A DNA stretch of 51,739 nt, the filler included, from Dimargaris cristalligena (Eukaryota): assembly GCA_003614675.1 (NCBI GenBank). It is 3 parts of 3 records of this genome, joined end to end, with 100 filler letters (N's around TTAATTAATTAA, not from the genome) between each part and the next. Parts side by side here need not be neighbours in the genome. Positions count along the whole stretch, not along the records: positions 17,301 to 34,482 come from ML002817.1; positions 34,583 to 51,739 come from ML002818.1; 1 more part is not named here. One strand, given 5' to 3'. Every line of letters begins with the position of its first letter. The stretch's first letter is position 1. Position numbers and translations under genes: made by a program. Shown here piece after piece: positions 1 to 51,739 of the stretch. The notes beneath the pieces were generated by a model, which was given only the letters and a program-made list of their open reading frames with translations, made no database searches and was not told the origin of the DNA.

Positions 1-125
1 AATCAGAGTTAGTGAGGGAAATCGGGAGTATCAGAGACTGAACGTGGAAGTACGGCGTAAAGCTCGCAGCGGGGAGACGGGGTGCCGGAGGGGGAGGGTT
101 ATAGAGTAAAAGGGGCTGGACATAC

Positions 126-180
126 CTTCAAGCAATCTAACAATGATGGAATCAATATCGGGGACGGAATCGTCGGCCAT
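126..180 (-). CDS. GLC7: First coding exon of protein phosphatase 1 catalytic subunit (PP1/Glc7-like); the gene continues beyond the left edge of the window
   Basis: Minus strand reads ATG...MADDSVPDIDSIIVRLLE + G|gtatgt. This matches the PP1 N-terminus (D-S-I-I-x-R-L-L-E-V) with a 55-nt first exon and a phase-1 intron after LLE. Only 18 codons are visible. Confidence 0.75.
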
Positions 181-2529
181 GTTCACGGTGAGTGGCTAGA
201 GAGTCCGAGTAGATGCAAGCGTAAGGGATTTGGTATAAGGTTTTAGTGGCTAGGTCCGAAGGGAGCGGAATTATAGAACAGGCGAAAAAAGAAGAAGCCA
301 ATCAAACTGCAGAAAGGTAGATGATAGGAACTAATGAGAGAAGAAAAAAAAAGTAAGTGTCTAGATCATTCAAGCACAGCGATGCTACGAAGTTGGGTAG
401 AAAAAATCACCACAACGATACAATAAGAGCTTTTAGGGTTAGAGGTCAGTTCAGTTTATCACTTTCACTCACTCTCTCTCACTCTTGGGATCTAATAATA
501 CTGGGCAACGAACTACAAGTCCCAACTACGAATTGAAAGCAAAAAAAAAATACTAGTGGGAAACCCAAGTAAGCAATACAAATCGATCCTGAAGTGCTGT
601 GGAGGGAATTGCAACTAAAAAACTATACAATGACAACCCTTTTGACAACAAAGCCCTGATACGAGGAGAAGCAGGGGTACTAGAATAGACCTCAGCCCAC
701 CACCCCGAGAGATGCCAGAGCTGCAGTAGTATACCAGGGGCCTCTGGAGGTCTAACAAGGGGAGGTGCACCTCGATGCGGTCACGAATGATGCCAAGAGA
801 GTGTCTGGATCAGCCCAGATGGCGGCGAAGTTTCCACCTTTCTTTCAACAAAGAATACCTTCCAAGGCGTGGGGGGCAGGGCCAGAGCCAGATGGAAGCC
901 ATTTTGGCGATCGTCGAGGTTAACCCTCTTCCCAAACCCAATGCAATAGAATTTACAAATAAAACTAGCTAGAGAGAGCGAGCCGGTGGTCGTGTATGAC
1001 GGACCTAGCAAGGGTCTAGCAGGCTCTGGAAATGCGGCTGCTAAGACGCAAAAAGGCATATAACGAGGAGCTAGGCGGTTGGAATCACGCTCAGAGCATA
1101 GTAAGACTAACGACGAAGACGGACTTGGCTAAAGGAAAGGGAGTAAAGCGGGCGTGTACCTTATAACGAGGACGAAAACGGTCAGACGAGGGGGATGATG
1201 GAAGTATGGCAGGAATTAAGTAACAATATAAGGAGATAAATATATATATTTATGTATATATATATATATTCAATAAACAATAGAAAGGAAAAGAAAGGAG
1301 ATGGTTGCAAGAGAATAACAGGAAAATAGCACAAAAGCAGGCAAGAAGAGAGTTAAAGAGCAGCGGGGTGTGTAACTAAACTGTTGGTGGTATTTCTTAC
1401 CCAGGATGGGTGGACGTATCCTCTTCCTCCTCCTATTCTTCCTCTCTGCGCTACGATAAAGACACCCTGGGTCTAAGTATATATGCGCATGTACTTAAGG
1501 TGTGTGGATAAGCCCAGTCTGGTGGATTATGGATTAATATCACCACATCTCCAGCACAAACAGCATTGACGACCAAACGCATAACAACTATATGCTACCA
1601 TCATAAATACTGCGCCAGGGGCGGTGCTGACTAGCAGTACCCTTCTTCCACCTCTTCTCTTTCTCTCTCTCATTCTCTTCTTATCCATTGAATGCATATG
1701 TTAGCCAAGATGCGCCGCTTATAGCTTTGCGCCTATACTGTTCGGCTTCCTTGACTAAAAAGACTGAGCTATATAATTTAAATGGTATTGTTTTACAGGT
1801 ATTACGATTAAATGGTGCTAAACCGATACATTGAACCCAAGGGTGTGTTACAAATGGGCTGGTGATTAAAACAGAGCCTTTTCGACACCCCCCTCCCCCT
1901 CCTTTACTATCATATTTATACTGCTCCCTGTTCCAAGTGTCCACAAGACCGGCGTCCGTATATCTGCAGTTAGCAAATCAAAACAATACCTTTCCCCAGT
2001 CTATCGTATCACCACCACCCACCACTACCACTCTCCCCTGTTGAAATATTCCCACTATAGGGAAGAGGGAGGGAAGGAAGGATGGAGGAAGTAGCACATT
2101 CTTACCCCAAAAACAACCCCCCCCCCTTCTCAATCTCTCTCGCTCTCAGCCCAGCCCTCTCACCTTTACCCCGCTTCATTAACCAGGGCCCCTGTCCAAG
2201 GTAAATTAGTATAATTAAGAGAGACTGTCTTCGATCTTCAGACAGCTCAATTTTCATGGATCAGACCGGTCACGCGAGGCCAATCAACTTTCTGTTTACT
2301 GGTTAATCGTCAACATTTTCCACATCTGACGAAGAATATGCTACCAAAGCGGACCTAAAAATGCCCTGTTGAATAACGGCCATAGCATATATATATAAAT
2401 AAATATAAATATATTCAAAAAGTTCACCAACCCAATTCGCCTACCTATACACCCCGCTATTTATTTCCCTCTCGAAAGAATCATCTATACAGTACCGGGT
2501 ATGGCCAGGCCGGCTTGGTCTCTCTCTCT

Positions 2530-4419
2530 CTAGGCCTGGGCGGCCGACGACTCCGCAATGAAGGCATCGTGGAGCGCATCCAAGCGGGCCACAATCAACT
2601 CCTCAATTTCCGCCGGAGGGTTACGGGTTAGTTCGGCATCCGTCAGGGTAATATCGAACTGGTCCGTCTTAGTGATCACCGTCACCGTGCGTTTACGCGT
2701 CGTGAGCAGATTGCCAATCACCACCTGATGTCCGTAGCGCATCAGGGCGAATTTGGCCTTGGAAATCAGCAGATTGGGGTCCGTTTCCAACTGCCCATTG
2801 GACCGGCGCAGTGTGTGTGTGTGTGTGTGGTTCAAACAATGGATGGGAAGGGACCCAATCCCTAGAGGGTTAGTTGATCAGATGGGTAGTAGATACACTG
2901 ATGGCTCTAAAATTCAGTCCCCCATTGAGGTGAGGCTGGGTCGGTTTTTTGAGGAGGGGGGTCAATTCCACAATATATATGCCCGGATTCGCCATGACAA
3001 TTAATTAAAAATCAACAATATCGGGGATATATGGCAGTACTTACTTTAAACGAGACAATAAAGCTGGTGGGTGCCCATTGATGCACCAGCGGGCGCAGGA
3101 ATTTGGGCACTTGGTCCATTGTAAGAGTCAACCCGCCATCCGCCGACTGAATCTTATGTTCAACCTGCAGTAGGTTGGCATCGGGTAAGCATGATCCGAA
3201 TAGAGTGAATACAAGTATAAAGCGGTTGTGGAGGTTGGTTAGTCGACTGTTTTTTTGTTCTTTTTCATTAGATACCGAGTAGAAGTTGGGACAAGGCGAC
3301 GGAAAAGAAATATATTTGACACTCAACAATGACCTGCATTATTCATAATACCAAATCGGTTCCCCTCTATTCAAACAATATCGGTATAGCACCAATGGTA
3401 TATACCGCTTGCAAGCATCTATAAATAGATGTACGATTACACTTACCATGCGCTGGGCCGGAATAAAGAAATCGCTGACGGCGGCCGCCAGGTAATACAT
3501 GGCCCGGGGTCCCAACACCGAGAGAGCTTTCGCCGCAGCGCGGAGATGGAATAGATAGTCCGTGAGGGTAGTAAACGTGATCATGAGAAGGGAGTTGCTC
3601 GCAATAGCCTATTATTATTATTATTATTATTATTTGACCCGGGGTATGCCATACCAAGTGGTACCGTGGTTATGGGTTAGTCAATACACTAAGCCTATCC
3701 GTTCCTAGCTTATCGAAATACCCGTCCATTGCATTCCGATTCAGTTCCCTATTCATTATCTATATGTATCGCATGTTCTCTCCACAAATATATCTATATA
3801 TATTCAAAGGCCCATAATCAACTTGGCAACTTACCTCCTGGTACCGCGCCAGTTGGGTGGCCATTTCCGCGGCATATTCCGGTTTGACTCGAGGCGGCTG
3901 CCCCGGTTCGGCACCCGGCACCAGATAATCCAACACACTCCCCTTGGCCTGGCCGAAATGGCGTGCAAACGGCTGCAAACTCCGTTCCCGGTACAGGAAA
4001 ATAACGGCATATCCCCGGACCAGGAAAAACTCCGCCGAAGCCGACCCCCGTGTTCCCGCACTGAAATTATCAATGAACCGAACGGTATTGTTTTCCAGAG
4101 GTACAATGGTACCACCACTGGTAACGAGCACGACCTTACGAGGAGAGGTGGTGGTGGTCCGTTGGGGTTGGGTTGGGGTTGGGGCTTGGTGATGGGCAAT
4201 AAAGGCGGCCAGTTGACGTTCGTGCTCGACTAGATGGGGAGGCGGTGGGTTGGACGTGAAATAGGTGTCGGGATCGATTTGTTCAAAGGGGTGACTTTCG
4301 AGCACGGAACTACAGCTGGTCGACGAGTCGGGGCGTTGGGAGGCTGGGTCCACATGCGTGTATAGGGACTGGGCGGAAGCATTAGCTTCGCTGGATCCCA
4401 GAGAGGACGGGGGGTCCAT
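2530..4419 (-). CDS. CAB2: Phosphopantothenate-cysteine ligase (CoA biosynthesis, CAB2/PPCS), 4 exons: 4419-3835, 3608-3447, 3164-3045, 2790-2530; about 375 aa
   Basis: Motifs [64 protein letters not shown] and HQVVIGNLL. All three introns are GTAAGT...YAG, phase 0. Confidence 0.93.
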
Positions 4420-5887
4420 GGTGACTGGGTATGTATGGCACAAGTGGGTGTGGGGGATGGAGGACAAGTTGTGGTGTGGGGTTGAGTTGAGTTGTGGAAT
4501 GTGAGAGTTATGAGGGTTGGGTCAGTAATATAAGACGGGTTTCGAATGGAGGTGTGGAATGGAGAGTTATACAAGAAGGCCAGCGGGGTTTTCGTTGGGG
4601 GAGGGGGGGGTTCGAAAAGAGGTCGCTTGTCCTCAGGCGAGTTTCGTCTAAAGGGTAATAAATGCTACAAGGGGTACGGCCAACGGCAGAGACTGAGACT
4701 GACCCTCCCTTGGTTATCTATTTAGAGAGCCCACCATGTGACAGCAATGTAGCAGTGCAGTACAGTACAATGTAGATAGTAGTTGATCACTCCCTCACCT
4801 CCTCCTTTCGTCTAGCTCCCCCTCCTCTTTGCTCAGATAAACTGAGTCTAACTGTCCCCCACCCCCCTCACATTGAAGGAGGCACCAAAACCAAGTCACA
4901 ATTAATTGATCCAATCAGTTTAGCGTAGAGCTATGATAACCCCACTTGTTCCTATTAGTATTGCCCAGATCCATGCAATTTGACCTTGTTAATAACAACA
5001 CTAACCGCTTCCTGCCCTCAAATTACGGTAGTGCACTCAATCAGTCTCAGTTAATACATCAATAATAGGCCCCGCATGATCGAATGTTATAGCGTAATAG
5101 TCGGGATTGTCCATTCCGTAAATTCCGCAGATGTGCGTTCTACCGCAGACTACAGTTATTTATATAGGCTGGTTTCCGGATTGGATAAATAACAGAGTCT
5201 CTCGATTGGGAGTCCCTAATAATATGAACCTTATTGATTTGGGTTTATCGAAAGTAACCCAAGCCCCCCCCCAATATATATATATATATATATATATCCT
5301 AGGCGGGGAAATGCTATGCAGGGATGGTGAGAGTATAAAGTAGAACGGCGAACAGAATGTCCTATTTTTATATAATATATAATCTAGTGAAACGACCCAC
5401 TATGCGATAAAGCGCGCACAGGGCATCGAAGGAGAAAGGGCGAGGAGGGTTGGTTAGCTGATAAATGGGGCAACAGACATGTCACGGAGCTAAAGTATTG
5501 GAGTTATTCACCTTGAAAAAAAAGAATATATATTTAATAGCCAGCCTAGTAAAAAGGGTCCGGTGAACCTTAACCCTCGCGCGACCAAGATAATTGACCC
5601 GATGCGCTGGTACACCAGTCCCCTCCAACTATGCCAGACTAAGGAAGCCCCACACTAACCCCGGCTTCTAATATCGCTAAATTGGAACAATATTCCATAA
5701 AAATAAACATTGCTGCAGACAGAGTTGGGAGAGGAGGGGAGGATGGAGTATTTAAATATCATTGGGAGGCTAGACTCAAAAAATTAAAAATGAAATAAAC
5801 AAACAAAAAAATATTGTAAACTTCCGATCATGAATGAAGAAACCCCAATTGATCTAACCATATATATATATATATATATATACTTAT

Positions 5888-7261
5888 TTAAAGCGAGTTG
5901 ATGCGGGGGAAAAGAGCGACATTACCGACACCCACGGCAGTCGGCTTAGCCTTGAGCAGAGTTTCGGCGGCCGCCTGGATGTTCTGGGCGGACACAGCGT
6001 CGAGGGTGGCCAAAGTTTCCTGGAGGGAAGTGGTGGAAGGGGAACCGTTGAAGACCAAGTTCTGGAGTTCAGCGGCCTGACCAGCGCTAGTTTCGGCGGC
6101 CAAAGCGGCGGCGGCCTTAGCCTGGTTCACGGCGCGCTGGAGTTGTTCCGCGGCGGGGGCCTGGCTAGCGACTTCCTGGAGGGCATGGGCAGCGGCTTGG
6201 GCGGCCTGGGCCACATCGGCGCCGGTGGGGGCCCGCACCTGGATACCGAACAGACCGGCGTCGCTGTAGGTGAACTGGAAGGGGTGCAGTTGCACGCCAC
6301 CGTGGCCCAAGGCCGCCGCAGCTTGGGCGAGGCGGGACTGACCGGTTCCCCACTTGACGTAACGCGAACCCCCCAGGAGGTGACCGAGGATCCGGCTCGC
6401 GGCTACCCCGCTGGGGTTATCCAGACCGGCGGACGGGTAGGCCATCGCGTATTGGGCATCACCCCCGGCGGGACCGTCGAAGAGAGCCTCGCCTCCGGTA
6501 TACTGGGAAGCGCTGGTATCGGCCAAAGTCGAAGTAGAGGCCGGAGTAGTGATCCGTTCAGTCAACAATTCGTGACCCAATTCGGCAAGTTGGGCGTGAT
6601 CCACATTCACACCAACCAGACCTAAACGGGTGGGCTGGAACACCTGCTGGGCGAAATCGATCAGTTTCTTCTGGGTCACCTGGTTGTTAGCGCGGGCGTA
6701 TAGGGAGTTACCCAACCCTTGGCTATGGAACGCCACGCGGTGGAGCTCGTCGAACAGACGGATTTCACTGTCGGCTTGGGCGGCCAGGGTTTCGGCCTGG
6801 ATGATGGGCTGGGCATCGAGGAATTCGTAGTCGGTGTACCGGGTTTCCAGAGCCACGCTAGCCAGCAGTTGGGTGAAGTACGGGACGTCGGCCGCCAGGC
6901 AACGCACGGTGTAAATCTGGTAGTCCCGGTCCAGCGTAGCGGTCAATTGGCCCCCTTGCAGTTCCGTTTCCCGGATGGTGCGGAAAGCGGTACGGCTCTG
7001 GGTGTTCTTAAAAGCGAAATGCTTCAGGAAGTGGGCCACCCCGCTGTTGGCTGCGGTTTCGTAACGGGAGCCGCCCTTGACCACCAGGGACAGGGTGGAA
7101 GCGGAGGAAGAGGAAGAAGAAGCAGTGCCCGCGGCGGTGGCAATACGCAGACCTTGGCCGACCTGGCTCACCTGAAGGGGAGCGGAGGAGACGGCGGTGG
7201 CCAGGGAACGGCGGGCTTGGGAGGCGAGGGCCTTCTGGGGACGAATGGAAGCGCGGAGCAT
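5888..7261 (-). CDS. QCR2: Cytochrome bc1 complex core subunit 2 (M16 peptidase-like), single exon, 457 aa
   Basis: Arg/Ser/Ala-rich mitochondrial presequence. GGSRYE...GVAHFLKHFAFKNTQSRTAFRTIRETELQGG lacks HxxEH, so it is catalytically inactive. Also GLGNSLY, YSDAGLFG and C-terminal KPTAVGVGNV. Confidence 0.9.
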   Translation of the reverse strand: MLRASIRPQKALASQARRSLATAVSSAPLQVSQVGQGLRIATAAGTASSSSSSASTLSLVVKGGSRYETAANSGVAHFLKHFAFKNTQSRTAFRTIRETELQGGQLTATLDRDYQIYTVRCLAADVPYFTQLLASVALETRYTDYEFLDAQPIIQAETLAAQADSEIRLFDELHRVAFHSQGLGNSLYARANNQVTQKKLIDFAQQVFQPTRLGLVGVNVDHAQLAELGHELLTERITTPASTSTLADTSASQYTGGEALFDGPAGGDAQYAMAYPSAGLDNPSGVAASRILGHLLGGSRYVKWGTGQSRLAQAAAALGHGGVQLHPFQFTYSDAGLFGIQVRAPTGADVAQAAQAAAHALQEVASQAPAAEQLQRAVNQAKAAAALAAETSAGQAAELQNLVFNGSPSTTSLQETLATLDAVSAQNIQAAAETLLKAKPTAVGVGNVALFPRINSL

Positions 7262-10200
7262 AGTGTGAAGTGTCTAAAATAGGGGGTGGGGTGGGAGTAA
7301 GTAAGTGGGTAAGAGAGGGGGGGTTCTATAGGGTACGGCGTAGGACAAAATAGCAAGGTGGATAAATATTGGGGAGATCGGGGTTAGGAAGTGGACTCGC
7401 TTGTGGAGGGTAAGGATTCCAAAGGTAATAGCTCTGTGGTATTCGAGACAATATAGAGCTATATGGTATAGTAGTGGTTGGAATCCAAATGAGAGAGTGA
7501 GAGAGAAGACAGTCAATGCTTGGGGTGGGGCTGGATCAGAGTGGAATCCTGGGGTGAGACGAGCTGGTTTTAGTAACTTACGGCAATGTGTCCAAACCGT
7601 GGTCGCTGGGTCGCGATAGTCAAGTGACGGGGTATATAGAAAGGGAGAAATGAATAAAGCAATGGAATTAAAAGGATGGATGGAGAGTCGACCAAGACTG
7701 TGCCGGATAGTAAGAGAGCTACAGAGAATGATTCGTGGAATCGCGCCAGCCAGTGGAGGAGTAGTACGCTTCGGCATAGAGTGAGTGACACCTCCCTCCC
7801 GGCAGTCTCCCCGCACACACACACATAGTAATACACCCACCACGTAGAAGTAGCCCGGAGGTGGTGGTTGGTTGGCTTGGGGTTGGGGTAGCCTAAGCCA
7901 GGTAGACAGATATATAGGAGTAATGATGAACTTATTAACTGATGTTCCAGCCTATTCCTCTCTATCCCCCCCCTACACAATATGACTAAGTCGAGCCAGC
8001 AATTGCCCGATAATTGACTTGGGTATCTACTCCATATCTACCGTACCTCGGCTTTCAGCGACTGCAGGAATTATAGGTGATGACAATTCAATAGCGAATA
8101 CCACAGCCAACATTTAGGATCGGTGGAGAGGGGGTATCGGGTGTACGTGGCAGTCCTCCCCCCCTCACCCCAACGAAATAATATAAACCACCCATCCAGT
8201 CTAATGGCAGAGCCTACCAACTTTATTAAAACCCCCCATTGAACATCTCCCAAGAAACTGTGGGTGAACGGGGGGGAGGGTCTAGACAGCATATATAACA
8301 TCACGTGACTATACTACTTGAACCCATAAAGTCCCGTGATCTCTACTGTATCCTCTCCACCCTAATCCTCCCCTCCCCCATTTTCTTCAAGTCTGTGGAA
8401 TAATGGGGAGACGAGGGCCAATCCTATTGCAACAGCCAATAACAATCCACACCATCACACTTGTTCACTGCTTATCCTAACCCCACCACTATATACCAAT
8501 TATAACTCCAAAGGCCTCCCAAAAAAAATAATATGAGTGGCTTGAAAAAATAAGGCCAAGGGAGGAAGACTTCACCATCTATAATATATTACTCCAATCC
8601 CATAATGGCCCCTCAAGTGTTCCTCATTGGAATATATAAACCCGTCTGGACCCCGCTTACGAAAGTTTCTTTAGACAGATCCCGATTCAGCTAATTACCC
8701 TTGACGATGGTAAAGCCAATTCGTGTCGAATAGACTAGTTTTTTTTAGTATTACTAAAAAGATTAGTTTATTCGGCAACTAGCGTTGGCTACGCCGTCTA
8801 TTAGCATCACTTTCTGAGTCGGTAAGACTAATGACCAGCTGGGCAGCGTCGCTTCTCGGATACGGCACTTGTAATGCCGTTTCTGTATATAGTTTCAGAT
8901 GCAATCAAACAGAAGGCGACATTTTTAATACAATTACTCTTTTTCTAATCATTAACAAAAACCATCAGAGGCTAATGCCAATACAACATTTCATCATCAG
9001 TATGCTAGTGCGAGAAAAACCAAGGTAGAGCAATACCCCAATTTTCGGCTCTCGTAAGAGCACCAATTCTGTATATTACCCGGTGGGTCTGAAAGGGAAA
9101 TTACAATCCCTTTAACATATACTATGCCGTAATTCAATATTTAACAACAGCTATTTCCAATTCTCGACTCCCAAACATCTGTACTATACCCAGCTTCCAT
9201 CCACACTCCGCCGCATTGGAATCTGTTCCTAAAACTAGACAAAACATTATGTAATTATAGTCGACTCACCGGTGGCCAATTTGACCACGTAGACCGATAC
9301 TTTATTGTTCTCGCGATTACAATCCACATACAATTTGGTAAATTTATAACTTCATTGCCACTGAATGCTCCAAGCATTCACACATACACAGCCGAAGAGC
9401 AGCATAATCACACTGGTTGAAGCAAACAATAAATGTTTAGGGAATAAAAAATACTAGGGCGGTAGTAGAATAATAAACGTGACTATAATATGGGGGAGGA
9501 ATAGTAAAGTGAAGCAAAGTTGGGACGTGGTGTGGGGTATATGGTAGTCAGATATAAAAGGGGTAAGTAGAGGTAGGAGGGATACGAACAATATAAATTA
9601 CCGCTCATAGTGCAAAGTTACAGAGGAACAGTATCGGGCATAATTAATTATTGTACCAACAGCATAATAAGGAACTAAGGAAGAGTAGAAATGATAAGTG
9701 AGTAAAGAACCAGTAAAGTTTAGATATAAAAGAATTGAGAAAGTGATGATCAATAGAAGTAGACAAACACGTCGGGCATCAGTTATTCAACATAAATGGT
9801 TTGGGAAAAAGGACCCGCGCGGGAAAAGAACGCAAGCCAAACTGTCGTAATACGTGCCCAGAGGCTGTACATTCTACAGGATTAGCGTCAAATCTGGAAC
9901 TGTCCGTGAAAAAGAGAAAAGGGGAATTGGGATGTTGTGATACAGCTGAATGCAATAGTCTTAATTCACAGACCAAGCAAAGAGTCGGGTCAGGAATGAA
10001 AAAAAACCAACAAAACCGAACTAACTGAAAAGCCAATAAATGTGGTTAATTAAGTAAAGGTTGGGGGAGGGGGAGGCGCTGGTTGAATGGTGGGCAAGGG
10101 GGGAAACCGGAGGGGTTGGGCTGTCTGCCAATCAGTTAGGATTTCATGGGAGAATGTGATAAGGGATGTTCATAACATTAAGGTACAAACCAGGGGGAAG

Positions 10201-10433
10201 AGGGTAATTTCACCAACCGGACACAGCAATCACTCAAGCTCAACCCAAATATTATAGGGTATACTTCATGAGGCGGTAATAATTAAATGAGAACACAGAG
10301 ACAGTGGGCCCCTTTTTGTCATGGAAATTAAACATCCGGGTGAAAAGATACCCTGGAACAAGCTGAGCCAACTGATCCGTAAATTCAAGCACAACCTCGC
10401 CCACTAACTACCACCCAAACTGCCCAGACCAAA

Positions 10434-12465
10434 TTATAGGATTTGACAGACGCCCCGCTTCTTCTTCTTCTTGTCCTTCTTTGTGGTGGTGTTGCGGTGG
10501 TTTACTCCCTGGGGATCGCGGCTGGCTCGGATCAGTCGTACTACCGTGTAGAAGGCCTTTTCCACGTTAACACACGTCTTGGCCGACGATTCAACAAACT
10601 CGCAACTGAGGCGCTTGGCCATGGCGAGACCCTCCTCCCGAGAGACCTCTCGTTCGTGGACCTTGTCGCATTTGTTACCGACCAGCATTAATGGCACGTT
10701 GTCGGTATCCTTAACTCGGGTGATCTGGTCGCGGAATCGCTGGACACGTTCAAAGGTGGACCGGGCGGCAATGGAATAGACTAACAAGAACCCTTCGCCA
10801 TCCCTATTGAACCAGATTATAATCAAGGGGAGTGATGCGGTATATTGATAAACGCCAAAGGGAGGGGGGGTTAGTGACTGTTACGGAGCTCTAGTGACAG
10901 GGTCATAATATATTGGCTGTATTATCTCACACCCACTCTCTGAGGGTTACTCAAACAGATGGGTAGGTGGCTAAATTCCCACAGGCCAGCATAGTATATA
11001 TTGAACAGGCCATCAAACACCATTATTGAAACAGGGCAACCTACCGAATCCATTGGTCACGAAGCGCGGTGTATTCCTCTAAACAATAGTACATGGTATG
11101 GGTAATAATAATAATAATAATGTTGCGATACATATTAGTGATTGGCTGGGCAAATTGAAGAATTAAACGGCGTCAAATAGAGGATACCATATTATATAGT
11201 ACAATAGAGCTATAATACCAACCTTGGCCGGCGGTATCCAATACTTCTAGCACACAGGGTTGTTCATCGATTACAACCTGTTTGCGGTAGGAATCCTCAA
11301 TGGTCGGATCGTAGGTCTATAGCATGGTTGGGTAGGTAGTGTAATAAGATAATAAAATTGAAAATACTTAGGAAGTCGGTTTAGCACTATTTCAGCAGGG
11401 AAATCTAGGGGAGTCCCCTTCGGTTTCGAGAGAAATGATCTTCTAACACGGGGAAGGTTGGTAAGTACCCGATAAATTAAAGTTGGAAAAGTGGCATTTG
11501 ACGACCACGGAAAGCTCCATTACTTACCTCTGAATTATGTGATTAAATTGGTTTTTGGAAGAAACAAATGGTGGTGAATGGGGCATACATGACATTAGTG
11601 TTCCACATCCATAAGCAAATGCCAATTACCAGCCATCTGAATATTCCACAAAGGGGAAGTGGGGGAAATAAGCTGACAGTCCTTAATCACACGTAAACGG
11701 GATTTCCGGATGGGTTCGGGTTGTATTTACAACCGGCTCTTCACATTGGTCGGTTGGAGGGTGCTGATTGCTGGGAGGATCAGCCCTAATTGATCGTCCT
11801 GGCGAGAAGCTCGTAGGTTGCCATGATAATGATAATAGGCGAAGTTGGAAGAAAATGGGGGAACGGTATAGGGACGGACAAGTACTTACCTACGAAATGG
11901 TTCAAACAAAGCTAACGGGGCGTAAGGAGGAGTGATAGCGACAGCCGTTTGGGACATAATAATAATGGTGGTTAATAGATAAATGTGGTCTTATGGGCCA
12001 AAGCCATATTGAAGGCGGACGGTATACGGGAGTTTTGGCCCCTCCCCCTTCTTCACCTGGGAAGGCGGAGAAGTGTATACACCGAGAGGGGTAAATCTAT
12101 AGAGACTAAGCCATTAAAAGGTTGGTGCAGTCGATTAATTATGTGATGCGTACCTGGATAGTGAGGGCGGTCTGCGTTAGCGCAAGGATGAGTAGGCAAT
12201 AGACAAACAAAATCAGGAATAATATTCCGTTAATAAGCGGAAAGGGACGATATGTGTAGGGAGGACAGTGAGCAATATTTGGATAAATCGGCCGTATTGG
12301 TGGTGGCGCCCTATATGCATAAACGAAGTTGCATATATGCTCTATATGTATCCCAAGCCTAAGGGGTGAATATGAGGTATGCCCCAAGCCCGACCCTGGC
12401 GTCTGGGGGAAACTTACTTTACCAACACCACCATCACCGAGAACGACTAATTTATACAGTCTCAT
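10434..12465 (-). CDS. RAS2: Ras GTPase of the fungal Ras2/RasB type, 7 exons: 12465-12418, 12171-12154, 11911-11890, 11529-11528, 11316-11223, 11078-11045, 10803-10434; 195 aa
   Basis: Spliced product [43 protein letters not shown]...DTAGQEEY...NKCD...ESSAK..., ending in polybasic KKDKKKKKR and CAAX box CQIL. Exon lengths 48+18+22+2+94+34+370 = 588 nt, and all introns are GT-AG. Confidence 0.93.
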
Positions 12466-15400
12466 TCTAAAAGTACGAGAGGGTGGGAGAGAATGCGACG
12501 GGCGACAATTATTGGAGAGGCGCGACTTGGCTGAACTCGGGCGGTTAGAGAGGGAGAAAGAGAGAGGGAGAAAATGACGGTGAAACGGATGAGGTAGGAG
12601 GAAAGAAGGGGAATGGAAGGTAAGCAACGCCAAGAAGGCTGGGTGGGGCTCGCGTAGAGTAGGAGGGGTGGTGAATCAAGGTGTGGAGTAAGGGGCAATA
12701 GTCTTCTTATACGGGAGAGTGATTCAACTAGGTTGAGTTCGCTGAGTAAAAGATGGGGGAACTGGGGCGCGCCAGCAAAGTGTAAGATAGATATAGTAAG
12801 AGAAAGAGAGAAAGAGTGAGAAGGAGAGGAGAGAGGGATCTCAACTACCGAACAAGAAGAGGCTGGGTGGGCTGGGCTGGGCGAGAAAGGATGAGCCAAA
12901 AAGAGGGCGGACAAATAAGTGAAGCGGTGGGCGAAATACAGAGAAACAAAGTACCAGGCCTGTTGTAGCAAGTGTTACTTGGGCAACACGGAGAGGAAAG
13001 TGCTATGTATGTATAATAAATTCAATTTCTATAATAAAGAGATGAGAGAACACAATACCACACCCCTTTGCTTTGGGTAAGAAGAATGGACTTGGTTTGG
13101 TAAGGAATGGTATTCAACGGGAGAAAGAAGAGAGCAGGGAGACAGTGAGGACGGTGGGTATATATAAGTATGTGCGTAGAATGAATGGAGAAATGGTATG
13201 GCCGATGTATGTGCACTGGCATTTAATAATTTGGGCTTTATCCGCAACAGCGGCTAAGGCGTGCGGGAGGACTTTGGCTGGGCTCCGCATATTCTGTAGC
13301 TATTATTGACACCGGCCACGCTGGGGAATAAGTACTACTACTCTAGAATAGAATAGAATATATATAGGATTTCTATCCACAGTGGGTGGGAACCTGGCAC
13401 TACACATTCGGCAGCCTGTCAAAACGATGCCCCAGATTGGGTGGGTTTCGAGACTATGATAGGTCCAAGACTACCAAGTAAAAGTATGTTGGACACTCCC
13501 AGCAGCGGATGCTACCCAATAAAGGCACGATCATCATCCCCATTGCTTTATGCTGGTGGAAAGAAGAGAAGGAAGGGCATGGCGCTGTTCCACTCCTTCT
13601 CCTCTTCCTAGTTAGATGCGATTTATCCTGCACACCATTCATCATTCAGTATAAACCATTCGGGGAGTTGCACATGCCTCTTGTCATGGCAGATAGCATC
13701 TCTCTCCGATTCTAGTTAGTTAGCCCACCACCACCCGGTATCCCTCTAAAAAAAGGAAATGCACCGCTAATGTGATTGATTGCCCCCATTAATTGCTGCC
13801 ATTCGTTGGTTAGATTGAATCCCCTCCCCCTCCCGTTGGAGGAATACCGCCACTATTATTAGTACCGTTGTGGACAAATAATCACTTGGACCTTAGTCGG
13901 TCGGTAGCCATAATACTTACATCATACATAGGAGGCAGACAGACAGACGACTGCTTATCCAGAATGCAGGGTAGAGGCTCTGGACTTGAGGAAGTGCACT
14001 TATCCCCTAGAAGAGGCCTAGATGGCCTGATGGTTCTCAGTAGACTGCGAATCCCTTGCCCAAGCCCAAATACCGCAAATGTATAGTCCGTTTAGGACTA
14101 TTATACTACTCCCTCAACCGGAAACCCCAACTTCTGTGAAGGGGGGGAGGGTAGAGCTAACCAATACAGTCGGCTAAATTTATAAAATGTTATTTCCCTA
14201 TTCTATACTTGGGAATCCAGGGGGTGTGGCTTGGTATAAATTGGCCCACCTGACCACTGTGGGATGGAGTGATAGAGGGCGGCGAGGGGGGATGTAAGCA
14301 GCAGAGCAGTGGTAATTGGTAGCCGACTGGCATTAAAAAGCGCGAGGTGTATACTTACTAACTTTGTAAACTATTCAGTATCAGATGGGTATCCTCCTGC
14401 CCTCCGCCTTATCCTACACTTATCCTACACTTGGCCCATTTTGAACATATATGTATGTATCCAAATTTAGCCACGCTTCAATAATATGGGTGGGCCATTT
14501 CGTTTGGGTAATCGGCCCAATACACGGATTGGACTTTCTATTCGACAACCCTATCCCCGGATTCGATATTTTAACCCCCTATTATTTGCCGTAAATTAGT
14601 ATAAACTAGTGATTATATAAGCTACACGCCCAACGAAACATTAGAATATAGGTGCAGACTTGGCAAATAGTAATTACCGGCGTGTAATTAAGCCACGAAG
14701 GCCCCCATTCACTACCCGCCACCTAGGATAATAGTACTCCTAACATATGCGACATCGCTTTATATAAGTCAGTACATGAATAGGTCCAACAATAACCGAC
14801 TAATTTACAAGAGTAGGCTGAAATCTATAGTAACTCTAATATAAGTCACTGTAGCAAATTCGGAGATATTGAAACCAGACGCGGAAATCATCCGGCCCTT
14901 TCGCATACATTTAGCCTACTGAATAAAGCTTCCTAAAACCATAGCTGACCGTCCAATGATTATTCTAAAGTAGATCATATCATGAGGAGGCGTCATAAAA
15001 GAACCTCTTCACATTATATTTGCCATTTCCCCATCGACTGATCGTCTTTTAATCTTCACTGTGATGCAGCCAGGTACTGCTGACATTTAGAATTTACACC
15101 AAACTCATGGCCAGGCAATTGCTTCAAAAATGAGATTACTTGCAAGTAGCTTGCTGACTCTCGCACCCGAAACAGCCCCAGCCTTCGTAGAAATACCCCG
15201 TGATACACCACCACACGCAAATGCAAAGTCAACAATAGTTTGCAGTATAATCCGAATTCTCTTTATCGTAGGCCTGTTAGCCACTACTTCAACTATGGGG
15301 TAAACGTGATCTTGGAATTACCTTTGATCATACTCTAGTAGTAACCAATGCTACACGGAATACAAGGACTAGGTATTCAAACATGGTGGCTTTGACAATA

Positions 15401-16153
15401 GCCTGTGGTCAATAGTGGCTAACTAAGATACCTAGGACCAATCACAGTTTTCTCTATAAGGTAGTCCTGTTTCCAAAAATTTCGCGCACCAGTCCTAATT
15501 CTAGTGAGCAGATATCCAATAGATCATTAGGATTTACAATAAATTCCATATAATACATGATATATTGGTGTCCACCAACATGACCAACTAATTTATCAAT
15601 TATAATCAACTTATTCTTATAGTAACTATATCCCATCCAAGTCTCATTATAAGTCGCTCAATGGCAGTTTTCCGTTCACAGCGATTTGTGCTACAAAGCA
15701 ATACAATTTTTTATCAATGGGGAGTAAAAATGTGCCAAGAGGATGCCCAAAAACCGGGTAAAGAAGGGCATTTTATAGATATCAATAAATATAATTACCA
15801 AGATAGGGGACAAGCTAATTAGAAAATGAGGCATCAATAGTCAGTCAATTAGCTACGGGTTACGTATGGAAATAATTGGCTTGGCTCTACATAGCCGAAT
15901 TGACCAAGGCATACACGTGGGGCTAATCAGAGAAATACTAGATGGAACTACTAGGTGATCAAATAAACCACTAGCAGGTACTGAAGGTGGGGTATGGACA
16001 TTGTATGGGTGAACAAGGAGGATGGGCATGGTTGAAGAGGGGCACCATGCCTGTGGTTACGTGGTCGTCCCTCGAAGATACAAGCTGGCCATGGTTGCAA
16101 ATAGAGCATGACTACTTATTGGGCTTAATTATTTCGATTTTTAAGTATATATA

Positions 16154-16915
16154 CAGTGGCTTCAAAAAGGGTATCAATATTTTGCACTTTTGAATTTGAA
16201 TAATAATTACTCGGCACTTAGGAAAGCTATCCATAAATAAATACCACCATAAAAAATCCCCATGTCTCTAGTATATATTTGTATAATTATAAGTTTATTA
16301 CTATATTCAATAAAAAGATTTAAAGATTTAAAAAAGATTGGCACATTGATACACTTATTGGAATTGCCGCAAAAAAATAAAAAATCTTCAAAAATGATGG
16401 TTAATAGTCAATTCAGTAACCCTTATTGGTAAGAACCTGTTTTCAACACTTGTGCATGGTACCAATGACCTTTTGGCACTCCTCTTTGGTAACTGAATAC
16501 CAAGTTACTTGAATCTTTTCCCAATGTTCAATCATCCCTTTAGGAGGCTGGTTAAAGTTACAGTAGAGCTGATTTTTGAGAAGGGCCCACATGTTTTCAA
16601 TGGGGTTAAGGTCCGGGGACTGTGTAGGCTACTCTATAACCTTGAATCTCTGCTTGGCAAGCCATTTTTGGACAGATTTGGCTGTGTGTTTGGGGTCATT
16701 ATCCTATTGAAAGGTTATTTTATTAATGTTAATGTGATAATTTTCAACTGAAGAGGGCAGATACTCCTCAAGGATACTCTTGTAGAGGTACTGGTCAAGT
16801 AGGTTGCCAATTTTAACAATATTGCCAATACCATTGGATATAATATAGCTCCAAAGCTTGATGTTTCCATCACCATGTTTAATAGTTTTATCAATATGGG
16901 TGAAGTTCAACCTGG
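16154..16915 (-). mobile_element. Degenerate Tc1/mariner (DD34E) DNA transposon: 3' half of the transposase plus one terminal repeat
   Basis: Minus-strand translation TIKHGDGNIKLW...FQ*DNDPKHTAKSVQKWL...IE*PTQSPDLNPIENMW has 34 residues between D and E and two in-frame stops. The end TA|CAGTGGC at 16152-16160 is a typical Tc1 terminus. Confidence 0.88.
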
Positions 16916-17301
16916 CTATATAGGGTAAAATCCATATAGGTGGGTCATCATATTCAGGCCACGTGACCTTTGGGGGATGGACATAACCTTCCCCCCCCCC
17001 TATATTATCCACCCATCCATCACTACCAATATAAGCCAAGGAGATTTAGCCTATATTACGATGGGGAGGGGGCATGCACAGAAAGGGCAGGGGCAGTACT
17101 GATACTCAATTGAGTACCAGCATAGTTAGTGGCATTATATTTATGCTTATAATTGTACTAACCCCATAATACAATTATAAGCCCTGTCCTTTTAAGCTCT
17201 NNNNNNNNNNNNNNNNNNNNNNNNNNNNNNNNNNNNNNNNNNNNTTAATTAATTAANNNNNNNNNNNNNNNNNNNNNNNNNNNNNNNNNNNNNNNNNNNN
17301 T

Positions 17302-17356
17302 TTGCCTCATCAAATGGATTTTTCGTTATACAGCCTTGCTGAACTACTCCCATATA
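17302..17356 (+). repeat. Partial copy of a dispersed repeat also present at about 46852-46997 and 47538-47682
   Basis: gcctcatcaaatggatttttcgttatacagccttgctgaactactcccatata versus gcctcatccaacggatttttcattatacagcctgaatgaacttctcccatata (47628-47680). Truncated on the left by an assembly gap. Confidence 0.8.
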
Positions 17357-18386
17357 TATATATAAGCAGGCAATTTGATCAAATGGCATTGCTACCTTCC
17401 TCTCTCCTCCACTGTCACTGGAAAGATGGAGATTAGTGGGCAGGTAGGTAGATTGCCCACCCCATATTATCAGCCACACACGCTCCATGGACTGTGTGTG
17501 ATCACTGTGGCTGAGTCGGTCGAGTTTTCCATTGGTGGATGGGCGTGGTGAAAAGGTGTGTGTACGGTATTCGCCACAATGGTTGGCCTTTCCTCCGAAC
17601 CATTCGGCAGTACAAAAAAAGAAATAGGCACCTGGTAGGCTTTTTACATAGTGGCCGGTTGGAATTTAGGGAGAATGGGTGGTTGTTGTCCAGTTAATGC
17701 AGCTATTCTCTTACACCACTGCTCAATGCGTATCGAATAAAACGAACTACTAATTACAATAAGACGAGGGATATCGCTACTACATTTAGATAACCCAACC
17801 ACGCCATTACCACCCACATACATACCCAAGTTGGCGAGCTTGTCCACGCGGCCTATTCACTACTAATGCAATCCGACTTCCTAGGATTGGTCCAGCGACA
17901 CCGCGCATTTATGGACCCGGCCCCGCCTAGTTGCAGTACGCGCATATGCATATATCGGCTCAATGCATACAACATGCCTCTACTACACCCTCTCTCCCTT
18001 TCGGCCCTATAAATTCAAATTGCGGCCATTTACCCTCTATACTCCCCCTTTCTTCCCTTTCCTTTCCCTTCTCTTCATTTTCCCCTTGGCCTTTTTCATT
18101 TCCCCCGTATATATATATATATACCCCATTTGGCACTCGGCGCCGCTTTCCGTGCATCCCCGTTTTAGCATTGTGGCTCCCGTTTTGGTGTAATCCATCG
18201 ATAAAAACAGGAGTAGCACGCGCCAACATTGCTGTCTCATCCGAAACTTGTCGCTTTGATCCTCGATTTCCGCCCCACTGACCGCCGCCCTCCCTGTCCA
18301 TCGTGACTCATTATTATAGATTCTTACTCAAAGCGGGGAATTAGCCCTGCCTTGTTGCAATCAATAAACTCCACTCTCTTAATTCC

Positions 18387-18417
<31 letters not shown>

Positions 18418-20201
18418 TCTCTGTACTCTCCTTCCTGGTCCAACTACACAAACCACTGTCCAGATTCCTTCTCCCCAATCTAACCTAAACGGGGGGACCT
18501 TCTTTCTATATGCCATCTGATCCTTATTAATCTAATGCCTCCTTGACGCGGCTGGAATCATCGACCCATACTGCACTGAACTGACGTCCCCAATTCCGTT
18601 CTATCGCCAGTGCCCTTTTTTCACACTCCCGTGACGCACAGGAACCGGTGGCGTTATTTACACTCCCATTGATTGATCCCTTTTGTTTCTCATCCTCCCA
18701 CTTCGGGGTTGGTCTGTTGCAGCTATCGGGTAAATCAGCCCGCATATAGAACAGCCACTGAGCCGGCAAGTACCTGCACGGTGCCTGGTTTATTCTCCCA
18801 CAGCCTCTCCTCCCATCCACACTGCCAATTTTCAAGGGTGCTGCTACTTTATTACAAATCACACACAAGTATACCTATCTATCTATTCTGCCGTTGCTGG
18901 TCACAACTATATTAACAGGGGCCTCCCGTCTCATCCATTGGTTTTAAATTTACAACCTCTCCTATATTCTGCATATCCCCCCCTCTTCCTCCTCCTTTCC
19001 TGGCCTATCTCCTGATTTTTACTGGACATCGCTGCGCCTTCTCCCTCTCTCACCACGCACTTTCATTGAGCCTGGCCTATCGACTTTGGCTGTTGCTCAG
19101 AACCACTCAACTATTCGCTCTACAGCAACGTGCTTAATGTTGATTGTTTTAGGCGGTGCCTTGTTTTACCTCTCATTTTAGATTACTTTAACTGCTACTT
19201 CTTCACTCAATTGTTGGGGAGACGGACGACTCGAGTAAAAGGTTCCTTCTTCCACCTGCGCACTACTTACTCTTTATACGTTTTCCTCTCTTTTCGCCCT
19301 GCATTTGTCCTTTCCAGTGCACGTGTCCATTTGCCGTGTTAGTTCGGGCCATTTCAAGATAATATCACACACACACACACCCCATCTGTACAGCTTAGTT
19401 GTGATGAGAATTCCTTGGTGAATATATATATATATCTTGGCCCTTATTTCTCTTCTACTACTTACTTGCTGACCCTTCGTCTGGTGTCTTATCCTCTTCC
19501 TCCTGTTTTGCTGGGGGTATTTTCTCATCCTCCCCTTTCTGCCTTCTGCTATTACAAGGTGACACTCTCCTTGCCTGATCTATATTTATCAGGTCAAGTC
19601 TCTCTCGTCTACCCTGGTCTTTGGTGCACAAGCGAAACCTTCATACTTTCCTTCTTTGGTTGCATATTCCTCAGTGTTTCTTCCCTCCTTAACCTTCATA
19701 ACATCCCCGCTCTTCATATCGCCCTCGTTTGAGTAACCTGTCCTTTTTTTTACCCGACCCATCCTATCCATTGTGGTCGCCTGATAGCTCTTGTACCCTT
19801 TACTCAACCCTACTTGCCCCATTGCTGTGGGTGACTCGATCCCCCTACTCTTCTTTCCTCTCTGTCCCCTCCGGTTGACATTTTACCCCCATTCCGTAGT
19901 CTATCTTAGCGGCATATTCGCTCGCTACTTTGATTCCCCTACCCCAAGCCCACCTCCACCAACCCATTGTCAACCCCTCCCATTTGCACGTGTCAAGAAC
20001 CTTGGTCGTGAATTCAATCTTCGGATTGTACAAGCCAAATCGTCGAGAGCCCAGTCCGGAAACACCTGTCGATTTATCGCTCCAAAATTCTAACCGGGCA
20101 TATAGGTTCCGTTTCCCCCACCCCGGGCCGTTTACCCCACCGAGAATACCGCCCTTTTCCTCATTTCACCACCACTACCCCCCCTCCCTACCCCGTTGGG
20201 C

Positions 20202-22055
20202 ATGGCCACTTACTCGTTCCCCTCGCAGCCGAAGCCCCGGACTGCCGAAACCGATCTTGCCCCGGTTACTCACCTTGGCTATACCATGGGTTCTGGCTAC
20301 GGTGGCTCTAACTCCTCGATTATCTTTAGCGGCCTCACTTCGGCTACCGCTCCTACCACCCGCTGTTCGTCTCCAGTTCTGGCGGACGACGACGAGCGTC
20401 TCTCTGATTGCTCCGAATATCCCTCCAACCAGCCTCTATTCTTGAACTTTACCTCTGACTTGGCCCCCTTCAACGCTGCCAAGAAGCAAAAGAGCCGTAA
20501 AAGCAACGTCTATAAAGTAAGTGGGGTCAATATCCTGAACCGTAATAGCGTGGAAAGTCGGACAGTTATGGAGCGCATCCAGCGTCGGCGGGAGAACCAC
20601 AATTTCGTGGAACGTCGTCGGCGAGACAATATCAATTACACCATTACTGAACTGGCCGGGGTAATCCCTGCTGCTCACCAGGATGGTGCCAAGCTGAACA
20701 AGGGCAGTGTCCTACGCATGGCGGTGGACTATATCCGGGAACTTCAGGAGGAAAACCAATCCTTGCGCGGGCGCTTGGGCCTGTCTCCTATCCAGATCCC
20801 ATCGGGCCAACCTCCTGCTGGTTTCGTCATTGGCGCCCCCGCTTCCGGGTCCGGTCTGACCAGCGCCCACCGGGACTCCTCGTCGCAGCTCCACAGCAAT
20901 TACTCATCTCGCCGTAACTCCCTGGTGGCCGCCCCCCTTACGTCTTCGACGGATTCGTCCACAGCGAACACACCTTCGGCGGCTCGTAATAGTAATGCCG
21001 GGCCCTCCCCTCATCCTCCGCCTTCCTTCATCAACCCACACAATGGCTTTGGTATAGGCGGCGGGGATCACACCCAACCCCCTACCTCATTACCACTATA
21101 CCATGTTCCCTCCACAATGGGCTTCAACCCCAATCTCCCGGGTTTGATGGTGAATGGGGCAACCCACTCGCCCGGACCTAGTGGGGCCAATATGCGTTCG
21201 ACCCCTGGTTCCCCGCATTATTACAGCAGCAGCAGCAATCCGCCGTCGCAGCCCCATACACCAACAGCCCACGACCGCGGCTCCACCTCGGTCCATTATC
21301 AGCCCTACCAGATTCCTCGGCAGCCTCTGAGTAGCGGCCGCGGGGTCGGAGTTGAGCACGGTGGAAACCACCCGTCTTTCCCCGAGATTATGGATACCAG
21401 AATGCGGGAGCTCGCTCCGGTTCCTACCCCGCTGCCCTCCATTCCCAATACGCCCGCCCCGTCTGTCCCTAATTCACCTGGTATCTCCCCGAATCGACCC
21501 ATTGAAGATCTACACCTTCCTTCGCTTAACGAACGGCTTTATAATGGCGGGCAACCGCCGGCTACCGTCAGCAGTGGTATTTCAATAGGAAACTGCCATT
21601 CGGGTGGTGTCGGTGCCCCTCTGCCTCCGCCGCTATTAGGAGCACTGAACCCTATGGGAGGTGGAGGAGGCATGCTCATGTCGACAGTTACCAGCTCCAA
21701 CGGTGGCAGCACCGCCATTCCCCCTCCATACCTAAGCCAGCCTATTCCCTATGTGCAGGTGAAGAGCGAGTTCCCCAACTCCCCACATCCTTACCATCAT
21801 CACCAGCATCCGCAGCAGTCTGGGGGAGGAGGAGGAGGCACACCGTTGCCATCCCTAATTGCCACCCTTTCGAATGCGGCCAAAATTCCCAGTCACATAC
21901 CGCCAGCGGCAGCCGCCCCCGCTACTCATTCACAACCACTCATGACTGGTTACCACGGCCCCGGTTCTTCCACGCCAGCCTCCCCTGCCACTCCGACGGT
22001 TATCCACGGTTCCCATTCCAGCCATGCCGCCGAACGGTTTCATCCGAGGTTTTGA
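20202..22055 (+). CDS. bHLH(-Zip) transcription factor, class B E-box binder (MiT-TFE/Rtg3/Cbf1-like), with a long Pro/Ser/Gly/His-rich tail; about 617 aa
   Basis: RRRENHNFVERRRRDNINYTITELAGVIP...KLNKGSVLRMAVDYIRELQEENQSLR, with the H5-E9-R13 basic signature. First ATG at 20202 (the ORF track starts at a TTG). Confidence 0.88.
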   Translation: MATYSFPSQPKPRTAETDLAPVTHLGYTMGSGYGGSNSSIIFSGLTSATAPTTRCSSPVLADDDERLSDCSEYPSNQPLFLNFTSDLAPFNAAKKQKSRKSNVYKVSGVNILNRNSVESRTVMERIQRRRENHNFVERRRRDNINYTITELAGVIPAAHQDGAKLNKGSVLRMAVDYIRELQEENQSLRGRLGLSPIQIPSGQPPAGFVIGAPASGSGLTSAHRDSSSQLHSNYSSRRNSLVAAPLTSSTDSSTANTPSAARNSNAGPSPHPPPSFINPHNGFGIGGGDHTQPPTSLPLYHVPSTMGFNPNLPGLMVNGATHSPGPSGANMRSTPGSPHYYSSSSNPPSQPHTPTAHDRGSTSVHYQPYQIPRQPLSSGRGVGVEHGGNHPSFPEIMDTRMRELAPVPTPLPSIPNTPAPSVPNSPGISPNRPIEDLHLPSLNERLYNGGQPPATVSSGISIGNCHSGGVGAPLPPPLLGALNPMGGGGGMLMSTVTSSNGGSTAIPPPYLSQPIPYVQVKSEFPNSPHPYHHHQHPQQSGGGGGGTPLPSLIATLSNAAKIPSHIPPAAAAPATHSQPLMTGYHGPGSSTPASPATPTVIHGSHSSHAAERFHPRF

Positions 22056-24173
22056 GGGGTCGCCAAGCCTTAAATAGATCCACCATTTATCATGGCATTT
22101 AACTATAGACCAACATATAGATTGGAATTTGCGCCCTCTGTGCATTCCTCCCCTTTTGAAGTTTCTCCAACTCATGCGATTAGTAGGGGGTCCTATCATC
22201 CTTTCTTATGCCCTCTCCCCCGCATTTCACTATAAATAACCCAATCGATTCTTCACGTTGCATGGTTACATTTTTGTTATGTTTAACCACTCTTGTTATC
22301 ATCTTTCTCTCCCCTCATTGCTCTTAAGCAATTTGGCCGAATGCTTTTCATAACCCCAAAATCCATCCCCTCCCCTCGTACCCCCCCATATCTTGTGTAG
22401 TGCATATATTTCACTTGCTATCATTATCCATTATTCCAAAATATAAGCACCGCGTCCTTACTTTATCCTTCTTTTGTGCTGTCTCTGTTTTTAAAGGTAC
22501 ACCCATTGATTTTTCCTTTTTCGGGTGATTTGCCCATACATTTACCATAGATTGGGCCAAGCGATAGGCCAGGCTATGCTATAAAAAACATGTACTCAAT
22601 CCCTGCCCAAATCTGAGGGCTTATCAATTCACTCCAAAGTCATTTATAGTCCACTACCACAGTCTGTTTCAGGGAGTTGGTCGCTTGTTGTAGATATATT
22701 TGTTTAATTCGTCGTCTCAATTTCGGGCGAATGGTTAACTAGCAATGTAATGGAAATTTGTCTATCGTAGGGCTCTAGTTTGCGATAGCCTTGTCAGACA
22801 ATATCCCAGCTGGCGAAGGCATCCCTACTTAGGAGTGTGGTTTAACATAGTTGCCCTTTTGTTCAGAATATTTCTATTATCTAAGGTTGCCGAGGGCGTC
22901 AATCGGGGAGATGCTGAAGGGGCCGATAAAAAGGTAGTGTGGTTCATTCTAATAGGGTTCATTTATGCCACGCCTGGAGGCATCTTCACAACCTAGTGAT
23001 ATTTCCATTCTTCTGAAATAACCGTACCAATTGAAATAGGGGATATGGTATAGGGCGAAATGTAAAATAGTCTTGAGCGAAGTGGTGGTCAATAATGGTC
23101 CTCGACTCTCCATTTTTTTTCGTCGTCATTGTTGCTATTTGAGCAAATACACAGCGTAAGGCTATGCTCACATTTGCTCTCTCTTGTTCTCCCGCTTGGC
23201 TACCCAGTCCACTCCTTGAGGTGCGCCTTGGCTCGGGGCATCGATAAAACCCTCTCCCGCCAAACCGTTGCCTGCTCCCCCGGTACTACACCTGTGCCTA
23301 CAATGTACTATTTCTAGTCAATGAGTGGGGATGGGGGGATCTTCGTCGAGCCTACCCTCCATCTCCCTCACATAAATGGTCTCGGAGCAGTTTTGCCCTC
23401 ACTCTGGTATTGTATCCCACTTTTTTTTTACCAGCCGGGCAGAGTCCGACCCTCAATAGCCGAGTCCCTACTTTAGCCATAATTATGTCAATGTCCCTGG
23501 GCCACTGTACATATATAGTAGTGACCCAGCCCCTCATACTCGGTAGCCACTTTGTTTAATAGAGATACCGCGCGGTTCTTGATTATCCAATATTCGAGGC
23601 CTCTCCCGTATACCTCATTTTTATCCTATTAAAATTTCCCATTGAAAAGCTCGGCACTTAAATAGGGCCCGTGGTTAGCTATGCGCTTTTTTCAAAAAGT
23701 AAATAAGATAAAAGGGAGTTACAGAGGCGATATTAGCGCCTCTTCCAAAAGGAAGAGTGAATCCATTTTGCATATTGCCCTGTATGATTGATGATTGAGA
23801 AGAGAGGTGCGTTGCCCTTGTTGTTTAATGCCACCTAGTGGGCTTTGCTGCCCCCCCCCCTTCCCGTGGCTCTCTCGGTGAATATTCGTTGGGCGTATAT
23901 AAAGTGACCCTTCGACCGTCTAATACGTTCCTGCGATTACCTCTACATTATATTATATCCGGGCTAGCTTTTCGGTTTATCGCCACCCCTATATTTACAT
24001 TTACACCTTAACCAGTGGTCTTCCCATATCGGGTTCAACTATTTAGATACGGTAGCACTTTTCATTTTCTAGGCTATATATATATATATATATCGCGTGG
24101 TTTATTGACTACATTGTTCAGCCTTGGCATTTTTACAGTCACTCACTTCTCTATCCTGTATTTCAACTCCCCG

Positions 24174-24608
24174 ATGAAGCCGTCTGTAGGATTATCCTTG
24201 GCCCTCGTGGGTCTATCGCTGGTTTTCGCCGTAAACGCATTACCCATCCCCGACGGAGAGGAGGGAGGAGACGCTACCCCCGCCGTCGTCATTCAAAGTT
24301 CAATGCCCGCCTCCGCCAACGGTGAAAACTTCATCCCTTTACAATTTGCCTCGGGCATGAGTCAGATGCAATTGGGGAGTTTGTTGGATGACGCGCACAT
24401 TGATGCGAATCAAATGACGAAACTTCTCGCGGACGCTGGCCTGGCCCCTTTGACGATACCGGACCTGAAAAAGTTCGCCGATGATAACAATACCAAAGTC
24501 CCCGCCCTGCTCGAAGAATTCCCGGCGGCTATGGTCCGCAAGAACTTGAGCGGTCCGGAGGTGTGGAAACTCATGGAGGAAATGAATAAGTCTCCCAAGG
24601 ACCTTTAG
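24174..24608 (+). CDS. Small secreted hypothetical protein, 144 aa, acidic
   Basis: Signal peptide MKPSVGLSLALVGLSLVFAVNA|LP. GC-rich coding-like composition within AT-rich flanks. No recognised domain. Confidence 0.7.
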   Translation: MKPSVGLSLALVGLSLVFAVNALPIPDGEEGGDATPAVVIQSSMPASANGENFIPLQFASGMSQMQLGSLLDDAHIDANQMTKLLADAGLAPLTIPDLKKFADDNNTKVPALLEEFPAAMVRKNLSGPEVWKLMEEMNKSPKDL

Positions 24609-25319
24609 CTTAATTAGATAAACGAGCCAGAGAGAGGATAACTATTTACTCAGTATAACCAAACTAAGGGTGTCATCGAGATGTCCGGTTTATATGAGCT
24701 CACAATTGGCCTTTCGGGCCTGGAATTTTGCTGGTTTCTTTAATGTTAGACACAGTGTTCTTTGCCCTGTCATATTGGTTCACCTAAATTTAAAATAAAT
24801 ATTAGATTAGTATCCTTAATACCATCGCAGTGAATCCCACGTGTTTTACAAACTGCCGCGATGCTCTCTAGCACAATAAACCAGCCGTTTCGTGGAAGAA
24901 CACATTTGCGTTTGCATTAGCGTGAAGGTGGCTAAAAACTGCATGCTACGCCTGAAAGCCTAGCCGAGATGACAACACCCCTCCTCCCTGGCTAGCTATT
25001 CAACTCCAGCCCCTCCTTACCTTTCCTTGCTTTTACATTTATAACTAGCTGGTCTTGCTGCATTTACCATTCCATTAGTAAGTATTGTTAATTTTAACTA
25101 GATATTCTTGTCTATACCGATTCCCAACTACCGCCGGAGCGAGGGTTGTCTTCATTACTTGCCCTCATTCAGCCCCATTCGTTAGCCGGATTAGGTTTCC
25201 GTTCGCGTACTTTGCATTTCCGACTCTATTATTCGGTGTCAGCCCCAGCCCTTTCCTTTGGTATTTTATTCCTTTACCCCCTCCTCTTTCCCCTCACAGT
25301 AGTCTCCCACTCTACCCCA

Positions 25320-25730
25320 ATGGCCAGTCGGTATTCCACGCGTCACAAGCGAAGGGCCGAAAGTAACGAGGCCTCCAAACCGCAGGACTCGCCGCTGGCC
25401 CAACGCCGGGGCACCATCCAACCCACCGAACTTAGTGTCGATAATGGGTCGTTCACGGACGCCCTGGCCCCCCAACTGGACCCGGCGGTGGCCCACCTGT
25501 TTCGCCATGACGACCGGGGGCGCGTTTTATGGTACGCGGCCCCTCCCGTGGCCGTGGCGAACCGTATGGCGTACCGTCCCGTACACTCCGCGGCCTACCT
25601 AAAGTTTCGGGCCACCGGTTCCGCTGATGCTACTGCTACGGGTCCCGGCTCCGACTCACCCGCTACGGCCAATTCAGCCACTGGCCCGGTCGCGCCTGGC
25701 AAGTCCATTAATGTCACCGATAATCACTAG
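25320..25730 (+). CDS. Small hypothetical protein (136 aa) with a motif resembling the C-terminal region of fungal Rsc1/Rsc2
   Basis: LDPAVAHLFRHDDRGRVLWYAAPP...PVHSAAYLKFR, with a basic N-terminus (RHKRR) and coding-like GC content. The family assignment is from memory of the motif, not a search. Confidence 0.6.
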   Translation: MASRYSTRHKRRAESNEASKPQDSPLAQRRGTIQPTELSVDNGSFTDALAPQLDPAVAHLFRHDDRGRVLWYAAPPVAVANRMAYRPVHSAAYLKFRATGSADATATGPGSDSPATANSATGPVAPGKSINVTDNH

Positions 25731-26731
25731 CTGTGGTGGTATTCACGCGAACGTGAATTGCCCAGGGTCGCTTGCTTTACAATACTACTGGGCAGGCTAG
25801 TAAGTAGCCTCGTCGGCTCGCTGGAATACTTTTGCAATGACGTATGTATATAAAATTTGTAGCTCCTCCATTCCTCGTGACTTGAATATGTGTTGCTATT
25901 AGGTCAGGCCAAATTGAGGTATATACACGTGGGTTAAAGTGGTTCCATTGTTCTCTTGCTGGACTCGAAGAGGGAGGAATATAGCCAACTAGCAACTGTG
26001 ACGGGCTTTCGGTGGATGATATTTGTAGCTTCGGTTAATAATTGAAGTTTTGGATTGATTGCATTGGTTAGTTGGGGTTTGATTATACCTTAGTTCCCTT
26101 CCCCCTCCCCTTTCGCAACTCATTTCCGTTGTATGCCAGTCTCACACTGGAAGATTATGCAAGATGGGGCTTGTACTTAGGCCGGCATTACTGAGCGATG
26201 GGCGGGCGAGGGTAGGTTTCTTTCATGAGGGCGAGTAGCTTATATCTTAAGGCCGGGTGTAGGGCGGCTATTCCAATAATTCTGGAAGAATTGGTGGGGG
26301 GGGTACTTTCGGGGCGATCGTTTAGTCTTTAACGATTATTTTAATGAAGGCGGATATCCATTCTCCCAACCATTAGCTAAGCCAGCAACAAAGTGCGCTG
26401 TCCGGCGATCCTAGCCATTGAGCAATACGGCTGGATAATACAATTCATGGACAGTCGGCCTGTCCTATTCTGCCATGCCTCAGACTTTATAAGGGATGGC
26501 CTTGCCGGCATCAATACGCCGATTAAACACATATCCTAGCACCGCATTCTATCATATTCATCATTGTATCGACTTTATCCCCCTTTCCAACCCCCGCCAT
26601 TTCTCTATCTATCGTTTAGCCCGCATTGGCTAACTTACCCCTCTATTTACATTTGCGTTAGCACTAGCACTGTCCCCCTCTAAACTTCATATAGCTTTAG
26701 TTCATTTATATCTTCAGGTTAAATCAATACG

Positions 26732-27184
26732 ATGCGATTTATTACTTCACTTTCTCTGGTTCTCTGTCTGGCCGCCTCGTTTCTTACACTAGCGTGCGCT
26801 ACTTCGACCCATTCCCGTGGCTCTTCCGCCATCCCTCCGCCTAGCCAATTAGTCCGTCGTTCACCGGCTGTCAAAAAGGGCGGCGCAGAGAATTACGGAC
26901 TAGCTCATCCGGATGCCAGGAAAACTATCAAAGCAAGGAGTGTAGAAAACCTCGTCAAAAACTACAAGGGTAATCCCCAAACAGATACCAAGAAGGCACC
27001 AGTCAATAATGGCGGGGCCAAGCCGACCCCGCCCTCCAGCAAACCCGCTGCAAACCGAGCCGCCGGAGGCTCGAACGTCGCTGCTGGTTCAACTAAGAAA
27101 GGTGGTACCCCTGCTAAGAAATCCTGGAGTAATCCGACTCGCGGGGAAATCCAGAAAGTAGCGGCCGGGGGGAGTATTCGTTAA
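26732..27184 (+). CDS. Small secreted basic hypothetical protein, 150 aa
   Basis: Signal peptide MRFITSLSLVLCLAASFLTLACA, a dibasic LVRR site, then a Lys/Gly/Ala/Pro-rich low-complexity region. Confidence 0.72.
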   Translation: MRFITSLSLVLCLAASFLTLACATSTHSRGSSAIPPPSQLVRRSPAVKKGGAENYGLAHPDARKTIKARSVENLVKNYKGNPQTDTKKAPVNNGGAKPTPPSSKPAANRAAGGSNVAAGSTKKGGTPAKKSWSNPTRGEIQKVAAGGSIR

Positions 27185-27863
27185 CCATGTGATTATATAC
27201 TACCTCTCAGGATGTAGTAGCACTCCAATATTAGGTTCAATCCGGCATTTTTTATTATCAGCATTACTATTATTCACCAGCGGGCGGTCTAGACTACTTG
27301 TTCCCTATTCACGTTCTCCTTCCCCCCTCACTTTGTATCTTGGCTTGTATCCACATTCATTTACTTCCAATAAACTATTTTCTGGCCACTCCAATTCACC
27401 GCTCTACCACACAATATTACGTTCACTAAACTTGTATAGGGGTCTTTAGAAGTGTATTGAAGTTTTCTCTGCTCCAAAGTACAGTGGCCCCTCTCCTAAC
27501 CCTTAACATTTGCGCCTAGACCCTTGTTAGTAGGGCTAGTATGCCTCAAATCACGGGACCCCATAAATCATCTCCTGGCCAATTCTGGCATTTCTATTAT
27601 ATGCGGGGTGCTTCAGTATTACCGATATTTTACCATACAGCTTTTCAGCCTGATTATGAAATTCTATTATAGAATTAAGTCCGGACTGGGTCATAAATTC
27701 ACTGCATTTCCCCTCGAGTCGGCTAAGCTAAGCTTTTGCTACATACACGCTATCTCGGATCTCTCCATTGGACACCTGGCCTCTCTCAACCGAACTGCAT
27801 TCGTCCATTACATTACAATTCTATGTTTTTTGTTTAATCGCATTCACAGCCCTCGCTTTCGAC

Positions 27864-29500
27864 ATGGCCACCACCTTCGTGGGCCGCAGCACCCTTTTAC
27901 CATGGCGTGCCCCGATCTTGTCCATGGGCCGTTCATTGACCACCACTGCTGTAACCCAGGGCCAGCGCTTGCCACGTACCACCAGTTTGAAGTACAGCCA
28001 ACCCAAAGACGCCTACCTGCTATCGGCCAAAGTGACCAAATTCATTAAACTCAACAAACTCGACGATGCCATTGCCCTAACCATGAACTCACCCGGCCGG
28101 CTTCAGTCACCGGTGGTTTGGAATTTACTGATATTCGCCTGTTCCGAAAAGGGCGCGCTGAATCGGGCGTTAAAATTATACAATCAGGTAAGTAGAAACC
28201 GGGGTATAATAATGATAATACTCTATGCTGGACCGGTTTGGCTGATGAGTGTACATTGCCAAGGTGTTTTTTGTTTTTGTATTGGTACGTATAACCCCCA
28301 CTGAAACTCAATTTACTGGGTAGAACTCCTCCCCCTCTGACCCTATTTGTGGGTTTTTGGGAATGCCTGTATCGCCCTAATTAATCCCGCTTTCTACTAT
28401 ACGGTCTGCTTTAATTTGCCCACTAGATCAAAAAACGGGGTCTTCGACCAGATTCCCATACCTACACTGCCCTCCTCCGCTGTTGCGCCCAGTCGCATTC
28501 CCCCCGTGCAGTAGCCGAGGCCGATAAAGTGTACGAGTACCTTCAAACTAACCAGACACCCAGTCTCATTCATTCAAACGCCATGCTACGGGTGTACGCC
28601 CGCCATGGTCGCACAGACGAGATGATTGAGTTTTACCGTACGATGCCCCCCTCGGGTAATCAAGCGCCCGACGAAGTGACTTACACAATTACGATGCAGG
28701 CCATGGCCCAACTCCAACCCCAGCCCCAATCATCGGCCGTTGAACCTACCGAAGCAGCGGGGTCTAATGCTGAGTCGAAAGGTAATGATAATATTAACGG
28801 TACTGGCGGTGATGCGCTGAATCCGGCAGTGCCAAACCGTAATCCCGGGCGCCCGGGATTCGCCGCTCCAGGGAAGCTCGCCCCGGATGTGGCGTTCGCC
28901 CGCATTCACCCCGTTTGGTTAGACCTGGTCATGGACCAGCAGAAACGGCTCATTATGAATCAGCACAATACGGCCCAAACCCCCCTAATTCGACCCGACC
29001 GGCACTTGGTGCACTTCTTCCTGCATATCGCGAGTCGGGTTCGCACGCCCGAGCACATTAGCCAGGCATTAACCGCAGTGGAACTTATGTTCGGGTTCCA
29101 GTACCGGCCCGATCGCCCGATTACGGACCAGGCCGGCCCGGCACTTGTTACTGGGTCATCATCATCATCATCCTCACCACCACCATCGTCATCGGAGTCG
29201 GAAGTGGTCGGTATCGCCCCAACGGCAGCCGAATCGTCGGTCCCGCAGGGCCTCTTCGCCGCCGGGTACGACTCCACCTGTCTGGATGGTAACATGTTGA
29301 ACCGGATACTGACCCTGTGCCTGAGCGGTCAGGAATACCGACGGGGATTGGCCTATGCCCACCAAACGATGGCTACCTTCCAGCCCACCATTGAGCTGGG
29401 TCTGTCCAATTTTTTCATGCTTACGGAACTCTTCCGTAAACAAACGGCCGAGGAAATTGGTCTGAATAAGCGGCCCCGGAGAGAAAAACGGGCCTCGTAA
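27864..29500 (+). CDS. Mitochondrial pentatricopeptide-repeat (PPR) protein, 2 exons: 27864-28187, 28427-29500; about 465 aa
   Basis: Presequence-like N-terminus. PPR motifs VVWNLLIFACSEKGALNRALKLYNQ|IKKRGLRPD, SHTYTALLRCCA, LIHSNAMLRVYARHGRTDEMIEFYRTM and PDEVTYTITMQAMA. The intron is GTAAGT...CTAG, phase 0. Confidence 0.85.
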
Positions 29501-30516
29501 AAAAGAATTGACCCAATCAATAAAGTAATTTGTAGGCGTGACGCTCGCATTATGCTAGTATTACACCACCTAATTGTAACGGTTCGTTCACTTGTTTTCA
29601 ATTATTAAGCTTATATAATACATTCGGAAGTCCAGTTGCTGAGGCAAACTTAACCAGATAAAAAAACGAACATACATGTTTCATCTTCAAATGGCGTTCA
29701 AAACTTTGCAACGCTTCAGCAAACGTCACCTCATCGGAAACATGCCAGCCGTAATTCATTATACTCCAGGGGGAGTATGCGGTAATGCGAAAGCTGAGAA
29801 ATCCATTTTTAGGATTTAGCATTGGTTATGATGGTTATCTACTCCTATACTGAACTAATGCCCACGCAGGTAGGCTTTCTGGCAGTATAGCACTGGAGTT
29901 TATCTTCTCTACCACTCATTAGTAGGGAACGCAGGTGGGGGGTGGGGTATAAATATAAGAACTTCTAAGTGCAGGCGTTAACCGGGGGTAAATGTATAGA
30001 GGCTTATTGGGATAAACCGGATATAGATTAACTAAGAAACACCGGGCCATAACCGGAAGAGGGGGGTATATATACATCGGGGCTGTCCGATAATAGTAAC
30101 GACGCTACCGGAAGGTACTTGCTGGTATCGGGGTTACTCATCCTTTTCCCATCAGCGAATTTAGATTAACGGTGAAAGTAAGGTAAAAGAGTCCTCCTGG
30201 TACTGGCTGGAGCGGGGTAGTTGGTTATCATGATACTATGCGTTGCCGCCATAGGAAGAGTGATAAGGCACTAATACAGTATACTGGCAACCGCCTAAGC
30301 AAGGGGTCCTTTGTGAATGATACGATTCGTCATGTGCAAAAATACTACTTTCAATTTATTAATATAAAGGATAGCTTTTGGCAAATGGCATTCTAAAATA
30401 AACAGCTATACTATGAACTAAAATAAGGTACATTGGGTACCTTTATAATAATGATACGGATCTGATAGCCGGCGGACCACATATTGTAGGGAAATATTGG
30501 AATTGTACGTGTTTGA

Positions 30517-30882
30517 TCATAAATCCTCGACCGTGGCCGAGCCCCATAGTAACATAACATCGGACATCGGTTCAATTACTATAAATGTTGGCTTTGGTTT
30601 TAGAAGAAGCTGGATACCTTCAGGTGTGTCGCGTGGGCTTCGGGGAAACACCCCCGGAAGTTGCTGGGGGTCGGTGAAGGATCCCTGGGAGCGTGGGGAG
30701 CCGAGTTGGGGGAGCCGGCGGGTCACGGCCTTGGCCGGAGTTATTTCCAAGCGCTCGGCGGCATGTCGGGTAAATTGAGGGTGAGGGTCGCGTGCGTCAA
30801 TCCTGGCCAAAAATGAACCCGGAAGAGCCAGACCGGTAGCCGCAAACCAAAAAACCGCAATATACGCACTAATTACTCTCAT
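30517..30882 (-). CDS. Small, probably secreted, hypothetical protein, 121 aa
   Basis: Signal-like MRVISAYIAVFWFAATGLA|LP and a dibasic VTRR site. A diverged paralogous fragment 1.7 kb away keeps the reading frame (one 3-nt indel). Confidence 0.6.
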   Translation of the reverse strand: MRVISAYIAVFWFAATGLALPGSFLARIDARDPHPQFTRHAAERLEITPAKAVTRRLPQLGSPRSQGSFTDPQQLPGVFPRSPRDTPEGIQLLLKPKPTFIVIEPMSDVMLLWGSATVEDL

Positions 30883-32218
30883 TTCGGGCAGAATGAAAAC
30901 TTCTTGGCGCGAGATGGGAGGGATATTCAACAAGAGCCGAGGAGTCACTGGTCGTCACGACGGAATTTAATAAATACCAAGTTAGATAGGGGATGAAACG
31001 TTGAAACGGGCTGAAGAAAAATAGTGATAGGGAAATTCATGTCTGGGACGATGGGGGGCAAGGGGAGGGATTAAATACGATGGTGACCGAATTCGAACCT
31101 CAACCTAATTGTGGGTTGATTAAGCCGCGCGATAAAGTCCGCGGAACATATATTATCCGCATCTAATGACGAACAAATCCCTAATAATATATTCCTATAC
31201 ACTTAAGATCAACTGTCAAAACCAAGTTTATCACGATCATCTGGCCTAGATGACCAACGGCGGCAATCAGTTGTACGAGCCCATACGTTGATGGCGTCTA
31301 AGTCCCTATTTCGAGACGCTCATTTAATGAGCAATATATTCCAGATTGCCGACGATTACCCTCATTTCTCTAGATCTCTCTCCAACATAATCATTGGATG
31401 TGCACGCAGTAAGTCATCCATCTCTTTTGTGCCATCTCATAGTGTCGCCGGCTGTATGGCCCAGTGAACATCGCTCAAACGGACCATGAAGGGGCAGGAG
31501 GTAATGTCCTTTACCCCAGATTGTATTACAGTGGGAATAAATAGCAGTTACCATGTCAAATTATTAGGAGGCCCCGGTGATTATGTATTTCTGCGTAGTG
31601 CTGGGCAAGGGGATAATGAAAATATTGGCTAGACTTCTCAGGGGCGGCCGATATTTAAAATATGAGCGAAAGTCGACCCATCCGTAATAGGGTTTTATGG
31701 AATATGCAAATCGGCTAATAGGCGGGGTATCAGTTTAAACCTATCACATTTCCTTCATCTAACGGATTTCTTATTATGCAATTTGGTGCAACCTCTCCCG
31801 TATTCTTTTAAACTATTTCAGGAAGACTCTGTTCTAAGCGTTCTACTTATAATGACAGTCCAAATAAGTCAGGAAATAGCATACCGTAGCCCAGTGGGAG
31901 TATTTATACACCGGGCCAGCACAAGGCTCGTCTGGGAATGGTGATATATAAATGGAGCCTTATTCTGGTAACCACAGATGCAAGGGGTCCGTTTGTAATG
32001 GTGCATATTATCTTGCACAAAAAGTGCCACTTTCATTTTTTTAATATAAAACATGCTATTTGAAAATTGGCCTTTCACAAGACCAACCAACTATAGTATG
32101 TGGCATAAAAAGATTCAAAAAAGTGGTTTATAATATAGTGGTTGGTCGGGTAGCCAATAGGTCAGTATATTATGGGGATATGATTATTCAGTCTATTGAG
32201 CAATTAAGGGTAGATAGC

Positions 32219-32403
32219 CCTAAGCTGTGCCCCATTGTAACATAGTATCAGGCATTGGTCCAGCTACTATAAGTGTTGGTTTTAATTTTAGAAGCTGGAT
32301 ATATGCAGGTGAGTTGCATGGGCATTGGGGGAACACTCCCAGGAGTCCCTGAAGATAGGTGGGGGATCCTTGAGAGTGTGGGATGGTGAGTTGGGGGAGC
32401 TGG
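32219..32403 (-). pseudogene. Truncated, CpG-erased paralogue of the 30517-30882 gene, cut off by a repeat insertion at 32404
   Basis: Aligns with about 30541-30718. Translates QLPQLTIPHSQGSPTYLQGLLGVFPQCPCNSPAYIQLLKLKPTLIVAGPMPDTMLQWGTA* versus RLPQLGSPRSQGSFTDPQQLPGVFPRSPRDTPEGIQLLLKPKPTFIVIEPMSDVMLLWGSA. Confidence 0.8.
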
Positions 32404-32683
32404 TATCACAGAGTAGTGGTGTCAAGCCATAAATAAAACAACAAAATAATATCAAAAGGGTAGGGTGGTTTCCCCAGGCAAACTGGTTTATTACTCTTTG
32501 AAAAATATAATAATAAATACATTTATTAAATAGTTTAAACTAGTATAGCATAATATATAAGATGCTTATTTGGGAGCTCAAAAGGTTGATCCTTAGCAGC
32601 CACAACTTAAAGTATATATTTAAAATAAATAACTGCAGAATATATATTTTATTATGTATAAAACCAAAGAATAAAATAAAACT
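32404..32683 (+). mobile_element. Repeat family A (LTR-like start T[G/A]TCACAG), copy 1
   Basis: 32404-32581 aligns with 51561-51739 (tcacagagt.gtggtgtcaagccataaata...aaaagggtagggtgg...cttatttgg.agctcaa). Sharp left boundary in both copies. The right boundary is taken as the start of family B. Confidence 0.75.
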
Positions 32684-33269
32684 TGTTGCCTGGGTTAACC
32701 ATTGTTAGTCCATCAAGAATCCCAAGGATAGGCTTCTAATGGTAGGTGGGGCTTAGGCTCAGCCAAGCAGGCTATTAGTATCAGGGTGGGTATGGTACTA
32801 ACCCATAAAGGCTAAGTGTTGATAATACAAGGGATGTGCAGCAGGTACACTTACTAGTCAGTATGGGGGGTGAGTGTATATAGAATTTATTAGGGTAAAC
32901 TATGGGGGGTAAGAATAAGCTGAGGAATCTAACTAGTCCCAGTGGGGGCCCAGTTATTTATATGTGGGGACAGCTCTTAATGAGAGGTCCTGAGGGGAAT
33001 ACTACTAAGGCTAGGTAGGGATAAGTAAGGAGTCTGGCCAGATGGCTTTGTATCTGGAAGACTCTTATGGGAACCAGAAGAGTTATTGGATCAGCTGGCT
33101 GAGTGTTGTGTGCAAAGCATTGGAGAGCTGGTCAGAGAGGGGTTATACAATAAAGGGAAGTCCTACAGTACCGGGGGTGACTATGGGAGGTGTTAATATA
33201 GTGCTATAAGGTGGAATAGAAATGGACAATCATTAAGTCTGTATTTAGGTAGGATTAAGAGGGCCAACA
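32684..33269 (-). mobile_element. Repeat family B: about 586-bp LTR-like unit with TGTTG...CAACA termini
   Basis: Begins tgttgcc and ends ggccaaca. The left 101 bp match 34031-34131 inverted (83/101, gap-free). About 32970-33269 matches 51267-51558 inverted. No target-site duplication found. Confidence 0.7.
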
Positions 33270-34011
33270 TATAATTAGGCTTTAATTTTAATAGAAAGTT
33301 TTTAGATGGAAACAGAGCTCATAACTTGTTAGAGATGTATTCTAGATAGAAATCACAAGCTAATAAAATATATCAAAACAAAAATAAGAGAGAAAAGCCA
33401 CAAAGAGATTCAGGAGAACCTCTTCACTTGGCTTTATTGAGTAATGGCTAAATAGTTGATAATAGAATATAGATAATGTCAGGTGAGTAAGATAATTATA
33501 AACATAACCCTAGTTATAAGGTGTCCATTTTCTAACAATATAATCATAGATAGAGTATAGTCCCAGGTATTAAGACAGATTAATCAGAGTAAAGGATTTG
33601 GAGGGGCAGGATAAATGAATTTCCAATAGCAACATCAACAGTGGCCTGGAAGTATGCATATAAAGGTGGGCTATGTGTAAATAATACTAAGTCAATTCTA
33701 GCCACATAGCCAGGTTCTTATCCTCCAGAGTGGTTCTACTCTGGGTATGGGTATTAGTCTATCTATTTGGTACTGCAGTTGGTTCAGCATTAACCCTCCT
33801 TTAGTATATAGATAGATATATAGATAATAATAGTAATAGTAACAGTCATTAGGTGACAGTTCCAATCAATTATGTACAGAGGAGAGTTTGGGATCAGGTG
33901 ACCAGAAATTCTAATACTAAGGATTTATATTTAGGAGTTAACATCATACATTTTTACAGAATATAGTAGCTTTATAATATAAATATATACTCACCCCCCT
34001 CTATAAAATAA

Positions 34012-34131
34012 TTAGTACTATATCCTGTAGCTGATACTAGTAACCTACTTGGCCAAGCCTAAGCCCTGCCTGCTATTAGAAGCCTATTCTCAGGACTCTT
34101 GATGGACTAAGAGTGGTTAACCTGGGTAACA
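34012..34131 (+). mobile_element. Fragment of the family B LTR-like unit (end ...GGGTAACA), in opposite orientation to 32684-33269
   Basis: Inverted match to 32684-32801. Followed by gc-tagtatcttagc, a 9/12 match to the tRNA-Met primer-binding site TGGTATCAGAGC (weak). Confidence 0.7.
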
Positions 34132-34715
34132 GCTAGTATCTTAGCATTACTTATAGGACAGGGTATCAGGGTAACATTGGTAGGGGTAGCTGGCTCTATT
34201 TATTAAACCATTAGGTGGCATTTTCATAATTTAGGTGATAGAAATTGCCATTTTTTCTCTACCACCCCTACTCTAAGCAACATTGGGGAGTCAGGTAATA
34301 AATTTTCAGAGGATACTGGGATGGTTGATTCTACAAAAAAATAGCACCATGGGGAATATAATTTTAATTTGGGTATTGGACAAGGAGAGTGGCAATCACG
34401 TCAGTCTATGTATTTTAGCGGGTTTCACCAATTAATTTGATTTTCATTGTGGATCCCCCAAGTCCTGTTAGCTATGTACTAANNNNNNNNNNNNNNNNNN
34501 NNNNNNNNNNNNNNNNNNNNNNNNNNTTAATTAATTAANNNNNNNNNNNNNNNNNNNNNNNNNNNNNNNNNNNNNNNNNNNNATCAATGGGGGGGGGGGG
34601 GGGGGGGGGGGTAATGCGGTCGCTCCAATTTTGTGATATTATTGTAGAAGTGATCGACTAATCCAGGGCCATTTCTATTTTTAAGCCCGTCATCTAAGCC
34701 GGAGATCCCGCTTAC

Positions 34716-35800
34716 CTTGAGGATATGGGCGATGGACCCATCGTGAGTACCTGCATTATTGGTATGGAATGTCCGATAGATTAGGTGTCACGGTAGTCGA
34801 CGTTAAATCACATTCAAAAAACATCGATCCCGCGTAGGTATATACCAGCAATCCAGCAAATCGATAAAAACCGATTATCAAAGCGGGTGGGGGAGGAGAG
34901 GGGGGGGCAAACATCCGGTTCCTTATTATTATTATTTAGACTATGAACTGACTTACATTCGGCATCAACGATGACCTTGTCGTAAAGTTGGGTTCCGCAT
35001 TGGGTATTGCCAAATCGAAGTAATCGGGGTGCATAGAAAGGTTTAAGGGAAACGGGATCTTCCCTTGAAGAGGACTGTCCCCTTTCAGTTGGGGCATCCG
35101 ATAGGGGCTGTGGCAGCGAGGAGGGGATCCGCGCTAATTCCTTTGGGTTATCCCAGTTGGCCGGCGGGGCTGGACGATCAAAAGAGGTTCCATCGTGGGC
35201 AAACAGTCGTACATTAAAATGCCGGTATTTTTTCAACAACGACCGGCAGGTGGCCAGTCGTAATGGGGAAATATCCACGCCGGTGACGGTGCCCTGGCCC
35301 CTCCTGGGCTTCTTCAACTCGGGTTCCCCGTCGGAATCGTCACCGTCGCCGACCCCGGTTAACAAGTCCGCAACCATACACAGTTTGGCCCCGGGTGCAC
35401 AGCATATATCCAGGACATGGTCGTCGGGTTCCAAGTCAAGGGCCAAAACGGCCAGCCCTGACGTGACGTCGATACCGTATAGCTGGCCACTTTGGTAGCC
35501 CGGGCATTGCGACAGCCGGATAGGGCCTGGGGAAGGGGGGAGCCGCCAGAAATCGGGTACCCCTGGAACGGGTTCCGCGGACACTCCCAAATGGAGGTGA
35601 ATGTCAGCCAAGAGTTGCTCTCGCTCAGAGGACGAAAGCCGGCGTCCTAGGCGGAAATAACGGGGAAGGTCGAGGCATTGATCGTAAAGCGCAATGGGAA
35701 TGCCATTGTCGGCTAGGAATTTGACAAAGCTGGGGGGGAAGCGGTCGGCCTTGCGAGAGGCTACGGAAGTCATGGCCACTGTTGATTGATGGGGCAGCAT
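34716..35800 (-). CDS. NOL1/NOP2/Sun (RsmB/NSUN) family SAM-dependent RNA m5C methyltransferase, partial: exons 35800-34957 and 34750-34716; the 3' end probably lies in the gap at 34483-34582
   Basis: YGIDVTSGLAVLALDLEPDDHVLDICCAPGAK (motif I), VTGVDIS, and YDKVIVDAEC|THDGSIAHILK (motif IV spliced across GTAAGT...GCAG). The next donor is gtaagc at 34715. Confidence 0.85.
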
Positions 35801-37792
35801 TCAGTACATGAACCCGTTAACTCAGGAAGACATACAAGCGGTGGGGAAGGTGTAACAATCCCATTTTTATTGAAAAGGCCTTAGTGTGGAATGAGGAACC
35901 AACGGGGATGAGCTAAACCGCCAGACCAAGTGAGACCCTCCACGAGTGGTGAAATCTATATTCCCCAGCCACCCGTACCAGGTAACCTCCTTTTCCCTAA
36001 GCATTCCCTAACTGCGAACCTGCGGTGAAAGGGACCTGGTGCTACAGAGAAGCAAGAGCCCCCCCACAACCGAGCTGCCTCGGGTACATGGACACTGCTA
36101 TTACACTTTGACCATTCATTAGTGGTTAATGTCGACGGTAGGATTTAATATCCTTTAGGTTTTCCCTGGCTAGCTTTGCCTTAAAGAGTACATTTTTCAC
36201 CCTGGCCCTTCCAGTGTGGTGGTTGCAAATTACAATCGGAGTCAACAATTAGATTATTGGTAGTCTATTTATCTACAGCCCTCATTGATACTGTTTTAAC
36301 CCACGGGCTTGGTGTTTTGTATAACAACCTTCTTCTGTTCTAATACAACCATATGCATAAACGATTATAGTCGCGACTGATCATCATTGTATTCTCAAAA
36401 CCCGCTGGTATATATTACAGCTTCCTCGGAATTCCAAAGCCAAGCACCCGTTCTAACGTCTCACATTCATTTTTTTAAACGATTATTTTTGCGAAAACTT
36501 TTATAATTTAAAATTCATCATGGTTGACTTTTTGGAGTGTATCGTAAATCTCAATAGCCAATACTTCGCATTTCTAACATCGCCTTTAATACGAAGAACC
36601 AGAACTTCCTATGCCCTACTCTTGACATCCCAAATTCACCGGAGGGCGGTGCTGCCGATGTCATCACTGACCTAATCGACGGGAAAGGGGAGCGTGTCAT
36701 GTACATTACTTACGTCTTCCACTATCGACTCATCATTGGTGGTATCCTCTGAATGATGTGCTATGCTAGCAAAAGGGCAACCCGCATTTTTCACGGGAAA
36801 AGTGAAATTAGAGGCTTACCTGGCTAGCGCTTTAATGGCTACAATGGACGACCTAAGCTCTGCCAAAGAAATTGATAGTTGAAGTAGACCTACGCTTTGC
36901 ATCCTCGGGTTAAGTCGCAGGGCCAGCCCCAGACGCCTGCCGAATGGGCAAAGAAACTGCTCGGTTAAAAAGAAATGCGGAGCAATCACATCCCTTCCAA
37001 AAATTATATTTCCTATATATCCCGGCGGGATAACCACGCCCTTACAACTCAAATAAATGTCAATTCGAGACGCCCATACTTCAGAAGCACCCTACTTTTT
37101 ATACCCTTTATGGTATATTTTTTTAAACAATGGGATTTATTCTTGTTTTCAAATTGTTGTGCTTAGTATATTTAGATTAGCAACTGTCAGTTTATGAGCT
37201 CCAGCTAATGTTGGTACCATGTGCCCTTCAATGCCTATTTGACAAATTCCAGATACCAATTATGTAATGTGATGAATAGTTCTAAACTGTGAGAATAGTG
37301 ACAAGGAGCCAAGCGGCCAAGAAGCACTTTTTTATATACATGCGAGCATCCAAAGCGTATACATAATGCTTTGGTAAGTGTGTTGAGATACAAGTGGCAC
37401 AGGCCTGTCGGAATTGATAGTAGGGGGGGAGTCGAGCATTTTTACAGTAAACCCGCCTACTAGATTGGCCAATTACTTATTTAGATTTAAAAATGAAAGC
37501 GGAAGGGGCTATAATGCCTGGGCTTCTCCAGTCTGTGGTCTGACCTCCTGAAGGGGGCAATCCGATATATTATTTCATCCATCTGCTAGTTGGCATTACC
37601 GATTTCCCGCGTTATTTTTAATAGGACTCACAGTAATTTGGGTAAGCTAAAGGGGTGAATTTAGTGGAATGGGTTCCACTACAATAACCATAACCATAAC
37701 CCTAACCCGCATTTCCTTTTTTTTCCTGTACCGTTTATTTTGTTTATTAATTCTACATTTCGTGTTTGTTACTGACATTTATTGTTGTTGCC

Positions 37793-39005
37793 ATGTCACT
37801 CGTCCCGGATTACGACTCGGATAGCTGCTCCGATTCCGATGCCACCTGCCCATCACCTAAGCGAGATGCTTCGCCCGGCCTTCAGCCATTACTGGCCTCA
37901 GCCACTGCTGCGCCCAGATTTCCAAGGGAATTGCCAGTGTCAATAAAACCCAACCAAGGCCCAGCGCGTGAATACTCCCAGCCGCAATCCCCAGAGTCTG
38001 CTGACGAGCGAGAGACACTTGGTCTCGCGAGTCCCCACAAACGAGCCAAACTCGAGCAGCCCACCACCGGGGGCCTCTCCAACTTACTTTCCTTACTACC
38101 CGCGCCCGTTCGTCGGCCAGCGAAGCAGCCTCCATCGGACCTATCCGACATGAGTCCAGTAGGCGGATCTATAGACAGCTCACCCCTTTTCAAGTCCCGG
38201 ACCCTATCTAGTGTTATAGCTTCGACAGCCCCTACCTCTACCCAGCCCCAACCAACTTCACCCATAGTTGGCCCGCAGTTACCCGCAAACCCCTATACTC
38301 TACCCACTGAACAGTTGCCGACATTGCCAAATGCACCCATGGCAGGGCCACCAAGGCCCGATGTACCGCCCTCGACGGACATGTCCTTTGCTGACCCTTA
38401 CGCTGCTTCCGCGACGGCCAGCTCAGAAGGCTACTACTATGACCCCAGCTATTACCAGTATTATTACGGATACGATTATTCACAGGCCCCATCAGACCCC
38501 TCGGCTGCCCCAACCACTAAGGCCAATGATTTGGATTCCGCCGCGGTAAGTATTCGATTCATCTCGCAGTATTTCTGCATAATTCGAGAGCCCATCCTTA
38601 ACTGCATTCTAAATCGATTTAGCCCCTTCGCCTGCATACCTACCCCAATATCTCCATACTGACCTTTCGCTTTTCATATTCTCTCTCCCTTGGTATACCT
38701 CACTCTAGCTACGGCGCCTGGGTGGCCGCCGAGCCCTAGCAGAGGGTCTCAAATTCCAAGAAGTTGCCCAGTCGGCCCAATTGGTTCAACCAGGCCACCG
38801 CCCGACTGCGCAATTCACGCCAGCCCAGCCGTCCGCTGCTCCCGTGCGGGCCCCGGATCATCTTAAACCCACCCAAGGCCAGAAGCGCAAAAATAACATT
38901 ATGAGTTTAGCTTTTGAATCCATCGAGAACGAGGGCAAGGTGAAGGAATTGTATGCTTCGGGCCGGCAATCCAAACGCGAGACCCAGGCTAAATACGGAT
39001 TTTAA
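37793..39005 (+). CDS. PRCC: PRCC-like proline-rich protein (spliceosome-associated / MAD2B-interacting family), 2 exons: 37793-38545, 38709-39005; about 349 aa
   Basis: N-terminal MSLVPDYDSD, LLSLLPAP, a Pro-rich middle, and the diagnostic C-terminus KPTQGQKRKNNIMSLAF...KRETQAKYGF. Phase-0 GTAAGT...CTAG intron. Confidence 0.82.
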
Positions 39006-39785
39006 ATGATACAGTAGAATTGGTACAGTATAAAATAAAGCCTAAATGGCGTTTTTATTCAATTTAAACGCTCCGAAGATATTTGTCCTTTACCCTGTAT
39101 ACCGTTATTGGGATTTTGGTTAACACCCCTGATTTTGTACCTGGCCCTGCCATTTGCCCCAACTACCACTACCCCCACCTAATCTTGTAAATATAATGTC
39201 GATTGCTAATGGCTCAGGGCATGTTTTATTACATTGGGCCATTTAAAGGATTTGTGATAGGGCATAGTTTAGAGAAACCTAGTGTTGGTATAGCGCGAAT
39301 GGGTAAGCGTTGTTTAGGCCCTTTAATATTTAGCCGATTGCGGCTGTTTATTGGGAAAATGTTTCCTTGATTTTTTAGTCATAACCGGGGGGATGGGAGC
39401 AGTCTAATGCGGATGACGTGATGAGAGAGGGAGCTGATGTAATAATTATCAGGGTTGATCGGCCATTTGGTTATCTGATACCAAGCCCTACTCTGGACGC
39501 AGGCCAGTTTGGACCCTTTGTTCTCCGAATTTCTTCTAGGCTATACCTCTTTTCTTAACAAGTTAACCCAAGTGGAGTGCCTGCCATACATAGTCCTAGA
39601 ATAAGCGTTTACCCTTGTCCTTCTCTTTCTCAATGCTGTTGGTTTTTACTAGTAGCTAAGTCCATTCGCCGAATTAAGCACATTACCTCAACGCAATTGC
39701 CCATACCATAGAAGCGCGACACAACCCTCACTTCCTCAATTACCCAAGTTCCTTTATTGCACCCCAGTCACGTTGCATTGTTGCC

Positions 39786-41259
39786 ATGGTTTCTAAAACT
39801 AGGTCATTCACCTTGCCGGACGGCGTCCTTGACTTTATTGCGGGAAGTGTGGCCGGTGCAGGACAAACCGCCGTGGGCCAGCCATTCGACACTGTCAAGG
39901 TATGCTACTTTACTCAGACCCTCTAGAAAACGCCGACTCCCCCCTTACTCCTACCTAGTACCTCAAGGTACTCAAACCTTCCCCCCCTTCCTCGCTTGGC
40001 CTTTCGTACCTGGCCCTATACCTGCCGGGGTATGCTTAACTACGCCATTGTCTAACCGAGTAAGTCAATGCCGCTCACACACACTACTGTCAATTAGACG
40101 CGACTTCAAATTGAAGGGCAGTCGAGCCGGTTCAAAGGCCCCTTAGACTGTGTTTTACAAACCATTCGGAAAGAAGGTGTACTCAGTCTCTATAAAGGTA
40201 CGTCTCACTATCAATGGATCTGGTGGGTGGTTACTTCGTTCACTTTGCGAAAAATAAATGTTGGTGTGCCTTTAATTAACCCTCAAACATGGGACGGCCA
40301 ATTGGCAATGTATGTGAATGGCTTTATATATGTTTTCTAGGAATGTTATCCCCGCTTCTCGGGATATCCGCTGTCAACGCCGTGTTGTTCGCCACCTATT
40401 CCCGACTTAAAGAACTTCAAAAGTCAAGCGCGTCCGATCAACTTAAGCTCTATCAAATTGCCCTGGCCGGGGGCGGTGCAGGTAGGACCGACCATTACTG
40501 AATTACACCGTTTTCTACGCGAGCCCAGTCACCATAAATATTGACCGGGGGCTCTTTAGGGCTCACCCTTGAATACCCAATCCAGCGACTGTTGCATACT
40601 AACCAGCACCCATCACTTGAATCGAAATCACATCAATTTTATTGGCACCGCCCTGGGGGGGGGGGTTACCAGGGGCTGCCAATAGTATCATTATCTCACC
40701 CGTGGAGCTACTCAAGATCCGCCTCCAAGGGCAGTACGGCTCCAGAAGCTCGAACATCCCTACTGGTACCATATCCACACCCATCCAACCATATTATCGA
40801 GGCCCATCCCAGCTCGCCCGGGACTTGTGTCGCTCCCAAGGTCTCCGCCGCGGCCTTTTTCGGGGGTTTTGGGCTACTCTATTCCGCGAAATTCCGGCTA
40901 ATATGGGATTTTATGCAGGGTTCGAAGCAGCCAAGCGCTGGTTGGCGAACGATCAGTACGATGCTAACTCGTTACCCGTGAGCCGCTTGTTACTAGCGGG
41001 GGCCTGCGGGGGTATCAGCTATTGGACCGTATGCTACCCGATGGATATCATCAAATCGCGGGTTCAGTTCTCCACTAGCCCGTTGCGGCGGCCGCTAAGT
41101 TACATTGCCGATACGGCCCGACAGATCTACCGGGAAGGGGGACTCCGGGCGTTTACTAGGGGCTTAACCCCCACCCTTCTCCGAAGTTTGCCTGCCGCGG
41201 CGACGACCTTCTCTTTGTATGAGCTTTCCTCTAATTATTTAAAACAGGGGTTTTCGTAG
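39786..41259 (+). CDS. Mitochondrial carrier (SLC25; carnitine/basic amino acid carrier group, Ymc1/Crc1-like), 4 exons: 39786-39899, 40098-40197, 40341-40481, 40673-41259; 313 aa
   Basis: Three PxD/ExxKxR signatures: QPFDTVK|TRLQ, SPVELLKIRLQ and YPMDIIKSRVQ. Contact motifs REIP and RSLP. Exons sum to 942 nt and introns are GT-AG. Confidence 0.9.
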
Positions 41260-41606
41260 ATTGTCCGTGTTATACAAGAGATAATTATATCGACGGTCGG
41301 AATGATTGCCCTAGTTTATTCGGAATTATCGGCTAAGATATATCTTCAGCTAGAAATAGCCTAAACCTATCCCTGATAAAACCAACTCCGGGATTACAGG
41401 GGCTTGAGCCTCGGCGACCCCACTCTGCACCTATAAAAAAACAAGTAAGCTGTATTATTAACCGTTTATTGGTAGTAGAAATGACATGCCCCAGTAAAGG
41501 TGGCTGGTGTAATTGATGAGCAAGAGGGAAATGTTAAGTTGAGAGCCATCCCCATAGATCCGAGGAATTGTCTCATCCAAGAGCCCGAGTGCACAGTCCA
41601 GATTGC

Positions 41607-42574
41607 TTATTTGTTGACCTTGTTAAAGTACTCCTGGGAGTCATTAGGGGTGGGCTTGATAGTATCGGCCCCCTTGGTCCAGTTAGCGGGGCACACTTCA
41701 CCGTGCTCGGCGTGGAATTGCAGGGCCTCGACCAAACGGAGGGTTTCATCCACGGAGCGCCCGATGGGCAAATCGTTCACATGGGCGATGCGGACATTAC
41801 CCGTGGGGTCAATGATGAACAAACCGCGCAGCGCCACCCCGGCCCCTTTTAAGAGCACCCCGTAGTCGCGGGCGATAGTTTTGGTGATATCGGAAACCAA
41901 GGGGATCTGCATGGGGCCGAGACCGCCCCGGGCCCGCGGCAGCTGGGTCCACGCCAGGTGCGCGAATTCGCTATCGACCGATACGCCCACCACTTGGGTG
42001 TTCAGGCGTTCAAAGTCGGCGGCCCGGTCACTGAAGGCAACCAACTCGGTGGGACACACAAAGGTAAAGTCCAGGGGGTAGAAGACCATCACGACGTACT
42101 TGCCCTGGTAGTCAGCCAGCGACAAGCTCTTGATCTCGCCATCAACAACGGCTTGGCTGGTCCAGGCAGGGGCGGTACTCTATCGGTAGAGACAGTACAA
42201 TGGGTAGAGAGATTAGTGGGCCAAACGGTGCGGAAAAGAAGCGTCCTATTCCACCGAGCACGGCCAGGGCCAAATTGCCAGTCTTCTAAAGAGTTAGATT
42301 TGAGTTAAGAACGCGTGGGTAGAATATTCCTGCCTATTAAGGCCGGAGTACTGTTACCGAAATAACTAATATATAGCTGGGAAAGTCGTTGCCGTAAACT
42401 TACTTGAACGAGCGATCTTTTCCAGGCCGGGCTGGTGGCGAAACCACGACTGAGAAGGCCGGACTGGCTGGACGACCATACAGCACGCTGGGTAATGCTT
42501 TGGCGGGTCAGCGAAGTAGAGGGGGTGGCAACACGACCAGCGACGCGGGCAACTGAGTTCAGGATAGAGCGCAT
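41607..42574 (-). CDS. Typical 2-Cys peroxiredoxin (AhpC/Prx1 family) with a mitochondrial presequence, 2 exons: 42574-42404, 42179-41607; 247 aa
   Basis: [13 protein letters not shown] (peroxidatic Cys), GEVCPANW (resolving Cys), GGLG and YF motifs. Exon 1 is Arg/Ser-rich with no acidic residues and contains RGFA. Confidence 0.92.
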
Positions 42575-45336
42575 TTTGAATTGAGCGGGCTGGAAATCAA
42601 ACAGGTAATTAAAGGAGTAGGTGAATGTAAAGAAGCCTCTGGGTTAGAAGGGTGATTCAGAAATGGGAAAGTCAATTACAGGTCGTCTCAACCGTGAAAA
42701 CTTACCCATACCTTGGCTTGAGTGACTGGTGATGGCGACCTGAATCCCAAGTGTGGGAAGCCTCATAATCTGATAGTAGTGACTAGAAAGGAGGTCTCCA
42801 CCAATCATACAGTCGTGGGATAAACGGAGGAGTAAATTTACCCAAATATATTTAATACGCAGAAAGCCCACCAAAGCATTGCATTATCAGAATTGTAAGT
42901 GTGTCTTGATACAGCAGTACTTGGTCAATATGGCATTATTCTAATCAATTGACATGTCCCAGCCCAACGATTAAAGCCAATCCAATGTGTAGACTTGGCT
43001 GCTTTATAATCATGCCCGCTTATCGGGGGATACGCACATGTATAAATGGTATCACCCTGGCCAAATCAGACAACACTCTGACCGCTGCTTACTCCCCTTT
43101 TACAGCAACCATAATTGGATTTAATGGTCCGAACTATTCCCGTAAGCGGTGCTTAAATCTTCGAGTAAAACGGGTCGTGGGGGCTCTATTGCCACCGGAC
43201 AGGTGGGACAGACCCACCGCCCAACTCCCCAAGACATTGCCAGACCCCGCCAATGGAAACACGCTGCTGAGTCTTCGCTCTATCAACACCCCTCCACCAG
43301 ACAAACAGTGAACAGCTACTGCCCCAATAAGCCAGTTGAGAGAGTTAGGGCTATAGGATGCAAATTGATTTATGCCGCCCCGGGTCTTTTATACTAGCAG
43401 TCTTGGCTCTACTCAACCTGCCGACTATACCAACCCATACCTTGCACCAAATTTCTTGTCAACGGGTTAAAAAGTCTCCCTTTACCAACCAGCTTTAGTC
43501 TTTGTATTGGCCATCACCAGGTTCGCTAACTTTTTGAGACAGTTGGCGCCCTGGTACTCTATATATACTTATGTTTAACCTAACCAGCGTACAACGAATC
43601 CTTTTTAAAAGGAAAAATGATACACCTACAGTCGTAACAAAAAGGAAAGCCCTCGTCAGTGGGGAATTAACCCCCAGTCTTCCGCGTAACAGATGGAGAT
43701 ACTCACCACTATACGACTGAAGGTTTCATCCCGAGATGCCAACTTGCTGTATCCACGGGGAGGCTATGTGTCTCATTGGGACGAAGCCTTGGGGTCTAAG
43801 ACCTTTCCCTCACCCGAAATACTTATTTACCATGACGGTTCATATCAATATCAATAAAGTCTAGCCGATACTGCCGAAGGTTTCTTGAAATAATATATTT
43901 AATACAATGTATACAGTCCAGCTAAAAGTAAAAGATGCGGCTTTTCTCGAGCCCTATCGATTCCAAGACTTTTTTTTTGGGGGGGGCAATTTGGTTGAAC
44001 CAACCCTACGAGGTGGAAGTCACTTCAATACCCATTAGTTATAGTATTCGGTACAGCCCCACTGCTCTGAAGCGCCGAGTAACTGCTATTAGCCAGCTAT
44101 TTGTATATTTCTCGCCACATTAGTGAATTAAACCCTTATATCCTCAAATTCGAATCATACCCGTCAATTTGATAATCGGCCATTGAAAGGCCATCTCTTA
44201 GTTAGTATGGATGAAAACCAACGAATTCGTATGATTTTAGATGCTGTATGGGGAAATAGACGAGACATTTATGTTTAACTAGCAAAACCAGCCACATTCA
44301 CTGGATTACTCACTATATATCCTAATTTATTCTCTAACATATCCATTATTTTAGCCCAATAGGAAACATTGGCAGATACAGGTATGTATTCAATTACAAC
44401 GCAACGTGCGTGGATATATCCATGGATTAGCCGGGATTTCGGACAGGATTGGAGACTGGACTGCACTCTTTTTTAGCAGCATGTCGAAGTTTAGCTCTTT
44501 ATCGAAATACCAAAGCGGCAAGTAAGTTGGCACTTGGGGTAACTGAGGTTGTTTTATTGTGGAGTATCCAACGAAAAAAGGCCAGCAAAAGTAGACTCAA
44601 GGCAGGAGCAGCTATTAAACGGAGTGGGATGCGGCCTTTGCCTTGCATTGGTGGTACACTTTATCGGCCCAGGCTTTCAAAATCATTAGTAATAAATTAA
44701 AATTAAACCGGTAAACTAGTGGAACAGGGAAGGGAGAGTAGAGTCACCGAAAATTGTCTTTCAGTTTTGGACTTTCCTCAATCAGCGAACGGGTTGGGTA
44801 ACCCACCCCTTGTCCTCTGATTTAAGAATCCCGGCCCTCTCCCCCCTTTTACTACCGGCCCCTTGCCTCTTCCATATCCCCTCCCTTTATATTGCCATAT
44901 CGGTTCAAGAGGCACAAGGGCCGACGAAACGCGAATTCATTGTATAACAGGGACCGTCCCAAAGTAGACGGTGGCTTTATTCTCATTTGAAAGCACAGTG
45001 AACCGGCTGAGGGTTTACCCTACCTGCTCTCTTTATATAATATAAAACCAACACATGTAAATTGAATAATTTAATGAAGGAGGTACGTGTAGGCGTGCCG
45101 TACTATCCAAAAAAAATCCACTGGACCCCGACTCTAATGCCTAGACCTTGTCCAGGTGGCTGGCTTGGTTGGAAGACCCTGGCCCTTAGACAGTGGGATA
45201 AATATATTAAGTATTTGAATCCAAAGGGATTGAATCTATATGATATGTGTAACAAAATATTAAGGGTGAAATTTAGCTGGTGAGCCCATTTTTTCCTCGC
45301 TGGCTCAAATCTATTGAACACAGCCTCCCCTTTCCC

Positions 45337-45344
45337 TATAAATA
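45337..45344 (+). promoter_or_regulatory. TATA box of the secreted-peptide gene at 45512
   Basis: TATAAATA about 170 nt upstream of the ATG, in a C-rich context and followed by a pyrimidine-rich leader. Confidence 0.5.
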
Positions 45345-45511
45345 CCCTACCGCCCACCCCCTTCTCTGATCAAAACCATCACCATCCTTCTCTCTCCCAC
45401 TTCACCCCACCATCCCCTGTAGCTTTACAGTCTTTCTACCCTACCTAACCAAGGAACTTGTCAATTACTCGTCCTTCTTCCACCCCACTCTCTCCCTCCT
45501 TCACCCTCACT

Positions 45512-45820
45512 ATGAAGCTTCTGCCATCCCTCGCCCTCGTCCTGGCCGCCATTGGTACCGTGTCCATGGTCCACGCCAACCCCGCCACTACCGAAGACAG
45601 TACCGGCCACCAGCCCCATCTGCAGAAGCGCTGGTTCCGCTCCGGTCTGACCAGGGCTAGTGCTGGTTTGGCCGGTGCTGCCGCGGGCACAGCCGTCCTC
45701 CCGGTGGTTGGTACCGTCATTGGTGGAATTGGCGGTCTGTACGGTGGTGACAAGTTGGTCAAGGGTTATCGTCAGTGGCGTGACAAGCGAAAGGCCGCCA
45801 AAGCCGCCGGCCAGCAGTAG
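45512..45820 (+). CDS. Small secreted prepropeptide (102 aa): signal peptide, propeptide, KR site, then a 62-aa cationic glycine-zipper peptide
   Basis: MKLLPSLALVLAAIGTVSMVHA|NPATTEDSTGHQPHLQKR|WFRSGLTRASAGLAGAAAGTAVLPVVGTVIGGIGGLYGGDKLVKGYRQWRDKRKAAKAAGQQ. Strong C-ending codon bias and an upstream TATA box. Confidence 0.8.
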   Translation: MKLLPSLALVLAAIGTVSMVHANPATTEDSTGHQPHLQKRWFRSGLTRASAGLAGAAAGTAVLPVVGTVIGGIGGLYGGDKLVKGYRQWRDKRKAAKAAGQQ

Positions 45821-46851
45821 GAAAGGCACTGACCGTTAACTTCGCTTCGCTAGGCCAGCCGCCACCACCATTATATAACCCAAACCCTTTGCGCTTTTGT
45901 TCCTAGACCAGCAGCAGTGCCCCCGTTCCCCTGCTGTGGCCCCCTTTGTAAATTTCCGTCCTTTATGTACAAGCCTATTTTTATATATGATGATTTCTTA
46001 AGGATCAATTGGCCCCGTGTTTGGCCATTATCTATGGGTCTTGACTTGCAGCACCCTACAGTGAGAAGTGCGTTTTAATTCGCATGTCTAAAATTCAATA
46101 AATTTTGCCTTGGATTTCTTATCGAGTACAGTAAGTTTTATGCTTGAAGGATGCTGTGTTCCATAATGTAGATCAAACGTCCGGGCTATTAAATGTATTT
46201 CTTACCCTTGGGCTCAAGAATATAACCTGTAGACGGTTCTTCAATAAAAATTCCTTTAAGGAACTGGTTACTACCCTTTACGCAGAGAGGATGTATTAAT
46301 ATAATTGGCGGTCCAAGATACAGTTAATGGAAATAATACAATACAGGGGGATATGGCTAGCACTGACAACTTACAATTCTTGAGAGTAATTAGACATTGG
46401 TGCTGCAGTAGTGAGTCAAAATGGGCGTCCTAAAATTTAGACATACAACCTTACAGCAGCAGTATTGAGTATTTTTATTACTTTGAAAGTAGTATCAGGT
46501 ATATTATAGGCCTTATAGCTACTAGATAGAATAATAGATGCGGTTTAGTAATCTGGCTACTCACAGCCCGATCCGGTACATATCCTATTTAATAAAAAAT
46601 AAAAATGCAAACAGAGGGGCTAACAACGGACCAGCATAACAAAATAAGGCTTGGTCATTAATTACCAAGTGTGGGAACCTAAGGGTCAAAAAACCCCAGA
46701 TCCGGCCTACCTTTCTAATCCACTATTTTAATGGTATCAATTAGTCTCCGATCAAGCTTTGGTATTTGGTGATCAGTTTAGCCAACATAAAGAACGGTCA
46801 ATTTAACAGTCACGGACTATTCCCGAGGGCAACGGATCATAAATGCAGATA

Positions 46852-47682
46852 TTGGTGAAATTCAACCCAGTTGAATAATATTATTCATGATATATGGTAT
46901 GGGGAAATATGCGGACGATTCATATTTAACCAGTAGCATTTATCTCATCCAACAGGCTTTTCATTCATTAAACAGCCTGGTTGAACATCTCCCATATGGT
47001 GAGAGCGATGGAAAGTACATAAGGGGAATGTTATATTCGACTTTCTACGATCACATGGCTTACTCGCCTTAACCTACCACCCCTCTTCGCTCCTCTCTAC
47101 CTCTGTGCTTTACCATTTGGTTGTTGAATTTCTTCCACAGCATAAAAGTTTTGGACTTGTTTATTCACATTAAAGTGGTCAGTTGATCGGGACAAATTTT
47201 ACAGCAGTAGCCCATCTGATACACCAACCACTGGTCTAATGATGAGACAGCTCACAAATACCAACACATTGCTCTTATAAATAATGCCTATTTTCAGGAA
47301 TTTGAAGGCGGTTATTATATTTCGTCATTCGATCCGTCCTAAGAATTAGAGTGGGTTTATCTATCCCTCAAATCCCCTTCTTTCCCTTCACATACTGACG
47401 TGCCACATGTTCAGATGTAAGCGGTACTCGCTTACATATCATGTTGTTTGACCGTAAACTGAAATCTCCACCATAAAACTACATCATACTATACCCGGCC
47501 GCCGTCAGTACCATGATTCCCATAATTATAAAACCATATGGATGAAATTCAAACCAACTGTATAAGGCTTTACATAATATGTGTATGGGCAAACATATGT
47601 GGGAATAGCTTTTAACCAGTAATATTGGCCTCATCCAACGGATTTTTCATTATACAGCCTGAATGAACTTCTCCCATATATA
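46852..47682 (+). repeat. Diverged direct repeat of about 145 bp (46852-46997 and 47538-47682)
   Basis: Shared blocks in the same order: tgaaattcaa, gtatggg.aaa, tttaaccagta, ctcatccaac, ttttcatt, acagcctg, tgaac.tctcccatat. Confidence 0.7.
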
Positions 47683-48189
47683 GCCCTAAGCCTTGCAACT
47701 ACAGTTAATGTTTTGAATGGTGGATAAATAATGGCATTGGAAGTACTTTATAAAATATGACGGTTAGGAATGCCTTTATATTTCCCTTCCCCAAACGAAT
47801 CAACGGGTAGGACACAATCCACGTGTGTAACATTGTTGCCGTGGCCCACCACATCCCGACCTAACGCCTGCCTTCAGTCATTCGAATAAATATAATAATT
47901 AACGTATGCACACCATAGGGTAATGTTATTTGAAACCAATTTGGATGGCTACCAATCAATAAACCAACGTGACGCCCAATAGGATAAGGGAACAAACGAT
48001 TGCATCGCAGCTTAGGACAGCATGTCAATAACAGCCAAAATTCCCAGATACTTGGCAACGTTCACCGCCGAAATGGGTGAGGGGCATTCGTTAAAATACA
48101 AGGCGGGGTTTTTTATTAGCAGGATACACATATATGGTCACAATATAAACGAGCGCAGAAAATGGTGGAAGTGGTGGAGGGAGGGAGGG

Positions 48190-48223
<34 letters not shown>

Positions 48224-48440
48224 ACGCGGTGGTAATATGGGGCGGGGATTCCATTACTAAACTGGGATGAATATCTGTTCGCATGAGGAAAAATAACGGA
48301 GTGGCACGTCGATGGTGGCCTCTGGCTAAAGAAGACTTCAGTGGGATTGATCCACCTTGTTACTACCCAAAGCCAAAACGACCTATACATAGGCTGTAAA
48401 TGTGACTTCCATACCACCGTTAAATTGGAAGGTAGTTCGG

Positions 48441-49436
48441 TCAATTGGTAATTATCGTATCTCCTTGGCTGCCGGTGGTTGGGTTATTGGACGGCGAAGC
48501 CGAGGCCGAGGTCACCCGGGAGGCAGGGGAGGATCGGGCGGATGTCAGGGGCCCTCCTCGGGTGGCGGTCGTGCGATTACTACCTGGGCTGCCCGCGGCA
48601 CTTGACCTAGTGCTGTTACTCCGACTGCTACTGCCGCTGCTTGTTCGGGCGCTGCTTGTAGAACGCGGGGGTTCAGACGGATTGGAAAGGGGTCGAGCGG
48701 GGGGTTCGGCTAGCTGCGGAAGCTGGTACTCGGGGTGCCGTGCTACGAGACTCATGTAATACTGCTGTAATACCTCAAAAGGGGCGGTGACCCTCCATCG
48801 TAAATAATTGAGTAATTCAATTTCGAGGCTATTCATTTCCTGGATACTGACTCCCCCCACCCGGGCGTAGTGAGTATTGGTACAATAATAGTCGCAAATG
48901 GCCTTGGCCGAAATGGTGACTGCTGTAATAAGGAAGCGGTGTACGGTAAGGGATGAAATGTGGAACACTGGCATAGTACCTGGGGTGGAGTCATCCGCAG
49001 GCCGAACGGCCGGGTGGCCGTCGTCGTCCGTAGACCCGGTCTCGCCAATTGGTCGAGGGGGATCCGGCAGGGGAGGCGCCGATGTGGACGCCCAGTCAAT
49101 ATACACAAGAATAAGCAGGAGGCACGAGTTTTCTAGCCGAGTGTACCGCACAATCCGAGTCAAGTAATCGACTACCGAGATGTTGGGGGCAGTCCGTGAG
49201 TGAAACCGGGTGAGGTGATCTCGTTCAAATGGAATGCGATCATTAACGGCGATGAGTTGATCGAGCATACCGGCCACGAGCCGAATCAGATCAGTTGAAT
49301 TGATTTCGTAATAATTAGAAGCCAGGGTGCGTACGGGTGGGCCTAGGGTGGGTGGGACGGTTCGGGAGGAGGAGGTTGGCTGGGGTGGTGGGGGGTTGTC
49401 AGAGACCGACGATGCTGACCCATGTTTCGGAGGCAT
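48441..49436 (-). CDS. PHO80: Pho80/PREG-like (Pcl family) cyclin, single exon, 331 aa
   Basis: LTRFHSRTAPNISVVDYLTRIVRY, LLLILVYID, FHISSLTVHRFLITAVTISAKAICDYYCTNTHYARVGGVSIQEMNSLEIELL. Confidence 0.85.
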   Translation of the reverse strand: MPPKHGSASSVSDNPPPPQPTSSSRTVPPTLGPPVRTLASNYYEINSTDLIRLVAGMLDQLIAVNDRIPFERDHLTRFHSRTAPNISVVDYLTRIVRYTRLENSCLLLILVYIDWASTSAPPLPDPPRPIGETGSTDDDGHPAVRPADDSTPGTMPVFHISSLTVHRFLITAVTISAKAICDYYCTNTHYARVGGVSIQEMNSLEIELLNYLRWRVTAPFEVLQQYYMSLVARHPEYQLPQLAEPPARPLSNPSEPPRSTSSARTSSGSSSRSNSTRSSAAGSPGSNRTTATRGGPLTSARSSPASRVTSASASPSNNPTTGSQGDTIITN

Positions 49437-50259
49437 TTTATATCAAACCCATCGGTGGCGAATCGCTAGGGCGACGTCGGAATAGGCCAATGGATATTTG
49501 AATAAACGGAGAATGCTAAACCAAAAATAAATGTAGGAGGGGGATGTAACAATCTCGATTCCGAGGATTTGTGGTCCGGCAAGCCTTATCGAACCGCGAT
49601 GATTGGGAAAATCTATATAAGAGGGTAAGAATGACCCAGGGAAGAATATGTAAATGGAGTTAGAGAGGGCACGTGCGAGAACGAACACATATAAATAAAG
49701 ACTGCCGCGCAATATGTACGTGGTCTGTGGTCAGACTATCGACCGCAGAGAGTAGACCAAGAAGGAAGTAGAAAATTGATTTCGGCAAGCAGAGAGGGGA
49801 ATCAAGTCAACTAAAGTAGAAAGTAGGGAAGAAGTCGAAGGAAGTTGAGTAGAAACGAACGGTCCATTTCTCTTGTATTGTGCGGCATACTGCCCATTAG
49901 ACCCGCCTGTGACACTTGAGCATTGTTGCCACCCAACGCCAATTTTTCTGAAGCCTTTTTTTCCCATATCATTTAATTTGGCTCTATCCAGTTTTTATTT
50001 AATTTACTAGGGTAATTTGCCGGAAATACTTGCCACCCAAAGATATTTATTTATATTCAGTGGGGTTGCTTTTTATTAGTCACATTCAACTTTTATTATC
50101 TGTACAGAGGACCCTTTATTATTATATCCACATGGTCAACTGATACCCTATTTCAGCCGAAATACTCACCACATTACTATAGGTCAAAACTGAAGGGTTA
50201 GATTGCCATTGTTTTTAGATATCCTAAGTTTACAGTTGCTTTTTGCCAATTAAGCCAGG

Positions 50260-50720
50260 TTACAGTAACTGTAACATCCCAAATGCTGAATTGAAGAGTA
50301 ACAAAAGGGGATTTCTATGAGTTCACCATTCCAAAAGATTTACTGATATTATAGGTATTCAGAAGACCAACTTTGTTAAAGAAAACACATATTTATGCTG
50401 GCATTGGGAATACTTATATCATTATAAACTCAGCAAAGATCTGCTAGTTTCCAGAATGCTGAAATCAACCTAAGAATACCTCAATTGTTAAGGAATGATG
50501 TGGCAGCACTTAATGTAATGCTAGAATATAACTGATACCTTTAGATCAACACTGGCTAGAACAGTGACAACCACTTTGGGGGACTAAAATCTCAGGACCA
50601 AAAACTTGTGCTTGGCAGGCACTGTTCTTGTCTGGCCTTCAGACAGGGATACACTGGGTTCCCTGGGATCACACTTGGATCCCTAATGACACATGGCAGA
50701 TTGATCACAAAGAATGAACT
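50260..50720 (+). mobile_element. Possible decayed LINE (non-LTR) APE-endonuclease remnant within a CpG-depleted block
   Basis: DIIGIQKT (50345) and TTLGD*N (50570) are in one frame, and HTW...QIDH is in a shifted frame. They resemble the APE motifs DIIxLQET, GDFN and TW...RIDY. Many stops; weak. Confidence 0.3.
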
Positions 50721-51266
50721 TAGGGTAAGTGGTGATTTGGGTAAGATAAACCCAGGTATTTATAAAACTAATAATAGGTAGTGTGGCATAACATGCTCAT
50801 CTCTATTGAGGGTATGCATCCAGGACACTTAAATCAAAATAAGGAATAGGGAAAACACAGCTATAGTGACCTAGTGCTGCCCAGGGCCCAATATTGCCAA
50901 TGGACAAAGGCAGGTGTCACTATGGTACCAGAATCCACAGTCTAGTAGCAAATGATATTCAAGGACATCAGCTAGGATAATATGATATATATGAAAAATA
51001 CTCATAATGGTAGCTATGGGGAATAAGAGCTGGGGATATACCCAAACCTCCCATAACTTGGAAAGAACAATCCAATATAATAAAGAATAGTGGGAGAGAT
51101 GTGGTTAAGGTTAGTACTGACCCTCACATATTGTAGCCTCCCAACAATAAATGGAAGTTGACTAGCTGATGAAACACCATTCCTCCAGCTTGCCAATAGG
51201 CTAAATTAAAGGATGCACTTAAAAAATAGTGGGGTTGGTTACACTTTTAAGTCTTAAAGAGGGCTG

Positions 51267-51560
51267 TGTTGGCCCTTCTAATCCAGCTTAATCTGGATAT
51301 AACAATCAACTGACCTTTTGAGGCCTTATAGTGCTGTATTAACCTTCCCATAGTCACCCCTGGTACTATGGGATCATCCTATATGATATAATTCTCCCCT
51401 TTCTGGACTCCAGGGTTCCCATTAATCACTCCCGGGCTGATCTAGCAACTCTTCCAGTTCCCAGCAGAGTCTTCCACATCCTTATATCTGTCCAGTTAGC
51501 TATTTATCCCATTAGTAGTCCTAGTAGTATCTTCCTTTGGGGACCTCCCTTTGGAGCCAT
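51267..51560 (+). mobile_element. Family B LTR-like copy (starts TGTTGGCC), interrupted at 51561 by family A
   Basis: Inverted homology to about 32970-33269. Preceded by purine-rich aaagaggg (possible polypurine tract). Confidence 0.7.
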
Positions 51561-51739
51561 TGTCACAGAGTGGTGGTGTCAAGCCATAAATAGAACAACA
51601 AAAATATATTAAAAGGGTAGGGTGGGTTCTCCAGGTAAACTGGCTTATTACTCAAATGAAAAATATATTAATAAAACTAACTGCATAAAGTTTTTAACTA
51701 AAGTAATCCAATATGAAAAATACTTATTTGGAAGCTCAA
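51561..51739 (+). mobile_element. Repeat family A, copy 2 (TGTCACAG...), running off the window end
   Basis: Direct homology to 32404-32581. Confidence 0.75.

Follow-up and report, generated by a model that had tools for sequence, protein, structure and literature searches.

The Ras2 gene of the window, by which we mean the whole 51,739-nt stretch of Dimargaris cristalligena DNA analysed here, very probably contains a free-standing exon of two bases, AG at 11529-11528, whose flanking introns would be removed stepwise and whose arrangement appears old and shared among fungi, as judged by comparison of sequences. The core of this account, a 2-nt AG exon that lies between canonical introns and supplies the Glu of HFVETYDP, is well supported by comparative evidence. 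An exon at 11528-11529 had been claimed as necessary to the gene in the original prediction, and direct reading together with a script rebuild reproduced its coordinates, the phases, the 573-nt gap and the 588-nt CDS. The rebuilt minus-strand gene has seven exons of 48, 18, 22, 2, 94, 34 and 370 nt, and encodes 195 aa with CQIL as the CaaX end. Its features are listed below, with slashes marking splice junctions and with reference to two metagenomic ras2-like loci, L003 and L005.

12418-12465, minus strand: exon 1, 48 nt; ATG at 12465; donor gtaagt
12172-12417, minus strand: intron 1, 246 nt; GT-AG, phase 0, 3' end ...gctaacgcag
12154-12171, minus strand: exon 2, 18 nt; encodes TALTIQ; 18-nt counterpart with identical boundaries in L005
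11912-12153, minus strand: intron 2, 242 nt; GT-AG, phase 0
11890-11911, minus strand: exon 3, 22 nt; LCLNHFV plus base G of the Glu codon; phase 1 end
11888-11893, minus strand: alternative in-frame donor TTC/GTAGGT, 4 bases upstream of the main exon 3 donor
11530-11889, minus strand: intron 3, 360 nt; donor GTAAGT at 11889-11884; acceptor ttcag, last base 11530
11594-11598, minus strand: candidate branch site CTAAT, by motif only; branch A at 11595, 65 nt before the intron 3 end
11528-11529, minus strand: exon 4, the putative 2-nt micro-exon AG; with G at 11890 gives GAG, Glu30
11317-11527, minus strand: intron 4, 211 nt; donor GTAAGTA at 11527-11521; acceptor ctatag, last base 11317
11223-11316, minus strand: exon 5, 94 nt; switch I and the DTAGQ motif, final base G
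11079-11222, minus strand: intron 5, 144 nt; donor GTTGGT, phase 1; absent from L005 and L003
11045-11078, minus strand: exon 6, 34 nt; starts in the (E) codon, ends in the (R) codon
10804-11044, minus strand: intron 6, 241 nt; donor GTAGGT, phase 2 in Arg73; position common to L005 and L003
10434-10803, minus strand: exon 7, 370 nt including the TAA stop; remaining G domain, polybasic tail and CaaX CQIL

By its translation, the window gene is the Ras2 of a Dimargaris-type fungus (Kickxellomycota). The predicted protein carries G-box motifs including GxxxxGK[ST], NKxD and SAK, plus a C-terminal CaaX, all of which we take to be Ras-family hallmarks. A Pfam match run on P0126, a protein identical to the window model, assigned PF00071 (Ras) with a score of 191.7 bits, the curated cut-off being 21.6, and with residues 5-165 covering profile positions 1-161 of 162 in one stretch; the best PDB match aligns gap-free. 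The best homologue matches go by the names RAS2 or small G-protein Ras2 and bear LCLNHFVETYDP. P0126 is itself a named D. cristalligena record and agrees with the window model at 195/195 residues, although its gene model may not be transcript-based. A search of 10300-12700 against Rfam with permissive filters returned no matches, so nothing points to a snoRNA or another known RNA inside the long introns that could account for them.

The two bases resolve a conflict of reading phase. Exon 3 (11911-11890, CTTTGTTTGAACCATTTCGTAG, then gtaagt) ends in phase 1 (HFV+G/GTAAGT), exon 5 starts at 11316 in phase 0 (TATAG/ACC; ctatag/ACCTACGAT), and 573 nt lie between them. Without the AG the frame is lost, and script translation runs into a stop after HFVDLRSDH. 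The bases ahead of the 11317 acceptor AG are AT, and a longer in-frame reading into the TYD exon hits the TAG of the acceptor itself, in line with the earlier statement that there is no alternative AG nearby. Throughout the 573-nt gap, a single AG/NN/GY arrangement (Y = T or C) is present, namely cag/AG/gtaagta at 11532-11521 of the minus strand, where the two bases are 11529-11528. It yields GAG (Glu), and its donor matches GTAAGT at 6/6 positions. Counting this island, the two strands of the 51.7-kb window together hold the motif AG-AR-GYAAG three times, and the pattern of exon 3 plus its donor matches the window once.

Comparison loci were sought by scanning metagenomes for the exon-3-plus-donor pattern, which returned eight loci, four of them ras2-like (L001, L002, L003 and L005); L004, L006, L007 and L008 were set aside as chance matches, as they lack a Ras exon 5. 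The same pattern gave three bacterial chance matches in the genome contigs collection and none in the viral contigs, and a scan for YAG+TYDPTIED gave none in either collection. Among the ras2-like loci, only L003 and L005 span the gap, L001 and L002 stopping 98 and 91 nt past the donor, respectively. There are hence three gap-spanning loci in all (window, L003 and L005), two of them from one phylum. The string tttagAGtaaac in L002 was rejected as a site, having no GT and an upstream intron of just 19 nt.

L003 and L005 are Mortierellomycota-like, their last exons sharing 85-91% identity with named Mortierellomycota Ras2 proteins, and both present the identical phase conflict. The original prediction had proposed looking for a conserved island in orthologous ras2 introns, and both related loci that span the gap (2/2) possess one: ttattacag/AG/gtaaga in L003 and cacaaacag/AG/gcaagt in L005. 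Each of these gaps holds three candidates, of which the island alone gives Glu with a good donor. The insert is flanked by a canonical acceptor and donor in the window and L003; the L005 donor is GC, with the remainder the full consensus AAGT. A GC donor with an otherwise full consensus is typical of functional GC-AG donors. With AG included, L005 encodes a complete 190-aa Ras2 ending in CMIL and L003 has an open frame to CTIL. Dinucleotide-preserving shuffles contained AG-AR-GYAAG in 39/20000 cases for the window gap, 28/20000 for L003 and 72/20000 for L005 (per-locus rates 0.14-0.36%), figures that are somewhat favourable given that the motif was defined after viewing the three loci.

The gap introns of the three loci are unalignable, and the exon ends are the sole conserved block besides the island in a three-gap alignment. 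Furthermore, the boundaries of exon 3 are identical in L003 and L005, and 5/6 window intron positions recur identically in L005, including those that delimit the 18-nt and 22-nt exons. Because the island and the intron positions are common to the Mortierellomycota-like loci, the arrangement is not a quirk of the Dimargaris genome and is apparently old. The gene structure first proposed is upheld, but its framing as a peculiarity of one gene is not. Overall, the 2-nt exon appears, from these alignments and frames, to be an old feature of how fungal Ras2 genes are built, and one in constitutive use.

Annotated homologues provide a further view of the junction. Conservation of the Glu among fungal Ras2 proteins, as stated in the original prediction, is seen in 88/89 intact Ras2-type homologues. 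Another 55 of the 144 homologue records covering the site are aberrant exactly at the exon 3/exon 5 junction, through loss of Val-Glu, skipping of the 22-nt exon or intron read-through, which agrees with the expectation that gene predictors miss exons so short. HF-TYD is the form annotated in 11 homologues, TALTIQ-TYD in 12 and GGVGK-TYD in 6. Even within D. cristalligena, a second record (P0121) skips the LCLNHFVE region and disagrees with P0126. The 89 intact homologues keep Val/Ile/Leu-Glu, and some of these proteins derive from contigs short enough for transcripts. Full-length HFVETYD proteins come from ~1-kb JGI contigs, too short for these introns, and one of them, P0112, is 90% identical to the L005 model; this suggests that mature mRNAs of the P0112/L005 lineage contain Val-Glu. 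The distribution of annotation artefacts likewise suggests that the 2-nt exon may extend well beyond Kickxellomycota and the Mortierellomycota-like loci.

In the proposed mechanism, the Glu30 codon would be assembled from the G that closes the 22-nt exon 3 and from AG as an exon of its own, the next codon opening exon 5. The 573-nt gap would comprise two ordinary GT-AG introns (360 and 211 nt), both excised with the AG retained, to give the predicted mRNA junction ...TTYGTNGAGACN.... Since spliceosomes would be unable to engage an acceptor and a donor 2 bases apart simultaneously, the introns are most likely removed successively by intron definition. Were the shorter downstream intron to leave first, a normal acceptor cag/AGACC would remain for intron 3; were intron 3 to leave first, ...GTAGAG/GTAAGTA would be left to serve as a normal donor, much as in recursive splicing. 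Stepwise removal of introns 3 and 4 is a reasonable inference and agrees with the proposal made for the 1-nt exon of Arabidopsis (PMC4674806). Skipping of the 2-nt exon yields a frameshifted mRNA, and the earlier notion of an "off switch for Ras" adds only this trivial consequence.

Candidate branch sites were located by YTRAY scans, all of them motif matches only. Intron 3 of the window has CTAAT at 65 nt and TTAAT at 13 nt from its end, and intron 4 lacks a match. In L005 the motif is CTAAC, 83 nt from the end of the upstream intron and 32 nt from that of the downstream intron; in L003 the upstream intron lacks a match and the downstream intron has CTAAC at 51 nt. The AG-free zone before the micro-exon acceptor measures 105 nt in the window, and 105, 125 and 143 nt across the three loci. 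We rejected this zone, with its distant branch site, as a special adaptation, since the zones measure 48-137 nt in other introns of the window gene and reach 291 nt in an intron of L005.

The alternative that survives best bypasses the island through the in-frame donor at the end of exon 3. The main mRNA would then join TTC/GTAGGT (exon 3 end 11894) to the 11317 acceptor and encode a 193-aa HF-TYD protein without Val29-Glu30, in place of the junction form GTAGAGACC expected under the micro-exon model. Such a junction is canonical GT-AG and in frame, GTAGGT serves as the intron 6 donor of the same gene, and exactly this form is found in the 11 annotated homologues noted above. However, the competing TAG/GTAAGTA is a full consensus while the exon side of TTC/GTAGGT is poor, and the upstream GT in L003 and L005 reads GTTGGT, next to phase-1 donors GTATGT and GTAGGT. 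The HF-TYD form would also remove two residues from a segment that lacks length variation in PDB and Pfam alignments, contrary to the Val/Ile/Leu-Glu of 89 homologues, transcript-sized contigs included. The records that carry it are scattered over taxa with intact-annotated relatives and have the look of predictor artefacts, and the conserved island would be left without explanation. We therefore regard HF-TYD as an improbable main product; as a by-product, an HF-TYD isoform may arise via the donor 4 nt upstream.

A different reading keeps the Glu but draws its AG from 11318-11317, at the end of a single 571-nt GT...AT intron (11889-11319), with the island at 11529 either incidental or a zero-length recursive site. 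This reading and the micro-exon model predict one and the same mRNA, which means that RNA reads alone cannot separate the two, and AG precedes ACC in all three loci just as the micro-exon is AG in all three. The implied intron ends, on the other hand, are AT in the window, TT in L003 and AT in L005; they are not conserved, and to our knowledge match no familiar splice class. A perfectly canonical YAG acceptor would have to be disregarded, zero-length ratchet use of the island would leave the frame problem in place, and the AG-AG-GYAAG island of all three gaps, with a combined chance of ~1e-8 as the product of the shuffle rates, would stand unexplained. This reading is accordingly very improbable. 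Least credible of all is that the region is skipped entirely (TALTIQ-TYD or GGVGK-TYD) or that the gene is decaying, with no need of a functional micro-exon: exon 2 has 18 nt and exon 3 with its AG has 24 nt, both divisible by three, so their loss would preserve the frame, and skipped forms are annotated in 12 and 6 homologues including the same-species P0121, but skipping would delete LCLNHFVE, a block present in all 89 intact homologues and containing the guanine-stacking Phe of Ras, the exon 3 boundaries are identical in L003 and L005 with the exon 3 pattern unique in the window, and the remaining exons are all intact with the CaaX end present.

Under the micro-exon model, a central signalling GTPase has within its nucleotide-binding and effector loop a 2-nt exon, near the physical lower limit for exons and apparently common to fungal phyla that separated very long ago. 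It would offer a natural, conserved substrate for studying how spliceosomes handle an acceptor and donor 2 bases apart in intron-definition organisms. Comparative and structural studies of fungal Ras2 inherit the annotation errors (55/144 public records are aberrant), and micro-exon-aware annotation can readily be tested on this locus. A doubtful, speculative extension is that the exon is ancestral to Kickxellomycota, Mortierellomycota and probably Basidiomycota, and was kept for hundreds of millions of years as a rate-limiting, regulated inclusion step. If this were true, skipping would generate an mRNA that is frameshifted and prone to decay, and use of the upstream donor would generate an HF-TYD variant; how faithfully or how fast splicing proceeds would determine the amount of active Ras2, so that a core growth signal would be gated at the level of splicing.

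Searches of openly available papers yielded no fungal 2-nt exon and no mention of Ras2 together with a micro-exon, and related systems differ in several respects. In stwintrons of filamentous fungi, one intron interrupts a splice signal of another and the two are removed consecutively. Consecutive removal of two fungal introns is a shared feature, but a stwintron can be rejected here, as introns 3 and 4 each have their own complete GT...AG ends with the 2-nt exon between them. Zero-nucleotide recursive splice sites, or ratchet points, are described in Drosophila and vertebrates in 10.1101/006163 and PMC8605326. They resemble the island in that an acceptor abuts a consensus donor, (Y)AG/GTAAGT, within a long non-coding interval that is removed in two steps. 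Ratchet points as described there leave nothing in the mRNA, whereas the Ras2 island must leave two bases for the frame; a zero-length site was rejected because joining G straight to ACC breaks it. In further contrast, the Ras2 intervals of only 360 and 211 nt present no long intron in need of subdivision.

Closer still are published exons of a single base. PMC12940212 describes a 1-nt exon in CYP621A P450 genes of Fusarium, with sequencing-archive read support in one genus, and cites exons of 2-5 bp in Arabidopsis, Drosophila and human. As presented there, the CYP621A exon likewise involves a fungal phase conflict between conserved exons and an AG/N/GT island in a conserved protein motif, and emerged from manual curation and orthologue comparison. 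The Ras2 exon differs in being 2 nt long and in being common to Kickxellomycota and Mortierellomycota-like loci rather than confined to a single genus. In plants, a 1-nt constitutive exon of Arabidopsis APC11, for which stepwise intron-definition and recursive-like removal was proposed (PMC4674806), and 1-nt micro-exons of APC11 and VPS55 (PMC8831610) are described. The plant and fungal cases share an ultra-short, frame-keeping exon between canonical introns that reference annotations miss and that distant lineages have kept together with a GTRAGT donor. They differ in length (2 nt versus 1), in kingdom (fungi versus plants) and in the Ras-family GTPase concerned; and the APC11 and VPS55 exons have RT-PCR or RNA-seq proof, while the Ras2 exon is predicted here from sequence comparison. 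Overall, exons of 1 nt are already published, and the 2-nt exon of Ras2 is unusual for its apparent age and its core-GTPase setting.

Direct reading of the minus strand of the window, with seven exons joined by coordinate with a script, gave a Ras-family gene at 12465-10434; all coordinates, sequence strings and the 588-nt CDS of the original prediction proved correct.

Exons of the window Ras2 gene
12465-12418, minus strand, exon 1, 48 nt
12171-12154, minus strand, exon 2, 18 nt, encoding TALTIQ
11911-11890, minus strand, exon 3, 22 nt, encoding LCLNHFV plus G
11529-11528, minus strand, exon 4 (micro-exon), 2 nt
11316-11223, minus strand, exon 5, 94 nt
11078-11045, minus strand, exon 6, 34 nt
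10803-10434, minus strand, exon 7, 370 nt with stop

Script translation afforded 195 aa with a C-terminal polybasic stretch and CQIL. All six introns (246, 242, 360, 211, 144 and 241 nt) are GT-AG with AG-free zones of 48-137 nt, and a motif scan placed YTRAY 56-67 nt from the acceptor in four of them. Fungal branch motifs normally lie ~10-40 nt from the acceptor, and these distances look far for fungi.

Exon 3 ends in phase 1 (CAT TTC GTA G|gtaagt) and exon 5 begins in phase 0 (ctatag|ACC TAC GAT); translation of the CDS lacking AG yielded HFVDLRSDH and then a stop. Within the intervening 573-nt gap, AG followed by two bases and GT or GC occurs at a single place, cag|AG|gtaagta, which gives GAG and a donor matching GTAAGT at 6/6 positions. 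The frame is restored by no other canonical route. As originally claimed, exon 5 has no alternative AG nearby: AT precedes its acceptor AG, and any longer read-in would meet TAG in frame at the acceptor and be stopped.

Metagenome contigs were scanned with a pattern combining the back-translated exon-3 end and a donor (CLNHFV-G|GTRNGT), which matches once in the window and never in 100 shuffles. Eight loci were recovered, four of which lack a Ras exon and represent chance matches. Two others, L001 and L002, are ras2-like and end 98 and 91 nt past the donor; at ~480-1050 on the minus strand of L002, beside the truncated gene and in opposite orientation, tblastn placed a gene for a Rab-like GTPase (VVLIGDSGVGKSNLLSRF...). 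The remaining two, L003 and L005, span the gap (602 and 501 nt, respectively) and present the same phase conflict, TTG TGY TTA AAY CAY TTT GTT G|gt against tag|ACA TAT GAY CC. In their last exons they share 85-91% identity with named Ras2 proteins of Mortierellaceae. The original prediction had suggested looking in related ras2 introns for a conserved YAG-AR-GTAAGT-type island, and both gaps contain one: ttattacag|AG|gtaaga in L003 and cacaaacag|AG|gcaagt in L005. Each gap holds three AG|NN|GY candidates, and only the island combines Glu with a good donor; the other two give Ala or Val with donors matching at 1-4 of 6 positions. The L005 donor (GCAAGT, 1369-1374) is otherwise full consensus and apparently belongs to a GC-AG intron, and functional GC-AG donors typically show an otherwise full consensus. 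Including AG, L005 encodes a complete Ras2 (573 nt, 190 aa, ending CMIL) with 92% identity to a Lobosporangium transversale protein, and L003 is open from LCLNHFV to CTIL. Alignment of the window, L003 and L005 gaps revealed no match beyond the exon ends; the island is thus conserved on a diverged background. As indicative rates for a motif framed post hoc, AG-AR-GYAAG appeared in 39 of 20,000 dinucleotide-preserving shuffles of the window gap, and at 28/20,000 for L003 and 72/20,000 for L005; the full 51.7-kb window, searched on both strands, has three occurrences, island counted.

Gene structure is also shared. The L005 exons measure 30, 18, 18, 22, 2, 128 and 355 nt, and of the six intron positions in the window gene, five are found again there at the same codon and phase: Lys16|Thr17, Gln22|Leu23, G|AG in Glu30, Glu30|Thr31 and phase 2 in Arg73. 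Additional introns lie in Glu62 (window) and at Gly10|Asp11 (L005). Codons 1-30 are split over four exons in the window and five in L005; the tiny exons just upstream of the micro-exon (18 nt, 12154-12171, and 22 nt, 11890-11911, minus strand) have L005 counterparts at 843-860 and 939-960 with identical boundaries. The five shared positions argue that the 2-nt exon is part of an inherited structure, not a recent accident.

The last exon of the window gene matches Ras2 proteins, led by Dispira simplex (91%) and Dimargaris verticillata (88%), the latter record comprising the last exon only. Taxonomy look-up placed Dimargaris cristalligena in Kickxellomycota. Two conflicting D. cristalligena records belong to the same 90% cluster as the Dispira protein: P0126 (195 aa) is intact and identical to our model at 195/195 positions, whereas P0121 (187 aa) is identical at 187/187 aligned positions and lacks LCLNHFVE. 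Judged by this gene, the window therefore derives from D. cristalligena or from a fungus that cannot be told apart from it. The correct protein thus already exists in one public annotation. The region is also skipped in D. xerosporica and Tieghemiomyces parasiticus records.

A set of 185 proteins was gathered by two protein searches plus a cluster look-up; 39 without the region and two of other Ras types were left out. Among the 144 counted, 89 are intact, with Glu in 88, bearing out the claimed conservation of this residue in fungal Ras2. The other 55 (two hand corrections, checked) are aberrant exactly before TYDPTIE, a count of annotations rather than DNA in a non-random sample whose second search was biased to intact proteins.

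Aberrant forms at the junction
HF-TYD, n=11
TALTIQ-TYD, n=12
GGVGK-TYD, n=6
HFVG plus junk (Gly from read-through of the G|GT donor), n=5
HFVE/D plus junk, n=4
other junk, n=10
start at TYD, n=2
junk then E-TYD, n=5

Such patterns would be expected from predictors where a phase-1 donor faces a phase-0 acceptor, and they agree with the claim that predictors miss the micro-exon. By name, aberrant records fall in Mucorales, Glomeromycota, Mortierellomycota, Basidiobolus, Zoopagales, Kickxellales, Dimargaritales, chytrids, Piromyces and, in Basidiomycota, Violaceomyces, Tilletia and Microbotryum. All ten named Ascomycota records are intact. P0161 (Microbotryum lychnidis-dioicae) reads HFIE-VSML-TYDP, and E-V-S is expected from AG|GTAAGT read-through, which hints at the island in a basidiomycete. 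In the five mis-started junk-E-TYDP annotations (P0004, P0006, P0113, P0114, P0178), GAG seems contiguous with the TYD exon; those lineages or paralogues may therefore lack the micro-exon and have just one intron here, in phase 1, a hint that intron gain following GAG created the micro-exon or that intron loss erased it. P0133, labelled fern (Adiantum nelumboides), shares 89% identity with Ustilago-type Ras2 and possibly represents fungal DNA within a plant assembly; P0134, a Ras-Ras fusion record of 310 aa, carries the flag UNVERIFIED_CONTAM from its source.

The serious rival, in which the main product uses the in-frame upstream donor and reads HF-TYD, would agree with the records of that form but is unlikely. 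Residues 5-165 match Pfam Ras positions 1-161 in one unbroken stretch, and the best PDB relative aligns ungapped across HFVETYDP; segment length is thus fixed in Ras, and loss of two residues here would be a deletion. Replacing the two complete canonical introns, with AG between them in the window sequence, by one non-canonical GT...AT/TT intron is very improbable. Skipping of the whole region, as P0121 is annotated, or gene decay is barely credible. The 2-nt AG exon very probably supplies the Glu codon between two canonical introns and is missed by predictors, as first claimed: the frame holds with AG only, and L003 and L005 carry the same island.

The identical P0126, full-length proteins from short contigs and the fixed segment length together indirectly suggest that AG is present in mRNA. 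Full-length HFVETYD proteins lie on ~1-kb JGI contigs, too short for the introns because these total ~1.4 kb; P0112 (186 aa, from a contig of 1093 nt) and the L005 model share 90% identity. Simultaneous splicing would be precluded because acceptor and donor lie two bases apart. Removal of the downstream intron first would leave cag|AGACC, a normal acceptor; removal of the upstream intron first would leave ...GTAGAG|GTAAGTA, a normal donor resembling a recursive splice site. The acceptor would have to be the first AG of CAGAG, since use of the second gives a zero-length ratchet and a broken frame. In window, L003 and L005 alike, the downstream intron is the shorter (211, 179 and 93 nt, respectively, versus 360, 421 and 406 nt), with CTAAC 51 nt (L003) and 32 nt (L005) from its end, and we lean slightly towards its removal first. 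The proposal that skipping acts as a Ras off switch is unsupported; nothing favours regulated skipping.

Elsewhere, the long ORFs of the window, listed as ORFs and not gene models, are ordinary eukaryotic gene content.

Long ORFs with Pfam assignments
3760-4467, minus strand, DFP
5888-7261, minus strand, peptidase M16
20196-22055, plus strand, bHLH protein, GC-rich stretch (0.58)
28529-29500, plus strand, PPR
34814-35800, minus strand, RsmB/F-type methyltransferase fragment
40642-41259, plus strand, mitochondrial carrier
48441-49436, minus strand, PHO80-type cyclin

A search of main texts in openly accessible literature returned nothing joining Ras2 with a micro-exon and nothing on a 2-nt exon in fungi. 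Ultra-short exons are already published, and the Ras2 case adds to them. Exons of 1 nt are described in Arabidopsis APC11 (PMC4674806), in VPS55 of plants (PMC8831610) and in Fusarium CYP621A (PMC12940212). The Fusarium paper presents its exon as the first such case in a fungal gene and notes exons of 2-5 bp in Arabidopsis, Drosophila and human. The Ras2 exon stands out for its apparent age, its site in the nucleotide-binding and effector loop and its frequent misannotation. PMC4674806 proposes two-step removal around the Arabidopsis 1-nt exon and cites, from potato, a 9-nt exon with the intron downstream of it spliced out first; the two-step removal proposed for the window Ras2 is the same as that for the Arabidopsis exon.

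Follow-up and report, generated by a model that had tools for sequence, protein, structure and literature searches.

The analysed window is a 51,739-nucleotide stretch of Dimargaris cristalligena DNA consisting of three contigs with N linkers between them, and every CpG-free block adjoins a linker or the end of the stretch. At the gathering threshold, Rfam returned one tRNA only (43652–43723) in the stretch and no match inside the CpG-free blocks, and neither the 19 stop-free ORFs (50–89 aa) of blocks B2 and B3 nor 2 of copy A matched a Pfam family at or above the cut-off. Repeats within the stretch were found by BLAST of sub-regions against the stretch, and assembled contigs from public runs (four runs, two studies), covering 30200–34482, were used for the depth and family comparisons. 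The features of the window were assigned as follows.

16615–16961, unstranded: weaker CpG-free stretch (B1), 0 CpG in 347 bp; the first contig ends about 240 bp away.
30280–30718, plus strand: copy A of a diverged local duplication, at single-copy depth and CpG-rich.
31961–32403, plus strand: copy B of the diverged local duplication, with CpGs present up to 32147 and none after.
32148–34398, unstranded: CpG-free domain B2, 1 CpG (33172) in 2251 bp; CpG observed/expected ratio (o/e) 0.013; GC 0.376.
32148–32395, unstranded: left flank of B2, 0 CpG in 248 bp (P 3e-4); bins 32059–32344 are at unique-DNA depth.
32396–32581, plus strand: repeat Y, 78% identical to 51553–51739; depth raised.
32684–33188, plus strand: high-copy non-coding repeat unit starting TGTTGCC; depth decreases inward.
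32684–32784, plus strand: left arm of an inverted pair, the most abundant segment; 32719 is covered by 86–106 contigs per run.
32979–33269, plus strand: repeat X, which matches 51267–51552 in reverse complement at 69% identity, with 7 TG/CA doublets.
34031–34131, minus strand: inverted right arm, with the family boundary at 34131 and flanks beyond it that vary among copies.
34132–34398, unstranded: right flank of B2, low-copy, 0 CpG in 267 bp.
34483–34582, unstranded: artificial contig linker, N44-TTAATTAATTAA-N44; a second linker is at 17201–17300.
50159–51739, unstranded: CpG-free domain B3, 1 CpG (51433) in 1581 bp; o/e 0.017; reaches the end of the stretch.
51267–51552, minus strand: second copy of repeat X, by sequence match to 32979–33269.
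51553–51739, plus strand: second copy of repeat Y, by sequence match to 32396–32581.

Outside the CpG-free blocks, the CpG o/e of the stretch was 0.81. The controls, 22 GC-matched 1-kb windows of the stretch with GC of at most 0.44, had a mean o/e of 0.76 (sd 0.12, minimum 0.54), and GC-rich, mostly coding 500-bp windows had values of 0.89–0.93; the first-pass annotation had described the nearby genes as CpG-rich. At the control CpG density, the Poisson P was 1e-22 for B2, 7e-18 for B3, and 1.5e-4 for B1 (before allowing for the scan), and B2 and B3 together retained 2 CpGs in 3832 bp. The single CpGs previously noted by eye in 32221–34380 and 50161–51739 were both recovered by counting, at 33172 and 51433, the low-CpG span of the first really being 32148–34398. 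Equal depletion of unique intergenic DNA, which had been named as evidence against a repeat-directed process, was not seen.

B2 was a nest of repeats, one family of which had a summed contig depth about 800–7,400 times that of single-copy DNA. In the four runs, summed depth at the inverted arms was 1.4e5–4e5 versus 37–174 in unique DNA, and the DNA was single-copy up to 32344. The family boundary was sharp at 32684. Two runs each had a single contig in which 33188 led back to 32684, and inspection by eye of 32684/34131 and 32684/33188 revealed no target-site duplication. A 36-letter degenerate pattern of the high-copy arm gave 0 matches in metagenome contigs, and a 14-mer of the arm gave chance matches only, to unrelated bacteria and archaea, in prokaryote genome contigs. 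Contamination or an assembly artefact was rejected, as contigs of three runs, 2.9–15.4 kb in length and from both studies, matched 30200–32735 with 0–3 differences. Contigs of three runs linked gene-side DNA to the start of B2, the piece from the fourth run extended the opposite way, and the single-copy DNA adjoining B2 shares one contig of the stretch with genes.

The loss of CpG had been described as repeat-restricted. This was borne out only in part, since on either side of 32396–34131 the loss ran on into about 250 bp of DNA at single- or low-copy depth (248 bp leftward and 267 bp rightward beyond the high-copy part). Apart from these flanks, the loss was confined to repeats and affected neither genes nor unique intergenic DNA, in the 30200–34482 region covered by depth data; the repeat status of B3 applies to 51267–51739, by homology to B2. 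On the right side of B2, the contig covering 34103–34482 in three runs differed from the stretch at 10–13 letters (a pair about 97% identical) and restored a CpG at 34349, and also at 34403 and 34427, both just past the right flank. The 13 places listed as different in 34153–34427 comprised 12 transitions and 1 transversion, and the stretch had A or T at 10 of the 12.

Copy A was single-copy and CpG-rich and was therefore used as the unmutated comparator for copy B. Over the final 175 columns of the A–B alignment, none of the 10 CpGs of A persisted in B, which had no CpG of its own. The lost CpGs had become TG in six cases, CA in three and AG in one, in the order CA, TG, TG, CA, TG, CA, AG, TG, TG, TG along B, with both strands affected and interleaved within 175 bp. 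Their contexts were 5 TCG, 3 CCG, and 2 GCG, and since none survived, a preference for TCG over other NCG cannot be read from them. Non-CpG transitions between the copies were balanced (12 G/C-to-A/T in B versus 11 in the opposite direction), with a non-CpG transition:transversion ratio of 23:8. With a non-CpG divergence of about 9% per lineage and an approximately 9-fold CpG rate, a mammalian figure, about 18% of the CpGs would be left and the probability of losing 10 of 10 would be about 0.14; a burst is thus not required. Mutation of both duplicates, as in classical RIP, was not observed, because A keeps 10 CpGs and B none, in a pair that is 68–77% identical and may be too diverged for recognition as a duplicate.

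In the repeats themselves, the 101-bp pair of 32684–32784 and the reverse complement of 34031–34131 aligned without gaps. Transitions accounted for 17 of the 18 differences within this pair, which contained the 4 TG/CA doublets and 4 differences of TG or CA versus TA that had first been reported for it; after removal of 8 doublet transitions, the non-CpG transition:transversion ratio of the inverted pair was 11:4. Over the three pairs in which both copies were CpG-free, there were 12 TG/CA doublets versus 0 control GT/AC doublets, which indicated that the CpGs were lost in place and separately in each copy. TpG or CpA was thus the independent replacement in separate copies, as at 9 of the 10 lost CpGs in B. 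In the same three pairs, differences of TG or CA versus TA numbered 18, compared with 14 control differences of GT or AC versus AT, a proportion close to the 1.1–1.4 abundance ratio of the dinucleotides concerned; by pair, the counts were 9 versus 2 control in Y and 5 versus 9 control in X.

Among the dinucleotides, CpG alone was far outside the control range, at 0.01 in B2 and 0.02 in B3 versus 0.76 ± 0.12, while TG/CA, TA, AT, GC, AC, and GA were inside the range in the blocks and AG/CT and CC/GG were mildly high. The ratio (CpA+TpG)/(ApC+GpT) was 1.14–1.43 in the blocks versus 1.11 in the rest of the stretch, so that the supposed substrate of RIP was not depleted. TpA/ApT was 1.18 in B2, 1.00 in B3, and 0.94 in the rest of the stretch; the TpA surplus and CpA+TpG depletion expected of a CpA-to-TpA target were therefore not found, TpA/ApT being raised in B2 only. 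TG+CA in B2 was 0.97, and hence the products of CpG decay were not visible as a surplus there, and TpA was 1.27 (control, 1.04 ± 0.11). When the copy in the stretch was compared with the family majority at the best-supported 40 of 327 places, the 24 changes listed included 11 non-CpG G/C-to-A/T changes and 5 in reverse; the 11, private to the copy in the stretch, consisted of 5 CpA to TpA and 6 CpT to TpT. Non-CpG substitutions were overall at background rate and spectrum, in small numbers and with one low-copy pair transition-rich. The first-pass annotation had proposed RIP-like non-CpG transitions confined to repeats, and had regarded non-CpG transitions at background rate as the sign of simple CpG decay. 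The balanced non-CpG transitions and the control-like counts of TG or CA versus TA correspond to simple CpG decay, and the RIP-like claim is not supported. The loss is CpG-specific, local, in situ, and two-stranded, and the first block (B2) contains repeats.

We consider that the blocks most probably result from 5mC-deamination decay of CG-methylated repeats. B2 and B3 would be old non-coding repeat DNA of D. cristalligena, and CG methylation would have been maintained over the long term on the repeats and on the unique sequence next to them for about 250 bp. The methylated CpGs would have been converted in place to TpG or CpA by 5-methylcytosine deamination until nearly none remained, and genes and ordinary intergenic DNA, presumably unmethylated, would have retained their CpGs. 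The earlier suggestion of CpG erosion by 5mC deamination in methylated repeats is consistent with every test run, and the accompanying guess of an early-diverging fungal host was correct, D. cristalligena belonging to Dimargaritales, Kickxellomycotina. NCBI proteins under that species name match the ORFs of the stretch at 100% identity. We infer that the cause was 5mC from a DNMT1- or DNMT5-type CG methyltransferase. Passages of PMC11258239 describe 5mC confined to repeats in Linderina pennispora and Phycomyces, the 5mC of Phycomyces being almost exclusively in repeats, "similar to Linderina pennispora", a member of the same subphylum as Dimargaris. According to a preprint (10.1101/2023.01.30.526367), CDCA7F is present in species of the related order Kickxellales, and DNMT1 in almost all CDCA7-bearing species. 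Against the decay of methylated repeats, passages of two reviews (PMC13297926, PMC11258239) describe early-diverging fungi, including Zoopagomycota, as 6mA-dominated and poor in 5mC, which is scarce or near-undetectable. The CpG signatures of basidiomycete transposons are partial in the section of PMC4352252 that treats them, affecting 10–40% of copies, and the o/e of 0.01–0.02 in the Dimargaris blocks is more extreme. The lack of a TG+CA surplus in B2 with its high TpA, the transition-rich low-copy pair at 34153–34427 (among the places listed), and the window-private excess of non-CpG G/C-to-A/T changes at the best-supported places also count against it.

A RIP-like process in which an enzyme deaminates CpG in repeats in bursts and leaks into their flanks, of the kind put forward for TCG sites in some basidiomycete transposons, is unlikely. 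The near-total removal of CpG and the spread of the loss to single-copy flanks would agree with such an activity, as would the low-copy pair of about 97% identity, whose 13 listed differences include 3 CpG sites and one TG/CA doublet, and a passage of PMC4352252 reads CpG-biased C-to-T change in transposons as a RIP-like defence tied to Masc2-type Dnmt1. However, the loss rate is compatible with gradual decay, the strands are interleaved, and the diverged duplicate A, which retains its CpGs 1.7 kb from copy B, is unaffected. A repeat family of about 150 bp with six copies in the stretch also keeps its CpGs, and RIP-like signatures are reported as unique to ascomycetes in a part of PMC12543289. 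Quite unlikely, too, is an unusually efficient CG-directed repeat defence, by active deamination or very dense methylation, that strips all CpGs from the repeats and from about 250 bp of flank; it may spare CpGs in CCGGG, and the most abundant repeat family, with a summed depth about 10^3 times that of single-copy DNA and many copies at least 99% alike, would, if now CpG-less, be invisible to such a defence and may still be spreading.

That the repeats were CpG-poor from the outset, derived from a CpG-free master copy or a CpG-poor source genome with no local mutational process, is very improbable. Between 156 and 190 of 1455–2231 contigs per run were at least 99% alike to the CpG-free copy of the stretch, so that recent copies were probably CpG-free already when made, and such an origin may apply to the youngest copies. 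As the sole explanation it was ruled out by the 12 TG/CA doublets, which represent ancestral CpGs decayed separately after copying, and by the loss of 10 of 10 CpGs in the single-copy flank relative to duplicate A; the contigs of three runs that join B2 to neighbouring single-copy DNA, itself in one contig with genes, also argue against it. Classical RIP (CpA to TpA), or non-CpG methylation with deamination, on top of CpG decay in the repeats is very improbable and already weakened, as the raised TpA/ApT of B2, the excess in pair Y, and the 11 private changes are opposed by the reversed counts in X, the near-control total over the three CpG-free pairs, the undepleted CpA+TpG, the TpA/ApT of B3, and the balanced transitions between A and B.

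The hallmarks of RIP are C-to-T/G-to-A changes in repeated DNA, a CpA preference, and spill into unique neighbours. As in RIP of Neurospora and other Ascomycota, the C-to-T/G-to-A changes of Dimargaris are concentrated in repeats and spill into adjoining unique DNA, whereas they differ from RIP in having no CpA preference or CpA+TpG depletion, a spared duplicate, interleaved strands, and a host outside Ascomycota. Old Alu and L1 elements in vertebrates gradually lose methylated CpGs at about 10 times the background transition rate, which yields TG/CA doublets. Such doublets between copies occur in the Dimargaris repeats too, but the vertebrate genome is depleted outside CpG islands, while in Dimargaris only short repeat islands are depleted, the genome being otherwise normal in CpG (o/e 0.81). 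With the decay of CG-methylated transposons (DNMT1/Masc2- or DNMT5-type), the loss in Dimargaris shares its CpG specificity, its TG/CA products, its location in repeats and their edges, and the sparing of genes; it differs in being almost complete (o/e 0.01–0.02). A CpG-only C-to-T signature is described for transposons of Microbotryum, Melampsora, and Puccinia in a section of PMC4352252. The CpG-poor repeats look like a known kind of footprint rather than a new mutational defence, and the CpG loss of Dimargaris indicates no new mutational mechanism. A literature search found no report of 5mC or CpG decay for D. cristalligena, a dimargaritalean mycoparasite. Near-complete, repeat-confined CpG loss would be a cheap sign, readable without a methylome, of long-acting CG methylation on repeats in Dimargaritales, and it marks out D. 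cristalligena as a worthwhile methylome target. The CpG-free blocks would also provide a simple map of past methylation domains and of their spread into unique DNA, even in fragmentary assemblies.

The residual CpGs at 33172, 51433, and 16614 all lie in CCGGG, as had been noticed at first. CCGGG holds 94 of the 2150 CpGs of the stretch (4.4%), so that its occurrence at both residual CpGs of the clear blocks B2 and B3 (2/2) gives p = 0.002, a post hoc value from a tiny n. In the wider 16369–17200 region, two CpGs were kept in non-CCGGG contexts, at 16962 and 17059.

A single CpG (33172) remained in the 2251-bp main block, 32148–34398, and a single one (51433) in the 1581-bp second block, 50159–51739, among 2150 CpGs in the window. 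The observed/expected (o/e) ratios were 0.013 and 0.017, bearing out the near-total CpG loss proposed in the first-pass annotation. A weaker stretch, 16615–16961, had no CpG in 347 bp. Outside the depleted stretches the CpG o/e of the window was 0.81, and twenty-two 1-kb control windows with a GC content of at most 0.44 gave 0.76 ± 0.12 (minimum 0.54). Poisson P values at the control density were 1e-22 (32148–34398), 7e-18 (50159–51739), and 1.5e-4 (16615–16961). Because the AT-rich controls kept their CpGs, unique AT-rich DNA was not equally depleted. The CpG-loss signal is real, strong, and sharply bounded. Every depleted stretch lay at or near a contig end or window end; repeats tend to interrupt assemblies at such points.

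Sensitive BLAST of sub-regions combined with pairwise alignment identified four relationships involving the main block:

31961–32403, plus strand: copy B, a diverged direct duplicate of the CpG-rich copy A (30280–30718), its end entering the main block
32396–32581: repeat Y, matching 51553–51739 (78%)
32979–33269: repeat X, matching the reverse complement of 51267–51552 (69%)
32672–32784: the inverted 101-bp pair of the first-pass annotation, extended, matching the reverse complement of 34031–34143 (80%)

Contigs assembled from four public runs of the host were aligned to 30200–34482 at a likeness of at least 80%. The region 30200–32344 was at single-copy depth (37–174), with a modest rise at 31630–31915. 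The inverted arms (bins 32631–32773 and 34061–34203) reached a summed depth of 1.4e5–4e5, and position 32719 was covered by 86–106 separate contigs per run. The arm depth was approximately 800–7,400 times single-copy, an order of magnitude only, since summed depth does not equal copy number. Loose contig ends clustered just outside 32684 and 34131, where the flanks were unrelated (agreement 0.39–0.46, X1 and X3 rows); these positions are the true termini of a high-copy family beginning TGTTRCC. Depth in run X1 dropped inward from 178k through 55k, 31k, and 10k to 0.7k, and in two runs a contig (one per run) connected 33188 back to 32684, which suggested a repeat unit of approximately 505 bp. 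Among 19 ORFs of at least 50 aa from both blocks, there was no Pfam match at the cut-off; the block repeats are non-coding and of no assigned class. The CpG-free domain exceeded the high-copy part on both sides, by 248 bp of single-copy DNA on the left (32148–32395, 0 CpG, P = 3e-4) and by 267 bp of low-copy DNA on the right (34132–34398, 0 CpG, P = 1e-3). An artefact was an unlikely source of the CpG-free block, as contigs from two studies agreed with the window.

When ten strand-symmetrised dinucleotide classes were compared with the range of the 22 control windows, CpG was the only class far outside it. TG/CA was 0.97 in the main and 1.15 in the second block (control 1.00 ± 0.08), and TpA was 1.27 and 1.01, respectively (control 1.04 ± 0.11). 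The RIP indices of the depleted stretches were near background: (CpA+TpG)/(ApC+GpT) was 1.14–1.43 in the blocks and 1.11 elsewhere, and TpA/ApT was 1.18, 1.00, and 0.94 in the depleted stretches and 0.94 elsewhere. AG/CT (1.22 in 32148–34398 and 1.12 in 50159–51739; control 0.92 ± 0.08) and CC/GG (1.67 and 1.55; control 1.35 ± 0.10) were mildly enriched, and the main block had a strong skew of G over C on the plus strand (528 G, 318 C); these features may be the repeats' own composition.

In a polarised comparison of copy A, lying in CpG-normal DNA, with copy B, the last 175 aligned columns contained 41 differences. All 10 CpGs of copy A were lost in copy B (six to TG, three to CA, and one to AG), and copy B had no CpG absent from copy A. 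The 23 non-CpG transitions comprised 12 with G/C in A and A/T in B and 11 in reverse; with eight non-CpG transversions, the local transition:transversion baseline was approximately 3:1. Copy B, stripped of all CpGs, shows no excess of other C-to-T changes. TG and CA outcomes alternated along copy B, so the changes lacked the strand coordination for which the first-pass annotation had proposed a check. The 3' part of copy A (30540–30718; 10 CpGs per 175 bp) was single-copy, had no recognisable ORF family, and may be a promoter-like island.

Three pairs with both copies CpG-free had 12 TG/CA doublets (1, 7, and 4) against 0 control GT/AC doublets, indicating that the ancestors had CpGs that decayed independently after copying. 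Changes of TG or CA versus TA numbered 18 in these pairs, and those of the mirror control (GT or AC versus AT) 14. Our recount of the 101-bp pair reproduced its 18 differences and 17 transitions. Its TG/CA-versus-TA changes, previously read as a non-CpG signal, did not stand out from the control (4 versus 3), and without its 8 doublet transitions the pair was at baseline (11 transitions, 4 transversions).

Some results leaned towards wider C-to-T change. At 34153–34427, contigs of three runs had 13 listed differences from the window, 12 transitions and one transversion; the window had A or T in 10 of the 12; at three of these the other copy had a restored CpG, and a further one was a TG/CA doublet. 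The differing contig, the only one listed there in the three runs (one run matched the window), either comes from a near-identical paralogue or reflects a difference between strains. At 24 listed places in 32719–33943 where the window was set against nearly all other copies, there were 11 non-CpG G/C-to-A/T changes (five CpA to TpA, six CpT to TpT), five reverse transitions, and five transversions, the rows being the best-supported 40 of 327 places and not a random sample. A bias of 11:5 approximates the usual AT-biased mutation spectrum in DNA of 62% A+T. All listed places of the four runs gave 169–188 transitions and 41–53 transversions, an excess that is expected because CpG-derived changes are included.

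The observed pattern is probably explained most simply by CG methylation with 5mC deamination. A putative enzyme would methylate CG in the repeats, methylation would extend into the flanks by about one or two nucleosomes, and 5mC would deaminate slowly to T on either strand. The CpG rate in mammals is approximately 9-fold. Non-CpG divergence of copies A and B was approximately 9% per lineage, for which a 9-fold rate predicts approximately 18% CpG survival and loss of 10/10 has a P of approximately 0.14; for older repeats (approximately 30% diverged), predicted survival was a few per cent and that observed 1–2%. This loss fits gradual-decay arithmetic, so no burst is required.

A RIP-like process targeted at CG is unlikely, given this rate of loss, the interleaved strands, the untouched duplicate copy A, and a dispersed repeat family of approximately 150 bp, with six copies in the window, that has kept CpGs:

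46849–46997: copy
47536–47691: copy
31660–31815: copy
44245–44342: copy
17301–17367: copy
16889–16935: copy, inverted

This family is not stripped of CpG; its copies had several CG-versus-TG/CA differences, and 31660–31815 was the richest in CpG. Repeats born CpG-poor are a very improbable explanation, which the TG/CA doublets and the depleted flank refute as the only cause; since 156–190 of 1455–2231 contigs per run were at least 99% alike to the window's CpG-free copy, it probably holds for the youngest copies. Classical CpA-type RIP failed its defining tests and is the least probable. The CpG-free blocks exemplify a known process in a new lineage, have an ordinary explanation, and are not a new defence system.

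A CpG-only C-to-T signature is described in transposons of three basidiomycetes with a Masc2-like Dnmt1 and no RID (Amselem et al. 2015, PMC4352252), and RIP-like signatures are called unique to ascomycetes (Badet and Croll 2025, PMC12543289). Other sources describe 5mC as near-undetectable in early-diverging fungi (2026 review, PMC13297926), scarce overall in Zoopagomycota, and almost exclusively in repeats in Phycomyces, "similar to Linderina pennispora" (Lax et al. 2024, PMC11258239). L. pennispora, with its repeat-confined 5mC, shares its subphylum with Dimargaris. A CDCA7-HELLS preprint (10.1101/2023.01.30.526367) assigns CDCA7F to Coemansia and Linderina and states that DNMT1 is present in almost all species with CDCA7. 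For Dimargaritales, our literature search yielded no paper treating 5mC, DNMTs, or CpG decay; supplements and Bewick et al. 2019, outside its scope, may list D. cristalligena.

Two window ORFs were 100% identical to NCBI Dimargaris cristalligena proteins, with next-best matches in other Dimargaritales (52–60% identity). The host (Kickxellomycotina, Dimargaritales) is thus the early-diverging fungus that had been supposed. The window has eukaryotic genes (helix-loop-helix, Pho80-type cyclin, mitochondrial carrier, PPR), an M16 peptidase, and the following features:

43652–43723, minus strand: tRNA, the sole Rfam match at the gathering threshold (31.8 bits)
34814–35800, minus strand: ORF of 328 aa with a short match to the RsmB/F (NOL1/NOP2/Sun) methyltransferase family

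By this match, the ORF encodes a putative enzyme of the RNA m5C type, not a DNA methyltransferase. The 51,739-base window is made up of three contigs (1–17200, 17301–34482, and 34583–51739) with linkers N44-TTAATTAATTAA-N44 at 17201–17300 and 34483–34582, and the protein database gives a contig of 17,200 bp for the M16 peptidase, so adjacency across the linkers is artificial. The CpG-free block and the ORF lie on opposite sides of a linker and need not be neighbours.

The surviving CpGs at 33172, 51433, and 16614 all sit in CCGGG, as the first-pass annotation had claimed, a context of 94 of the 2150 window CpGs (4.4%). Both clear-block survivors were in CCGGG (2/2, p = 0.002, post hoc, n = 2). 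Deamination is slower in G+C-rich flanks in mammalian work, and survival in CCGGG could reflect such slowing or chance. At the position homologous to 33172, the second copy of repeat X has CCAGG.
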